Shown: in pieces, positions 1 to 47,957 of the stretch | Position numbering within the stretch: the first letter of the stretch is position 1 | How the letters are laid out: the number at the start of each line of letters is the position of its first letter | Source of the DNA: a virus | Lineage: Duplodnaviria; Caudoviricetes | DNA: 47,957 bases | Virus record (IMG/VR): IMGVR_UViG_3300011102_000151 | Coordinates: 1-47,957 of that record | Direction: 5' to 3' (one strand) | Program-made: the position numbers and the translations under genes | The notes under the pieces: model-generated | What the model was told of the DNA's origin: nothing | The model's database searches: none | The model's input: only the letters and a program-made list of their open reading frames with translations

Positions 1-46
1 TAGCGAAACGCTATATCGACCGACCATTGCGCACCGTTTTGGTGCA

Positions 47-805
47 TCACTTCGGCCTCGCCGTGGCCAGCACGTAGTCGATCGCTTCGGTGGCGACGCG
101 CTGATAGTTCGCCGCGATGGTGTTTTCTGCGATGGCGAAGAACGGGAAGCGCACTCGGTATTTCGGCGATCCATCCGTCGCCAGCATGATCGGCAGCGCA
201 CCCTCGCCGAAGGCGCTGCGCACCCGCTGCCACACGCCGGCCTGCCCATCGATCGTGCCCCAGAAGTACGCCGACGCGCCGCTGCGGGCCTGCTTGGCCA
301 TGCTGCGCGCGCTGCCAGTGGCGTTCGCCGTGTAGCCCTGTTCACCGAAGGCACGCAGCGCAGACAGCACCTGCACGATCTGGCCACGCTGCATGTTGCC
401 GTGCGCGTCCAGGCGCGCGCCTGACGCCGGTACAAGGTACTGGCCTTTGGGTAGGTAGCCCCTGATAGCCAAAGCGCGTTCTGAGCGCTTCTGAGCTCGT
501 TCCCCGCCGAACGCTTGCGGCCGCAGGTACTTGTCCGCCGGCGTGCCCTTGGTGGCGTAATCCTTGAACCACACACGCGCTTCGGGCTTCGCCTTGCTGC
601 CAGGCGTCAGCTGCAGGCTGTTCAGGGTGAACCGCGTAGGCCGATCGATGCGGATCTTGATGACCTTGAGTTCGTTGGACTTCACCACCTGCGCCATGCG
701 ATTGGCGATCAGCGATCTGGCGAAAGGCAGCTGATCGCGGGTTATGCGATCGAGCTGCGCGGCGACTTCCTTGGAATTGGTGTCGACGATGAGCATGGCG
801 GCCAC
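47..805 (-). CDS. Conserved phage protein (type usually found just before cos/terminase; possibly virion neck/tail completion)
   Basis: 252-aa ORF with phage-like codon usage; start may be 796; function uncertain. Confidence 0.6.
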   Translation of the reverse strand: MAAMLIVDTNSKEVAAQLDRITRDQLPFARSLIANRMAQVVKSNELKVIKIRIDRPTRFTLNSLQLTPGSKAKPEARVWFKDYATKGTPADKYLRPQAFGGERAQKRSERALAIRGYLPKGQYLVPASGARLDAHGNMQRGQIVQVLSALRAFGEQGYTANATGSARSMAKQARSGASAYFWGTIDGQAGVWQRVRSAFGEGALPIMLATDGSPKYRVRFPFFAIAENTIAANYQRVATEAIDYVLATARPK

Positions 806-854
806 GGTGGCAGGTGCGATGGCCAGATTGTACGGGTTTTGCGGGGGTTCTGGT

Positions 855-1115
855 GACAGGAACAGCGGTAACAGATGTTCCGCCTGCCGTTACTGCTGTC
901 CGTTACTGCCTAAGTATTTGATTTGCCATAATATAATAAATAAAAGTAACAAAAGTTATTTATTTTATTATATAGCCCCCTAGGGATGTTTCACTGCCTT
1001 GGGTGTATTGGGGATCACATATTCTCTATGGGGCTTCGTCTGGAAAGCCGTTACCGTTACTTCTGTCGTAAGTTTTTGATTTTTAAGGACATGAGGTGGA
1101 ACAGCGGTAACAGGA
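855..1115. other. Putative replication origin: GTAAC/GTTAC iterons, AT-rich core, two IHF-consensus sites
   Basis: GGAACAGCGGTAACAG at 859-874 and 1098-1113; CCGTTAC at 887, 900, 1048, 1054; AT-rich 911-975; TAAnnnnTTGATT at 911-923 and 1069-1081. Confidence 0.6.
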
Positions 1116-1174
1116 TTTTCCGTCGATTGCGGATCGCAAAATGTGTGCTGGCATTCACTAACATTCATTGCGAT

Positions 1175-1197
1175 AAAAAAGCCCGCATGCGCGGGCT
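1175..1197 (-). terminator. Rho-independent terminator
   Basis: GCCCGC-ATGC-GCGGGC stem followed on minus strand by T6, just after the 1203 stop. Confidence 0.8.
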
Positions 1198-1202
1198 GGT
1201 TA

Positions 1203-1424
1203 TTATGCGATGCGGATCACCAATGTGCGTCCGTCGTCGTCCTTCCTGACCCTAAACTGGGCGCCATTCCTTCGGCCCCAGTTGTGAGCCGCCACCCTGG
1301 CGGACTCCCGTTCTGCGATGTCGACCGCGAAGGCGTGGCCCACTTCCATGCTGGGGAACGGGTACTTCATCGGCTGTTTATTTGGCTTCACCTTGGACAA
1401 GTCTACACGTTCAAGCTGATACAT
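1203..1424 (-). CDS. Small phage protein, probably DNA-binding
   Basis: AAGGA RBS before ATG 1424; KYPFPSMEVGHAF motif typical of small phage proteins; bracketed by terminators. Confidence 0.6.
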   Translation of the reverse strand: MYQLERVDLSKVKPNKQPMKYPFPSMEVGHAFAVDIAERESARVAAHNWGRRNGAQFRVRKDDDGRTLVIRIA

Positions 1425-1479
1425 TACGCAATCCTTCGTTGTTGTTGGGAGCGTTATAGTAACACGCGAATACAGGCAT

Positions 1480-1503
1480 AAAAAAGCCGGGGTCACCCCC
1501 GGC
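1480..1503 (-). terminator. Rho-independent terminator
   Basis: GCCGGGG-TCAC-CCCCGGC stem plus T6 on minus strand. Confidence 0.8.
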
Positions 1504-1525
1504 AAGACGGCCTGCAGTAGTCGTT

Positions 1526-1687
1526 TCAGGCTTCGGCCAATTCGTCAGCGCTGCGCCGGATCTTCGCCACCGCCACACGTTCGGCGCCGGCGGCCGCTTC
1601 CTGGCGCATCCGCAGATCGCGGATCATGGCGCGCACCGCACGGCGGGCAGCTGCGCGCTTGGCCCTTTCAACCGGGTTGCGACGCAT
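1526..1687 (-). CDS. Hypothetical basic protein
   Basis: Arg/Ala-rich short ORF overlapping the end of the upstream gene; start inferred. Confidence 0.4.
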   Translation of the reverse strand: MRRNPVERAKRAAARRAVRAMIRDLRMRQEAAAGAERVAVAKIRRSADELAEA

Positions 1688-2243
1688 CGCTGCTGCCCTC
1701 CGCCGCGCTGGCTGCCTGGGCGGCGTCAATCGCCTCTCGCGGGGTGGCGAAATACTCGCCATCGTTGCCTGTCACGCACCAGCCGCGGAATTCAAGCCTG
1801 ATTTCGTATTCGTTACTGCCATCGGTCTTGGGGAGCCGCACCTGTTCCTCGTAGCGGTAGACGGTCTGCTGCGCCGTCTCCAGCCAATCCAGCCGCTCCG
1901 CATCCCGCCGCGCCTGGTCGTCGGCTATCCTCCATTCAAGCGCACCGGACCGCATGCGCGATGGCTTTGAGTCATCCCAATGGTGATACATGATGCCAAT
2001 CTCGGACCGCTTGAAACCCTTGGGGACTGCGATCTCCACCGGCAACCAGATCCAGCCGGGCTTTAGTTGGTCGTCGGCGGTGGGCTGGGCCTGCGCGCGA
2101 TTCCATCCCTTCTGGAACCCAGCATCAAAAGTGAGCCGACAGGCTTTTGAGTCCAAGTGCGGCCGCGCATCAAAGTAAGCATCGCTGGCAGCCGCCATTT
2201 CGCCTTCCATGATGGCTATTTCCTGTTCGCGTTGCTCAGCCAC
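1668..2243 (-). CDS. Hypothetical phage accessory protein
   Basis: 191 aa, overlapping operon arrangement, DAERLDWLE motif common in phage accessory proteins. Confidence 0.65.
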   Translation of the reverse strand: MAEQREQEIAIMEGEMAAASDAYFDARPHLDSKACRLTFDAGFQKGWNRAQAQPTADDQLKPGWIWLPVEIAVPKGFKRSEIGIMYHHWDDSKPSRMRSGALEWRIADDQARRDAERLDWLETAQQTVYRYEEQVRLPKTDGSNEYEIRLEFRGWCVTGNDGEYFATPREAIDAAQAASAAEGSSDASQPG

Positions 2244-2982
2244 GGCCCACCTCCGGCTGCTGCTGGGCGAAGAGGGCGTGCAGATCGGCTTGGCTGACCA
2301 TCACATATTGATCGCCGCTGTTCCGGTTGGCGGCTTCCTGCAACCGCGATACCGCATCATCCAGCACCACCCCGCCAGCGGCCTGCGCCACACATGGGTG
2401 CGTATCAGGCTGGTAATACCCTGGCCCGTTGTAGCCGCACTTGTCGCACGGAGCATCGCTTACAGCCACGGGCTTGGCCCTCCAGTTTGATGGGGTTTCA
2501 TCGTCAGGCTTCGCATCAGGAAATGGCCCGGTTCCTTGATCGTGCCAGCAGATGCAAAGATCGCTTTTAGAATCGATCGCCTTGCACTCATTGACGCGGT
2601 AGAAGTATTGCTGCTCGGCCTGCGCCGGGGGCGGCGGGGCGGCTTGCAGCATGGCGCGGAATACCGCCTCCAACATGGCCGGCCAAGAACGGACGCCGGT
2701 CCTGTGCTGATCGTCCCAGGCTTTCATCCCGGCTGCGGCCATTTCTCCGGTGAACTCCGGCACCGCCCGGGGCTGCTGCTCCAGATCGGCGATGCGCCGC
2801 TTCGCCTCGGCCAACTGCGTCCGCAGTTCGTCGGCGGTGTGAATGTCGCCGATAGCTTCGGCCGCGGCCGCATCCAGCTTCGCCACCAGATCGCGGATCA
2901 GCCACGCCAGCGGCTTTTCCCTGTCGTTGTAGTCGCCGAGCGCATCGCGGATCTTCGCCGCCAGCTGTTCGCTGTGGTTCAT
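2236..2982 (-). CDS. Hypothetical mosaic accessory protein (coiled coil, Cys motifs)
   Basis: 248 aa; ATGA coupling with upstream gene. Confidence 0.65.
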   Translation of the reverse strand: MNHSEQLAAKIRDALGDYNDREKPLAWLIRDLVAKLDAAAAEAIGDIHTADELRTQLAEAKRRIADLEQQPRAVPEFTGEMAAAGMKAWDDQHRTGVRSWPAMLEAVFRAMLQAAPPPPAQAEQQYFYRVNECKAIDSKSDLCICWHDQGTGPFPDAKPDDETPSNWRAKPVAVSDAPCDKCGYNGPGYYQPDTHPCVAQAAGGVVLDDAVSRLQEAANRNSGDQYVMVSQADLHALFAQQQPEVGRG

Positions 2983-3587
2983 GCTGCACCCCCGCGCACG
3001 GCCAGTTCATCGGCCATCGCGTGCGCCTGTTCCGCGACACTGGCCATTGTTCCGGCTAGGTGGTAGTCGCTGGGGATATGGATCGCGCCAAACCGCGCAG
3101 CCATAGCCGCCTGCGCAGCATCCATCCGCCGCGCGTCGCGGATCATGTCGTCGAGCCATTCGGTGCCGCTGTTCGGCACGCGCAGGGTGATGGCTGCGAA
3201 TTCGCGGCCGGACAGTTCGCGGTAGCCTAAAAACGCCGGATCTCCCCGCCGCGCCGAACCACGTTCAACAAACCCTATAACGGACCCATTGTAAGAAACG
3301 GACTGCAGCGGACTGTCACCGAAAACAGGATCGCCATCGGCCAGGCGATCATCCTGCGCGCCCCTGTCAGCCGGCTGTTCGCCGTTTTCGATGGCGATCA
3401 GTCGATTATGGATCGCCGACCAATATTCGGCGCCCTGCGGCGACGCCTCCCAACGGAACTGCCCAAGTATCCATTCTGAAAGCGACGTATCAGGCCCCGT
3501 TCCGCCGCCGCCTGCGTCCATCGCCAAATCCAGCGCCGCGCATTCCTCCGGCGTCAGGTGCTTTTTAACATCGTCGATCGTGACCAC
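2979..3587 (-). CDS. Hypothetical phage protein
   Basis: 202 aa; GGGGA RBS; coupled to next gene. Confidence 0.65.
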   Translation of the reverse strand: MVTIDDVKKHLTPEECAALDLAMDAGGGGTGPDTSLSEWILGQFRWEASPQGAEYWSAIHNRLIAIENGEQPADRGAQDDRLADGDPVFGDSPLQSVSYNGSVIGFVERGSARRGDPAFLGYRELSGREFAAITLRVPNSGTEWLDDMIRDARRMDAAQAAMAARFGAIHIPSDYHLAGTMASVAEQAHAMADELAVRGGAA

Positions 3588-3645
3588 ATTGTTTCCCCTT
3601 GCCGCGCGTGGCGGCGTGACGTGGCCCGCGCTGCGGGCCGCAGAT

Positions 3646-4038
3646 TTAGTTCGTGGTGGCGTCCTGATACTGCGCTTCGACTTCTGCGTTCCAGTCGTCG
3701 CACGCTTCTATGAACAGGATATGCTGCGCACAGGCGCGCAGCGATTCGATGGCGCAAGAATCGCCCCTGATCGCACTGGAAAACGCAGAATTGACGCCCA
3801 TCAGCGCAGCAACATGCGGTGAAATGGGCGCTTTTTCGCCGGAACAGCCGTCCGCATTCTGGTGCCATTCGATCATCGCGCCGCCTTCGTGATAGGTCGT
3901 CTGAAAAACAGCGACGAAGGGAATCCCGTACTTTTTGCACAGCTCGACGATCTGGTCTTTAAGCGGTTCAATATCGCGCTTGAAAAGTTCTCGATTGTCG
4001 TAGTGCCATGGTTTTGTAATAGGTTTCTGGCCGTCCAC
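3646..4038 (-). CDS. Hypothetical protein
   Basis: 130 aa; GAGGA RBS upstream of GTG. Confidence 0.6.
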   Translation of the reverse strand: MDGQKPITKPWHYDNRELFKRDIEPLKDQIVELCKKYGIPFVAVFQTTYHEGGAMIEWHQNADGCSGEKAPISPHVAALMGVNSAFSSAIRGDSCAIESLRACAQHILFIEACDDWNAEVEAQYQDATTN

Positions 4039-4048
4039 AGTCCGTTCC

Positions 4049-4285
4049 TCATTTTGGTTTTGATTGCCCGGCGTTAGCGGCCGCCGGGGTGCCGTTGTTT
4101 ATTTCCCGCAGGATTGCGCGCAGCTGTTCCTTGCACCGTTCCAGCGCGCGCGTGTCCGCAATTATTTCCAGCGCCTTCGGCTTACACTTCTCGCAGGTGA
4201 ACGGAACTCCAGCCATGCACCGATAAAGCCTGCCGGTGTTGGCGCCGCACCAGCTGCACGCCGGCTTAGTCCTTTTTGCCCGCAT
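4049..4285 (-). CDS. Small putative Zn-finger protein
   Basis: CSWC...CEKC in 78 aa. Confidence 0.5.
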   Translation of the reverse strand: MRAKRTKPACSWCGANTGRLYRCMAGVPFTCEKCKPKALEIIADTRALERCKEQLRAILREINNGTPAAANAGQSKPK

Positions 4286-4508
4286 CTTGAGTCAGAAGCA
4301 TGGGGCCGGGATTCACGCCGTTTTCCGATGCGTCCATTTTGTGCAGAACTTCGGCATACTGGATTTCCAGCTCTGCAGTTTTCACGATGGCTCCTGCTAC
4401 ACTGACCATCGCTTTCGCGTCCTGAACGCTGATTTTCCCCGCGCGCAAACTTTCTGCTGTTTCGAACAGCATTTCGCGCAGCGTTTCGGTAGTTCTGTTG
4501 CTGGCCAT
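4266..4508 (-). CDS. Hypothetical phage protein
   Basis: 80 aa, GGGGA RBS, helical composition. Confidence 0.6.
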   Translation of the reverse strand: MASNRTTETLREMLFETAESLRAGKISVQDAKAMVSVAGAIVKTAELEIQYAEVLHKMDASENGVNPGPMLLTQDAGKKD

Positions 4509-4595
4509 GGTTTTCCCCGTTTGTTTTTGTTGCCGGGCTGTCTCGGCCGCCAGGTTCGCCGTGGTGATTCTGGCGCCATCCGTGGCGCCGCGCTG

Positions 4596-4862
4596 TTATT
4601 CGCACCGAAGGCCGATCTGCCCGCCCATCGTGGTGGTGCGCACGTTGTACGGAACCCGCAACGCGCGGCAGTAGCAGCCCATCCACAGTTCGCGGAGGCG
4701 AGCGCGATCTTCGGGGTGCGCGGTGGCGATCGCAAATTGTATGGATTCTTCGGCCGTTTCTGTGGCGCGGATATTGTGCCGTTTGCAAAAGCGTTCTGCG
4801 GCGGCCTGTACGCGGGCGCGGTCATCTTCTTCATATTTGCGGATGATTGACATGCTGTTCAT
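4596..4862 (-). CDS. Hypothetical protein
   Basis: GGAG RBS before ATG 4862 (MNSMSIIRK). Confidence 0.55.
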   Translation of the reverse strand: MNSMSIIRKYEEDDRARVQAAAERFCKRHNIRATETAEESIQFAIATAHPEDRARLRELWMGCYCRALRVPYNVRTTTMGGQIGLRCE

Positions 4863-4922
4863 GCTGGCTTTTCTCCGTTCGTTGTTGGTGTGTGCGCCAT
4901 CCTTGGCGCCGTGCATCCCTCT

Positions 4923-5066
4923 TTACTTCTGCCCGCGCCAGGCGTCAGCGTCGGCAGCCGATTCAAAAGCCATATACCCGCCGTCGCATTTGATGATTTC
5001 TGCAGCCCACGGTGCGCGACGAACTGCGGTGCGGCGTGTTTTGCATTCGATGAATTCTTTTCTCAT
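4923..5066 (-). CDS. Small hypothetical protein
   Basis: GGAG RBS and a sigma70-like promoter immediately upstream. Confidence 0.55.
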   Translation of the reverse strand: MRKEFIECKTRRTAVRRAPWAAEIIKCDGGYMAFESAADADAWRGQK

Positions 5067-5106
5067 GGCCATTTCTCCGTTGGTTGTTTTCGCTACCGAT
5101 GGTTGT

Positions 5107-5145
5107 AGAGTACGCGCGCAACGCCGCCTGCGCAATATTGCGCAA
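5107..5145 (-). promoter_or_regulatory. Sigma70-like promoter with overlapping TTGCGCAA boxes
   Basis: TTGCGC-17bp-TACTCT on minus strand; boxes at 5128-5135 (1 mismatch) and 5138-5145. Confidence 0.7.
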
Positions 5146-5183
5146 TAGATTGTTTTGTTCTTAAAACAGCAGTCCATATAAAC

Positions 5184-5215
5184 AAAAAGCCCGCGCACCG
5201 TTGCCGGTGGCGGGC
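5184..5215 (-). terminator. Rho-independent terminator ending the replication operon
   Basis: 11-bp GC stem with GCAA loop followed by T5 on minus strand. Confidence 0.8.
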
Positions 5216-5232
5216 AAGCCGTGGGATCGAAA

Positions 5233-8079
5233 TCAGTCACATACCATCGCCACCGGCACGGCCACATAGCGCGACTGCGCCCCCGCGAACTTTTCCGACC
5301 GCGCGCCTTTCGCCGCGCCTGGCAGCCGCGCCAGCACCGCCGCCCAGGAATTCGCCCATGCCGTGTCCTGCATGATCCTGGCGAGTTCCGGGTGCTGGTT
5401 GGCGATCCACACCTGGCCGCTTTCGATGCGGATGCCATGGCGCCGCAGCGTGTCGTTCGCGTCGGTGCTGTTCACGCCGGCCGGGTCCGACGCCCGCCGG
5501 TCGGCGATCGCCACCAACTCGCCCAGCGACCGCTCGCGCGTGCCAAGGTCGCCCACCACGCGCACCATGCGGGCCATCATGTGCGACAGGCAGCGGCTGC
5601 CGTCGTCCTGCTCGTTGATGGCCCGTTCGTCGCTCCAATCCTGCGCGGCCAGCCATTCCCGCGCCGCTTCGGGGGTGATGCGCTTCCCGCTGTATAGCGC
5701 ATAGCAGCCAGCCAGCAGCGTGCCGATCTGGTCGCCCAGCCGGCGCATGCCCAGCAGCGCGGCGCCGGCTTCGGCGAACACCTTGGCGTTGTGCCGAATG
5801 ACCGGGATCAGCGATATCGCGCGCGCGTGCAGCCGGCCGATCCATTCTTCCGTCAGCGTTTCTTCGATCGCGTCCAGCATGGCGTTGTAGTTCGCCGTCG
5901 CCGCGGCGCTGCCGTCGTTCTTGACCAGCCCCAGCACCGAAATGCGCGTGCGCGCGGCGTGCTGGCCGATGTTGATGGTGATTGACGAAAAACAGAACAT
6001 GGACCGGATGCGGAAGTGCGTCGACTTGCCGTTCGCACCCCCTTTGATGATCGCCGCGCCGCTGTCGGTCGCCGATTGCGTCAGCAGCTTTAGGATTTCC
6101 TGCGTGCGTTCGCCGTCCTTCCGGGTTTCGCTGTCGAACTCGTCGAACATCACCGGCAGGCTGTCTATGCCCAGATCCTGGCGGATGCCGGCTTCGGTGG
6201 TGGTGGACGCCACGAAAAGGCCCGCCGGCACAACGCACGGCTTGACGATGCCTTCCAGCACCGACGATTTTCCGCTGCCTGATTCGCCGGTGATCCAGAT
6301 CGATGGCCGGTAGCGCAGCGCGCCGCAGATCGGCGCCAGCATGCAGAACCCGGCCAGCAGGCGGCCGCTGATCGATCGCTCCCAGTTCGGCATCGCGCAG
6401 ATTTTGTCCAGCTTCACGGCGTCGGCCGCCGACAGCGGATCATCCAGCGACACCGGCCACGCCGGGCGCGCTTCGTAGATGAACCTGCTGGGCACGTCGA
6501 TCAGCGAATGGCTGGCGCCATCGATCACCACCCGGTCGCCAAGATGCACAGCGCTGCGGCCATCGTCCCACCACGCGCCGCGGCCGCGCACGCTCTCGGG
6601 CCGGTACACGCCGAACGACTTCGACCGCTGGATCAGCGCGTTCGCCGCAGCGGCCCAGTCCACCATATCGCCGCTGCGTTTTTCCGAAGGGAACGACCGC
6701 TGCCAGTAGTGCAGCGGCGCTAGGAACATCAGCTGTCGGCTGCCGTGGTTGGCGGCCGACAGCTCGAGAACCTGCGGGAAATCCCTCGGCAGGTAGAAGC
6801 AACTGGCGCGGTCGCAGCCGAGATAGCGCCACGGCTGATCGCCGTCGGGCTGCTGGCGATCGTCCGGCGGGATATCGTCGTAGTCCGGCGCCGGCGGGTA
6901 ATCGGCCGGATCTGGCGGCGGTTCATCCGGTGCTGGGGCTGGTGGCGCTGACGTAGGTTTCTGATTTTCCTCCGAAATGGGATTTCCCATATCGGATGCT
7001 TGTTCCGCTGGCGCCGGCGGGTGCGCCGCCATGATCTGTTCCGGCGTGCGCAGGTGGTCGCGGATATACGCCATCACCTGCGACTGGTCCCAGCCTTCGG
7101 CCTCGGCGTCGGCCAGGTCCCAGCCGTCCGCCAGCACCCCCGGCGGCGGCACTTCGATGATGCGCATGGTGGCGCCGTGTTCGGCCACCGCCGCGGCGAT
7201 CGCCAGCATGGCGGCGATGCCTGGCTGCTGCTGATACGGCAGATATTCGTCCGTCTGCTGGTCGCGCTTGCTGTCGCAGTCCGGCCAGCCGACCACCTTC
7301 CGGCCGCGCAGCAGCGACCAGTCGGCATGCCGCACGGCCTTGCTGCCGCCCATCCACGACACCGCCACGATCGGCAGGCCCGCCAGCAGGCGCCGCGCGG
7401 CGTCGCACTTCTTGCAGCCTTCCACTACCAGCACCTGCCAGTCAGGGTGCGCGGCCAGCAGTTCGGTGCCGTACAGCAGGCGCGGCTTGGGCAGGCTGCC
7501 CTGTTTCCAGCGCGCTTCGCCGGTCTTGGCGTTCACTTTCCAGCGGACCGGGATGATGTCTTTCTTCCCGGGTTCCGGTTCGATGCGGCAGTCGTAGGCC
7601 AGCAGCGCGCCGGTGGCGTCGCGGTAGGGCCAAGCGCCCAGCACCGGGAATTCCTGCCATTCGCCGCGGCGCTGCACGCGCAGCGTTGCCGGTGCGGGTT
7701 CGTCGGCCGGCGCTGTGCCGGGTATCCAGTCGTCTGGTGGTGGCGCTGGGCGCGGCGCGGCGCGGCGTTCGAAATTCTCGTTCGCAGCGGCCGCACCCCC
7801 GGCGAGTTCAGCCAGGCGCTGGATCGCTTCGGCCGGCTGCATGCGGTGGTACTTCTGCAGGAAGTTGATCTGGTCGCCGGCTTCGCCGCAGCCCATGCAG
7901 TAATACAGACCGCTGTCGCCCTTGTCCGGTTCGACGGTGAAACTGGGGGTGCGTTCCGAATGGAACGGACACAGCGCCTTGTATTCGCTGCCCGCGCGTT
8001 CCAGCTCGACGCCGTGGCGTTCCAGCAGTTCGACCAGCGGCAGCTGTTCTTTCAGTTTGTGAACGTCATAGCGGGCCAT
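5233..8079 (-). CDS. DNA primase-helicase (CHC2 Zn finger, TOPRIM, P-loop ATPase)
   Basis: CPFH..ERTPSF..YYCMGC zinc finger; VVEG and DCD TOPRIM motifs; GESGSGKS Walker A, FDEFD Walker B; probable start MARYDV. Confidence 0.92.
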   Translation of the reverse strand: MARYDVHKLKEQLPLVELLERHGVELERAGSEYKALCPFHSERTPSFTVEPDKGDSGLYYCMGCGEAGDQINFLQKYHRMQPAEAIQRLAELAGGAAAANENFERRAAPRPAPPPDDWIPGTAPADEPAPATLRVQRRGEWQEFPVLGAWPYRDATGALLAYDCRIEPEPGKKDIIPVRWKVNAKTGEARWKQGSLPKPRLLYGTELLAAHPDWQVLVVEGCKKCDAARRLLAGLPIVAVSWMGGSKAVRHADWSLLRGRKVVGWPDCDSKRDQQTDEYLPYQQQPGIAAMLAIAAAVAEHGATMRIIEVPPPGVLADGWDLADAEAEGWDQSQVMAYIRDHLRTPEQIMAAHPPAPAEQASDMGNPISEENQKPTSAPPAPAPDEPPPDPADYPPAPDYDDIPPDDRQQPDGDQPWRYLGCDRASCFYLPRDFPQVLELSAANHGSRQLMFLAPLHYWQRSFPSEKRSGDMVDWAAAANALIQRSKSFGVYRPESVRGRGAWWDDGRSAVHLGDRVVIDGASHSLIDVPSRFIYEARPAWPVSLDDPLSAADAVKLDKICAMPNWERSISGRLLAGFCMLAPICGALRYRPSIWITGESGSGKSSVLEGIVKPCVVPAGLFVASTTTEAGIRQDLGIDSLPVMFDEFDSETRKDGERTQEILKLLTQSATDSGAAIIKGGANGKSTHFRIRSMFCFSSITINIGQHAARTRISVLGLVKNDGSAAATANYNAMLDAIEETLTEEWIGRLHARAISLIPVIRHNAKVFAEAGAALLGMRRLGDQIGTLLAGCYALYSGKRITPEAAREWLAAQDWSDERAINEQDDGSRCLSHMMARMVRVVGDLGTRERSLGELVAIADRRASDPAGVNSTDANDTLRRHGIRIESGQVWIANQHPELARIMQDTAWANSWAAVLARLPGAAKGARSEKFAGAQSRYVAVPVAMVCD

Positions 8080-8596
8080 CAGCGGCCCCATTGTCGTTGG
8101 CGTGGCGCAGATCGATGAACCGTCCGGCGTGCCGATAGGCGCGCAGCCTGGCCGCGTCGTAGGCGCCATAGGCCGCCAGCACGCTGGGCGCGCCGGAATT
8201 TGCCTTCGCGCGGGTGCCGTCTACGAAATGGAAGTGCAGGCGTCCGCGCAGGAACAGCACCGCATCCGCGCCATCCCATACGTGATCGAAGAACATTCCG
8301 GTTTCGGTGCGTGCGAAGATCAGCGCAGTTCCGCAGCCGTGCGCAACCAGCAGCGCGAGCCATGCGGCGGCTTCCAGACCATAGGGCGGGTTAAGCCAAA
8401 CGCGACCATGCCACGGCATCGACAGGCCGTTATGTTCCTTCGTGTAGTGCTGCGCCGCGGTAGGCCACGGCCGAACGATCGGCGCGCAGGGGTCCAGATC
8501 GAACGGGCCGAGCGCTTCGATAATGTGGGGCGGCGTCAGCCATTCGTCGTTTTTCATTGCGGCGGACTGGTGGCCGCCGATGCCCTTCCTGCCCAC
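8066..8596 (-). CDS. Phage DNA N6-adenine methyltransferase (phage Dam-like family)
   Basis: DEWLTP, FDLDPC and WLNPPY motifs. Confidence 0.9.
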   Translation of the reverse strand: MGRKGIGGHQSAAMKNDEWLTPPHIIEALGPFDLDPCAPIVRPWPTAAQHYTKEHNGLSMPWHGRVWLNPPYGLEAAAWLALLVAHGCGTALIFARTETGMFFDHVWDGADAVLFLRGRLHFHFVDGTRAKANSGAPSVLAAYGAYDAARLRAYRHAGRFIDLRHANDNGAADGPL

Positions 8597-8600
8597 GCCA

Positions 8601-9131
8601 TCACCCCCGCCGTTCGATATCGGCGGCCGTCCGTGGCGCGTTGTCGTTGGCGGTCAGGTCGCCGCGGTCGTTCGGCGACTGATAATTTCGATAGTAGATT
8701 TTCCGCGCCGGATCGCCGACGTAGAACCCCCACTTATTTTTTTTGCTGCCGAAGATGAAAAACATCGTCCACACGCCGCCACCTGACACTGCATCGATGC
8801 GGTGCGTGGTTTCTGCACTGGCGCCGCGCGTGTCGCCAGGTTGGCGCAGTTCCAGGCCGCCGAATGATGTTTCTTCGATGTAGTAGCCGCGCAGCACGAT
8901 GGTCCGCCACGGCCAGGGGTGATCATGCAGATACGGGTCGGCATCCGGCCGCAGAATATGGTGGATGCGGATCGAAACCGGCAGGTGCCAGCTGCGCGGG
9001 ATCAGCCAGTATCGGTGCATGTAGTCGCCGATATGCACATACGGCCGGCGCATGGCGGTGCGGATCAGGAAATCGGTGATTGCAGGACGGCAGGCGATCC
9101 AGGCGACGGCGCGCCAGAATAGGTTTTTCAT
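8601..9131 (-). CDS. Cupin-like HDHPW phage protein
   Basis: RIHHILRPD..LHDHPW...GYYIEE...HRI His-rich cupin pattern. Confidence 0.65.
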   Translation of the reverse strand: MKNLFWRAVAWIACRPAITDFLIRTAMRRPYVHIGDYMHRYWLIPRSWHLPVSIRIHHILRPDADPYLHDHPWPWRTIVLRGYYIEETSFGGLELRQPGDTRGASAETTHRIDAVSGGGVWTMFFIFGSKKNKWGFYVGDPARKIYYRNYQSPNDRGDLTANDNAPRTAADIERRG

Positions 9132-9208
9132 TGTTGTTTCCCTGGCAGATTGTTGTTGTGATCAGTATTGCGCAACTATAGCGCGCAATAATAGTGGAGC
9201 ACAACTGA

Positions 9209-9649
9209 TCAAGGGGAATAATTCTGCAGTAAATCCGTGAACTCCGCATCGCTGCGGACGATCAGCGCGATGCCGCCGGCGGCCGCCACCTGTTCGCGCC
9301 AGTTATTCTGTTCAGCGGACGCGCGGCCGCGCGCCGTCTTGGTTTCGACGGACAGGAACACGGCCACGCGGCGGCCGACCATTTCGGGGGTGATGGTGAT
9401 GGAATGCCAGCCGATGCCGTCGCCAGATCCGACGAACAGACCGGCGTGCAGCGGCCGGGCGTTTTCGATCAGCACCGCGCCATCGGGCAGGCGCACGGCA
9501 TGGCCAATCCAACCCTGGCCGACGTTATTGCGAAACAGTCTAACTCCCGGCAGCCGGCCGGCAGCCAGAAGAACGCGCTTCCAGATATTCGTCTCGCTCG
9601 CCGGGGCCTGCCGCGGCGGTGGCGGCATTGTCGGTTTTCTGGTGGTCAT
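9209..9649 (-). CDS. VRR-NUC domain nuclease
   Basis: RNNVG...GSGD..G...VETKT..GR.S.EQ. Confidence 0.85.
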   Translation of the reverse strand: MTTRKPTMPPPPRQAPASETNIWKRVLLAAGRLPGVRLFRNNVGQGWIGHAVRLPDGAVLIENARPLHAGLFVGSGDGIGWHSITITPEMVGRRVAVFLSVETKTARGRASAEQNNWREQVAAAGGIALIVRSDAEFTDLLQNYSP

Positions 9650-11370
9650 GCTGTAGCGGTGCGCCTGTCTGCGTTTTCGTTATCGTTCGCACCCATGAAC
9701 TGCAGGTGGCCCAGTTCGCTGCGCAGGCGTTCGATTTCTTCGCGCAGCGCCTTCGGTTTCAGACCGTTGATCGTAGTGACCGGATATTGGCCGCCGGCGT
9801 CGATGAACTGGTGCGCCAGGTCACGCAGCTCGTTTTGAAGCCGTTCCTTTTCCTCGCGCGCCTGCAGAACGTGCATCGCGCGTTCTTTCGACATGCCTAT
9901 CGCCATCAGCTGCGCCAGCGTGCGCGCCTCACCTTGCGCCTTCCTGGCCTGCATGGCTGCCGCGGCTTCCGGTGTGATCTCCACCAGCTTGCCGTCCACC
10001 TGTTCGGGCAGCGCGGTCCCGGTTTCGAACACATGATCGCATATCGTGCCGTCAGGTTTCACCAGCCCGCACACCTGGCGCGGCTCGGCGCAGCCATAAC
10101 AAATCGGGCACTGCGTAATCGAAATTTTCGGCCCGTTGTCGTTCGCGGCGCGCGTTCCGCGCTTCCTGCCCTTTAAATCCCAATCCCTGTCCGCCATCGG
10201 CGATCCGTGCTTCGGTTCGAAGCCCCGTTCTGTTTGAACGCCTACGTTGCCCACATGGTCGATCAGGATGCCGAACGGTTTGTCCGATGCCGCGATCGCG
10301 GCCAGGCGCCCTTCGCATGTCGATAGGTCGAATCCTGGCGCGTATACCGGCCGCGCCACCCGGCCCGCCTGCTGCAAGAACAGCCCTTCGGATTCGGTGT
10401 ACCGCAACATGATAGCCACTTCCGCGACCGGAATGTCGGTGCCCTCGCCGGCGATATCGACAGTAACGATCCCGTGCAGGCGACCATCGGCAAGGCCGGC
10501 GATCCTGCTGTCGCGCAAATCTTCGTCCATGTCGCCGATCACGACCTCGAACCGCCACCCGGAAGCCTTGAACGCTTCGGCGACGTGTTCCGCGTGCCTG
10601 ACGTTCGTGCAGAAAACGATCGCCGGGCGCCCCGGCGCGATTTCGGAATAGTGCTTCACCGCGTCGCCAGTAACATGCGGCTTATCAAGTATCTGCGCCT
10701 GTTCGTCGGGATCAATGTCGCCACCCTTGCGGTGGGCCTGCGACGGGTCCGCCTTCCGTGGCGGCACGATGATGCGGAACGGCACCAGATAGCCGTCCTC
10801 GGCCAGTTCTTTCATCGATGGGCCGAGAATCATTTTGTCGAATACGTCGCCCAGGCCCTGGCCGTCAGTCCGGCACGGCGTCGCCGTCACGCCGATGATG
10901 ATCGCGTTCGGGCAGGCTTCGATAATTCGCGCCCATGTGCCGGCGACGGCGTGGTGCGCTTCGTCGATGATGATGATTCGCGGGTTGAACCGTTTCAGCC
11001 AGTCCATGCGCCGCGCCAACGTCTGGACGCTGGCCACAGCCACTTCGGCGGCGTCGTCGACCATCGGCCAGCCGATCTTTTCGACGTGCGCGCGGCGGAT
11101 GGCGGCGATTTTGTCGGGCGGGGCGACGATGCGGTGACGCACACCAAGGCCCCCGACCGCCAAGCTGGCCTGGCGCAAAAGTTCCTTGCGGTGTTCCAGT
11201 ATCAGAATTCGGTTTCCGCGTGCCGCAGCGCCGCGCGCCATGGCTGCGTATGTGACAGTTTTGCCGCCGCCGGTGGGCAGCACGAACAGCGGCGCCTTGA
11301 ATTTTTCGGCCAGTGCGCGGCGAATATTGTTCAGGCCGGTTTCTTGGTAGGGGCGAAGCGCTATCGTCAC
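9646..11370 (-). CDS. SF2 DEAH-box helicase with C-terminal Zn ribbon
   Basis: LRPYQ, PTGGGKT, DEAHH, TATP, QQAGR motifs. Confidence 0.95.
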   Translation of the reverse strand: MTIALRPYQETGLNNIRRALAEKFKAPLFVLPTGGGKTVTYAAMARGAAARGNRILILEHRKELLRQASLAVGGLGVRHRIVAPPDKIAAIRRAHVEKIGWPMVDDAAEVAVASVQTLARRMDWLKRFNPRIIIIDEAHHAVAGTWARIIEACPNAIIIGVTATPCRTDGQGLGDVFDKMILGPSMKELAEDGYLVPFRIIVPPRKADPSQAHRKGGDIDPDEQAQILDKPHVTGDAVKHYSEIAPGRPAIVFCTNVRHAEHVAEAFKASGWRFEVVIGDMDEDLRDSRIAGLADGRLHGIVTVDIAGEGTDIPVAEVAIMLRYTESEGLFLQQAGRVARPVYAPGFDLSTCEGRLAAIAASDKPFGILIDHVGNVGVQTERGFEPKHGSPMADRDWDLKGRKRGTRAANDNGPKISITQCPICYGCAEPRQVCGLVKPDGTICDHVFETGTALPEQVDGKLVEITPEAAAAMQARKAQGEARTLAQLMAIGMSKERAMHVLQAREEKERLQNELRDLAHQFIDAGGQYPVTTINGLKPKALREEIERLRSELGHLQFMGANDNENADRRTATA

Positions 11371-11822
11371 GGCGCGGCGCCCCCGGACGCCGGCAGCAGC
11401 TGCGCTTCGTTCTGCATGAAATCCAGCACTGTGCGCCCACAGGGCAGCATGATCTGACCAAGGAACGCGCCTTCGAACGACAGAACGCCGGTTTCGATGG
11501 CGGCCACCTGGCCCTTGATCCAGTCGCGCAGGATCGAATAGACGGCGACGCTGGCAACGTCCAGCGCCTTGCGTTCGTGTTCGGTGCGGGTGCAGCGCGT
11601 GCGCGAACCGTAGGGGTGTTCTTTCAGCCAGGCGGCGGCGTAGCCCTTGATCGACGCTTTCACGCTGACCGGCATGTTCCGGTATTTGAACTGCACAAGC
11701 ACTTCGCCGGCTTCGTCGTCGATCATGCTGCCGAACGATGAACAGCCGAAGCCGCGCAGGATCTTCTGGATTTCGCCCAGCGCCTTTTCGCCGGCGGTTG
11801 TGTTTTCGTATGGCAGCGCCAC
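11367..11822 (-). CDS. Conserved hypothetical phage protein
   Basis: 151 aa coupled to helicase. Confidence 0.7.
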   Translation of the reverse strand: MALPYENTTAGEKALGEIQKILRGFGCSSFGSMIDDEAGEVLVQFKYRNMPVSVKASIKGYAAAWLKEHPYGSRTRCTRTEHERKALDVASVAVYSILRDWIKGQVAAIETGVLSFEGAFLGQIMLPCGRTVLDFMQNEAQLLPASGGAAP

Positions 11823-12074
11823 TTATCCACCCCCTGCGCCACCGGCGCCATCCTGTTCGGCCGTCGCCGGCATCAGTTCATCGGGAATTTCCACCGCATG
11901 CAGGTGCGCCAGCACCAGCGACCGCAGCATCGCTTCCGGGTCGAACGGCAGCACCTGGCCATCCGGCTGGATCACACACACCACACCATCCATGATGCAC
12001 GCCGGCTGGCCATACAGCGCGCAAACGGCCCACGCCAGCGCCTGGCCGCGCAGTTCTAGTGTCCGCACTTCCAT
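11823..12074 (-). CDS. NinX/DUF2591-like protein
   Basis: EL.G.AL.WAV N-terminus and VEIPDEL C-terminus. Confidence 0.6.
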   Translation of the reverse strand: MEVRTLELRGQALAWAVCALYGQPACIMDGVVCVIQPDGQVLPFDPEAMLRSLVLAHLHAVEIPDELMPATAEQDGAGGAGGG

Positions 12075-12076
12075 GG

Positions 12077-12415
12077 TCAGCCCCCGGCCAGCGCGCGTTC
12101 CAGTTCCATGGCGTTGCGCTTGATGTCGCGCGCGATTTCCAGGGGGTTCCGCGGCGCGTCGGCCTCTTCGCCCAGCGCGTCGAACTCGGCGCGGTACTTC
12201 TCCGGCAGCGTGCCGCGCTTGTCGGCGACGCGCAGGATCGAAGCGCGCAGCCGTTCATAGCTGCCCGGCGCCGGTTCGGAACCTTCCGTCAGCCAGCGGT
12301 GCGGTGTGCTGGTGGCCATGCGGATGCGCCGACAGGCCGCATGGACGGCCACCTTGCATTCCGCTGCAAGGTTATAAACCTCCCGCCCCTTATTACCCTT
12401 TTCATCTTTTATCAT
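12077..12415 (-). CDS. Putative HTH (Cro-like) regulator
   Basis: VHAACRRIRMATSTPHRWL resembles an HTH; first gene of leftward operon. Confidence 0.55.
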   Translation of the reverse strand: MIKDEKGNKGREVYNLAAECKVAVHAACRRIRMATSTPHRWLTEGSEPAPGSYERLRASILRVADKRGTLPEKYRAEFDALGEEADAPRNPLEIARDIKRNAMELERALAGG

Positions 12416-12420
12416 CGAGC

Positions 12421-12650
12421 ATCACCGAATATCACCGGAAGTTGTAGCGCGCATTATTGCGCAACTAATTCGATAGTGCAACGCGGTGACAAGATATCCG
12501 CCGGGAAACGGCGGTAAATCGATAGGGGCCGCGTGATATCGGAAAAACCGAAATGCGATATCGGGAAATCCGGTGATAATTCTATGAGAATTTTTTAATC
12601 GCACTGGTTGCAGCGCCGATTTCCATTGCGCAATAATGCGCGCAACGGTT
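12421..12650. promoter_or_regulatory. Divergent early control region
   Basis: Leftward TTGCAC-17-AATAAT; rightward TTGCAG-18-AATAAT; 18-bp inverted repeat 12447-12464/12626-12643. Confidence 0.75.
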
Positions 12651-12667
12651 CAGATGAGGACGCCGCG

Positions 12668-13981
12668 GTGTCGATAAATGTTGCCAGGGTCAAAATCAAA
12701 AACATCTTGGGGATAGAAGAATTCGAACTATCGCCGGGGAAATTCACAGCAATTACAGGCCGCAATGGCGCCGGCAAAACGTCGATTCTGGAAGCCGTAA
12801 AGTCCGCGCTGCGCGGCGGACACGATGCCACGCTGCTGCGCAACGGCGCCGACCGCGGCGAAGTGGTGCTGGTGCTGGACGATGGCACCGAGATCGCCAA
12901 GCGGGTCACCGCCAGCGGCAGCACGCAGGCTGTGCGCGACGCGAACGGCGGCAAGGTGGCGCGGCCAGCCGACGCCATCCGCGCGCTGATCGATGCGCTG
13001 TCGGTGAACCCGATCGAATTCCTGGCGGTGCCGAAGAAACAGCAGATCAGCGCGCTGCTGGAAGCCATGCCGATGCGCGCTGACGTGGCGCGCCTGGCCG
13101 AAATCACCGGCCGGCAGATCGCCGGCGAACTGGCCGAAGCGCATGCGCTGGATGCGATCGATACCGTATACAAGCTGGTCTACGACGATCGCACCGGCCT
13201 GAACCGCGCGGCCAAAGAAAAGGCCGGCACCATCAGCCAGCTGGAGGCCACGATACCGGCGGCGCTGGCCGACTGCGACGCGGTGGACGAAACCGCGCTG
13301 GAGTCGGCCATGGAAGCCGCCGACGCGGCGCGCGACGCCGAGCTGGCGCGGATCGATGGAAAACTGGCCGGCATGGAAACCGGATGGTCGGCAACGCTGG
13401 ACGATCTGCAGGTGCAGATCGATACCCTGCAGGCGAAGATCGCTGCCACCAAGGCCGAACGCGAAGAAACCCGCGCCCGCGCTGAGAAGCAGCGTCAGAT
13501 CACCCGCGACAAATGCGCTGCCGAGAAACAGGGGCCACAGGAACAGCTGGCGCTGATCCGCGCCAACCGCGACGCGGCTGCGAAGGCCCGCGCCACGCGC
13601 GAGACCATCGACAAGATGGCCGAAGAGCTGGACGGCCTGAAAGGTGAAGCCGAAGCCGCGACCGCGGCGCTGGCGGCGCTGGACGCCTACAAAGCCGAAC
13701 TGCTGGCCGGCCTGCCGATTCCCGGGCTCGAAGTCCGCGACGGCGAAATCTACTTCAACGGCGTGCTTTTCGATCGCCTGAACAGCGCCGAACAGGTCAA
13801 GGTAGCGGTCGAAGTCGCCAAACTGCGCGCCGGCAAGCTGGGGCTGGTCTGCGTCGACGGGATCGAACGGCTGGACCCGGCCGCGTTCGAAGCGTTCCGC
13901 GAACAGGCGGTGGCCAGCGACGTGCAGCTGGTGGTGACGCGCGTCGGCGATGGCGATCTGGCTGTGGAAGTGGCGCCATGA
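12668..13981 (+). CDS. SMC/Rad50-like AAA ATPase with coiled coil
   Basis: GRNGAGKTS Walker A, long coiled coil, LNSAEQ signature, CVDGIERLD Walker B; GAGGA RBS before GTG 12668. Confidence 0.85.
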   Translation: MSINVARVKIKNILGIEEFELSPGKFTAITGRNGAGKTSILEAVKSALRGGHDATLLRNGADRGEVVLVLDDGTEIAKRVTASGSTQAVRDANGGKVARPADAIRALIDALSVNPIEFLAVPKKQQISALLEAMPMRADVARLAEITGRQIAGELAEAHALDAIDTVYKLVYDDRTGLNRAAKEKAGTISQLEATIPAALADCDAVDETALESAMEAADAARDAELARIDGKLAGMETGWSATLDDLQVQIDTLQAKIAATKAEREETRARAEKQRQITRDKCAAEKQGPQEQLALIRANRDAAAKARATRETIDKMAEELDGLKGEAEAATAALAALDAYKAELLAGLPIPGLEVRDGEIYFNGVLFDRLNSAEQVKVAVEVAKLRAGKLGLVCVDGIERLDPAAFEAFREQAVASDVQLVVTRVGDGDLAVEVAP

Positions 13982-14193
13982 TCCGCGCAGCGACGATTGC
14001 CATGCTCGCCATAATTGCCGGCTGCGACTCGCCATCGATGGCGGAACTGCGCCACCAGCAAAACCTTTTGCGAAGCGCCCACGATAACGTGACCGTTTTC
14101 CACGACGAAAAACGGAAGGTTACTTGCTGGATTTACGCGAACGGATATCAGGGAGGAATCTCCTGTCTGCCTGACGGACAGGTGCAGCCATGA
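13978..14193 (+). CDS. Small putative lipoprotein
   Basis: Hydrophobic signal with IAGC lipobox; VTCW..GISC. Confidence 0.6.
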   Translation: MIRAATIAMLAIIAGCDSPSMAELRHQQNLLRSAHDNVTVFHDEKRKVTCWIYANGYQGGISCLPDGQVQP

Positions 14194-15029
14194 CCCCCGG
14201 TTTCTACACCGCAGCCGAACTATCGAACGCGGCCTACCACGGCGGCGCCGGCGTCAGTAACAGCGGCCTGAAACTGATCGGAGACCGCACCCCCGCGCAC
14301 TTCTATGCGCGATATCTTGACCCGAACCGGCGCGCCGACGCCGGCAGCCGGCCGAAGTTCATCGGCACCGCGCTGCACGCCGCGGCGCTGGAACCTGACA
14401 AGTTCGAAGCCGAATACGTGGTGGCCGAAGGCTTCAGGGATCGCCGAGCCGCCGGGTTCAAGGCGTGGTCGCAGGCGCAGCAGCGCTTGATCCTGATGGA
14501 ACACGAATTCGAAAACGTGCTGGGCATGCGCGCCGCGCTGCACAACCACCCGGCGGCGCGCAGCCTGCTGGCCGATGCGTTCGAATTCGAATATTCGGCC
14601 TACGCGCACGATCCAGAAACAGGCGTGCTGGTGCGCATGCGCATGGATCTGATGACGAACAGCGGCTGGATCGTCGATCTGAAAAAATGCCAGGACGCCA
14701 GCCAGGAAGGCGCGGCCAAGGCGATGGCGAACTACGGCTACCACCATCAGGATGCGTTCTACACGGACTGCCTGGCATGGGCATGCGGCGAACCGCCGGC
14801 CGGCTTTGCCTTCGTGTTCGTCGAGGAAGAACCGCCGCACGCGGTCGGCGTGTACGTGCTGGACAGCGACGACCGCGACCGCGGCCGCCGTCTGTATCGG
14901 CGAAATCTGGAAATCTACGCTCACTGCTTAGAGCGAAACGAATGGCCCGCGTACAGCCCGGAAGCGCTGATCGTGGAACTCCCGTACTGGGCGCGGCGCC
15001 GAATTGATGACACCGTAGGAGTGATTTGA
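14190..15029 (+). CDS. RecE/exonuclease VIII-like PD-(D/E)XK nuclease
   Basis: S.SGLK, GTALH, R.RMD, IVDLK, YHHQDAFY. Confidence 0.9.
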   Translation: MTPGFYTAAELSNAAYHGGAGVSNSGLKLIGDRTPAHFYARYLDPNRRADAGSRPKFIGTALHAAALEPDKFEAEYVVAEGFRDRRAAGFKAWSQAQQRLILMEHEFENVLGMRAALHNHPAARSLLADAFEFEYSAYAHDPETGVLVRMRMDLMTNSGWIVDLKKCQDASQEGAAKAMANYGYHHQDAFYTDCLAWACGEPPAGFAFVFVEEEPPHAVGVYVLDSDDRDRGRRLYRRNLEIYAHCLERNEWPAYSPEALIVELPYWARRRIDDTVGVI

Positions 15030-16072
15030 CCATGAACGAAATCGTAACCCGGGAAGAAACAGGCCCTGCTGGCGCGTTCGCGCGGAATCAGCCGCCGGCG
15101 CCAGGCGCAAACGTCGGCGCGGTCGCCATCGAATCAGAACGCGCGATTGCGGAAGCACAGGGACAGCTGGTGCTGGCGAAGCGTTTTCCGCGCGATCTGG
15201 ACGCTGCGCACGATGAACTTATGCGGTCTTGCAGCATGCTGGCGTTTGCGAACGTGGCCTTCTACAGCGTTCCCCGCGGCGACAAAACCGTTTCCGGTGA
15301 ATCAATCCGGCTGGCCGAAGAACTGGCCCGCGTGTATGGCAATTTCGAATTCGGCCACCGCGAGCTGTCGCGCAGCGGCGACAAGTCCGAAGTCGAAGTC
15401 TACGCCTGGGACAAGGAAAAGAACAACCGCAGCATCAGGCAGATCACGGTGATGCACGTCCGCGACACCCGGCAAGGGTCATACAAACTGCGCGACCAAA
15501 AGGAAATCGACGACAAGATCGCAAACGTCGGCAGCAAGCAGGTGCGCGGTCGTATCTTGGCGCTGATGCCGAAATGGCTGGTCGAAGCCGCGAAGGAACG
15601 GTGCCATCAGACGCTTCTGGAAGCGGCCGACAAAGATGGCATAGCCAAGCGGCTTCCGAAGATGGTGAGCGCGTTCGCCGCGTACAAGGTGACCGAAGAA
15701 CAGCTAACCGAATACGTAGGTCGCCCGCTCCAGACGATCACTTCCGAAGAATTCGTCGAGCTAACCGGCATCTATAACGCGCTGCGCGAAGGCGCCAATC
15801 CTGCGGACTACTTCGGGGGTGTCGCAGCAACAGCAATGAACGACAACGAACCGCAAGCCAAGGCGCTGCCGGCCGCCACCGCCGGCCAGGCGCCGCACCC
15901 TGCCGCTGCAGCGGCGAAGCGAAAGCAATCGGCCAAGACTCAGCAGGAGGATGAGAAGCCAGCAGAAACCGCCAAAGACTTCGCACCTGCGCCAGCCCCG
16001 GCACCACAGCCGGCGCCGGCGCCCGCGCCCGAACCTGCTGCCGCGGAAGATCCGCCGGGCGTGATGTTCTGA
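15026..16072 (+). CDS. Putative single-strand annealing/recombination protein
   Basis: Coupled to exonuclease; AKRFPRD, G.SIRLAEELAR motifs; Pro/Ala-rich tail. Confidence 0.6.
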   Translation: MTMNEIVTREETGPAGAFARNQPPAPGANVGAVAIESERAIAEAQGQLVLAKRFPRDLDAAHDELMRSCSMLAFANVAFYSVPRGDKTVSGESIRLAEELARVYGNFEFGHRELSRSGDKSEVEVYAWDKEKNNRSIRQITVMHVRDTRQGSYKLRDQKEIDDKIANVGSKQVRGRILALMPKWLVEAAKERCHQTLLEAADKDGIAKRLPKMVSAFAAYKVTEEQLTEYVGRPLQTITSEEFVELTGIYNALREGANPADYFGGVAATAMNDNEPQAKALPAATAGQAPHPAAAAAKRKQSAKTQQEDEKPAETAKDFAPAPAPAPQPAPAPAPEPAAAEDPPGVMF

Positions 16073-16137
16073 CGCCGCCGGGGCTACCGGCACAACACGG
16101 TCGCCAGGGATGGCGACCGAAACACACTGAGGGAACG

Positions 16138-16356
16138 ATGAATGAGACCAGCCCGCGCTATCTGACACCGGAGGAACTATCAGCGCGGTTCCGCGATAGA
16201 ATCAGCGTTCGGACGTTGGCGAATTGGCGATGCCTTGGCCTCGGCCCGAAGTTCGTCAAAGTGGGGGGCCGAATCCTGTATCCGGCCGATCAGGTGACAG
16301 CCTGGGAGCAGGCGCGCACGGCAGAAAGCACAAGTGGCTATAGGGCAACAGGCTAA
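16138..16356 (+). CDS. AlpA/excisionase-like winged HTH protein
   Basis: YLTPEEL...TLANWR..G.GPKF.KVGGRILY. Confidence 0.85.
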   Translation: MNETSPRYLTPEELSARFRDRISVRTLANWRCLGLGPKFVKVGGRILYPADQVTAWEQARTAESTSGYRATG

Positions 16357-16588
16357 GACAGCCCGCGCGTGGGCGGCCGAAATCGTTTCCGCATGGATCG
16401 AAGGCCGCCCCACTGCGCCGTTGGTGGCGCAGATACCTGAACACCTGCAGCCGCTGTCGTCGGCCCTGGCGCGCAGCACCTGCGAAGCGATCAAGGCGCA
16501 CGCCAGGGCGCCGCTTCCTGAATACGGAAAGAATCTGCAGCGCTTCGCGGCGCTGGTCGAACGCTACAAGGCGTTGCGACAAAAATAA
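16334..16588 (+). CDS. Hypothetical protein
   Basis: 84-aa ORF in operon. Confidence 0.5.
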   Translation: MAIGQQAKTARAWAAEIVSAWIEGRPTAPLVAQIPEHLQPLSSALARSTCEAIKAHARAPLPEYGKNLQRFAALVERYKALRQK

Positions 16589-16604
16589 TACGGGGGAACA
16601 TGGT

Positions 16605-16919
16605 TTGCGGTACGCCTGCAGGTGCAGCAATTCGAAATGCCGCGCGCGCCGCGCGCTGCCGCGTCACCCCTTCGACTACAGGCGGCCGCCGCGGTGCCTG
16701 ATCTGCGGCACCGAACTACGCATTGACGGCCACCGCCAGGCGCAGCGCCGGCGGCGCCCACAGGATCGCACAGACCCCGCCCCCGTCTGCTACTGCGACG
16801 GCGCGCACTATCCGCACAGACGCGGCTGGGTGGCGCTGTGCATGCACTTCGAAGATCGGCTGATAACCAGCGCGCTGCGCGGCCGTGGGTGCGCAGGCGC
16901 GGCGGAACCGGGATTTTGA
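16605..16919 (+). CDS. Cys/His-rich putative Zn-binding protein
   Basis: CRC..C, CLIC, CYCDG.HYPHR; TTG start. Confidence 0.55.
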   Translation: MRYACRCSNSKCRARRALPRHPFDYRRPPRCLICGTELRIDGHRQAQRRRRPQDRTDPAPVCYCDGAHYPHRRGWVALCMHFEDRLITSALRGRGCAGAAEPGF

Positions 16920-16933
16920 TCGAGGACCGAAGA

Positions 16934-17305
16934 ATGGATATCGAACGCGCGGCGTTCGCCGCACTGGCCTACTACGCCGCCTGCTTGGCCTGCTGGGTGC
17001 CAGCGATCCTGATCACGAACCGGACGGACAGAACGACTCCGGCGGTATTCATCCTGCCGCTGGCGCCGGCTGTGGTGCTGCTGCACGTCCTGCGGCGCAT
17101 GCCGACCACGCGGCTGGTGCTGGCGTTCGTGGCGGGCGCCGTGCTGTTCGTCCTGGCCGGCTGCGACGGCTACGAACAGGCGCGCGTCTCGAGCCGGCAC
17201 TATTGCGAAATGGTGGATCTGTATAAGCGCACCGGCGGCGATAGAGGATGGCCGGCATACCGCGGTCAGCGCGAGTGCGCCGAATTCACAGATTCAGGTT
17301 TTTAA
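16934..17305 (+). CDS. Hypothetical membrane protein
   Basis: GAGGA RBS; three hydrophobic segments; YCEMV..W motif. Confidence 0.6.
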   Translation: MDIERAAFAALAYYAACLACWVPAILITNRTDRTTPAVFILPLAPAVVLLHVLRRMPTTRLVLAFVAGAVLFVLAGCDGYEQARVSSRHYCEMVDLYKRTGGDRGWPAYRGQRECAEFTDSGF

Positions 17306-18227
17306 CCGTCGCGTAGAACGTCGCTATACGGCTGCCGTCGCTGCGCTCGATCGTCAGGCGGCGCAGCAGTCCGAGCGTGGTTCCCACGGCATCGTCGTCA
17401 ACCTCGAACCAGCCGTCGGCATCCGTCGTGCCAGCATCGCCGCCGACCAGCTCGGCGCCGCGCGCGGTTTCACGAACCGACCAGATCAGGCCGGCTTCGT
17501 TGGCGATCAGCTCGCCGGTGTCGGTGTCGCGCAGCTGCAGCCGCAGGCCGTAGTTCGGCACCGGCGCAGTGGCTTCGAACACGTCGGAACCAACTTCGGT
17601 GGCGGCCAAGTCGCCAGCCACAACAACATCGCCGGAAATATCGGCCGCGTCTGCACCGGCTTCGGTCGCCGCCATATCGCCGGTTACATCGGTGCCGATA
17701 TTTTCGACGATCCGCATGGCCGACAGGCCGGCGTATTCCCATTCTCCGGCGCCGATCGAAAAGTCGATAACGATGCTGCCGCCAACCGGCGAAACGCCAG
17801 ATATCGTTCCGACCTTAGTTTCGTCGCTGCCGAAACCAACAATGTCGACGGACTGAGACCCGATAACGATGTGCGTCGGGTTGAACACGATGCCGGCGTT
17901 GGCGCCGAACGTCAGATCGTAGGTGTTCGAATTGTTCAGGCCGGAAATTGTGATCTGCGCGGTGTTGACTTCGATCGTCCGAAGTCGCGCCATGGTTGAC
18001 ATTGGTCCCTGCGCAAATTCGGGACCGCTGTATGTGGCGCCGGTGCTGGTCTCGTCGTTAAAGTTCGCCGTAACGTCAATGTTCCAGCCGGTGTTGAAAG
18101 TGTCGGTCGCATCGCGCGCGTTCAGCACTGACCCGGCATTGCTGGGTGAATTCAGCGAGTTGTAAAAATTTACCCCGTCCTCAACCTGCGACACAGACCC
18201 ATTGATGTTTATGTAGACCGCAGTCAT
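17286..18227 (-). CDS. Putative virion fibre/adhesin protein (beta-rich domain plus two module repeats)
   Basis: Gly/Thr/Asn/Val-rich; GDMAATEAGAD and GDLAATEVGSD repeats. Confidence 0.6.
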   Translation of the reverse strand: MTAVYININGSVSQVEDGVNFYNSLNSPSNAGSVLNARDATDTFNTGWNIDVTANFNDETSTGATYSGPEFAQGPMSTMARLRTIEVNTAQITISGLNNSNTYDLTFGANAGIVFNPTHIVIGSQSVDIVGFGSDETKVGTISGVSPVGGSIVIDFSIGAGEWEYAGLSAMRIVENIGTDVTGDMAATEAGADAADISGDVVVAGDLAATEVGSDVFEATAPVPNYGLRLQLRDTDTGELIANEAGLIWSVRETARGAELVGGDAGTTDADGWFEVDDDAVGTTLGLLRRLTIERSDGSRIATFYATVKNLNL

Positions 18228-19315
18228 GAGAATGATCCCCAGCCGATCAGGGCGCCTTCGACCAGATTAAAGTCGTCAACAATAATCACTGTTTGCTCTG
18301 CGAAACCAGAATTCGCCCACCCCCAAATATAAAGCTGGTCGATGTAGTTTCCGCGCGTCGCATACCGCCAATCCGTCCGTTCAAATATGATCGTTGGCGA
18401 TTCGCCCTGAACATATTTCCATACGCGAATGATGCCGTCCGTCATTCCTGGCGCGGATGCCAGCTTTACGTAAACCCTGTACTGAATTCGCCTGCCTATG
18501 TCCGATGCCGAGAACATGCTGCTGTATGCGCTGGTCGGCGGACCATAATCGTTTCCGTCCGCTCCGTCGTTTCCCCAGCGAAACGCGATCAATGAGCCGC
18601 CGCCGCCGACGCCGAAAACCGCATCGGGAACATATTCAAATCCGATGAACTGATTCGAGGCTATCGCGCCATAAGGGCCGGACCACAGCTGCACTATGCC
18701 CTTGTTGTTAGATGATCGACGGCTGGGGTCTGGTATGTGGCTTTGAGTTCTATGCACCCAGTTCAGCGGCAGAAGAATTGTCATCCGCAGGGAAAACTCT
18801 GTCAGCTGCCTACCGATCCCGGGTCCGCCGTCCCTTTTGCTCATATACAGTTCTGCGCTTGAATCCTCTCCGTCAGGATCTGGGCCCCAAACAAATCGGG
18901 CTGATGCAGAACCAATCAGCGGCGCTGCCGTTTCGATAGACACCCTGGTAGATGAATCGTAGGCCGCGCCGTTTTGCGAGTACGGGAGAACGAATGATCG
19001 TTCGAAGCCGTCGACAAACGAAAACGCCGGAGCGCTGGTCACTTCTCCACTGGCGGCCAGCGTGTCGGTGCCGGCTTCCGTCGCGGCAAGCGTTCCGACG
19101 ATGCTGTGGCCGCCAGCAGCAGCAAACAGATCAGGCCCGGTTTCGAACAGTTCCATGCTGCCCTGCACCGACAAATCTTCGGCGATGCCGGAACCGGCGA
19201 AAATATCCGACCCGCTTTCAGACGATGCGAAATCGCCGCCGAAGAAAGACGCCAGGCCCCCGCCGCGGCGAGGGAAAACCCTGAGCGTCTTTGCGCCTAC
19301 GGCCGAAACGGTCAT
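18224..19315 (-). CDS. Putative carbohydrate-binding/polysaccharide-lyase-like virion protein with three N-terminal module repeats
   Basis: Aromatic-rich beta-sandwich pattern (DGFE...DGIIRVW...WGWAN...VDDF). Confidence 0.55.
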   Translation of the reverse strand: MTVSAVGAKTLRVFPRRGGGLASFFGGDFASSESGSDIFAGSGIAEDLSVQGSMELFETGPDLFAAAGGHSIVGTLAATEAGTDTLAASGEVTSAPAFSFVDGFERSFVLPYSQNGAAYDSSTRVSIETAAPLIGSASARFVWGPDPDGEDSSAELYMSKRDGGPGIGRQLTEFSLRMTILLPLNWVHRTQSHIPDPSRRSSNNKGIVQLWSGPYGAIASNQFIGFEYVPDAVFGVGGGGSLIAFRWGNDGADGNDYGPPTSAYSSMFSASDIGRRIQYRVYVKLASAPGMTDGIIRVWKYVQGESPTIIFERTDWRYATRGNYIDQLYIWGWANSGFAEQTVIIVDDFNLVEGALIGWGSFS

Positions 19316-19325
19316 GGCGTCGCTG

Positions 19326-19697
19326 TTACGCGGCGTGCGTCAGCGTGGCGCTGTTGATGGTGATGTTCTGGCCTGCGGTGATATTGGTGCTGTCCAGAAT
19401 GATATCCGACGCGCTGGTGCCAACCGTCAGGCCGGTAATGATGTCGGTGTTGTCCGACTTCCGAATTCGCGCAGCCGCAGCAGTGCCAGTGCCACTTGCC
19501 GCGGCGGTTTTCGGGAATCCGCTGAACGTCAAGACGCCATTGGACGCCGCCGCGGCCGCGGTAGCATTGAGCGTGATCGTGGCCAGAATGGCCGCCATCG
19601 CCGCCGTGCCGATTTCCAGTTTTCCATTCGCGCCGATCTGTGCGGTTACGGCGTCCATGCGCGCGTTTTTTACGGCGATGCTGTAGACGACAGACAT
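19326..19697 (-). CDS. Small Ala/Thr/Gly-rich putative structural fibre subunit
   Basis: 123 aa; GAGGA RBS; GTAAAARI...G.VGTS.SD..L..TNI.AGQ.I.I pattern. Confidence 0.65.
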   Translation of the reverse strand: MSVVYSIAVKNARMDAVTAQIGANGKLEIGTAAMAAILATITLNATAAAAASNGVLTFSGFPKTAAASGTGTAAAARIRKSDNTDIITGLTVGTSASDIILDSTNITAGQNITINSATLTHAA

Positions 19698-19819
19698 TTG
19701 ATAGTCCTCGATAAGCCGGTGATGAATAAGGAATACCCGCAATATTGTCTCAGGCTGCGGCCCGGTAGCGCAAGGAAAGGCGGGTAAAACAGGGATGAGT
19801 ATTGCGCTCTATTGCGCAA

Positions 19820-20146
19820 CTACTCTTGCCGGATGAACCAGCAAATCACCTTTTCTTCTTCGTAGTGGAAGATCACCTGGCCGTCATCGTGCGCAGGGTC
19901 GTATGCGATCAGCGTTGCCCGGTATTTGCTGGGAATGATCTGCAGTTCGCCAAGCCGAAGCATTACGCGCCCCTGCGAATCCCATTCGATCATTTCGGGA
20001 TTGAGCGCACTATCAACCACGGTCTGAGACCCGCGAAACTTCATCACCATGCGGGTCACGCCGGAGAAATCTAGCGGCTTTCCGTCAGCGGTGATTTCCA
20101 GCACGTTTTCGTTGTCGCGCCCCAAGAAAAACAATTCGGTGATCAT
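19820..20146 (-). CDS. Small Ig/BppU-like putative adaptor protein
   Basis: 108 aa beta-rich; DG.PLDFSG motif; ATGA-coupled to upstream gene. Confidence 0.5.
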   Translation of the reverse strand: MITELFFLGRDNENVLEITADGKPLDFSGVTRMVMKFRGSQTVVDSALNPEMIEWDSQGRVMLRLGELQIIPSKYRATLIAYDPAHDDGQVIFHYEEEKVICWFIRQE

Positions 20147-21381
20147 GCGGCTGCTGCCTGTCTGCGTGACTTGACGACGCGCCGCGATGTTGCGGAGCGA
20201 ATGACGATCCTTCCGACGAAATCATCGACCGGCGGCAGATCGCCGCCAATGCCAGTGGCGACGAAGCGATCGGCCCCTATTTCGGTGGCGGCCATGGCGG
20301 CGTCGATGGACGCGCCGCCGATCGCGCGGAACGTGTCGGCCGCGTCTGTGGCGACCATGGCGCCAGCGATCGCCAGCTGGCCGGCCATGTCCGCTTCGTC
20401 AGATCCGACTTCAACCGCCGAAAAGTGACCGGAATGTTCGAACGATCCAGTGGCAGAAAACGCATCGCCGCCAGAATCCGCCGTCGCCATCGTCCCCGCG
20501 ATCAGCAGCTTTCCCAGGCCGGCCACCGTGTCCGCGCCGGTTTCGGTCGCAGCCAGGTCGCCGGCGATGGGTGCTGCGGCGGATGCCGCGAAGGCATCCT
20601 GACCGGCTTCGTGCGCAGCAAGATCGCCAGCGACAGCAACGACGCCTGCCGCTGCGAATGAGTCGGGCTGTTCGGTGGCGTCCATGGCGCCGCTGATATC
20701 GGCCGCGCCGACCGCTTCGAATGCGTCGCGGCCGACTTCCAGCGCCACCACTGCGCCGAATACCCGCACGCGGCCAGGCGCCGCCATGCTGTCGGAACCG
20801 AATTCCAGCGCCGCCGCTACACCGGAAACCAGCACGCCGCCCGATGCGGCGATGCTATCGGCTGACGTTTCCGCCGCTGCCATTGCGCCATAAACGCCGC
20901 CGCCATCCGCCGCGAACGTGTCCCGGCCAACCTCGCTGGCCGTCAAACTGCCGGTAACCGCGGTACTGGTGTTGAACAGCCCGGGAATCCAGACAGCGCC
21001 GTTCCAGTAGTACCATGGCACGTTCGTCAGATCGCTGGCGCCGGTCAGGCGCGCCAGGCGCAGCGTCGCGTTGCCGGCATCGTCGGTTTCCCATTCGAAC
21101 GCGCCAATCCCGCTGATCGGTAGAAGCACCTGATCGCCAGGTTCCGGCGTACCGCCGAGTGCAGATCCGAGCGAATCCGCGCCGGTCTGCACGGTGGCCG
21201 GGTTGATGGAAAACTGCGCGTATGTGTAGGCGGGGTTCGGGCGCCATCCGATCGCGGCGGCCGTGTCCTGGCCGGTTTCGGTGGCCGCCATGATGCCGGC
21301 TGGCCACAGCGGCGCGTAGTCCTGCGATCCGAAGCGGACGCCGCCCAGCGGGCTGTTTTGACTGCCGAAGCGAACCGCCAT
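20143..21381 (-). CDS. Repeat-rich putative fibre scaffold protein
   Basis: 11 tandem ~22-aa GxxAAxExGxDxxxAxG repeats plus one N-terminal copy. Confidence 0.7.
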   Translation of the reverse strand: MAVRFGSQNSPLGGVRFGSQDYAPLWPAGIMAATETGQDTAAAIGWRPNPAYTYAQFSINPATVQTGADSLGSALGGTPEPGDQVLLPISGIGAFEWETDDAGNATLRLARLTGASDLTNVPWYYWNGAVWIPGLFNTSTAVTGSLTASEVGRDTFAADGGGVYGAMAAAETSADSIAASGGVLVSGVAAALEFGSDSMAAPGRVRVFGAVVALEVGRDAFEAVGAADISGAMDATEQPDSFAAAGVVAVAGDLAAHEAGQDAFAASAAAPIAGDLAATETGADTVAGLGKLLIAGTMATADSGGDAFSATGSFEHSGHFSAVEVGSDEADMAGQLAIAGAMVATDAADTFRAIGGASIDAAMAATEIGADRFVATGIGGDLPPVDDFVGRIVIRSATSRRVVKSRRQAAAA

Positions 21382-21502
21382 GATCGACCCTGCGCGAAGT
21401 GTCGAAGTATTTTCGGCGGTTTACTGTATTCGGGCAAGTATTCGCGACCGTGTATTGGCGTGTATTGCAGTGATCGAAGATTAACCAAGCAGCCCGGGGT
21501 CG

Positions 21503-21538
21503 TTGATGCCGTGATTCCGTCCGCGCTATATTGCGCAA
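21503..21538 (+). promoter_or_regulatory. Putative integrase promoter with overlapping TTGCGCAA
   Basis: TTGATG-18-TATATT; palindrome at 21531-21538; AGGA RBS. Confidence 0.55.
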
Positions 21539-21556
21539 AACTGTACAGGAAGCACC

Positions 21557-22717
21557 ATGGCCACCGTCACGAAGCGCAGCTGGATCAATAAGCGCACCGG
21601 CAAGCCAACAACGCGCTATGTGCTGGGCTACGCCGACCGCACCGGCAAATGGCGCCGCAAGCAGTACAAGACGGCGGCCCGCGCGCATGCCGAACGTATC
21701 CGCGTCGAAGGCGAAGTCGCCGCCGGCGTCCACGTCGCCGACGCCGACAGCATCACAGTGGCCAAGGCGGTCGACGCATGGCTGGCCGACTATCAGGCGC
21801 TGGTTGACGCCGGAAAGCGCGAGCGATCCACGCTGGACGCCTACGCCCCCATCACCGCACATATCAAGGCGCACAATATCGCGGCCACGAAGCTGGCGCG
21901 CCTGACCGGCCCGCTTCTGAAAGAATTCACTGGCTGGCTGGAACAGAACCGCACCGAAGAACAGGGCCGGCGCACCATGAAAGTGCTGCGGCTGGTGATC
22001 GACTACGCCATCGGCCGCGGGTGGTGTTCCACGAACTTGGCGAAGTCGGCCAGCATCCGCACCGGCGGCGACCGCCATGAGGAAGAGGTAGAAATCCCGC
22101 CAAAGGAGCAGCTGCAGGCACTGCTGGCTGCCGCCGAAGCGCACAGCGTGAAGGCGCACGCCATGGTCAGCGTGCTGCTGTTCGTCGGCCTGCGCGCCAG
22201 CGAGCTGCGCGGCCTGCGGCGTGTGGACGTTGACCGGAACGAATGCCGCGTGCGCCAGCGCGCCGACAAGTACCAGAAGATCGGCGCGCCGAAGTCGAAG
22301 AAAGGTCGCCGCGACGTGCCGATGCCGCCGGCGACGTGGCGCATTCTGGCGGCGTGGATGCTGCAGGCGCCGAAGTCGAAAGACGGCCTGTTGTTTCCGA
22401 ACGGCGTCGGCAAGGCCGAGTCCTACGCCAACATCTGGAACCGGCTATGGGTGCCGCTGATGGATGCCGCCGGCCTGACGCGACCGGAAGAACAGCCAGA
22501 CGGCAGCGTCAGGATGGCGCCTCTGTTCGGCCTGCACGCGCTGCGGCACGCCTGCATATCGTTGTGGATCGAACAGAACGTGAGCCCCAAGAAAGTCAGC
22601 CAGTGGGCCGGCCATTCGTCGGTGGCGTTCACGCTGGACACCTACGGCCACTTGTGGAAGCAGCGCGAAACCGACGCGCAGATCGCGGCAGCGTCCGAAG
22701 CCGCGTTATTTAAATAG
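21557..22717 (+). CDS. int: Tyrosine integrase
   Basis: GLRASE, K, HALRH, GH, Y catalytic residues in order. Confidence 0.95.
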   Translation: MATVTKRSWINKRTGKPTTRYVLGYADRTGKWRRKQYKTAARAHAERIRVEGEVAAGVHVADADSITVAKAVDAWLADYQALVDAGKRERSTLDAYAPITAHIKAHNIAATKLARLTGPLLKEFTGWLEQNRTEEQGRRTMKVLRLVIDYAIGRGWCSTNLAKSASIRTGGDRHEEEVEIPPKEQLQALLAAAEAHSVKAHAMVSVLLFVGLRASELRGLRRVDVDRNECRVRQRADKYQKIGAPKSKKGRRDVPMPPATWRILAAWMLQAPKSKDGLLFPNGVGKAESYANIWNRLWVPLMDAAGLTRPEEQPDGSVRMAPLFGLHALRHACISLWIEQNVSPKKVSQWAGHSSVAFTLDTYGHLWKQRETDAQIAAASEAALFK

Positions 22718-22751
22718 CGGCGCATATAGCGAAACGGTATAGGCCGCAGTA

Positions 22752-22779
22752 TTGCGCAATGGTGCGCAGCCGGTAGACT
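22752..22779 (+). promoter_or_regulatory. Putative promoter of acyltransferase
   Basis: TTGCGC-16-TAGACT, -35 embedded in TTGCGCAA. Confidence 0.55.
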
Positions 22780-22813
22780 GCACCCAACAAAACGCGCGAC
22801 CGAGGGCGCCAAT

Positions 22814-23803
22814 GTGGACATCGCAATCAATGGACGGACGGACCGCGCTACAGCGCTGAACCGAATCCCAGAGCTAGACGCGCTGCGCTTCATCGCGGCG
22901 CTGGCGGTGGTGTTCTACCACCTGGCCTATGGATCGATCACTCGCTACGGCTATCTCGGCGTCGATCTTTTTTTCATGATCAGCGGCTACGTGATCTTCT
23001 GGAGCGCGAACGGTCGCACCGCCAGCGAATTCGCCGTGTCGCGGTTCGCGCGACTGTATCCGGCGTTCTGGGTGTGCCTGGCGATCACGGTGGCGACCGG
23101 CTGGATCTTGCGCGACGAACTGCCGACGATGGCGCAGCTGATGGCCAATATGACAATGGCCGCCGGCTATGCCGGACAGGAATACATCGATGGCGTTTAC
23201 TGGACGCTGCAGGTCGAACTCAAATTCTATGCGCTGGTGTTCGTTCTGGTCGCACTGCGCCAGATGCACAACGCCGAAGCCTGGCTGTTCGCGTGGCTGC
23301 TGGCGTGCTGGATTGATTCTCTGTTCGGCCTGCCGAGCTGGGCGCAGTCGCTGATCATCGCGCCATACGGCCCGCTGTTCATCGCTGGCGCGCTGTTCCT
23401 GCTGATCCGCACCGGCGGCGCCAACCGGGAAAGACTTCTCGGTGTTGTCGCCTGCCTGCTGATGGTGGTGGCTGGCGCTCAGGATAATTCGGCCGGCTAC
23501 CTGTTCGGCGAACGCAGCCAGGTGGCGCCGGTAATCGTGGTGGCGCTGTTCGGCGTGATGGCGGCCATGGCGTTCGGATGGCTGCGCATCGCGCCCAGCG
23601 CCGCGCTGACGCGCGTGGCAGCGATGACCTATCCGCTGTACCTGCTGCACAACGCGATCGGCAAAGGCATCGCAGAACACGCCGGCGCCGCCGCGGCCAT
23701 CGTGGTGGCGCTGGTGCTGGCCTACGTGGTCAGCGCGGTTGACGCGCCGGTGTCGCGCTACGTGCGCCGGAAACTGGAAGCGGCCGTGTGCCGCAGGGGG
23801 TGA
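22814..23803 (+). CDS. Acyltransferase-3 family membrane O-acyltransferase (OafA/Oac-like), likely lysogenic conversion
   Basis: LDALR..A...V..YH, GVDLFFMISG, RFARLYP, WTL.VE..FY, YPLYLLH; multiple TM helices. Confidence 0.92.
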   Translation: MDIAINGRTDRATALNRIPELDALRFIAALAVVFYHLAYGSITRYGYLGVDLFFMISGYVIFWSANGRTASEFAVSRFARLYPAFWVCLAITVATGWILRDELPTMAQLMANMTMAAGYAGQEYIDGVYWTLQVELKFYALVFVLVALRQMHNAEAWLFAWLLACWIDSLFGLPSWAQSLIIAPYGPLFIAGALFLLIRTGGANRERLLGVVACLLMVVAGAQDNSAGYLFGERSQVAPVIVVALFGVMAAMAFGWLRIAPSAALTRVAAMTYPLYLLHNAIGKGIAEHAGAAAAIVVALVLAYVVSAVDAPVSRYVRRKLEAAVCRRG

Positions 23804-23957
23804 ACGGCAGCCGAACACCGCCACCGAACTTTGCGCAATCGTTGCGCAATGTGCTGGAAATGACGCCGGGTGAAACAGCGTGATTCCAAGGGTTTAGCCG
23901 GCGCGTTTCGTGCGCCGCGCTGCGCAACGGCAAAATCGGCTAAGTGCTTGAAAAATA

Positions 23958-24007
23958 TGGTGCCCAGGGCCGGAATCGAACCAGCGACACGCGGATTTTC
24001 AGTCCGC
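23958..24007 (-). other. attP core: 3' half of tRNA-Phe(GAA)
   Basis: GCGGA-CTGAAAA-TCCGC anticodon arm, GCTGG-TTCGATT-CCGGC T arm, CCTGGGC-A-CCA end; 5' half absent; IHF consensus AATCAGCTAGTTA at 24023-24035. Confidence 0.9.
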
Positions 24008-24080
24008 ATGGATTTGTAGAGTAATCAGCTAGTTACGTCAACTTTGCGCGGTTTTTGCGCAGTGCAGAAAATGAGAGGCG

Positions 24081-24296
24081 GTGATTGTGCATGACATTGG
24101 TCGCTGGGGTTGGCTTTCGCTGATCGCCATACTTTGCGTGTTCGGCGTACTGATCCACCGGGGCGGCCAGGAAGTCGATCGCCGTGCCGCCGAATGCCGG
24201 GCTGCTGGCGGCGAATATTTCTACGCCAGGGGCGCCGAAATGTGCATCGACAAGAAACACGTTATCGATATCGGAGAGAGGATAGGTGATGAATGA
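24081..24296 (+). CDS. Small membrane protein
   Basis: One TM segment then C.AAGG...C; GAGG RBS. Confidence 0.55.
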   Translation: MIVHDIGRWGWLSLIAILCVFGVLIHRGGQEVDRRAAECRAAGGEYFYARGAEMCIDKKHVIDIGERIGDE

Positions 24297-24831
24297 TGAA
24301 CAGACGGTGCAGCACACCGATGGCCTGCTGCGAATAGATCCTGACCACCCCTGCGATATCCAGACGGCTGACGGATCGCTGGAAATCGCCATGCTGGATT
24401 ATGACGTGGCAAGCGACTTCCCTGCGCCGCCGATTGATGTTGCGAAAGCGAACGGTCGGCGCATTGTCGCCTGCTGGAACGCCTGCGCCGGCATCAGCAC
24501 CGAAGCGCTGGAACGCCTGCCCGTGCCGTTCGCCGACGCGCTCAGCCAGCAGTTCAAGGACAGAATGGATCAATGCGGACTGCTCGCCGCGCGCGTGGCC
24601 GAACTGGAACAGCAACTGAACGCAGAAAAGGCGGCAGCCGTCCGCGAACGTGATCGGTTTCGTGATGCTGCAGCGATGCGCAACCGACTGCTGGCGGCTG
24701 CAGAAACGGCGAAGGAAGAAATGTGCAACACCGTGGCGCCGCGCACCAGCTTTACTGATGCCGTCGACGCGCTGGACGCCGCCATTACGGCCGCCGGCGG
24801 CGCGTCGCTGCTGCAGAACCAGGCCGAATAA
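24286..24831 (+). CDS. Hypothetical phage protein
   Basis: ANGRRIVACWNACAGI motif common in phage accessory proteins; coiled coil. Confidence 0.7.
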   Translation: MMNDEQTVQHTDGLLRIDPDHPCDIQTADGSLEIAMLDYDVASDFPAPPIDVAKANGRRIVACWNACAGISTEALERLPVPFADALSQQFKDRMDQCGLLAARVAELEQQLNAEKAAAVRERDRFRDAAAMRNRLLAAAETAKEEMCNTVAPRTSFTDAVDALDAAITAAGGASLLQNQAE

Positions 24832-24864
24832 CGAACACCACCACCACAACGAGGAACGCACGAA

Positions 24865-25089
24865 ATGGCACAAGCACGAATTTACAAGGTGACCGCACCG
24901 GGCCAGCACGCGCCGCGGATGGTCCGCGCCGGCACGCGCGCGCAGGCGATCAGGCACGTCGTCGCCGACACCGTGTTCGCCGCGGTCGCGTCGCAGGATG
25001 ATCTGGTTTCCATGCTGCAGGACGGCGCAACGATCGAATCGGCCAGCGCCGACCCTGATCAGCTAGATATCGAACAGGTGCAGGCGTAG
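24865..25089 (+). CDS. Conserved small phage protein
   Basis: GAGGA RBS; RIY.V...R.VRA.T.AQA.RHV. Confidence 0.7.
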   Translation: MAQARIYKVTAPGQHAPRMVRAGTRAQAIRHVVADTVFAAVASQDDLVSMLQDGATIESASADPDQLDIEQVQA

Positions 25090-25108
25090 CACCGGCGCGC
25101 GCCGGCGG

Positions 25109-25117
25109 TGCTATACT
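25109..25117 (+). promoter_or_regulatory. Extended -10 promoter for the non-coding region
   Basis: TGCTATACT 7 bp before the first RNA stem. Confidence 0.6.
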
Positions 25118-25124
25118 GTCGGCA

Positions 25125-25492
25125 CGCATTCGCATGCACCCTATGACTGGTGTGAAGCCGGGTCGCAACCGGCAGGCAGCACGTCCGAAAGGAATGTCGC
25201 GGTTCGAATCCGCGGATAGGGTGCATCCGAATGCGGCGAATGTGCAGGCCGATGCACAAGTGACTTAGGGGCGATCCCGGCCCCAAGGCGCAAGCGGAGT
25301 CACTGGGAATGCCGGAATTCGGTGCCGGCCGCCGCAGCCAAATACCAAGCACCGTGCGCATGCAGCCACAGGCTGTTCGGGAAACCGATCGGAAAGCCGG
25401 AAGCGTTAGCGGGCCTATCTCCAGCCCCGAAGCGGTGCCAGCCGCGGGGAAGCGCGCAGGCCGGTGAATAAATGCGAAGCCGTGTGGTTCAT
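25125..25492 (+). ncRNA. Cluster of three structured RNA domains (tRNA-like, kissing-loop junction, multibranch)
   Basis: Long closing stems 25125-25144/25216-25235, 25232-25238/25330-25336, 25360-25374/25478-25492; canonical T arm; several GNRA loops; no credible ORF. Confidence 0.75.
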
Positions 25493-25529
25493 GGCCGGCA
25501 GCCGCGCCGGTGGCGACAGAGCGGCGAAC

Positions 25530-26048
25530 CTACCTCACCAGCGCGTTATAGGCGTCGCGCACCGCGTTATAGCGGTCGATCAGCGCGTTTCGCTCCCGCA
25601 CCACTGCGTCGCATTCTCCGGCGATGCGGACAAGATCATCAGCAGCTGACGGCAATAGTTCGGCTCGCGCTTCTGCGCCAGGTCCGCCGGCAGCGCCGGG
25701 ATCTGCGCCGGTGACGGCGGCACACTTGGCGGGGATTGACAGGCGCTTATTTGCAGCGCGCAGATCAGCGCGCAGCTGATCAATCCGGCTTTTCGCATCG
25801 GCTTCCACCTTGTGGCGTTCTTCGTCCTGCTTCGCGGTGATATCGGCGACCGCCTGTTCTGCCGTCCTGGCGCGCCGTTCGGCGTCCGCCACGGCTTCGG
25901 CATGGCGCTGCGCGGTGGCGGCGATCTCGGCCTTGTAGCGGTCGGCTGCGCGGCCATAGCCGGCGCTGTAGACGCCGACAGCGGCCGCCACCAGCAGCGC
26001 GGCGCCAGCGATGTACGGCGCGGCACGCAGCAGCCACGCAGGCATCAT
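25530..26048 (-). CDS. Rz-like inner-membrane spanin
   Basis: N-terminal TM, coiled coil; ATGA-coupled to endolysin. Confidence 0.85.
   Translation of the reverse strand: MMPAWLLRAAPYIAGAALLVAAAVGVYSAGYGRAADRYKAEIAATAQRHAEAVADAERRARTAEQAVADITAKQDEERHKVEADAKSRIDQLRADLRAANKRLSIPAKCAAVTGADPGAAGGPGAEARAELLPSAADDLVRIAGECDAVVRERNALIDRYNAVRDAYNALVR
25580..25798 (-). CDS. Rz1-like outer-membrane spanin nested in Rz
   Basis: Alternate frame; ISAC lipobox, Pro-rich mature part. Confidence 0.8.
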   Translation of the reverse strand: MRKAGLISCALICALQISACQSPPSVPPSPAQIPALPADLAQKREPNYCRQLLMILSASPENATQWCGSETR

Positions 26049-26506
26049 GCCAGCGCACCCCCGCCGGCGACGTAGGCTTCGGCCAGGCGTTCCAGGCGCA
26101 GTTCGCGCTGTCCGTAGCCGGCACCTGGCAGGCTGGCCCATATCGTCCGGCAGGCCCGCACGGCATCGGCGAACCGGCCGCCTTCGACAAGATCGACGGC
26201 GCGGCACTGGCGCACCAGCGCGATCGCGCCGCGGTCCTGCGACGCCGGCGAGAAGTCCGGCAGCCGGAACCGCGCCACCAGATCGTCCCATGTGCGGATC
26301 AGGAACTGATACCGACCGGCGGCGGTGGAATGGATGCCGTAGCGCGGCAGCCACACGCTGCGGCGCGGATGGTCCGCGTAGCCGTCGAACAGGCCGCCGC
26401 CGACGATCACGTTATAGCCATCGTCGCCCAGTCCGGCCGTGCCTTCGGCGAACGCCAGCACGTCCAGAAACGCGCGCATGTTCGGGTGGGCATCGATCTT
26501 AGCCAC
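26045..26506 (-). CDS. Endolysin, lambda R-like transglycosylase
   Basis: AFLD.LA..EGT, Y.DHP, STAAGRYQ, DFSP.SQD, IWASLPGAGYGQ. Confidence 0.95.
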   Translation of the reverse strand: MAKIDAHPNMRAFLDVLAFAEGTAGLGDDGYNVIVGGGLFDGYADHPRRSVWLPRYGIHSTAAGRYQFLIRTWDDLVARFRLPDFSPASQDRGAIALVRQCRAVDLVEGGRFADAVRACRTIWASLPGAGYGQRELRLERLAEAYVAGGGALA

Positions 26507-26807
26507 GGTCAGCTTTCGCCCCCAAGAACCGTTCAGCCAGCGCCCTGGCGCGATCCACGCCGATGAACCCCAGCAGCCCGCCGACGAACGCCGCGGCCGA
26601 CTGCGGCAGGCCGAACAGATCAAGGCCCGACACGGCCGCCAGCGTCAGCGCGCCACACAGCAGGCTTTCGATTATCTTCTGGCGCACGGTTCCGCCGGCG
26701 TATGTCACGCGCAGCGCGGCGATCACCGCAGACAGGCATGCGGCGTATATCGCCGGGTAGTTCTCGCCCAGCCAGGACAGCACCATTTCTTTGTTCGGCA
26801 TTCTCAT
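26499..26807 (-). CDS. Lambda-family holin
   Basis: Three TM segments, ES.LCG, GFIGVD; dual Met start MRM; precedes endolysin. Confidence 0.9.
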   Translation of the reverse strand: MRMPNKEMVLSWLGENYPAIYAACLSAVIAALRVTYAGGTVRQKIIESLLCGALTLAAVSGLDLFGLPQSAAAFVGGLLGFIGVDRARALAERFLGAKADRG

Positions 26808-26926
26808 CGCTCGCAGGCTCGTTTTCGTCGCAGGGGCGGCCCCTTCCCGCTGTGGCCCACCCGATTATCCTGTCGGATGACGCGCGGCCGCAGGTGTAAC
26901 GCGGGCGCTTCCGTGCGCCGCCGTGA

Positions 26927-27922
26927 TTACAGCTTGATCATGAAATTGACGAAGGCGGTCGGCTGCATGTTGTTGTGTGCCTGGCCGCCGCCTTCGCTGG
27001 TGGTCGGAATAAGGCCGCCGCCGCTTCCGTTCGCCGTGAACGCTGATGACCCCGTTCCGTTGGCTGGCACGTCGTGGTCATGCGGCGCCGTTTCCGCGAA
27101 GATGGTGACGTGCGCTTCCTCGCCCACCGTTTCGCCCAGTGCGCGGTTCGCCATCGTCAGCGTCAGCGTGTGGGTGCCGGTGCCGGCGGCGGTAATGTTG
27201 ATGGCCGTTCCGGCGTGCGCATTCGCCAGCGACGTGGCCAGCTTGATGACGGTGGCGCTGGTGCGGATCACCCAGTAATCGGTCGCCGCCACCAGCGGCG
27301 CCGGCAGCGTGGTGGTGGAACTGACGCGCACCACCTGGCCGGTGTAAAGCGTGCTGTTCGCATCGATGGTCAGCTCGTCGGTGGTGGCGTTGGCCGTGAA
27401 CGCCGAAGTGAACACCCCCTGCCCGGCGGCCGCCAGCGCGCGGCCCAGCATCTTGGTAAGCCGGATGGGCTTATTCGCCGCGAAGTCGGCCGCCGCCGAT
27501 GCGCCGCGGCCGCCGGTGACGGGCGCCCAGGCGTCTGCGACGTTGTTCCACAGGACGGTATACAGCGCTTCGGTGTCGGCATTCGCGCGCGTGGTGGCGC
27601 CGCTGGCGCCGCTGCCGATCGTGCCGTCGTTGCACATAACCCAGCCGGCATCGGCGACGGTTTTCAGGGTTGGTTTAAGGTCTCCGGTGGTGAACCCGGC
27701 GGCCGCCGCAATCATCGTTTTGATGGCGGCAAGCAGCTGCGCATTGTTCGCCTTGTTTAGCGGCGTGTTCCCGCCGGTCGGATCGACAATGACATTTTCG
27801 ATTTCTGTCTGAACCGCGTTCATAAAGTCCGCGGTGACCTCGGTCGCCGGCGTTCCGGTGCCGGGGTTGCCTTCGGTCCAGTGCCCGTCACCCGTCGCGC
27901 CGGGTCCGTCGATCCTGTGCAT
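26927..27922 (-). CDS. Tail fibre with collar-type domain
   Basis: Mu-like MHRID..N.VQ.E N-terminus; GWVMCN.G and HNNMQP..NFMIK collar motifs. Confidence 0.85.
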   Translation of the reverse strand: MHRIDGPGATGDGHWTEGNPGTGTPATEVTADFMNAVQTEIENVIVDPTGGNTPLNKANNAQLLAAIKTMIAAAAGFTTGDLKPTLKTVADAGWVMCNDGTIGSGASGATTRANADTEALYTVLWNNVADAWAPVTGGRGASAAADFAANKPIRLTKMLGRALAAAGQGVFTSAFTANATTDELTIDANSTLYTGQVVRVSSTTTLPAPLVAATDYWVIRTSATVIKLATSLANAHAGTAINITAAGTGTHTLTLTMANRALGETVGEEAHVTIFAETAPHDHDVPANGTGSSAFTANGSGGGLIPTTSEGGGQAHNNMQPTAFVNFMIKL

Positions 27923-27958
27923 ACATGTGCCCTCGCAGTCCGCGGGCGCCTGCCCGCG

Positions 27959-28195
27959 CTATCCGCCCATGGCGGCGGCTATTCGTTGGTCGATGAGCGC
28001 AATGATAGCATCGCGCAGCTGTGTATTGCTCGCCTTGGACGGCGCCGCGCCGGCTTCTTCGATCACTGCGATGATTTCTGCCTGTACAGCGTTCATCCAG
28101 TCCGCTGTGATCTCCGTAGCCGGTATGCCGGCTCCGGCGTTGCCTTCTGTCCATTCGCCCTGCGCTGTCGCGCCAGGTCCGTCAATGCGGTGCAT
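27959..28195 (-). CDS. Stand-alone tail-fibre N-terminal (baseplate anchor) protein
   Basis: 78 aa paralogous to N-terminus of next gene. Confidence 0.75.
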   Translation of the reverse strand: MHRIDGPGATAQGEWTEGNAGAGIPATEITADWMNAVQAEIIAVIEEAGAAPSKASNTQLRDAIIALIDQRIAAAMGG

Positions 28196-28198
28196 CCG

Positions 28199-28912
28199 CT
28201 ATTCATAGAAGAAAACCAGCGTCGTATGGGCAGGCTTATACTGACGAATCAAGCATTCCAATGAACCTTCGCCCCACGTCGCTAGGCGGTCACCGATCAC
28301 GCAGTCGCCCACCACGGCGCGGCGCGCCTGCGTGTAGTCGCCAGGTATCACAACGGCCCACGTAAACCCTACGTCGGGCGGGTTGATCCTGTCGCCTATG
28401 CGCGCGCGGCCTACCCTGGCCGGAAAGAATTCAAGAACCTGAATCGCGTAGCCGTAGGCGGCGCCCAGCTCCACGAAGAAATCAGGTGTCGGGTTCGCGT
28501 TGGATATCAGCTTCGTGACAACCGCGGCGCGACGTTCTGGCGTGCCTTGCGGGCCGCCGACGCAATCGTCTGGCAGCCCCAACACTCGCTCCCAGTCCGG
28601 CAGGAACATGGTGGCGTTCAGCGGAAACGTGTCGTTCTCGACTTCAACGATCGTGTTGCTGATCCGGTGGAATTCCTCGGCGACCGCCGCCACCAGATTG
28701 CCGAAGTCGCCGCGAGCGGATTCGTCCCAAGCCACGCCGCGCGGCAACAGGGCCAGCATCTGGTTGATGTAGGCTTCCAGCCCGTATTCGTAGACAGGCG
28801 GCGTCTTTGCCAGCGAGCTGCGCAGGTAGATGAACGCCTGCGCGATATCGGTGACTAGCCGGTGGCCTGCCGCCGGTGTGCCGACGAATAGGTAAGACCG
28901 CTGCAGGGCCAT
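28199..28912 (-). CDS. Baseplate protein, Mu gp48/YmfQ family
   Basis: LLPRG.AW, LPDWERVLGLPD, LEC.I..YKPAHT. Confidence 0.9.
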   Translation of the reverse strand: MALQRSYLFVGTPAAGHRLVTDIAQAFIYLRSSLAKTPPVYEYGLEAYINQMLALLPRGVAWDESARGDFGNLVAAVAEEFHRISNTIVEVENDTFPLNATMFLPDWERVLGLPDDCVGGPQGTPERRAAVVTKLISNANPTPDFFVELGAAYGYAIQVLEFFPARVGRARIGDRINPPDVGFTWAVVIPGDYTQARRAVVGDCVIGDRLATWGEGSLECLIRQYKPAHTTLVFFYE

Positions 28913-28920
28913 CTGTCAGC

Positions 28921-29496
28921 TTACCCCATCGGCCAGGCGATGGCCTGCACTGCAGCTGCAGTGGTGGCGGCCGTGATGGCATCTTCCAGCGCCTGGCGCC
29001 GGCCAATCACAGCGGCCACTGCCGGCCGGTAGGCTTCGGCCTTGGCGATCACGCGCGCGCAAAGATCAGCCAGCGTGATGCCGCGCGCCGCAGCGATCGG
29101 CGCCAGCGTTGGCGTAGGCGCAGAATTGTCGGCCAGCCACGCGCGCGCTTCGGCTTCCTGATCCTGCCAGGTGTCGATTTCGAACTGCGGATAGCCGGCT
29201 GCGATCGCCTGAATGGCGTCGACGGCATCGGCATTGATTTCTTCTAGCTTGGCGCGCTTCAAATCATCCAGCGACGGCGCGGCAGGCGGCTGCCAGGACG
29301 TGAAAACCACCCGCTGCGCGGCGATGGCGGACTGCACGGCAGACCACAGTTCGGGGGTGGCATCCGGGTGTGCGTGATACGGAAGCCCGTCCAGCGTCAA
29401 CAGTTCGTATCCATCGGAAGGCGGGTTCGGCCCTTTCTCGATCAGCCGGAATTTTCCACTGGGCTCTAGCTGCGCAAAGCTTTCCAGTTCCATCAT
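28921..29496 (-). CDS. Tail fibre assembly chaperone-like protein
   Basis: YP..E..TW..Q..EA.AW..D motif; follows a fibre gene. Confidence 0.75.
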   Translation of the reverse strand: MMELESFAQLEPSGKFRLIEKGPNPPSDGYELLTLDGLPYHAHPDATPELWSAVQSAIAAQRVVFTSWQPPAAPSLDDLKRAKLEEINADAVDAIQAIAAGYPQFEIDTWQDQEAEARAWLADNSAPTPTLAPIAAARGITLADLCARVIAKAEAYRPAVAAVIGRRQALEDAITAATTAAAVQAIAWPMG

Positions 29497-30560
29497 GCTA
29501 CCCTCATCGCCCAGCCGAGGTTTTGACCGCCGCCGCCTGCATCAAGCACGCTTCCGCCAGCAGCAAATCCTGTGTATGCCGCCCGCAACCGTCCGTCAGC
29601 GGTGAATCCTATTAGGAAAGCAAACCACGTTCCGCCAGCTGGCAGCTGAACCGCGCCAAAAGTTGAAAACCCATACATATAGCCGCGTTGGCTCCCGTTC
29701 GAACCCTGCGGATTTGGAAACCAGAATCCAGGGCCTTGCCCGCCTAGCGCGTTTGCATTGGCTGCGCCGCCGACGAACAGGCCGTTATAGGTCCCGCTGG
29801 TGCGCGCAAAAGCCGAAGCATGCAGCCCATCAACGGTGTCTGCATTGCCGGCGCTGCTGGCGAACGCGGCCGAACCGGCGCTGCCGACTGCCATATTTGG
29901 ATAGTTGCCGCTGGTGTTCGCCTTTGAATTGGGATCAAAGTTGGCGCTTGTGAATCCAACTATCCACGGCTGCCAAACGCCATTGAACCGGACGCGCCAA
30001 GCGATCTTCGGGGCTGACTGCAGCGAAACGTAATGCTGCAGCGTGTAGGCCGTTGTGTTGGATGCCGTGACTATCAGCACGCCCCATTCGCCAGGCCATG
30101 GAATGTTTGAAGATGCAGAACCGTTGATGTAGTAGCTGCCGGAAATTCCTTTGTTGTTCAGGTTGACGGCTTCTGCCTGCGCCACCGCGGCGACACCAAG
30201 ACCGAATTGCGCCATCGCCTGAGCGACGCGCAGCGGCGGCATCGCCTTGGTGGCGTTCTGCAGCGACAGCGCTTCGGCGCCGGAGGCAAGCGCGATGATG
30301 CCGGCCCGATCTTCCTGCGCCGTTCGCCCTGCCAGCGTCGCCGGCGACACGGCCAGGTCTGGCCGCGTCCCTTCGTTCGTTTCCTGCTGCGTTGCCAGTT
30401 CAAGCAAGCCGGGCGCCGCGGTACTGCCGATAGACAGGTCGGACGTGTTTACCTTCTGCGCGAGGCCCGGCACCGAAACTTCGACAGTTCTGGCGGATGG
30501 ATTCTCGGTCAGCGTGATGCCGTCGCCTGCAACAAGGCGGTATACCACTTCATCGGCCAT
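29493..30560 (-). CDS. Tail fibre / receptor-binding protein
   Basis: G..ELAT..E..G repeats, knob-like W..W region, NADTVDGLHAS. Confidence 0.8.
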   Translation of the reverse strand: MADEVVYRLVAGDGITLTENPSARTVEVSVPGLAQKVNTSDLSIGSTAAPGLLELATQQETNEGTRPDLAVSPATLAGRTAQEDRAGIIALASGAEALSLQNATKAMPPLRVAQAMAQFGLGVAAVAQAEAVNLNNKGISGSYYINGSASSNIPWPGEWGVLIVTASNTTAYTLQHYVSLQSAPKIAWRVRFNGVWQPWIVGFTSANFDPNSKANTSGNYPNMAVGSAGSAAFASSAGNADTVDGLHASAFARTSGTYNGLFVGGAANANALGGQGPGFWFPNPQGSNGSQRGYMYGFSTFGAVQLPAGGTWFAFLIGFTADGRLRAAYTGFAAGGSVLDAGGGGQNLGWAMRVA

Positions 30561-31621
30561 TAGAGTTCGCTCCAGGTGATATCGCCAAGCACGGCGATTT
30601 CGCCAATTTCGTGTTCCACGTCTGCGGTCGGGCTGATCACCACGCTGTCGCCTTCGCCGGCAGCGATGCTTATTGCTTCGCGTATGTGGCTCAGCAGGAT
30701 CGTGCCGCCCGGTTCAGCTTCGCGCAGCAGCAGATCCTGCAGTTCCGCCGTTATGGCGTCTTTTACGGCCTGCGTGTTCGGACTGATCGCAATCGACAAA
30801 TCAAGATCGATCGCGGTAGGCGCCACCACGTAGACTTCGGCGGTCACCGGCCGCTGCGTCTGGATATAGGCGAGCACGGCGTCAATGACGGTCTGCGTCG
30901 GGATCAGGCCGCCCGGTGCGTTGTCCGTCACGATGCGCACCGTAACCGAATTCGCGGACATTTCCTGACCGGCCACCCACACGCGCGTCACATCGGGGTG
31001 GCCTGCCTTCGCCCATTCCACATAATCGCTGTTCGTGCCGCCCTTCGGCGGTTGACGCATGCGGTCCATCACGCGCACGCGCAGCGCCTCGATGGTCTCC
31101 TGATCGCTGCCGCCGGTCAGGCCAGGCGCCTGCACTGCGACGGTGGCGACCACGCCGGCCACCGGACTGGCAAAAGACAGCGATGCGCCGGCGTCCAAGT
31201 TTCCGGCGGCGCCGCCGTCCGCTGCAGTTACGGCGACCACCGCCGACCCCGCCGAAATCGTAGCGTCGGAGTCCACCGTGTACTGCGCGCCGGTCGACGA
31301 CTGCAGCACCCGGCCAGCCGGTATGACCGAGCCGTTCGTGCCAGTCGCCAGCACGGCGCCGGACGCGGCGGCGGCGCTCAGGCGCTGCACGCCGTACAGG
31401 TTTGCCCAGCGCAGAACCGTGTCGTCGTCGCCGGTGTCGGGCAGGAAGTTTCGCGCCTTGTAGTCGATATAGCCATACAGGCCGTGCGCGACGCCGGCTT
31501 CCGTTCTTGCCAGCGCGCGGACCATCGCGTGCCGCGGCGGCGTGCCGATGCCAAGGCGGCTGACCGCATCCTGTTCGGTGCGTTCGATCAGTTCTTTTAG
31601 TGTTGGCCGCGTGAATGGCAT
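30560..31621 (-). CDS. Baseplate J-like (Mu gp47)
   Basis: MPFTRPTL, GG.D.E....R.R, P.GG...DY..WA. Confidence 0.92.
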   Translation of the reverse strand: MPFTRPTLKELIERTEQDAVSRLGIGTPPRHAMVRALARTEAGVAHGLYGYIDYKARNFLPDTGDDDTVLRWANLYGVQRLSAAAASGAVLATGTNGSVIPAGRVLQSSTGAQYTVDSDATISAGSAVVAVTAADGGAAGNLDAGASLSFASPVAGVVATVAVQAPGLTGGSDQETIEALRVRVMDRMRQPPKGGTNSDYVEWAKAGHPDVTRVWVAGQEMSANSVTVRIVTDNAPGGLIPTQTVIDAVLAYIQTQRPVTAEVYVVAPTAIDLDLSIAISPNTQAVKDAITAELQDLLLREAEPGGTILLSHIREAISIAAGEGDSVVISPTADVEHEIGEIAVLGDITWSEL

Positions 31622-32076
31622 TACCGTTTCGCCCCCTGGCCATTCCATAGATAGGTGTATCGAACCACCGTATCGTCAGGCCGGATTATCTCAATTCCGA
31701 TGCTGATCTGATAGAGTCCGCCGCGTTCCGTGACCACATTCACCGCCTTGGCGATCCCGTCGTCTATCATCCAGCGCAGAGCATCGCGGCAGTATTCGCG
31801 TGCGCGAGACAGCGTTTCCGTGACGATCACTTCGCGCCACAGCAGCCACAGCTTGCTGCCCATCTGCACGCCGTCGTCGTCGCCGATATCGCCCCACCAG
31901 CCCCGCGGGTCATCGTGACCGATCGCGGCCAGTTCTTCGGGGGTGGCCCGCGCGTCCGTGAACAGCGAAATCAGCACGGACGTTTCCAGGCCGTCGTCGG
32001 CTGCCAGGTCGTTGCCGTTCAGCGCCAAGCCGAACACGCCGGGGCTGATCTGCTGTAGCGCTATGTCCGTCATCAC
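31621..32076 (-). CDS. Baseplate protein Mu gp46-like
   Basis: SLFTDARA, RGWWGD, GSKLWLL. Confidence 0.92.
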   Translation of the reverse strand: MMTDIALQQISPGVFGLALNGNDLAADDGLETSVLISLFTDARATPEELAAIGHDDPRGWWGDIGDDDGVQMGSKLWLLWREVIVTETLSRAREYCRDALRWMIDDGIAKAVNVVTERGGLYQISIGIEIIRPDDTVVRYTYLWNGQGAKR

Positions 32077-32633
32077 ATGGCCTGATTTGGATCGGCCGTG
32101 TCCCCGCTGCCGGGCTGCACGCCGCCATGGTCGTGTTCGTTGTAGATGTCGCGCATGACGGCCATCGTGCGGCCGCTGCTGGACGCCTGATCCAGAATGT
32201 CGCCTTCGGCCTGCACGTCGCCGGCGGCTGTCACCAGCGGCGCGTTCAGGTCGATTAGTTCGGCATTGACGCGGAACGTCTGCGTGGTGACTTCGATCAC
32301 CCGGCCGCGTTTCAGGTGGATATTATCGCCTTCGTCGGTGTAGATGGCCACTTCGCCCTGTTCTAGCCCCACCATCCGATAGCGCCGATCGTCCACAGCG
32401 ATGCACAGGCCGAGGTCGCGGTTTCCGCCCACGAACACCACCACGCCTTCGGCGCCGGGGTGCGGGACGCTGGTAAATCCGTAATCCTGAAACCGTTCGA
32501 TGTTGTCGCGGACTTCGCGTTTCAGCAGGCTGGTTTGCAGCGTCTGCAGTTTCTTGCTGTCGTCGATCAAATTCACCACGGCGCGGGCCACGGTCAGCAT
32601 CACCCGGTTTTTCAAGTCGCGTATGTCGCTCAC
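32073..32633 (-). CDS. Baseplate spike (Mu gp45/gpV)
   Basis: Q.YGFTS.P, D.RYR, GEVAIY, C-terminal HDH. Confidence 0.92.
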   Translation of the reverse strand: MSDIRDLKNRVMLTVARAVVNLIDDSKKLQTLQTSLLKREVRDNIERFQDYGFTSVPHPGAEGVVVFVGGNRDLGLCIAVDDRRYRMVGLEQGEVAIYTDEGDNIHLKRGRVIEVTTQTFRVNAELIDLNAPLVTAAGDVQAEGDILDQASSSGRTMAVMRDIYNEHDHGGVQPGSGDTADPNQAM

Positions 32634-33700
32634 TGCAGGTATTCCCCGAACGCAGGCCCCTTGCCTTCCGGCACGGCGGGCTGTGGCTTGTAGGCGTCGG
32701 GCCGCAGCAATTCCAGCTCGGCCAGTGTTCCGCCCTTGTCGGACTTCGAAAAGGCGACGGCGTTGATCAGAACGTCGGTCGGTTCGGTCAGCTGCAGCCA
32801 TGGGCTGACCACCTGAACCAGTTCGCCAGGCTGCCACAGGCGGCCGCCGGGCCGCTGCCGCCAGCCCTGCACGGTGATGGACAGCGGCGATCCGCGGGCC
32901 GCGCGCACAATCGATTCCCATTGCGCCATCGCCTGCAGGTTTGCGGCATCCGCGCTATTTTGCGCAACGATCAGCAGGCGCCGCGCGGTGCGCACGTTCT
33001 CGTCGCGCGCGCGGCCTTCCACCTGCGCGGCTTCGGCACCGAAAACCGTGTCGGTGCCGGCCGTCTGCCCGGTGACCAGATATTCGCTGAACCGCTGCGA
33101 ATGGTCGGCTGTGCCGCTGGCGCGCAGGATGTTAACTCCCTGCTGCAGCGCCACGTCGGCGCGGCGCTGCCCGGGGGTGGTCAGCACGATGCCCCCGCGG
33201 CCGTCGCTGATCACCAGCACGCCGCGCTGCCGCGCGTAGCGTTCGAGGATTTCGAAGGCGGTTTCGCCGGGCTGGATCTTCACCAGCGGGAACGCCTCCG
33301 CGTCGCCGCTTTCGTCGGTGACGGTTATTCCGAAAGGTTTTGCCAGCTCGGTTGCAAGCCTTCCTATCGTTATATTCGTCCAGGCGTCCGGGTCGTTCAG
33401 CGCGCTGCTGTCCACCATGTCGGCGGCCTTATCGCGGCCACTGATCGCCAGGCTGCGCGTCGTCGCATCGAAAGACGGCCGCACCGCGTCCACATAGCCG
33501 GTGATCAGCGGTTCGCCGTCGACCGTCAGCGCGCATTCTGCGCCCGGACGGATCGGCCACGGCTGCGCCGCGGCGTCCCATCTGTCGGACACGTCCAGCC
33601 CGAAAACGCCGCTGATGGTGTCCACACTGCGTTCGATGCGAACGCGCTTCCAGCCGGCATATTCGGCGCCGTCGACCGTCAGGCGCACCACGTCAGCCAT
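32630..33700 (-). CDS. Baseplate hub (Mu gp44/gpP)
   Basis: Y.GW....I.RS, ITGYVD, QPGET, RFSEY.V. Confidence 0.9.
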   Translation of the reverse strand: MADVVRLTVDGAEYAGWKRVRIERSVDTISGVFGLDVSDRWDAAAQPWPIRPGAECALTVDGEPLITGYVDAVRPSFDATTRSLAISGRDKAADMVDSSALNDPDAWTNITIGRLATELAKPFGITVTDESGDAEAFPLVKIQPGETAFEILERYARQRGVLVISDGRGGIVLTTPGQRRADVALQQGVNILRASGTADHSQRFSEYLVTGQTAGTDTVFGAEAAQVEGRARDENVRTARRLLIVAQNSADAANLQAMAQWESIVRAARGSPLSITVQGWRQRPGGRLWQPGELVQVVSPWLQLTEPTDVLINAVAFSKSDKGGTLAELELLRPDAYKPQPAVPEGKGPAFGEYLQ

Positions 33701-34922
33701 TAACCACCACCTCGATCGGCCGGCCGCCGGGCACGAACCCGGGGTGCTCGATCTTGTTCCTGGCCACCACGTCCACGTCGCGCAGAGGGTCGCCGTAGGC
33801 GCGATACGCCACCACCAGCGCCGGCGCGGCCTGCGTCAGCGTTATCGTCTTGATCTCGGGCAGCCGCGGGTCTGGCAGCGACTGAACCACCTGCGCGCGC
33901 AGATCCTGCAACGCCACAAAAACGTCGTCGGCGGCCGTCTCGCTGGCCGTGTCTATCTCGTCCGTCAGCTGCTGCCGCGCTTCCAGCGCGTCCTGATAGC
34001 TGTCATACGGCTGGCCGGCGGTGACCCGCGCCTGTTCGGCGATGGCCAGCTGCTGAACCATCGTCTGCAGTGCGTCCTGTGACCGCGCCTGCCGCGCGCG
34101 CGTGGCCGTGGTGACGCTGATGGGCGGCAGCGCGTTGGTGGACATTTCCCGCAGCGCGGCGCTGCTGGATCGGTTCTTGCCGACCACCGTTGTCACCCGG
34201 TTGATCACGCCGCGGAACCCGTCAGCCAGCGCGCTGGGCCGGTTGATCAGCGTCAGCGCGTCACGCCGGAACGCCAGCACTTCGTCGGCCAGATCGTTCG
34301 CCGTGGACAGCAGGCGGTCCAGCGGGTCCAGCAGTCCGTTGACCGCCGTGTTCATTTCGCGGCGGACGAACTCGGGCAGCTTGTCGATGTTGTAGATGGA
34401 TTCGAAAACCGACTCGGCGGCGTCCTGCGCGGCGTTGGCCGCCGCATCCACCGCCATGCCGGTGTTGATGATCGCCGCCGGGAACTGGTTTTCGCCGTCC
34501 TCGACGAACTTCATGGCGACTTCGCAATAGCCGCCGTCCTGGCGGCGTTCGCGCACGGTGAAATCCGTCAGGACCACCATCAGCGCGCCCATGTACGGAT
34601 GCACCAGTTCGGCGGCGCCGGGTGCTTCGCAGGCGTCGATCAGCGCATCGCGCTGCGTCTGGTAGCCGGGGCCGACCAGATAGCCAGTGATGGCGAATTC
34701 GCGCGCTTTGCGGCCCAGATCTTCGCTGAACGGAACGCTTCGGTCAGGGTATTCGTGCGTGACCACTCGGCGGCCGAACTGGCTGTCCACCGCGTCGACA
34801 TAGAAGATCGCGCCGCGGAAAGACGCCTGGCGATAGTTCTGCAGCCACGCAGGCAGTGGCCGCGGGGTCGGCTGGTCGCGCCGGCCGCCGAGTTCGAACG
34901 GAAGCGGTATCGTCGCCATCAA
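33693..34922 (-). CDS. Mu gpN-like DNA circularisation/tail protein
   Basis: ASFRG..F, GRR...HEYP, EDLG, LVHP. Confidence 0.92.
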   Translation of the reverse strand: MMATIPLPFELGGRRDQPTPRPLPAWLQNYRQASFRGAIFYVDAVDSQFGRRVVTHEYPDRSVPFSEDLGRKAREFAITGYLVGPGYQTQRDALIDACEAPGAAELVHPYMGALMVVLTDFTVRERRQDGGYCEVAMKFVEDGENQFPAAIINTGMAVDAAANAAQDAAESVFESIYNIDKLPEFVRREMNTAVNGLLDPLDRLLSTANDLADEVLAFRRDALTLINRPSALADGFRGVINRVTTVVGKNRSSSAALREMSTNALPPISVTTATRARQARSQDALQTMVQQLAIAEQARVTAGQPYDSYQDALEARQQLTDEIDTASETAADDVFVALQDLRAQVVQSLPDPRLPEIKTITLTQAAPALVVAYRAYGDPLRDVDVVARNKIEHPGFVPGGRPIEVVVNG

Positions 34923-36460
34923 CGCACCCCCGGCATGGCGTAACCGCGGTTCAGTTCCAGCGGGATGCCGCCGGTGGTGTTCGCGTCAGCGCGCGTTCCC
35001 GGCGGCAGGTTATTCAGGTCCACGGAAACTTCGACGCGCTGCGTCTGCGCCGCCGGCATGTTCAGCAGGCGGTCAGCGATCGGCGCAGCGCCTGGCACTG
35101 CGCTGGCTTGCGCCTGGGCGCCACCGCCCAGCAGGCTGCGAACACCGCGGAACGCCATCACCAGCGGATGGTGGTCGACCAGCCACTTGAACTTTTCTGC
35201 GATCCAGTTGACGGCGGCGACCGCTCCGGCCTTGATGCCGTCCCACAGGCTCGAAAACCATTTCGATATGCTGTCGATGATGGCAGCGAATGCCGATTTG
35301 ATCTTGTCCCAATTCTTGATCAGGTAGTAACCGGCAGCGACTGCCGCCAGGACGCCGGCCACGATCAGCGCCGGTGCGCCGAACGCCACGGTCATGGACA
35401 CGCCCAGCGCGGCCAGGTTGAAGCCCAGCGCCACCACGGCGGCGATCAGCTTGCCGCCGATGATCGCGGCCAGCGTCGCCAGCAGCGTGTTGGCTGCGCC
35501 GAAGTTGTCGACCACCCAGCTGATTGCGGTGATGAACGGCGCCACTGCGGCGGCCAGCGCCTTGAACAGCGCGACAAGGCGGTCGATATGCCCCGGCAGG
35601 TTCTTTCCAAGTTCGTCCGCCCACGCAACTATGTTCGGCTGATACCGGACGAACACCGCCTGCAGGTTTTCGGCGATCTTCGCCAGCGCCGGATAAAGCC
35701 TGCCCATCATGTTGCCGACGACACCGCGCACCGTCAGGCTGAGCGCGTCCAGCATGTCATTTAGGCGGCCTGCGCCTTCCAGCGTTTCATCGGACAGCAC
35801 CGCGCCGACTTCGTGCGCCCGCTGGCGGAAGCGCGCGAGTTCGTCTGACCCTTCACCCAGCAGTGTGGCCATCTGCGCGCCATACGTGCCCAGCAGCCGT
35901 TCGGCAATGGCCGCGCGCTTGGCGGTGTCGGTGATTCGGCTAAGACGATCGGCCAGCACAGGCATCAGGTCCGATGCGTTCTTGAAGTTTTTCGGGTCGA
36001 TGCCAAGGCCGCGGAATATCGGCACCGCGCGGCCCATGTTGATCTTCGCATCGCCCAAGTTTTTGTTCAGCGAGTCCAGCGCGTCGACCGTCTGTTCCGC
36101 TTCGACACCAAAGAACTTGAAAGCATAGGTGTATTCTTGCAGCGCGGTCTTTCCGATCTGCAGCCTGTCCGCCTGGTCGTTGATGGCGTCCGCCGCCTGC
36201 GATGTTCGTATCGCAAACAGGCCCAGCGCGCCGCCGGTGATGCCGGCTATGGCCTGCAGGCCAAGCAGCACCTTGCCCACTGCAAGCGCTTCCTGCCCCA
36301 CGCGGTTCAGTCCGATCTTTTCGGAAAAATCGAGAACGGACCGCGAAACGCGCTGCAGTGGCTTGGTGATGTCGGCGACGCGGTTCTGAACGGCGCGAAT
36401 CTTCGCGGTCGCTTTGTCGACCGCGCCAATCACGATGTTAAGCGGGAAGGTTTTAGCCAT
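34919..36460 (-). CDS. Tail tape measure protein
   Basis: 513 aa helical; AVDKAT start; position after chaperone. Confidence 0.85.
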   Translation of the reverse strand: MAKTFPLNIVIGAVDKATAKIRAVQNRVADITKPLQRVSRSVLDFSEKIGLNRVGQEALAVGKVLLGLQAIAGITGGALGLFAIRTSQAADAINDQADRLQIGKTALQEYTYAFKFFGVEAEQTVDALDSLNKNLGDAKINMGRAVPIFRGLGIDPKNFKNASDLMPVLADRLSRITDTAKRAAIAERLLGTYGAQMATLLGEGSDELARFRQRAHEVGAVLSDETLEGAGRLNDMLDALSLTVRGVVGNMMGRLYPALAKIAENLQAVFVRYQPNIVAWADELGKNLPGHIDRLVALFKALAAAVAPFITAISWVVDNFGAANTLLATLAAIIGGKLIAAVVALGFNLAALGVSMTVAFGAPALIVAGVLAAVAAGYYLIKNWDKIKSAFAAIIDSISKWFSSLWDGIKAGAVAAVNWIAEKFKWLVDHHPLVMAFRGVRSLLGGGAQAQASAVPGAAPIADRLLNMPAAQTQRVEVSVDLNNLPPGTRADANTTGGIPLELNRGYAMPGVR

Positions 36461-36568
36461 TCTGGCGCGACCTCAATTCTTCAAGGCCGCCAATCCAGAA
36501 TCTAAGATCGTCGGCGTCCAGTTCGAACAGTTCGGACGGCGGCCAGCCGAAGGCGTCAGCCAGCAGGA

Positions 36569-36838
36569 CTAGGCACCGCTGCCAGTCCGGCGGGAATTCC
36601 CCAAAAAATCGCCGATGACCTCCGCCAGACGCAGGGAATCTTCGCCATCCAGTTCGTCGATCACGGCGGGCGGTTCGCCTGCGAGCTTCGATGCGATGTC
36701 CAGTATGTCGCCGATACTGGTTTCGCCGCCCTTGAGCTTGCGCAAATCTTTGCCCTTCGGCCGGCGCAGCTGCAGTTCGGTAATGGTCCGCTCACCGAAC
36801 TGGACCGGCATGTTCAGCTTAAACGTGGTGGTGCTCAT
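36569..36838 (-). CDS. Tail assembly chaperone (gpE/gp41-like) with -1 frameshift extension to 36453
   Basis: LRRPKGKD; TTTTTTG at 36608-36602; shifted frame encodes AFGWPPSEL. Confidence 0.85.
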   Translation of the reverse strand: MSTTTFKLNMPVQFGERTITELQLRRPKGKDLRKLKGGETSIGDILDIASKLAGEPPAVIDELDGEDSLRLAEVIGDFLGNSRRTGSGA

Positions 36839-37206
36839 ACCGGAATTTCCTCGCCGGACTCCGCTTCGAAGCGGAACTGGATGTTGCCTTCCTCGGTGTT
36901 GCCGGTGCCTTCGCCGGCATACCAAGCGTGGTTGAACACGATCACCTTGCCGCTGCCGAGCTGCAGCGTTACCACCACGTCGGTGGACCCCAGCAGCGTC
37001 GCCAGGTCCAGCCCGTCGTTGTCGGTGATCTCGCCTTCGACGAATGCCAGCTGCGGCGTTTCCCGGTAGCCGTGAACGCCTTCGGCGCCGATCACGCCGT
37101 CGCGCTTCGGCCACCCCAGGTTATAGGTAAAGTTGCCCTTGGCGTTGTACTGCTCGCCGTCGATTTTCAGCGCGATCAGCCCGCCAACTCGCTTCTGTCC
37201 TGCCAT
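36835..37206 (-). CDS. Tail tube protein (Mu gpM-like)
   Basis: 123 aa after sheath; GVHGY.E.P. Confidence 0.9.
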   Translation of the reverse strand: MAGQKRVGGLIALKIDGEQYNAKGNFTYNLGWPKRDGVIGAEGVHGYRETPQLAFVEGEITDNDGLDLATLLGSTDVVVTLQLGSGKVIVFNHAWYAGEGTGNTEEGNIQFRFEAESGEEIPV

Positions 37207-37234
37207 CTATGCGCCCTCGCTTTGACGGGTTGAG

Positions 37235-38701
37235 TTACAACAGGAACGCGATCTGCGTCGCGCAGACGCGGAACTGGTTGACCAGATCCGGCGGCATCAG
37301 CACGTCCAGGCGGTTCGGGTCGCTGATGTTGCGTTCGACGATGATGTCGCGCTTGAACTGCTCGAAGCCTTCGACCAGCCCTAGCAGCTCCCAATCCTGA
37401 AACTTGGCGATCGCTTCGGCCTTCATCACCAGCGGCGTAACAATCGCCTGGCCGGGCGCGTAGCGCGTGCCGTCGTTCGCCAGCTTGTGCCGCGGGTACT
37501 TGAGCAGCACATAGTTCCGCCAGTCCCAGCGGATATACTGCAGTGTCAGCATCGTTTCGATGTCCAGATAGGACGGATCGGAACCGCCGGCGGCGTTCGT
37601 CTGGTAGGTCGTGATCATGCGTTCCACGGTCGCATTGCCCGCCTGATCGACACGAAATGTTGCAATGCCCGAATGCAGCAGCACGTTGCGTTCGGTCTGC
37701 GTGAAACGATCGCCGCGCGCGGGCGCCTTCATCCAGCGATAGGGCAGCGTCTGCAGCGGGCGAGCCGGGTCGATGGCGCCATAGTAGGCGGCAATGGCCG
37801 CGTTCTCGGCGGCCACTTCGTAGGCCGGCGTCGGCGACTTCTGCGTGGCCATCATCGTCAGGTGCTTGTCGTTAAGCCCGTCGCCAAGAGTGGTCATGTC
37901 GGAAACGCTGCCGGATGCAGCAGCCATCACATGGCCGTCGATCTGCCGAATGGGGCCCCACCGGCTATCCATTTCGACTTTCAGCGCGGCCAGGTTCGCT
38001 TGATCGCGGAACGCGCAGCCAATGATCTGGAACCATTCATCGCCCATCGCCGCGATGGCCGACGCCAGCAACGGGTTGTTGGAACCGCCATCCAGCGCCG
38101 TGATCGTCACGGTGACGCCATCGGGAAGTGTCTCGCCGTCGTAGTAGTTCGCACGTACATCGATATCGTTTCCGGTTGCGCCGGCGTTGCGAGCGACCAG
38201 CGAAACGGTGCCGGTGCTGGCGCTGGCGCTGACGGGCAGATCCGCATCCGCGTTGATGGTTGCCGCGATGGCGGCGCCAATTGCCGTGGCGGCATCACCG
38301 CTGGCCACCGGCACCCGCACGATGCGGCCGGCAATCATCAGGTTGATGCTTCCGGCCACAGTCGACGTGCCACTGACTACGATGCTGCCTGTAGCAGCAA
38401 CGCCGGAAATATCATCCGAAACGGGCATGCCCCACACTTCGGTAAAGCTGTTCTGCGTGATGAACGCTTCGAACATGCCGGCCAGGACGGAACCCGCCCC
38501 GAACGCCGCTTTCGCTTGCGCCACGCTGGTGATGCGGATCAGCGAGTTAGGATCGGCGGTGCCCGATCCCAGCTTCTGTCCGATAAGCAGCGCGCGATAG
38601 GGCAGCACCTGCGGTCCCTGCACGGCGTTTCGGTTGTCGAATTCCACGAAAACAAAAGGCACCCGGTTCGCGGACGGGATATCGTTGAAGCTGATCGGCA
38701 T
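37235..38701 (-). CDS. Tail sheath protein (Mu gpL-like)
   Basis: ISF..IP...RVP...VEFD, DPARPLQ, R.ITTY, D.SYLD. Confidence 0.95.
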   Translation of the reverse strand: MPISFNDIPSANRVPFVFVEFDNRNAVQGPQVLPYRALLIGQKLGSGTADPNSLIRITSVAQAKAAFGAGSVLAGMFEAFITQNSFTEVWGMPVSDDISGVAATGSIVVSGTSTVAGSINLMIAGRIVRVPVASGDAATAIGAAIAATINADADLPVSASASTGTVSLVARNAGATGNDIDVRANYYDGETLPDGVTVTITALDGGSNNPLLASAIAAMGDEWFQIIGCAFRDQANLAALKVEMDSRWGPIRQIDGHVMAAASGSVSDMTTLGDGLNDKHLTMMATQKSPTPAYEVAAENAAIAAYYGAIDPARPLQTLPYRWMKAPARGDRFTQTERNVLLHSGIATFRVDQAGNATVERMITTYQTNAAGGSDPSYLDIETMLTLQYIRWDWRNYVLLKYPRHKLANDGTRYAPGQAIVTPLVMKAEAIAKFQDWELLGLVEGFEQFKRDIIVERNISDPNRLDVLMPPDLVNQFRVCATQIAFLL

Positions 38702-38705
38702 TTAC

Positions 38706-38918
38706 TTAACCCTCGCTGGTGCCCTTTTTCGGTTTCGCTGGCGCGGCCGCGGAGGCGGCCGGCGGCGCGTCCATTGGCGCTTCGGAAACGTCGCCATCGT
38801 TGCGGCGGCGTATCCAGTAGCTGTTCAGTTCGCGGTTTTCGCCTTCGGCTTTAAGCGGCTGCTTGGTGATCGGGTCCAGAACCACCTTGCCAGGGGCGGG
38901 AATCAACTTAGCCTGCAT
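38706..38918 (-). CDS. DUF2635-like small tail protein
   Basis: P.PG..V.DP, YW.RR..DGDV. Confidence 0.85.
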   Translation of the reverse strand: MQAKLIPAPGKVVLDPITKQPLKAEGENRELNSYWIRRRNDGDVSEAPMDAPPAASAAAPAKPKKGTSEG

Positions 38919-39474
38919 TGCTCAACCCCTTGACCAGATCCGAAGCCTGATCGGCCGCGGCCTGCGCGTTGTTCAGGTTGTAGTCGGTGGCCACCGTGTC
39001 CAGATCGTCGATCGGCTCGGGGTCCAGATCGTCGGGTTCGTTCGTGTAGTAGGTGGCCGTGTAGACGATCAGCAGCGCGCCTATCTTGCGCCGGCCATCG
39101 GCGCGCACTTCGATCTGTTCGCCGGCAAGCAGTATATCAGAAACGACTTGTTCGTTGCCGATGGTCAGCCTGTTGCTGCGAGCGATCAGCCGTTCCACGC
39201 GGTCGCCGAAATCATCCAGCAGATCGTCGACAGCCTCGTCGCCGCTGGCATCCAGGGCGCACACGACGTGCAGTTCCAGTTCGCGCCGGTACTCGCGCGG
39301 CGATTCTTGAAATAGTTCGATGGTTTCGCGTTCGCCGTAGACGCAGATTGCGGGCAGTTCCTGTCGCTCCCACAGCGGCATCACCCGGCTGGCGAACACG
39401 TTTTCGCCGGCGATCGTCTTGCCGCGCAGGTGTTCGGCCGCTGCGCGCCTGATCAGCTTCCGCTGCGCGCTCAT
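38908..39474 (-). CDS. Tail terminator/completion protein
   Basis: VF.SR..P....ELPAI.VY; position. Confidence 0.7.
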   Translation of the reverse strand: MSAQRKLIRRAAAEHLRGKTIAGENVFASRVMPLWERQELPAICVYGERETIELFQESPREYRRELELHVVCALDASGDEAVDDLLDDFGDRVERLIARSNRLTIGNEQVVSDILLAGEQIEVRADGRRKIGALLIVYTATYYTNEPDDLDPEPIDDLDTVATDYNLNNAQAAADQASDLVKGLSNAG

Positions 39475-39788
39475 GCTTCCTGCAGCTCCAGCAGCGACCC
39501 GGCGACGCCATCCGGCTGCGCTTCGATCACGCGATACCGGACGCCACGCACCAGCACCGTGTCGCCCTTCCTCGGCGCTGCAGGCAGATCAGAATTGCGG
39601 ATTCCCATGATCGGATTCGTCGAGCTGATCGGTGCGCCGGTGCCGGGATCGACGCGCAGGTGCGCGTCATCGAAAACGGCCATCAGCGACAACGGCGAAC
39701 CGCCGGCGGGGGTGTAGACCACCCCCACTTCGTTGAACGTGCGCACGGCAACGCCCAACATGCGGTTCGCCATGTCGGCCCAGGCCAT
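39471..39788 (-). CDS. Head-tail joining protein
   Basis: 105 aa; P..GD.V...G..Y.V....PDG. Confidence 0.75.
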   Translation of the reverse strand: MAWADMANRMLGVAVRTFNEVGVVYTPAGGSPLSLMAVFDDAHLRVDPGTGAPISSTNPIMGIRNSDLPAAPRKGDTVLVRGVRYRVIEAQPDGVAGSLLELQEA

Positions 39789-40135
39789 TACGATGCGACG
39801 CGAACCACGCCATCCAGGCGCACGCGGCCGGTGGCGCTGGGGTTGGCGGCCTCGGCCGCGGCGACACCGATCAGGGTGTTGCTGGTCGCAGTGGTGGTGA
39901 CGTTCTTGGCGGTGTTGTCCCAGTAGACCGCAGCGCCCTGCGTCCACGCCTGCGCGGACACCTTGGGCAGTTCGTGAACGCCAACGGCCATGCCTTCGAA
40001 CTCGGCGCCCTGCGCGGCGGTGTTCTGCGGAACCACCAGCAGGCCGCCGATCAGCACCGGCGTGCCGGCGGTGACGCCGCCGGTCGGGGCGACCAGCGTC
40101 AGAACATCGCCCGGCTGAATGTAAGTGCGTGCCAT
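39788..40135 (-). CDS. DUF2190-like capsid decoration protein
   Basis: YIQPG..L, GV.ELPK, G..VYWD. Confidence 0.85.
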   Translation of the reverse strand: MARTYIQPGDVLTLVAPTGGVTAGTPVLIGGLLVVPQNTAAQGAEFEGMAVGVHELPKVSAQAWTQGAAVYWDNTAKNVTTTATSNTLIGVAAAEAANPSATGRVRLDGVVRVAS

Positions 40136-40162
40136 TTTCCGATCCTCTTGTGCAGAAGTTCA

Positions 40163-40182
40163 GCGGGCGCCGAAGCGCCCGC
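40163..40182 (-). terminator. Hairpin after capsid gene (weak terminator/stabiliser)
   Basis: 8-bp stem with TTCG loop; poor T tract. Confidence 0.5.
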
Positions 40183-40187
40183 GGTGA

Positions 40188-42218
40188 TTACGCGCCGGCG
40201 TTGGTGGTGGCGCCTTCGCAGGCAATCGCGCCGACGCCGTAGTCCAGCCGCACCTTCCATTCGGTGCCGTCGACGCGCCAGCCTTCCTGCGACTCAAGGA
40301 ACGGCGACTGCTGGCCGTCCAAGAACGCCACTTCCAGCACCGGCGCGACGGCAGGATCGGCGAACAGGTAGCGGCGGGTGCCGGACAGGCGCGGCGTGTC
40401 CACGATGTCGCGGAACAGGCCGCGCACCTTGTTCGGCTTCATGAACTTGTTCGCCGAGTTCGCGCCGTTCACGCCGTCCAGATCGTACTGCGAATCGTTG
40501 ATGACGCGCGCTTCGCCGCCGAGACTCATCGGCACCAGCAGGATCGCCGGGCGCAGGTCCAGATACTCGTTGCCGCTCAGATCCTTGATGCTCGCCATCG
40601 TCTGCCGGTCGCCGTCCAGGCCGGCCACCGACAGCGCGGACCCGGTGCCGATGTTGTTGCGGCCGGCCCGGTTGTGGAACAGCGGGTTTCCGTCCTGCAG
40701 GTTCGGGCCAAGTCCGCCATTCAGCGCCAGCGCGGCATACACGTCGGTTTCGATCGACAGGCCGGCGGACCGGCCGAACGCGGTGGCCAGGCCGTTGAAC
40801 GCGCCCATGTCGTCGTTGATCACCGCTTCGCGGGTGATGCCGATGATGTTGCCCTTGGTGCGCGCGCTGATAACCTCTTTCGCGCCATCGGGAATCTGCT
40901 TGTTCTTGAACTCGCCGTGCTCGTTCAGCGAGTCCAGCGGGCCGAAGCTTCCCAGTCGGTAACGGTTGTGGACGCGGAAGTCAGACACGCTGCCGACGCG
41001 GCAGAACCGGCGCCAGGTGTCGGGCGCAGTGGCGTAGGCGGCCAGCAGCACCTTGTGCATGGTGTTTTCCAGCAGCACCGCGAAATCGGACGTGCCGTTG
41101 TAGGCGCCGCGGTAGGTGAACGCCCGCGCCACGATGTCCATCGGCATCATGCCGGCGGTTTTCACGCCGCGGCGTTCCAGCGACATGCGGGCGATGTCCA
41201 GCATGCGCAGGCCGCGAAACTCGCCGCCGTCCAGCTTGCCGTCCTTGTCGACCAGATGGCGAACGCCGGCCTTCTCGAAAATCCAGTTCCGCGCGCCTTC
41301 GATGAACTTTTCGTCAGCGGTCTGTCCCGGTTCGATGCGGTGCTGGCTGCGGGTGTCGGGCTGTTCCTCAGCCTGGCGCTCGGCCAGCTTGTCGATGATC
41401 TGCGCGCGCGCGGCGTCGATGGCCACGCCGTCGTCGATCAGCTGCTGCGCCAGCTCGTCGTCCAGGCCGGCGGCGCGCACGGCGGTACGGATATCGGCCG
41501 CGCGCTGGCGTTCGGCCTTGGCCGCTTCGTCGCGGGCAGCCTTGATGGCGGCCGCGGCGGCGTCGTTGTCGGGGGTGGCGCGCTGTTGCTCCACCGCTGC
41601 AGGGGCTTCGGTCGGCATTTCTTTGTCCTCGGTTTCGGTGGCGGGGGCGCCGCGGGTGGTGATCTTGACTGCGTGCATGTTCTGGTCGGCGCTGCGCACC
41701 TGCGCGCCAGCGTCGAACCCGATGGGCACCAGCGAGACTTCCGCCGGCTCCCAGTCGATCGCGCGATAGGTGTCGGGCTGGCCCTTTTCTTCGGCGCGGA
41801 TGCGTTCGTATTCGTGGACCGTGTAGCCGACCGAAATATTGCGCAATATTCCGTCCTTCACGTCCTGCACGATCGGCGCCACTTCGTCGCGGTTGCTGAA
41901 TCGCACCACGGCGCGGCCCTCGCCCTTCTCAAGCCACGCGCGCTCAACGACACCGATCACCGCGCGGACGCCGCCATAGCTGCGGTGCGCGTCCAGCAGC
42001 GGCGACGCGCCGCTGTTCAGACGGTCCATGCGGACGTGCGCAGGATCTAGGGACAGTTCTTCGTAGTAGTCATCGGACCAGAACGAGCGGCGCAAGCCCT
42101 TCGCGCCGGTGGTCCAGGTGATTTCTATCGTGCGTTTTTCTTCGTTCCATGTGCCCGGCAGCGGCGATGCGCGCAGCTGCAGCATGGGAAGTTCGCGGGT
42201 TTCGACGGTCGCGGGCAT
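40188..42218 (-). CDS. Fused prohead protease - major capsid protein
   Basis: LLDAH, SVGY, EVSLV protease motifs; TSDF, ITREAVINDD, RLDYG capsid motifs. Confidence 0.92.
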   Translation of the reverse strand: MPATVETRELPMLQLRASPLPGTWNEEKRTIEITWTTGAKGLRRSFWSDDYYEELSLDPAHVRMDRLNSGASPLLDAHRSYGGVRAVIGVVERAWLEKGEGRAVVRFSNRDEVAPIVQDVKDGILRNISVGYTVHEYERIRAEEKGQPDTYRAIDWEPAEVSLVPIGFDAGAQVRSADQNMHAVKITTRGAPATETEDKEMPTEAPAAVEQQRATPDNDAAAAAIKAARDEAAKAERQRAADIRTAVRAAGLDDELAQQLIDDGVAIDAARAQIIDKLAERQAEEQPDTRSQHRIEPGQTADEKFIEGARNWIFEKAGVRHLVDKDGKLDGGEFRGLRMLDIARMSLERRGVKTAGMMPMDIVARAFTYRGAYNGTSDFAVLLENTMHKVLLAAYATAPDTWRRFCRVGSVSDFRVHNRYRLGSFGPLDSLNEHGEFKNKQIPDGAKEVISARTKGNIIGITREAVINDDMGAFNGLATAFGRSAGLSIETDVYAALALNGGLGPNLQDGNPLFHNRAGRNNIGTGSALSVAGLDGDRQTMASIKDLSGNEYLDLRPAILLVPMSLGGEARVINDSQYDLDGVNGANSANKFMKPNKVRGLFRDIVDTPRLSGTRRYLFADPAVAPVLEVAFLDGQQSPFLESQEGWRVDGTEWKVRLDYGVGAIACEGATTNAGA

Positions 42219-42274
42219 TCCAAAAGCCTCTTACGGTCTGCCCGCATAATAGCTGAAAATAAAACAGCCGCCAA

Positions 42275-43810
42275 TTACTTGGCCTGTTCTTCCTCCGATT
42301 CCCCTTCGTCTACGGGATTATCATCGTCCGTCTTGGCAGGTTCTTCGGGTTCATTGTCGTTCGCAGCGGCCGGCTTCGTCGCGCCCGCCGACCCCGCCGG
42401 CAGCGCGAACCGCGGGTCGCAGTCCAGTTTCAGCCCGTTCGCGTCCAGCAGTTCGTTCGCTTCCGCGATCGCCTCTGCCTGTTCAACGGGGTCATAGCCC
42501 AGCGCGGTGATCTGCTGCGGCCAGGTGGCGAAGCCGTTGCGGACTTCCTCTTTCATCGCCGCGATTTCTTCCTTCGGGTTCACCATCATGCGCCGCGGCG
42601 GCACCCACTCGGCCGGGCAATCTTCGGCCAGGACACCGGCGACTTTCGCGGCGTCGTTGAACCACCGCCACACGCCGGCGCAGAAACCGGGGATGAACAT
42701 CTGCCATTGCCAGCGGTCGATCCGGCGCTGGTAGTTCTGCCAGCCCATGCGGCCGCTGCTGAAATTCACGCCGGCCAGGTCGCTGAACACCTCATAGGGA
42801 ACGCCATAGCCCGCTGCTATTGCGTGCAGGTTGATCCAGGCGAAATCACGATAGCCGTTCACGCCGGGCGGACTGGCGAACGAAACGTCGGTGCCTGGCG
42901 GCGCGAAGTCGATAAGACCCGGTTCCAGCCGTTCGGCGATTTCCACTTTCTTGGCGGCGGCTTCCGCGTCCGGCGCGGTGAAGAACACCGAGAAGCAGGA
43001 CGCCACCTTTTCGCGTTCGATGTAGGCGTCCTCGACTTCATCGAAGTTGCGCAGGCGCAGCATCACTGGCGCCGCCCACGGCACGCCGCGCACCTGGCCG
43101 GGACGGTCCATGCGGTAGACGTGCAGCACGTCCGCGGCCGGCACGAATTCGGAATTCATGTGGCGCAGGCCCGTGCGCGCGCCGGGGTGTTCCCGGTACA
43201 GCCAGTATCCTTCGACGGCACCGGACTGCAGCAGCTGAACGCCGCCGATGACCACCTTGCCGTCGAACACGCCGTCTTTCGTGTCGTCTAGGAAGTCGGA
43301 TTCCAGCACCTGCAGCTGAAACGGCAGCGGCAGTTTGGCCGCCGAATTCCGCCAGCGGCGCCGCACCAGCACTTCGCCGGATTCGACAATGGCACCCAGC
43401 GCAAGCGCTTCCAGGCCATAGATATCGTGAACGCCGTCGTAGTCGATGGCGCGGGTTTCGCAGTGTTCCTTCCAGGCTTCGGCCGCGCGGCGGGTGATCG
43501 TCTTGTTCCGGCCCTTCGGCTTGGGCTTTATGCCGTAGCCCACCGTGTTGTCGATGATCGATTCGATGGCTGCGCTGGCGTAGGGGTTGTTCCGGCGCAG
43601 ATCGCGCGCACGATTGCGCAATAGTCGAAGCGCCGGGATGATCTCGCCGTTCGCGTCGCGGCTGCCGGTTTTCCAGTTGTCGGTACGGCGGCCGCGGGCG
43701 GCGCCTTCGAAGCCGCGTTCGTTGATCAGCTGCAGGCGCAGTCGGCTGGCGGCGCGCCGCGCGGCGACGCCTGGCGCCAGCGCAGCGATGGCCTGCTCAA
43801 GTAGGTTCAC
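42275..43810 (-). CDS. Portal protein, lambda family
   Basis: RARDL.RNN, RPGQVRGVP, VNFSSGR. Confidence 0.95.
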   Translation of the reverse strand: MNLLEQAIAALAPGVAARRAASRLRLQLINERGFEGAARGRRTDNWKTGSRDANGEIIPALRLLRNRARDLRRNNPYASAAIESIIDNTVGYGIKPKPKGRNKTITRRAAEAWKEHCETRAIDYDGVHDIYGLEALALGAIVESGEVLVRRRWRNSAAKLPLPFQLQVLESDFLDDTKDGVFDGKVVIGGVQLLQSGAVEGYWLYREHPGARTGLRHMNSEFVPAADVLHVYRMDRPGQVRGVPWAAPVMLRLRNFDEVEDAYIEREKVASCFSVFFTAPDAEAAAKKVEIAERLEPGLIDFAPPGTDVSFASPPGVNGYRDFAWINLHAIAAGYGVPYEVFSDLAGVNFSSGRMGWQNYQRRIDRWQWQMFIPGFCAGVWRWFNDAAKVAGVLAEDCPAEWVPPRRMMVNPKEEIAAMKEEVRNGFATWPQQITALGYDPVEQAEAIAEANELLDANGLKLDCDPRFALPAGSAGATKPAAANDNEPEEPAKTDDDNPVDEGESEEEQAK

Positions 43811-44028
43811 GGTACGCGCAGCCCCTTCGAGAAGTTCGGATAGACGATGCCGCCGCGGCCGGCGCCGGTGTCGCCGTCCAGGCCCAGGTCGCCGCGCATG
43901 ATGCCGAGAATGCGAAGCATTTCGTCCAGGCTGCGGTAAGTCACCTGCTTGTCGGCATACTTCACGGTCAGCGCGCCTTCGGCGATCGCCGCTTCAAGCG
44001 CGGCCACCTGTTCCAGCGTGTAGGCCAT
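43807..44028 (-). CDS. gpW-like head completion protein
   Basis: LE.AIA.G...V......VTYRS. Confidence 0.85.
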   Translation of the reverse strand: MAYTLEQVAALEAAIAEGALTVKYADKQVTYRSLDEMLRILGIMRGDLGLDGDTGAGRGGIVYPNFSKGLRVP

Positions 44029-44032
44029 CGGA

Positions 44033-45988
44033 TCACCTGTTCCAGTAGGTCGATTTTCGGCGCGTGATTTCGACGCCGTTCACTGTCTGCGCCGGTGCCG
44101 GTTCCGGTGCCGGCGCCGCCGCGGGTTCGGACGCCTGATCAGCTGCCGCAGCTGGCGCGATACCCATGTCGGCTTCGATCCGCGTCCATGCCGCATCGTC
44201 CAGCCTGTCGATGCCGCACAGAACCGCCAGCGAGCGGGCATAGTTTCGACAGTCCAGCGGTTCGTTCCGCTCCCTGATCTTCTGCCACTGCGGCCGGCGA
44301 TACCCGCGAACAATGCGCACCACCAATTCTTCGGCGGTCAATCCCTTAAAGAATTCTTCGCCATATTGCGGAAAATGGCAATAACCGTAAGGAAAATCTT
44401 GTCCGCTTTCTTCTGTTGGTCTTTCCTGTTTCAACCACCCGTAAAGTTCCGTTTTTAAAATATTTGTCCCGACCGGCCACTGCTTTGCACCGCGCTTCTT
44501 CCGTTTCCCGCCCGTGGTGATGTCCACCGCCTTCGGCGCGCCGATCGCTGTGGGCAGATCGTCCTGGCCGCGGATGGCGATAACCCGGTTGGATGGCCAC
44601 CGCCGAACCCACGTCAGCACGGTGCTGGTGTTGTACTGGGAGTCCACCGCCAGCATGCGCAGCTGCATCGGTACGCCACAGGCATGCACCCAGCTTTCCG
44701 ACAGCAGCGCTTCCAGCTGGCGCCACGGGCTGTTCGTTCCGTCCAGATCGGTGATGTCGCCGGGGAAAATCCGATAGTCGATCGACCACGATTGCAGGCG
44801 CCGGCCGTATCCGACGATCTCCACTTCGATGCGGTCTTTCTGCACGTCGGCGCCGGCGAATAGGAAGCGCACCCCCGCCGGTATCGAATTCGTCGGATAG
44901 TCCTCGCGCCGGTCGTACAGCCGCTGCCAGTCGGGCGCGTCGCCTTTCCCTTTCCACGTTTCGCCCAGCACCGTGTTGACGAAGGTTTTCAGTTCTTCGA
45001 TGTTGTTCTGGCAGGCTTCCCATTCGGCGGCCAGGTGCGCCCAGGTGGCGTTCGGCGCGTAGCTGTACCCGGCCCACAGGTGGAACCCCGCGTGCCCTTT
45101 GAACGGCTGCGTCGCCACCCAGCCAACACCCGGCTCGCCGGCGCGCTGGCGGCGGTCCGCTTCTTCGATCATCCAGCTTTTCTGATGATGGCCGATCCAC
45201 TCGCCGCAGTGTTCGCACAGGTAGCGCGCGGTTTCCGGCTTGCCCTTTTCCCAATTCAGCTGTGCCCAGCGCAGCACCTGCGGCACCTGGCAGAATGGAC
45301 ACGGCACCCGGTAATAGCGCTGATCGGACATTTCGAACCGGCGCGCGATCCGGCTGGTGATTTCCAGCGTGGGGGTGCTGCCGGCGATGATCTTGCGGTT
45401 CCAGAAGTTCACCGTCCGCCTTATGCCAAGACTGATCTGGTCGCCTTCGGCACCGGCCGACTGCGGGTATCCGTCCACTTCGTCGAAGATCACCACGCGC
45501 CGCGTGACGCGCCGGAAGCCGCGCGGGCTGTTCGCGCCGACCAGCTGCAGAACGCCACCGGGGAACGACTTCAACAGCATCGTGTTGCCCGAATCGCGCG
45601 CCTTCGGATCGGCTACCAGTCCCTGCAGCGCCGGTGTGTCGCGCAGCATCGGCGCGATTTCATCTTTCGAATACCCTTCGGCATCGTCGAGCGTCGGCTG
45701 CACCACCATGATCGGGCATGGGTCTTGGTGCATGTAGTAGCCGACAACGTGGTTGATGATTTTCGTGTAGCCCGTCCGTGCTGATTTCATCCACGTCACC
45801 GATTCGACGCGCGGGTCGGTGATCGCATCCATGATGCCGCGCTGGTACGGCAGCGTGTGCCAGCGGCCGGACTCCGCGCTGGATTCCGACGACAGCACAG
45901 CGTGCCGATCAGCCCATTCCGACAGCGACAGTTTCGGCGGCGGCCGCCACAACTGCCGCACTTCCAGTTCCAGTGCGTCAGCTTCCAT
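44033..45988 (-). CDS. Terminase large subunit, lambda GpA family
   Basis: KSARTGYT, FDEVD, STPT, SDQR.Y.VPCP.C, DVQ, RNEPLDC. Confidence 0.96.
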   Translation of the reverse strand: MEADALELEVRQLWRPPPKLSLSEWADRHAVLSSESSAESGRWHTLPYQRGIMDAITDPRVESVTWMKSARTGYTKIINHVVGYYMHQDPCPIMVVQPTLDDAEGYSKDEIAPMLRDTPALQGLVADPKARDSGNTMLLKSFPGGVLQLVGANSPRGFRRVTRRVVIFDEVDGYPQSAGAEGDQISLGIRRTVNFWNRKIIAGSTPTLEITSRIARRFEMSDQRYYRVPCPFCQVPQVLRWAQLNWEKGKPETARYLCEHCGEWIGHHQKSWMIEEADRRQRAGEPGVGWVATQPFKGHAGFHLWAGYSYAPNATWAHLAAEWEACQNNIEELKTFVNTVLGETWKGKGDAPDWQRLYDRREDYPTNSIPAGVRFLFAGADVQKDRIEVEIVGYGRRLQSWSIDYRIFPGDITDLDGTNSPWRQLEALLSESWVHACGVPMQLRMLAVDSQYNTSTVLTWVRRWPSNRVIAIRGQDDLPTAIGAPKAVDITTGGKRKKRGAKQWPVGTNILKTELYGWLKQERPTEESGQDFPYGYCHFPQYGEEFFKGLTAEELVVRIVRGYRRPQWQKIRERNEPLDCRNYARSLAVLCGIDRLDDAAWTRIEADMGIAPAAAADQASEPAAAPAPEPAPAQTVNGVEITRRKSTYWNR

Positions 45989-46538
45989 CGGCGATATCTT
46001 CCAGCGCTTCGCGCACCAGTTCGTCGATGATGGCAATTTCGTCGACCGTCAGGTGCGGAATGCGACCCTTCGCCTTCGCGCCGACGCCCAGCAGTTTGTT
46101 CCTGGCGGCCACCACCTGGCTGGCAAACTTCACCTTGAACTCGGCGGCGTTCACCAGCTTGCCGGACTTTTCTTCGTACTCGAGCTTTGCCAGTCGGGCT
46201 TTGTAGACTTCCGATATCGCGCGGGATTCGGCGATCGATGGCGCACGCGCGCCGACTGCCGGCGGCGGATCGGATGGCGGCGCTTCGCCGCGGGCGGCTG
46301 CAGATCGGTTGCGGCCGATCTTTTGGTTATCGCGCTGGAAGGCCGGGTCGGTGTTCGCGTGGAAGGCCGCGCGGGCGCGCGCCGTGTCGGTGATCACTGG
46401 CCGCTTGCGGCCACTGGTCAGCGTCTTGGTGCCAACCACGTCGGCCGGTATGCGGCCGCCGCTGATCGCCTTGCGCACGGCCTCGCCGCTGACGCCGATC
46501 AGCCGGCCGAACTCGCGCAGGCTTACCGCTTCGGGCAT
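45978..46538 (-). CDS. Terminase small subunit (Nu1-like HTH)
   Basis: SLREFGRLIGVS.EAV.KAI HTH; KLEYEE..GKLV. Confidence 0.88.
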   Translation of the reverse strand: MPEAVSLREFGRLIGVSGEAVRKAISGGRIPADVVGTKTLTSGRKRPVITDTARARAAFHANTDPAFQRDNQKIGRNRSAAARGEAPPSDPPPAVGARAPSIAESRAISEVYKARLAKLEYEEKSGKLVNAAEFKVKFASQVVAARNKLLGVGAKAKGRIPHLTVDEIAIIDELVREALEDIADGS

Positions 46539-46544
46539 CGTGCA

Positions 46545-47249
46545 TCACGCCCCGCCGGCGATGGAATTGGAGCGTCCGGGTCGGTGCTGCCCCGCCGCCG
46601 CGCCGGTGGACCCGGCCGCTGCCTGCTTCGGACGCTTGGGGTACTGCTTCCGCAGTGGTTCAACCTGCGCGCGGGTGTCGTCGTCCAGCGGCATCAGGTA
46701 CTTGTGTTTTGCCGCGTCGAATACTCGTTCGGCCTTCGGGTCGACGTGCTGCCGAATGTAGTTCAGCCCTTGATGGCCGTATTTCGCATAGACGCTGCGG
46801 CGGTGGACGACTTCGCCGTGGATACGCAGCGAACAATCCACCTTCGTGGTGCCGACGTATATCCAGTTTCCGGCCTGATAAATCCCGCCGTGGTGGCCCT
46901 GTTCTCGGTCGGCGTAGGACACGATCAGCCGCAGGCCCGGCGACTGCCGGCGCAGGAACCGGATAGCGATCGCCACGATGCGCGAAACCGGCGTCACGTG
47001 GTCGCGCAGCGCAACCCGGGTCAGTTCGCACACTTCGGTCTGCTGCAGGTTGTACGGTGACCCGATCTGCGGCGTGGCGCCGCGGGAGAAGATCACCACG
47101 CCGATAAACCGATCGCCCTCCCATGCGCCGACTTTCACGGTCTTTCCGGCCGGCATGCAGCCGCTGTAGTGCCAGCGCTTGCAGGCGTGCTCGGCGGCTT
47201 CGTGCGTCGCCCAGTCGATGCGCAGATCAGGGCGCGAAGTGGTGGCCAC
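46545..47249 (-). CDS. Mom-family DNA adenine modification protein
   Basis: HYS, G...F, ELTR, SYAD..QGH.G.IYQA.NW.Y.G. Confidence 0.82.
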   Translation of the reverse strand: MATTSRPDLRIDWATHEAAEHACKRWHYSGCMPAGKTVKVGAWEGDRFIGVVIFSRGATPQIGSPYNLQQTEVCELTRVALRDHVTPVSRIVAIAIRFLRRQSPGLRLIVSYADREQGHHGGIYQAGNWIYVGTTKVDCSLRIHGEVVHRRSVYAKYGHQGLNYIRQHVDPKAERVFDAAKHKYLMPLDDDTRAQVEPLRKQYPKRPKQAAAGSTGAAAGQHRPGRSNSIAGGA

Positions 47250-47733
47250 AGTTCGGACACTCCACCTGTTTTTTTTCGTCCAGTCGGCCCTGCTGCTGTT
47301 CGCCGGCGGGCTGGAAGTCGGGTTCTTCGCCGACCACCAGTTCGGCCAGTTCGTCGTCGTCGAAGCCGATCACCGACAGGTCGAACCCTTCGGTGGCCAG
47401 GTCGGTCAGTTCTTCGGACAGCAGTTCGAAGTCCCAGCCGGCCGACAGCGCCAGCCGGTTGTCCGCCAGGACGTAGGCACGGCGCTGCGCATCGGTCAGG
47501 TGGCCGAGCGGGATCACCGGCACGTCGGCCAGTTCCAGAAGGTCGGCGGCATCCAGGCGGCCATGGCCGGCGATGATTACTTCGGTGGTTTCGTCCACCA
47601 GTATCGGGTTCAGAAATCCGAATTCGGTGATGCTGGCGGCGATCTGCTTCACCTGATCGGCGCTGTGCGTGCGTGCATTGCGCGCAAAGCGTTTCAGGCG
47701 TTCACGCGGCCACAGTTCGATGCGGTCCGCCAT
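47227..47733 (-). CDS. ParB/Srx N-terminal domain protein
   Basis: NARTHS..Q..QIAASI.EFGF.NPIL, IAGHGR, ADNR; C-terminal CPNC; start inferred. Confidence 0.88.
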   Translation of the reverse strand: MADRIELWPRERLKRFARNARTHSADQVKQIAASITEFGFLNPILVDETTEVIIAGHGRLDAADLLELADVPVIPLGHLTDAQRRAYVLADNRLALSAGWDFELLSEELTDLATEGFDLSVIGFDDDELAELVVGEEPDFQPAGEQQQGRLDEKKQVECPNCGHHFAP

Positions 47734-47782
47734 TGCTGTGATCGTTGCCAATTCTCGCGTCCGGCAGCAGTTGTCAACCGTG

Positions 47783-47858
47783 ATTCTACCAGTTGCCAAG
47801 TATTGCGCAAATAAGCGCGGCCGGTTTTATTACTTTTCCCCTGTGCATCATTGCGCAA
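47783..47858 (-). promoter_or_regulatory. Putative promoter of packaging operon with two TTGCGCAA boxes
   Basis: TTGCGC-16-TAGAAT; boxes at 47803-47810 and 47851-47858. Confidence 0.65.
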
Positions 47859-47957
47859 TATCGGTTTTACCGAATGATCATCCGTAATCGTCCTGCGCGG
47901 CCGATATCAACCCCAAAAAAACCCTGGCGCTAGATGCGGAACGCGGTTCGAATCACC

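Follow-up and report, generated by a model that had tools for sequence, protein, structure and literature searches.

Which function could make one short peptide, ANDN, recur in the tails and linkers of otherwise unrelated proteins of a single phage? The window analysed here is a whole virus record of 47,957 bases, in which portal, terminase and head are of lambda type, the tail operon is myovirus-like as judged from its translations, and the replication and recombination operons run divergently. A tyrosine integrase is encoded as well, which makes a temperate lifestyle likely. Searches of the window returned no tRNA, no tmRNA and no member of an Rfam family. Between the divergent early operons, at 12077-12604, no CI repressor is recognisable, and the ORF 12077-12415 found there is without PHROG match. 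The genes and sites discussed below are compiled in Table 1.

Table 1. Genes, motif sites and candidate attachment site in the window (positions counted along the 47,957-base record).
Feature	Position	Strand	Remark
Primase/helicase with CHC2 zinc finger	5233 to ~8079	-	
ANEN variant	7774..7785	-	primase linker after CHC2 zinc finger
Dam-family methyltransferase	8066-8596	-	Pfam
ANDN	8090..8101	-	methyltransferase C-tail, 11 residues from end
Cupin-like protein	8601-9131	-	PHROG 4786; without Pfam match
ANDN	8640..8651	-	cupin-like protein C-tail, 16 residues from end
SF2 (RadD-like) DNA helicase, 574 aa	9646..11370	-	PHROG 16, Pfam ResIII/Helicase_C
ANDN	9679..9690	-	helicase residues 561-564, 14 residues from C-end
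ANDN	10135..10146	-	helicase residues 409-412, disordered linker before Cys-rich module
RecT-like protein	15032-16072	+	PHROG; without Pfam match
MNDN variant	15836..15847	+	C-terminal linker of RecT-like protein
Tyrosine integrase	21557..22717	+	PHROG
Candidate attP core (likely)	23958..24007	-	3' half of tRNA-Phe, ~1.2 kb past integrase
Lambda-type portal	42275-43810	-	
ANDN	42353..42364	-	acidic C-tail of portal

Upstream of the terminase genes the phage carries a second DNA-modification gene besides that of the Dam-family methylase, a Mom-family member (46545-47249, minus strand) that adjoins a ParB-like gene (47227-47799). At 17286-21381 (minus strand), beyond the integrase and separate from the main tail operon, are five genes that look virion-like and contain internal repeats. 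Two adjacent tail-fibre-like genes (26927-27922 and 27959-28195, minus strand) have a near-identical N-terminus (MHRIDGPGAT...), a likeness that suggests that the pair arose by duplication.

A sequence-only reading of this DNA had listed seven motif sites, all of which were recovered where it had placed them. Counted over a proteome of 57 hand-picked genes (14,712 aa), ANDN occurs five times in four proteins, against a mean of 0.14 in whole-protein shuffles (0/5000 reached five), an excess of about 35-fold that bears out the earlier estimate of well under one chance copy. Shuffling within local stretches of 20 residues gave an expectation of 0.17 (0/2000 reached five). ANDN is the top-ranked 4-mer of the proteome with a Poisson p of 3.8e-7; after Bonferroni correction over 160,000 words this becomes 0.06, a value that is borderline taken alone, so that independent support has to come from the homologues. 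At the DNA level, all five matches to GCNAAYGAYAAY in the window lie in frame within the ANDN genes and use four different codon strings, in line with the earlier remark that codons differ between copies. The density of GCNAAYGAYAAY is about 104 per Mb in the phage compared with 4-10 per Mb in five bacterial genomes. The flanks of the ANDN sites bear no DNA likeness to 62 tmRNA loci, which, together with the lack of a tmRNA in the window, rules out that the motif stems from tmRNA DNA taken up by the phage or from a repeat at the DNA level.

As had also been claimed, the motif is confined to tails and linkers. The sites fall outside Pfam domains, while for the cupin-like and RecT-like proteins only PHROG spans exist, and the two helicase segments that contain ANDN (residues 405-418 and 561-566) were predicted with pLDDT values below 50. 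By helicase pLDDT and Pfam spans, ANDN thus lies in accessible, unstructured segments of the kind in which an SspB-binding site would be expected.

The helicase offered the richest comparison. Its best 120 homologues, a set that includes the query, comprise 65 with ANDN, whereas three scrambled words are found in none. In 62 of the 120 the motif starts 11-16 residues before the C-terminus, with freely varying flanks; 55 lack ANDN altogether, and the motif is therefore dispensable. Nine of the homologues (P0003, P0013, P0065, P0075, P0097, P0098, P0113, P0114 and P0118) measure 750-980 aa, match Hint/homing-endonuclease families in Pfam and probably contain inteins. These were dropped from a FastTree phylogeny built on the first 385 residues of the other 111, on which the tail motif requires 24 changes compared with 36.8 after shuffling, a pattern that reads as largely inherited with repeated losses. 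The internal helicase site holds ANDN or ANDD in 14/111 sequences scattered over the tree (11 changes, 13.4 shuffled), and is occupied in phages ZRG1 and M29 as well.

Other proteins differ widely in how often the motif appears. ANDN was found in 6/150 primase homologues against 0.97 expected, four of these copies sitting in two different linkers and the other two probably in folded parts. Four relatives (L003, L146, L185 and P0366) have ANDN at the very primase-linker site that carries the variant in the window. Three of them, L003, L146 and L185, also have it in the C-terminal linker of the RecT-like protein, as does Bordetella phage PY223, and the excisionases of L003 and L146 bear it at their N-termini. 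Relative G003 holds six copies and four other relatives none, and a scan of genome contigs yielded one distant locus. None of 120 integrase homologues contains ANDN, and only 2/120 portals do, the window's own included, so that the portal copy is probably a recent gain. On the strength of shuffles and of the scrambled-word controls in helicase and primase homologues we reject chance or linker composition as the source of the motif, which is real and recurs in relatives.

The head of the tmRNA tag provides the closest match to ANDN. We used ARAGORN to obtain tags from 28 of 32 alphaproteobacterial loci. The tmRNA loci of the whole comparison, gamma- and betaproteobacterial ones included, were the best-scoring ones plus four others; the unpublished genomes G441 and G484 entered neither tag counts nor alignments, and no claim depends on them. 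ANDN begins 24/28 of these alphaproteobacterial tags but only 3/30 gamma- and betaproteobacterial ones. The distance from head to C-terminus, 11-16 residues in the 62 helicases and 11, 14 and 16 residues in the methylase, helicase and cupin-like protein of the window, overlaps in part with the 10-13 residues that make up the entire alphaproteobacterial tags. The idea that the motif corresponds to a tmRNA tag head stood up, with the alphaproteobacterial tag rather than the AANDE of Escherichia coli as its nearest model.

The description of the helicase tail as a near-complete tag did not survive. That tail ends in TA, other window tails end in PL and RG, and none of the 62 homologous tails ends in AA (LA is found in 15 and SA in 11). 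A C-terminal Ala-Ala with free carboxyl is consequently missing in the window and in all 62 helicase tails. A final A or G is no commoner with the motif (49/62) than without it (42/58), and in unrelated phages most copies are internal. The motif is read from in-frame phage codons in a window without tmRNA, and so is not appended in trans by the reading frame of a tmRNA. A complete ssrA tag was accordingly rejected. We consider it fairly probable that ANDN, although not an ssrA tag for want of trans addition and of an AA end, works like the SspB-binding head of one.

Modelling of an SspB-peptide complex, a check that the earlier reading had proposed, placed the helicase tail in the peptide groove. 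With a dimer of alphaproteobacterial SspB, a stand-in for that of the host, the tail (residues 543-574) scored 0.67 and the best control 0.02; the score mark was reached by 116/157 solved and 2/215 mismatched pairs. Contacts agreed to at least 62% between runs with a partner pLDDT of at least 54, and the predicted interface spans helicase residues 558-567 with the least error at N562. Close SspB structures have already been solved (2QAS and 2QAZ), the former reportedly with the tag peptide. The predictor may recall them, and the complex therefore shows likeness, not binding. As for the adaptor itself, sspB was present in 5/5 proteobacterial genomes examined, alpha and gamma, and adjoins ssrA in four alphaproteobacteria.

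The motif extends well beyond relatives of the window phage. In IMG/VR, a PANDN-coding pattern occurs in an estimated 410 or so stretches against 113 for the scrambled PADNN, and 80 flanked PANDN loci carry 23 further ANDN copies compared with four for 80 controls. At least two further copies were found in 8/80 seeded loci and 0/80 controls, two of the eight being relatives of the window phage. Heads of gamma/beta type, PAND[DE], reach about 720 against about 510 for the control, roughly 1.4-fold. Among unselected matches a spacing of 10-16 residues from the C-terminus is not enriched (11/114 compared with 13/90 in the control, p 0.38). Matches with that spacing end in A or G in 7/11 cases versus 2/13 controls and in AA in 4/11 versus 0/13, and some unrelated phages have tag-like tails in which ANDN is followed by ...AVAA, ...KMAA or ...RLAA.

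Just one of the 21 named phages compared is rich in ANDN, namely Ralstonia phage phiRSP (L740, MH252365.1), a betaproteobacterial phage with an integrase. One of its nine copies belongs to an HNH-like motif and others include a primase linker and a terminase tail, most being located in unannotated ORFs. Stutzerimonas phage ZRG1 has two copies and Xanthomonas phage M29, Bordetella phage PY223 and Aeromonas phage ST4 have one each, at sites equivalent to those of the window or in a tag-like tail. Four of four alpha-host phages hold 0-1 copies each. Single copies also turn up in one actinobacterial phage and in folded regions. In ST4 (L749, ~9989, minus strand) the tail runs ANDN-AEP-LALAA and then continues for four more residues, so that by its letters an entire tag-like stretch appears to be hidden behind a short extension. 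In L169, L178 and L190 the motif sometimes adjoins NVV or V-x-L segments resembling the C-terminal tail of alphaproteobacterial SspB (VVSLDAFRKK in L436); such segments may possibly mimic the ClpX-binding tail.

The host of the window phage bears on which tag and which SspB the motif would meet. The candidate attP core has no match in viral contigs, and its exact sequence occurs in 123 stretches of metagenome DNA that span several phyla. We classified 119 of these matches by their neighbours: 50 follow a yacG-like gene (alpha-type), three follow yggX (gamma-type), 13 have a Firmicutes-type context, and the remaining 53 are other, partial or too short. In 401 Pseudomonadota genomes the core never occurs exactly, and in four, all of them alphaproteobacteria with ANDN tags, it occurs with at most two mismatches; none of 53 genomes from the order closest to a gamma-type match contains it. 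An acyltransferase-3 gene (22814-23803), possibly a surface-modifying moron, lies between the integrase and the core. Nine of ten organism-named integrase homologues are alphaproteobacterial at an identity of only 40-49%. The nearest named capsids are those of Bordetella phages (54%), the nearest named portals come mostly from pseudomonads, and one helicase homologue with two ANDN copies belongs to a Pseudoxanthomonas bin. Taking attP and integrase on one side and the head genes on the other, we lean slightly towards an alphaproteobacterial host, a beta- or gammaproteobacterial one being not much less probable.

The suggestion that the motif simply copies the tag of the host was not upheld, given nine copies in a Ralstonia phage, 0-1 in four alpha-host phages and an excess of PAND[DE] of only about 1.4-fold. 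Since the motif does not simply track the host tag, either ANDN is preferred by both SspB types, or it spread from alphaproteobacterial phages, or the receptor is not SspB. The Ralstonia tag is presumably of ANDE type, and the mismatch between phiRSP and this tag holds on that premise. The earlier interpretation thus stands in its tag-head match, the helicase spacing and the predicted SspB groove, and falls in the near-complete tag and in the tracking of host tags.

We favour, with fair rather than high confidence, the reading that ANDN is a genome-encoded docking site for SspB, with adaptor-dependent turnover or remodelling by ClpXP, in the manner of the engineered DAS+4 tag, as the likely outcome. 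In this model, the phage proteins for replication, modification and recombination would present ANDN, in their unstructured tails and linkers, to the peptide groove of the host SspB; once docked, the adaptor would hold them at ClpX, to be turned over conditionally or taken off the DNA. Tails such as those of the helicase, methylase and cupin-like protein, in which ANDN precedes a weak non-AA end by 11-16 residues, would act as natural DAS+4 tags, stable alone and degraded by ClpXP when delivered by SspB. Internal and N-terminal copies would serve as tethers only, with the pore-binding signal elsewhere. ClpX remodels MuA complexes, and RseA has an SspB site of its own. Whereas groove binding is a prediction of the modelling, delivery to ClpXP and its purpose are what we infer; the likely purpose would be to make early lytic enzymes short-lived or to strip them off the DNA. 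The spread of one copy per enzyme would favour turnover or tethering over titration of SspB, which the earlier reading had considered alongside timed turnover. A bolder version, in which temperate phages of alpha-, beta- and gammaproteobacteria repeatedly evolved the ANDN hook over their early replication and recombination module as a proteolytic sensor for the lysis-lysogeny decision, strikes us as unlikely, if worth stating. Under this sensor model, phage proteins would be stabilised during translation stress of the host because tmRNA-tagged proteins compete for SspB.

ANDN might instead be the ligand of another conserved proteobacterial or phage protein (an adaptor, chaperone or hub), its match to the tag reflecting shared chemistry or coincidence. 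Phages phiRSP, ZRG1, PY223, M29 and ST4 would fit such a receptor, as they carry ANDN and not ANDD or ANDE where only 3/30 gamma/beta tags begin with ANDN, and AND[DE] is barely enriched. However, the exact identity with the alphaproteobacterial tag head, the tag-like tails of unrelated phages, the predicted groove docking and the presence of SspB in both alpha and gamma genomes point back to SspB, and the phiRSP mismatch presupposes an ANDE-type Ralstonia tag; we rate a different receptor as improbable. About as improbable to us is a decoy or shield, whereby ANDN would bind SspB and slow the turnover of tmRNA-tagged or other clients, or protect its carrier from other proteases, without being degraded itself. 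This would agree with the non-AA helicase tails (0/62), with the many internal or N-terminal copies such as those of the L003 and L146 excisionases, and with a copy in the portal, a protein that has to come through assembly intact. Single copies in many enzymes would nevertheless make a poor sponge, and no tandem-repeat decoy protein is encoded in the window; a tethered degron is a better fit for the fixed distance of 11-16 residues between the motif and the end of the helicase, as it is for the AA-ended tails in unrelated phages (4/11 compared with 0/13 controls). That the motif has no function, being a by-product of linkers rich in A, N and D or a legacy of a single ancestral tail, is very improbable and already largely refuted, for although the borderline single-genome value, the largely inherited C-terminal helicase copy and the single copies of folded regions and of an actinobacterial phage would permit it, local shuffles and scrambled words yield next to nothing, the four residues persist while their flanks diverge, and copies in non-homologous proteins cluster by genome.

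If docking on SspB is the correct reading, phages exploit the adaptor of a host protease by means of a hook of just four residues distributed over many proteins, and the motif would reveal many natural SspB clients together with natural adaptor-dependent degrons of a design known mainly from engineering (DAS+4). The occurrence of ANDN in beta- and gamma-host phages raises the question of whether both SspB types bind it best of all or whether it marks a different receptor. In the literature searched, mostly the main text of open papers, we found no description of ANDN or ssrA-like SspB mimicry in phages. The novel elements are the series of helicase tails without AA end, the predicted groove docking of the helicase tail and the evidence for ANDN in beta/gamma-host phages.

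Among known systems, the alphaproteobacterial tmRNA tag shares with the phage sites the ANDN head, a similar distance to the C-terminus in the helicase, methylase and cupin tails, and predicted binding in the groove. The phage sites differ in being gene-encoded and without AA end, in a spacer about two residues longer, and in that many are internal or N-terminal. According to PMC3064785 and PMC8138137, SspB recognises the N-terminal portion of the tag, ClpX engages its three final residues, and a weakened end combined with a lengthened spacer, as in DAS+4, leads to SspB-dependent degradation. The phage tails resemble this engineered tag in an intact SspB head, a lengthened spacer and a weakened ClpX end, but are natural, reside in phage enzymes and end in LA, SA, TA, AG and others, their SspB dependence being putative. 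PMC8138137 lists RseA(1-108), the C-terminus of MuA and the N-terminus of lambda O as genome-encoded ClpXP signals, which are likewise hard-coded and give proteins of host or phage access to ClpXP. The MuA and lambda O signals, however, are described as ClpX motifs in single proteins, whereas here an adaptor-type motif is spread over many unrelated phage proteins.

Follow-up and report, generated by a model that had tools for sequence, protein, structure and literature searches.

A tRNA mimic that lacks an anticodon arm and carries an extra hairpin in its D loop was found in the temperate phage IMGVR_UViG_3300011102_000151. The structure of this element is real, and its conserved core consists of the tRNA elbow and the D-loop hairpin, the latter being identical in this phage and in Acidovorax phage ACF1. 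Anticodon-less tRNA mimics are a known kind of molecule; what appears to be new, judging from sequence comparison, is a mimic conserved between unrelated phages whose D-loop hairpin matches one in the small RNA D of phage T4. No description of the element, of the second cloverleaf RNA that follows it (unit 2), or of the hairpin shared with RNA D was found in the literature searched, which was made up largely of the main texts of open-access papers.

The window, that is, the whole stretch of 47,957 bases that was analyzed, encodes a contractile tail, an integrase, and a lysis cassette, as identified by comparing 68 ORFs with PHROGs. A betaproteobacterial host is likely because the closest named relatives of the capsid are Bordetella phages (54%). 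The mimic sits in a 440-nt non-coding gap between a small operon on the plus strand (ending at 25089) and a convergent Rz gene (ending at 25530). Positions 25092-25105, immediately 5′ of its extended -10 element, form a perfect G+C palindrome that is possibly an operator or a hairpin. Elsewhere, an O-antigen-type acyltransferase gene (PF01757, 22814-23803) adjoins the integrase gene, and past both of them, on the minus strand at about 23950-24010, lies the 3′ portion of a tRNA gene, T arm included, which drew no ARAGORN call and is likely the phage attachment site. The contig ends (47942-47954) in a 13-nt copy of the start of the mimic's T arm, perhaps a second T arm that was cut off.

All parts of the element lie on the plus strand. 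It is preceded by an extended -10 promoter element without a -35 (25109-25117), recognized from the sequence, and transcription is predicted to start at about 25124, the first base of the closing stem; a two-hexamer promoter scan gave no site at the element because the -35 is absent. The fold begins with the 5′ strand of a long carrier stem (25125-25144), the inner 6-8 nt of which form an acceptor-like strand, and ends with the 3′ strand of the acceptor-like and carrier stem (25215-25235), whose last three nucleotides overlap the acceptor-like stem of unit 2. The two arms of the carrier stem, 25125-25144 and 25216-25235, form 8 + 11 = 19 bp flanking one C-C mismatch. A GA bulge and the pair C25147-G25215 beside the T stem (25145-25147) are identical in ACF1, and acceptor bulges at the same place also occur in loci L019, L056, and L303 and in the L308 group. 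The stretch 25148-25183 holds U8 and R9, the D stem (25150-25153 with 25179-25182), a D loop with G18-G19 (25175-25176), and A21; folding alone predicts this D stem weakly (P = 0.09). Within the D loop is the inserted module (25154-25175), composed of GAA, a 5-bp stem, a 7-nt GUCGCAA loop, and A-G, with 25157-25173 as the hairpin proper. A 3-bp tetraloop stub (25184-25193), free in its loop sequence and with pair changes in ACF1, replaces the anticodon arm, and a canonical T arm follows (25198-25214).

An earlier, sequence-only reading of the same DNA had listed the -10 element, the 19-bp arms with their C-C mismatch, the D arm and its insert, the GAAA hairpin, the T arm, and the lack of CCA, all of which proved correctly placed; the pair C25147-G25215 under the 2-nt GA bulge and the 7-nt loop of the inserted 5-bp hairpin had been overlooked. 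It had also expected no canonical tRNA call and proposed checks against Rfam and for covariation. ARAGORN indeed found no gene in the window copy, and Rfam gave no match at the gathering score and nothing over the element at E ≤ 10. The element folds more stably than its shuffled versions (z = -4.11; 0 of 200 shuffles equally stable). A descriptor of the anatomy, written after the anatomy had been seen, matched once in the window, once in ACF1, and in none of 300 shuffles.

When positions 25090-25540 were searched by BLAST against 50,697 phage records, two records were returned, of which one was real: ACF1, with 36/37 nt identical (E 1e-7). The two copies align without gaps over 87 columns, extending past the BLAST block. 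Among the 26 pairs compared, 11 change on both sides, 14 are invariant, and one, in the D stem of ACF1, breaks; none of 500 shuffles reached this pattern, and slid structures paired 32-42% of cells versus 98%. The double changes fall in the acceptor-like stem (6/8 pairs), the stub (2/3), and the T stem (3/5), and they are unbiased since they lie outside the block through which the homolog was found, where 11 of 16 pairs change on both sides and none breaks. In the insert, 0/5 pairs and 0/7 loop letters differ; this identity is partly a matter of ascertainment because ACF1 was found through the identical block, and it could also reflect the recent exchange of a patch. At E ≤ 1e-3 there is no further DNA match between the phages, and matches, at 32 and 24%, were obtained for 2 of the 26 proteins tested. 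The elbow nucleotides (U8, G18, G19, the T loop, and the 15-48 pair) are present in both copies, with position 14 being G or shifted by one.

The idea of a non-decoding tRNA look-alike is thus backed by the covariation with ACF1, together with the insert-less family described below. Two features that had been emphasized at the outset are present in the window copy and are not conserved. The GNRA loop at the anticodon position is AGCG in ACF1, with four of four letters different, and the 19-bp closing stem is an acceptor-like stem of 8 bp there, corresponding to the inner 8 bp of the carrier stem and followed by a CCA-less trailer. The absence of a 7-nt anticodon loop was borne out in both copies, each having 3 bp and 4 nt between the D and T arms in place of the 5-bp stem and 7-nt loop of a canonical tRNA. 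Folding of the ACF1 copy is no more stable than that of its shuffles (z -0.08); the best fold of this copy nonetheless shows the same arms. The copy lies directly after a sigma-70-type promoter and heads about 800 non-coding nt. This stretch (L368:10804-11640) is structured and has no similar record among the 50,697 phages, and the sequences downstream of the element in the window phage and ACF1 have nothing in common.

The "extended acceptor stem" is a carrier that holds different cargo in close relatives, and it lies outside the conserved mimic. It is regarded as such because the relatives exchange the cargo and because long stems abut the unit-2 family elsewhere. In the relatives' contigs (X3, X4, and X7 from one study, X2 from another), the promoter is retained along with the stem's first 5-13 nt, and the sequence rejoins the window at 25348 or 25371; the letters in between, 145 in X2 and 165 in X3 and X4, are unlike those of the window, and the first 30 replaced letters contain no D arm. 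The -10 element is nearly unchanged in X2-X4 and X7, and the promoter stretch is better kept than the coding flanks, with no difference over 30 nt in X4 and one over 37 nt in X3 and X7. Of 35 loci scored with a stem finder that allows no bulges and that missed visible stems in L268 and L356, 7, the window included, have a long stem immediately 5′ of the unit-2 RNA. The stem of L293 resembles that of the window, and in P1 and KP591P1 the stem cargo contains a T arm. In the model phage P1 (L356:1410-1515, after tRNA-Asn and tRNA-Thr) and in L358 (520-630), the long carrier stem 5′ of a unit-2 RNA encloses a variable insert with a T arm, in a layout like that of the window.

Unit 2 (25233-25340, plus strand) is a second cloverleaf RNA, with complementary outer loops and no Rfam match. 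Its phage family is widespread and comprises 40 viral loci (L263-L302) from one pattern, in addition to P1, HK633, CUS-3, IME11, and PAJU2. With six loci outside the parsing, 30 of 31 parsed copies share one pairing between the outer loops, and the window copy alone has a compensatory pair. CCA stands just after the stem in 12 of the 31 parsed copies, and the window copy ends in a CCA-like tail. Alone, unit 2 folds as a cloverleaf (z -1.7); joined to the mimic, formation of its acceptor-like stem is in competition with that of the carrier stem (P < 0.05). Unit 2 would be a more plausible RNase P substrate than the mimic, and a cut at 25233 would free the latter. Its identification as a C4 antisense RNA was considered and rejected, there being no Rfam match, RF01695 included. 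The third non-coding block (25348-25530, plus strand) is kept in relatives that lack the mimic and unit 2 as such, and its fold is not better than that of shuffles (z -0.84). A terminator search after the mimic found none in either the window phage or ACF1.

A BLAST search with the 38-nt block returned 220 records, mostly T-even phages, with 20/21 nt identical at E = 2 on annotated rnaD. The matched site, including that of RB3 rnaD (20/21 nt), corresponds to the hairpin at the 5′ end of RNA D, whose flanks agree as well, and there is no similarity between the window and RNA D beyond these 21 nt. RNA D homologs were detected in 736 records. In the seven that were aligned, chosen for spread and including one from Vequintavirinae, the RNA always opens with the module of GAA, stem, GUCGC loop, and A-R-G (7/7); the GAA and the loop are kept in all seven, changes in the stem keep its pairing, and the middle of the RNA varies. 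Since RNA D lacks a T arm and obtains from model R2 much the same score as a real tRNA-Ser (21.1 vs. 20.6 bits), the hairpin module is the only part common to both RNAs. The blocks invariant in the body and 3′ end of RNA D are absent from the mimic. From these alignments the two hairpins are likely, although not proven, to be homologous, the match having E = 2 and having been recognized after the fact. By our estimate, chance is unlikely despite this E value because the match falls, flanks and all, on a hairpin that is conserved in a known small RNA. T4 RNA D (species 2 RNA, rnaD; NC_000866.4 71053-71171) resembles the mimic in its 5′ GAA flank, 5-bp stem, and GUCGC loop and in being a small phage RNA beside tRNA-like genes. 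It differs in having no D or T arm and another body, in carrying the hairpin free at the 5′ end, and in ending in CCA. Late expression has been described for T4 RNA C and RNA D, the function of both being given as unknown (PMC9697503 and PMC3014915, both in part). Some larger structured RNAs that share the mimic's D-arm type (L014:476-558; L098, L154, L161, and L163 at around 1480-1600) likewise have a GUCGC hairpin, placed either in the acceptor stem or where the anticodon would be. It is possible, if rather doubtful, that phages of E. coli and of Betaproteobacteria have mounted the GUCGC hairpin, as a portable module, on unlike scaffolds so as to capture one conserved host factor. The scaffolds would be the 5′ end of T4 RNA D and the D loop of the anticodon-less mimic, and the factor might be one of translation or defense, a proposal to be taken with the same reserve.

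Relatives without the insert were gathered by pattern scans of viral and GTDB sequences followed by parsing, with a script that required the stems to pair. In total, 14 distinct tetraloop-stub mimics were obtained, comprising the two full copies and 12 without the insert (L303, L308, L324, L335, L337, L341, L344, L352, L019, L056, L059, and L125), many of which are apparently stand-alone genes. A GNRA loop occurs in eight of the 12, all from the scan that demanded it, and in none of the four found otherwise, so that GNRA does not hold as a family trait. At least six T in the 8 nt just 3′ of the T arm were seen in 9/12 and a -10-like hexamer just upstream in 11/12, counts taken from AT-rich, pattern-picked loci and without a shuffle control. 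These T-tracts and hexamers suggest that the scaffold is likely able to exist as a product of its own, without any downstream RNA to set free. L303 weakly matches SpF41 (RF02435), with 34.3 bits and E 0.024 against a cut-off of 52. The D-arm type of the element occurs in 6 of 207 canonical tRNAs of the compared loci, three of the six being tRNA-Gln, which gives a weak hint of a tRNA-Gln-like origin.

A third full copy was not found in 49 other whole records or in 98 other loci, nor among the eight matches of the one GTDB pattern scan that covered Burkholderiales prophages. Viral pattern scans (one of which covered 17 of 64 parts) yielded no further full copy. Scanning metagenomes with the promoter as the pattern gave 22 unrelated loci, and the third-block pattern gave eight. 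No copy was present in the loci around the upstream 74-aa ORF (10 loci) and the endolysin gene (44 loci) or in Bordetella phage PBb001, and plasmid searches returned nothing real.

Compared with known systems, the element shares U8, the D stem, G18-G19, A21, the T arm, and a purine 15 with U48 with canonical tRNA (RF00005) and differs in its 3-bp stub, bulged acceptor, 17-nt D-loop insert, and lack of CCA; in place of a 7-bp acceptor with a free NCCA or a 3′ end to which it could be added, the GA bulge and a 13-bp extension are found. The SpF41 model, of a Streptococcus sRNA, likewise has an acceptor-like stem with a bulge, a short tetraloop arm, and a T arm; it is without the D-loop hairpin, and neither the window copy nor the ACF1 copy matches it (cut-off 52 bits). 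The bacterial Y RNA YrlA (RF02553) is also a non-decoding mimic of the tRNA elbow on a long stem, whereas its arms are permuted (T, acceptor, D), it has a 5′ GNCGAAN0-1G motif, and it is encoded near Ro60 (PMC4201824, in part). The arm order here is D, stub, T, without an Rfam match, and no Ro60/TROVE gene was detected among the 68 ORFs compared with PHROGs and the 28 compared with Pfam (294 ORFs listed). Like mascRNA and t-elements, the mimic has a tRNA-like fold with a reduced anticodon arm; those RNAs have free ends and are processed by RNase P and Z (PMC4919922, in part), while the ends of the mimic are locked in a long stem and it has an extra conserved hairpin. The odd tRNAs described in PMC5389517, in the part available, bear anticodons and are therefore unlike the element.

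Tentatively, and with somewhat less than even confidence, we favor a non-decoding, tRNA-shaped scaffold that acts in trans by displaying a partner-binding hairpin, probably as a decoy for a host factor that RNA D would also bind. The RNA would be transcribed from the sigma-70-type promoter, with its first nucleotide at the stem base, and would be released from the array by an RNase P cut at the neighboring cloverleaf (25233) and perhaps by RNase III in the carrier stem. The tRNA fold may provide stability, and the GUCGC hairpin would be held out to a putative host partner, likely titrating it. Positions 16/17 of the tRNA D loop, where the insert is located, point outward. The display reading is favored because the elbow and the outward GUCGC hairpin are what selection keeps; it is tempered by there being two full copies found and by the position at the head of an array, which also fits a role in cis. 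The sequence-only reading had proposed a decoy for anticodon nucleases or other tRNA-sensing defenses. A decoy acting through the anticodon position is unlikely because the GNRA loop and the 19-bp stem are not conserved; if the element is a decoy, its bait is the D-loop hairpin or the elbow. Bait of the PrrC type is excluded for the stub, since PrrC reads the sequence of the anticodon stem-loop (PMC3014915, in part) and the stub has 3 bp and a free loop.

Several other explanations account for part of these observations. The element may be the cis-acting head of an RNA array, a protective 5′ cap and processing handle (for RNase III in the carrier stem and for RNase P or Z where tRNA-like units join) that matures the downstream RNAs in the way of t-elements and mascRNA, a role that we consider unlikely on balance although the setting speaks for it. 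In both phages the mimic is the first module 3′ of the promoter and heads a longer RNA array with no terminator found behind it, long stems abut the unit-2 family in the loci counted above, with T arms in P1 and KP591P1, and the stem of ACF1 is short and runs into its CCA-less trailer. However, a cis-acting head leaves the invariant inserted hairpin unexplained, relatives replace the element yet retain the flanks of the array, and hardly any leader would remain for cleavage if transcription begins where predicted. The D/T elbow is bound by RNase P together with an extended leader and the 3′ RCCA (PMC4919922, in part), whereas the would-be leader and trailer here are paired over 13 more bp. Because of this pairing and the lack of CCA, the element is poorly built as the RNase P/Z signal that had been suggested for releasing the downstream RNAs, and the modeled geometry of the window copy argues against a t-element or mascRNA type of processing signal. 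We judge it improbable that the element belongs, as one domain, to a longer folded non-coding RNA, with the GUCGC loop docking in the tertiary structure as a T-loop variant whose stem has the size of a T arm, instead of binding a protein. The hairpin has the dimensions of a T arm (5 bp ending in GG/CC, 7 nt), and GUCGC hairpins occur in the larger RNAs at L014, L098, and L161 and in 6 of 36 family regions versus 20 of 1312 background windows, a comparison in which the motif was chosen after the fact, the hits are non-independent, and one of the six overlaps the acceptor strand. Such a domain fits poorly with downstream sequences that have nothing in common; moreover, no complement of the 7-nt loop is present in 24001-25600 and no GCGAC in T4 RNA D or RNA C.

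The insert also resembles an anticodon stem-loop (5 bp and 7 nt with U33, CGC, A37, and A38), and ARAGORN reads the ACF1 copy as Ala(cgc) by taking the insert as the anticodon arm. PrrC accepts a 17-nt stem-loop (PMC3014915, in part), so a relocated arm baiting an anticodon nuclease specific for tRNA-Ala(CGC) is conceivable. It is nevertheless very improbable, given that G at position 32 appears in 7 of 195 distinct ARAGORN calls of the compared loci, several of which are mimics, and that RNA D has UA or UC at positions 37-38 while E. coli phages keep the same CGC. We give hardly any credence to a decaying tRNA pseudogene or a real, oddly folded tRNA-Ala. GenBank labels the ACF1 copy "tRNA-Ala", the authors of that siphovirus reported the gene as tRNA-Ala(CGC) (PMC8851203, in part), the D arm and the T arm are of tRNA type, and insert-less relatives pass the Rfam tRNA cut-off at 3/8 loci. 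Against this, the fold that ARAGORN gives the ACF1 copy contains mismatches in the acceptor and D stems and does not work for the window copy, and neither copy has CCA. The 11 double changes versus one break largely refute an ordinary tRNA pseudogene. Equally remote is a C4/CI-type antisense RNA acting on neighboring phage sequences: an array of cloverleaf RNAs facing lysis genes in a temperate phage with an integrase would suit it, whereas RF01695 has no match in the genome at E ≤ 10, the insert and T loop have no local complement, and no complement of at least 10 nt lies at equivalent places in both phages.

The swapping of cargo implies that, downstream of a conserved promoter, temperate phages maintain small-RNA cassettes that can be exchanged, and phage "tRNA" annotations, such as the tRNA-Ala of ACF1, can hide mimics. 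The 21-nt module common to RNA D and an unrelated tRNA mimic offers one specific loop that can be mutated and can serve as bait, and because it points at that loop, the question can be addressed in plain T4 and E. coli K-12. If the portable-module reading is true, finding the host factor would explain T4 RNA D.
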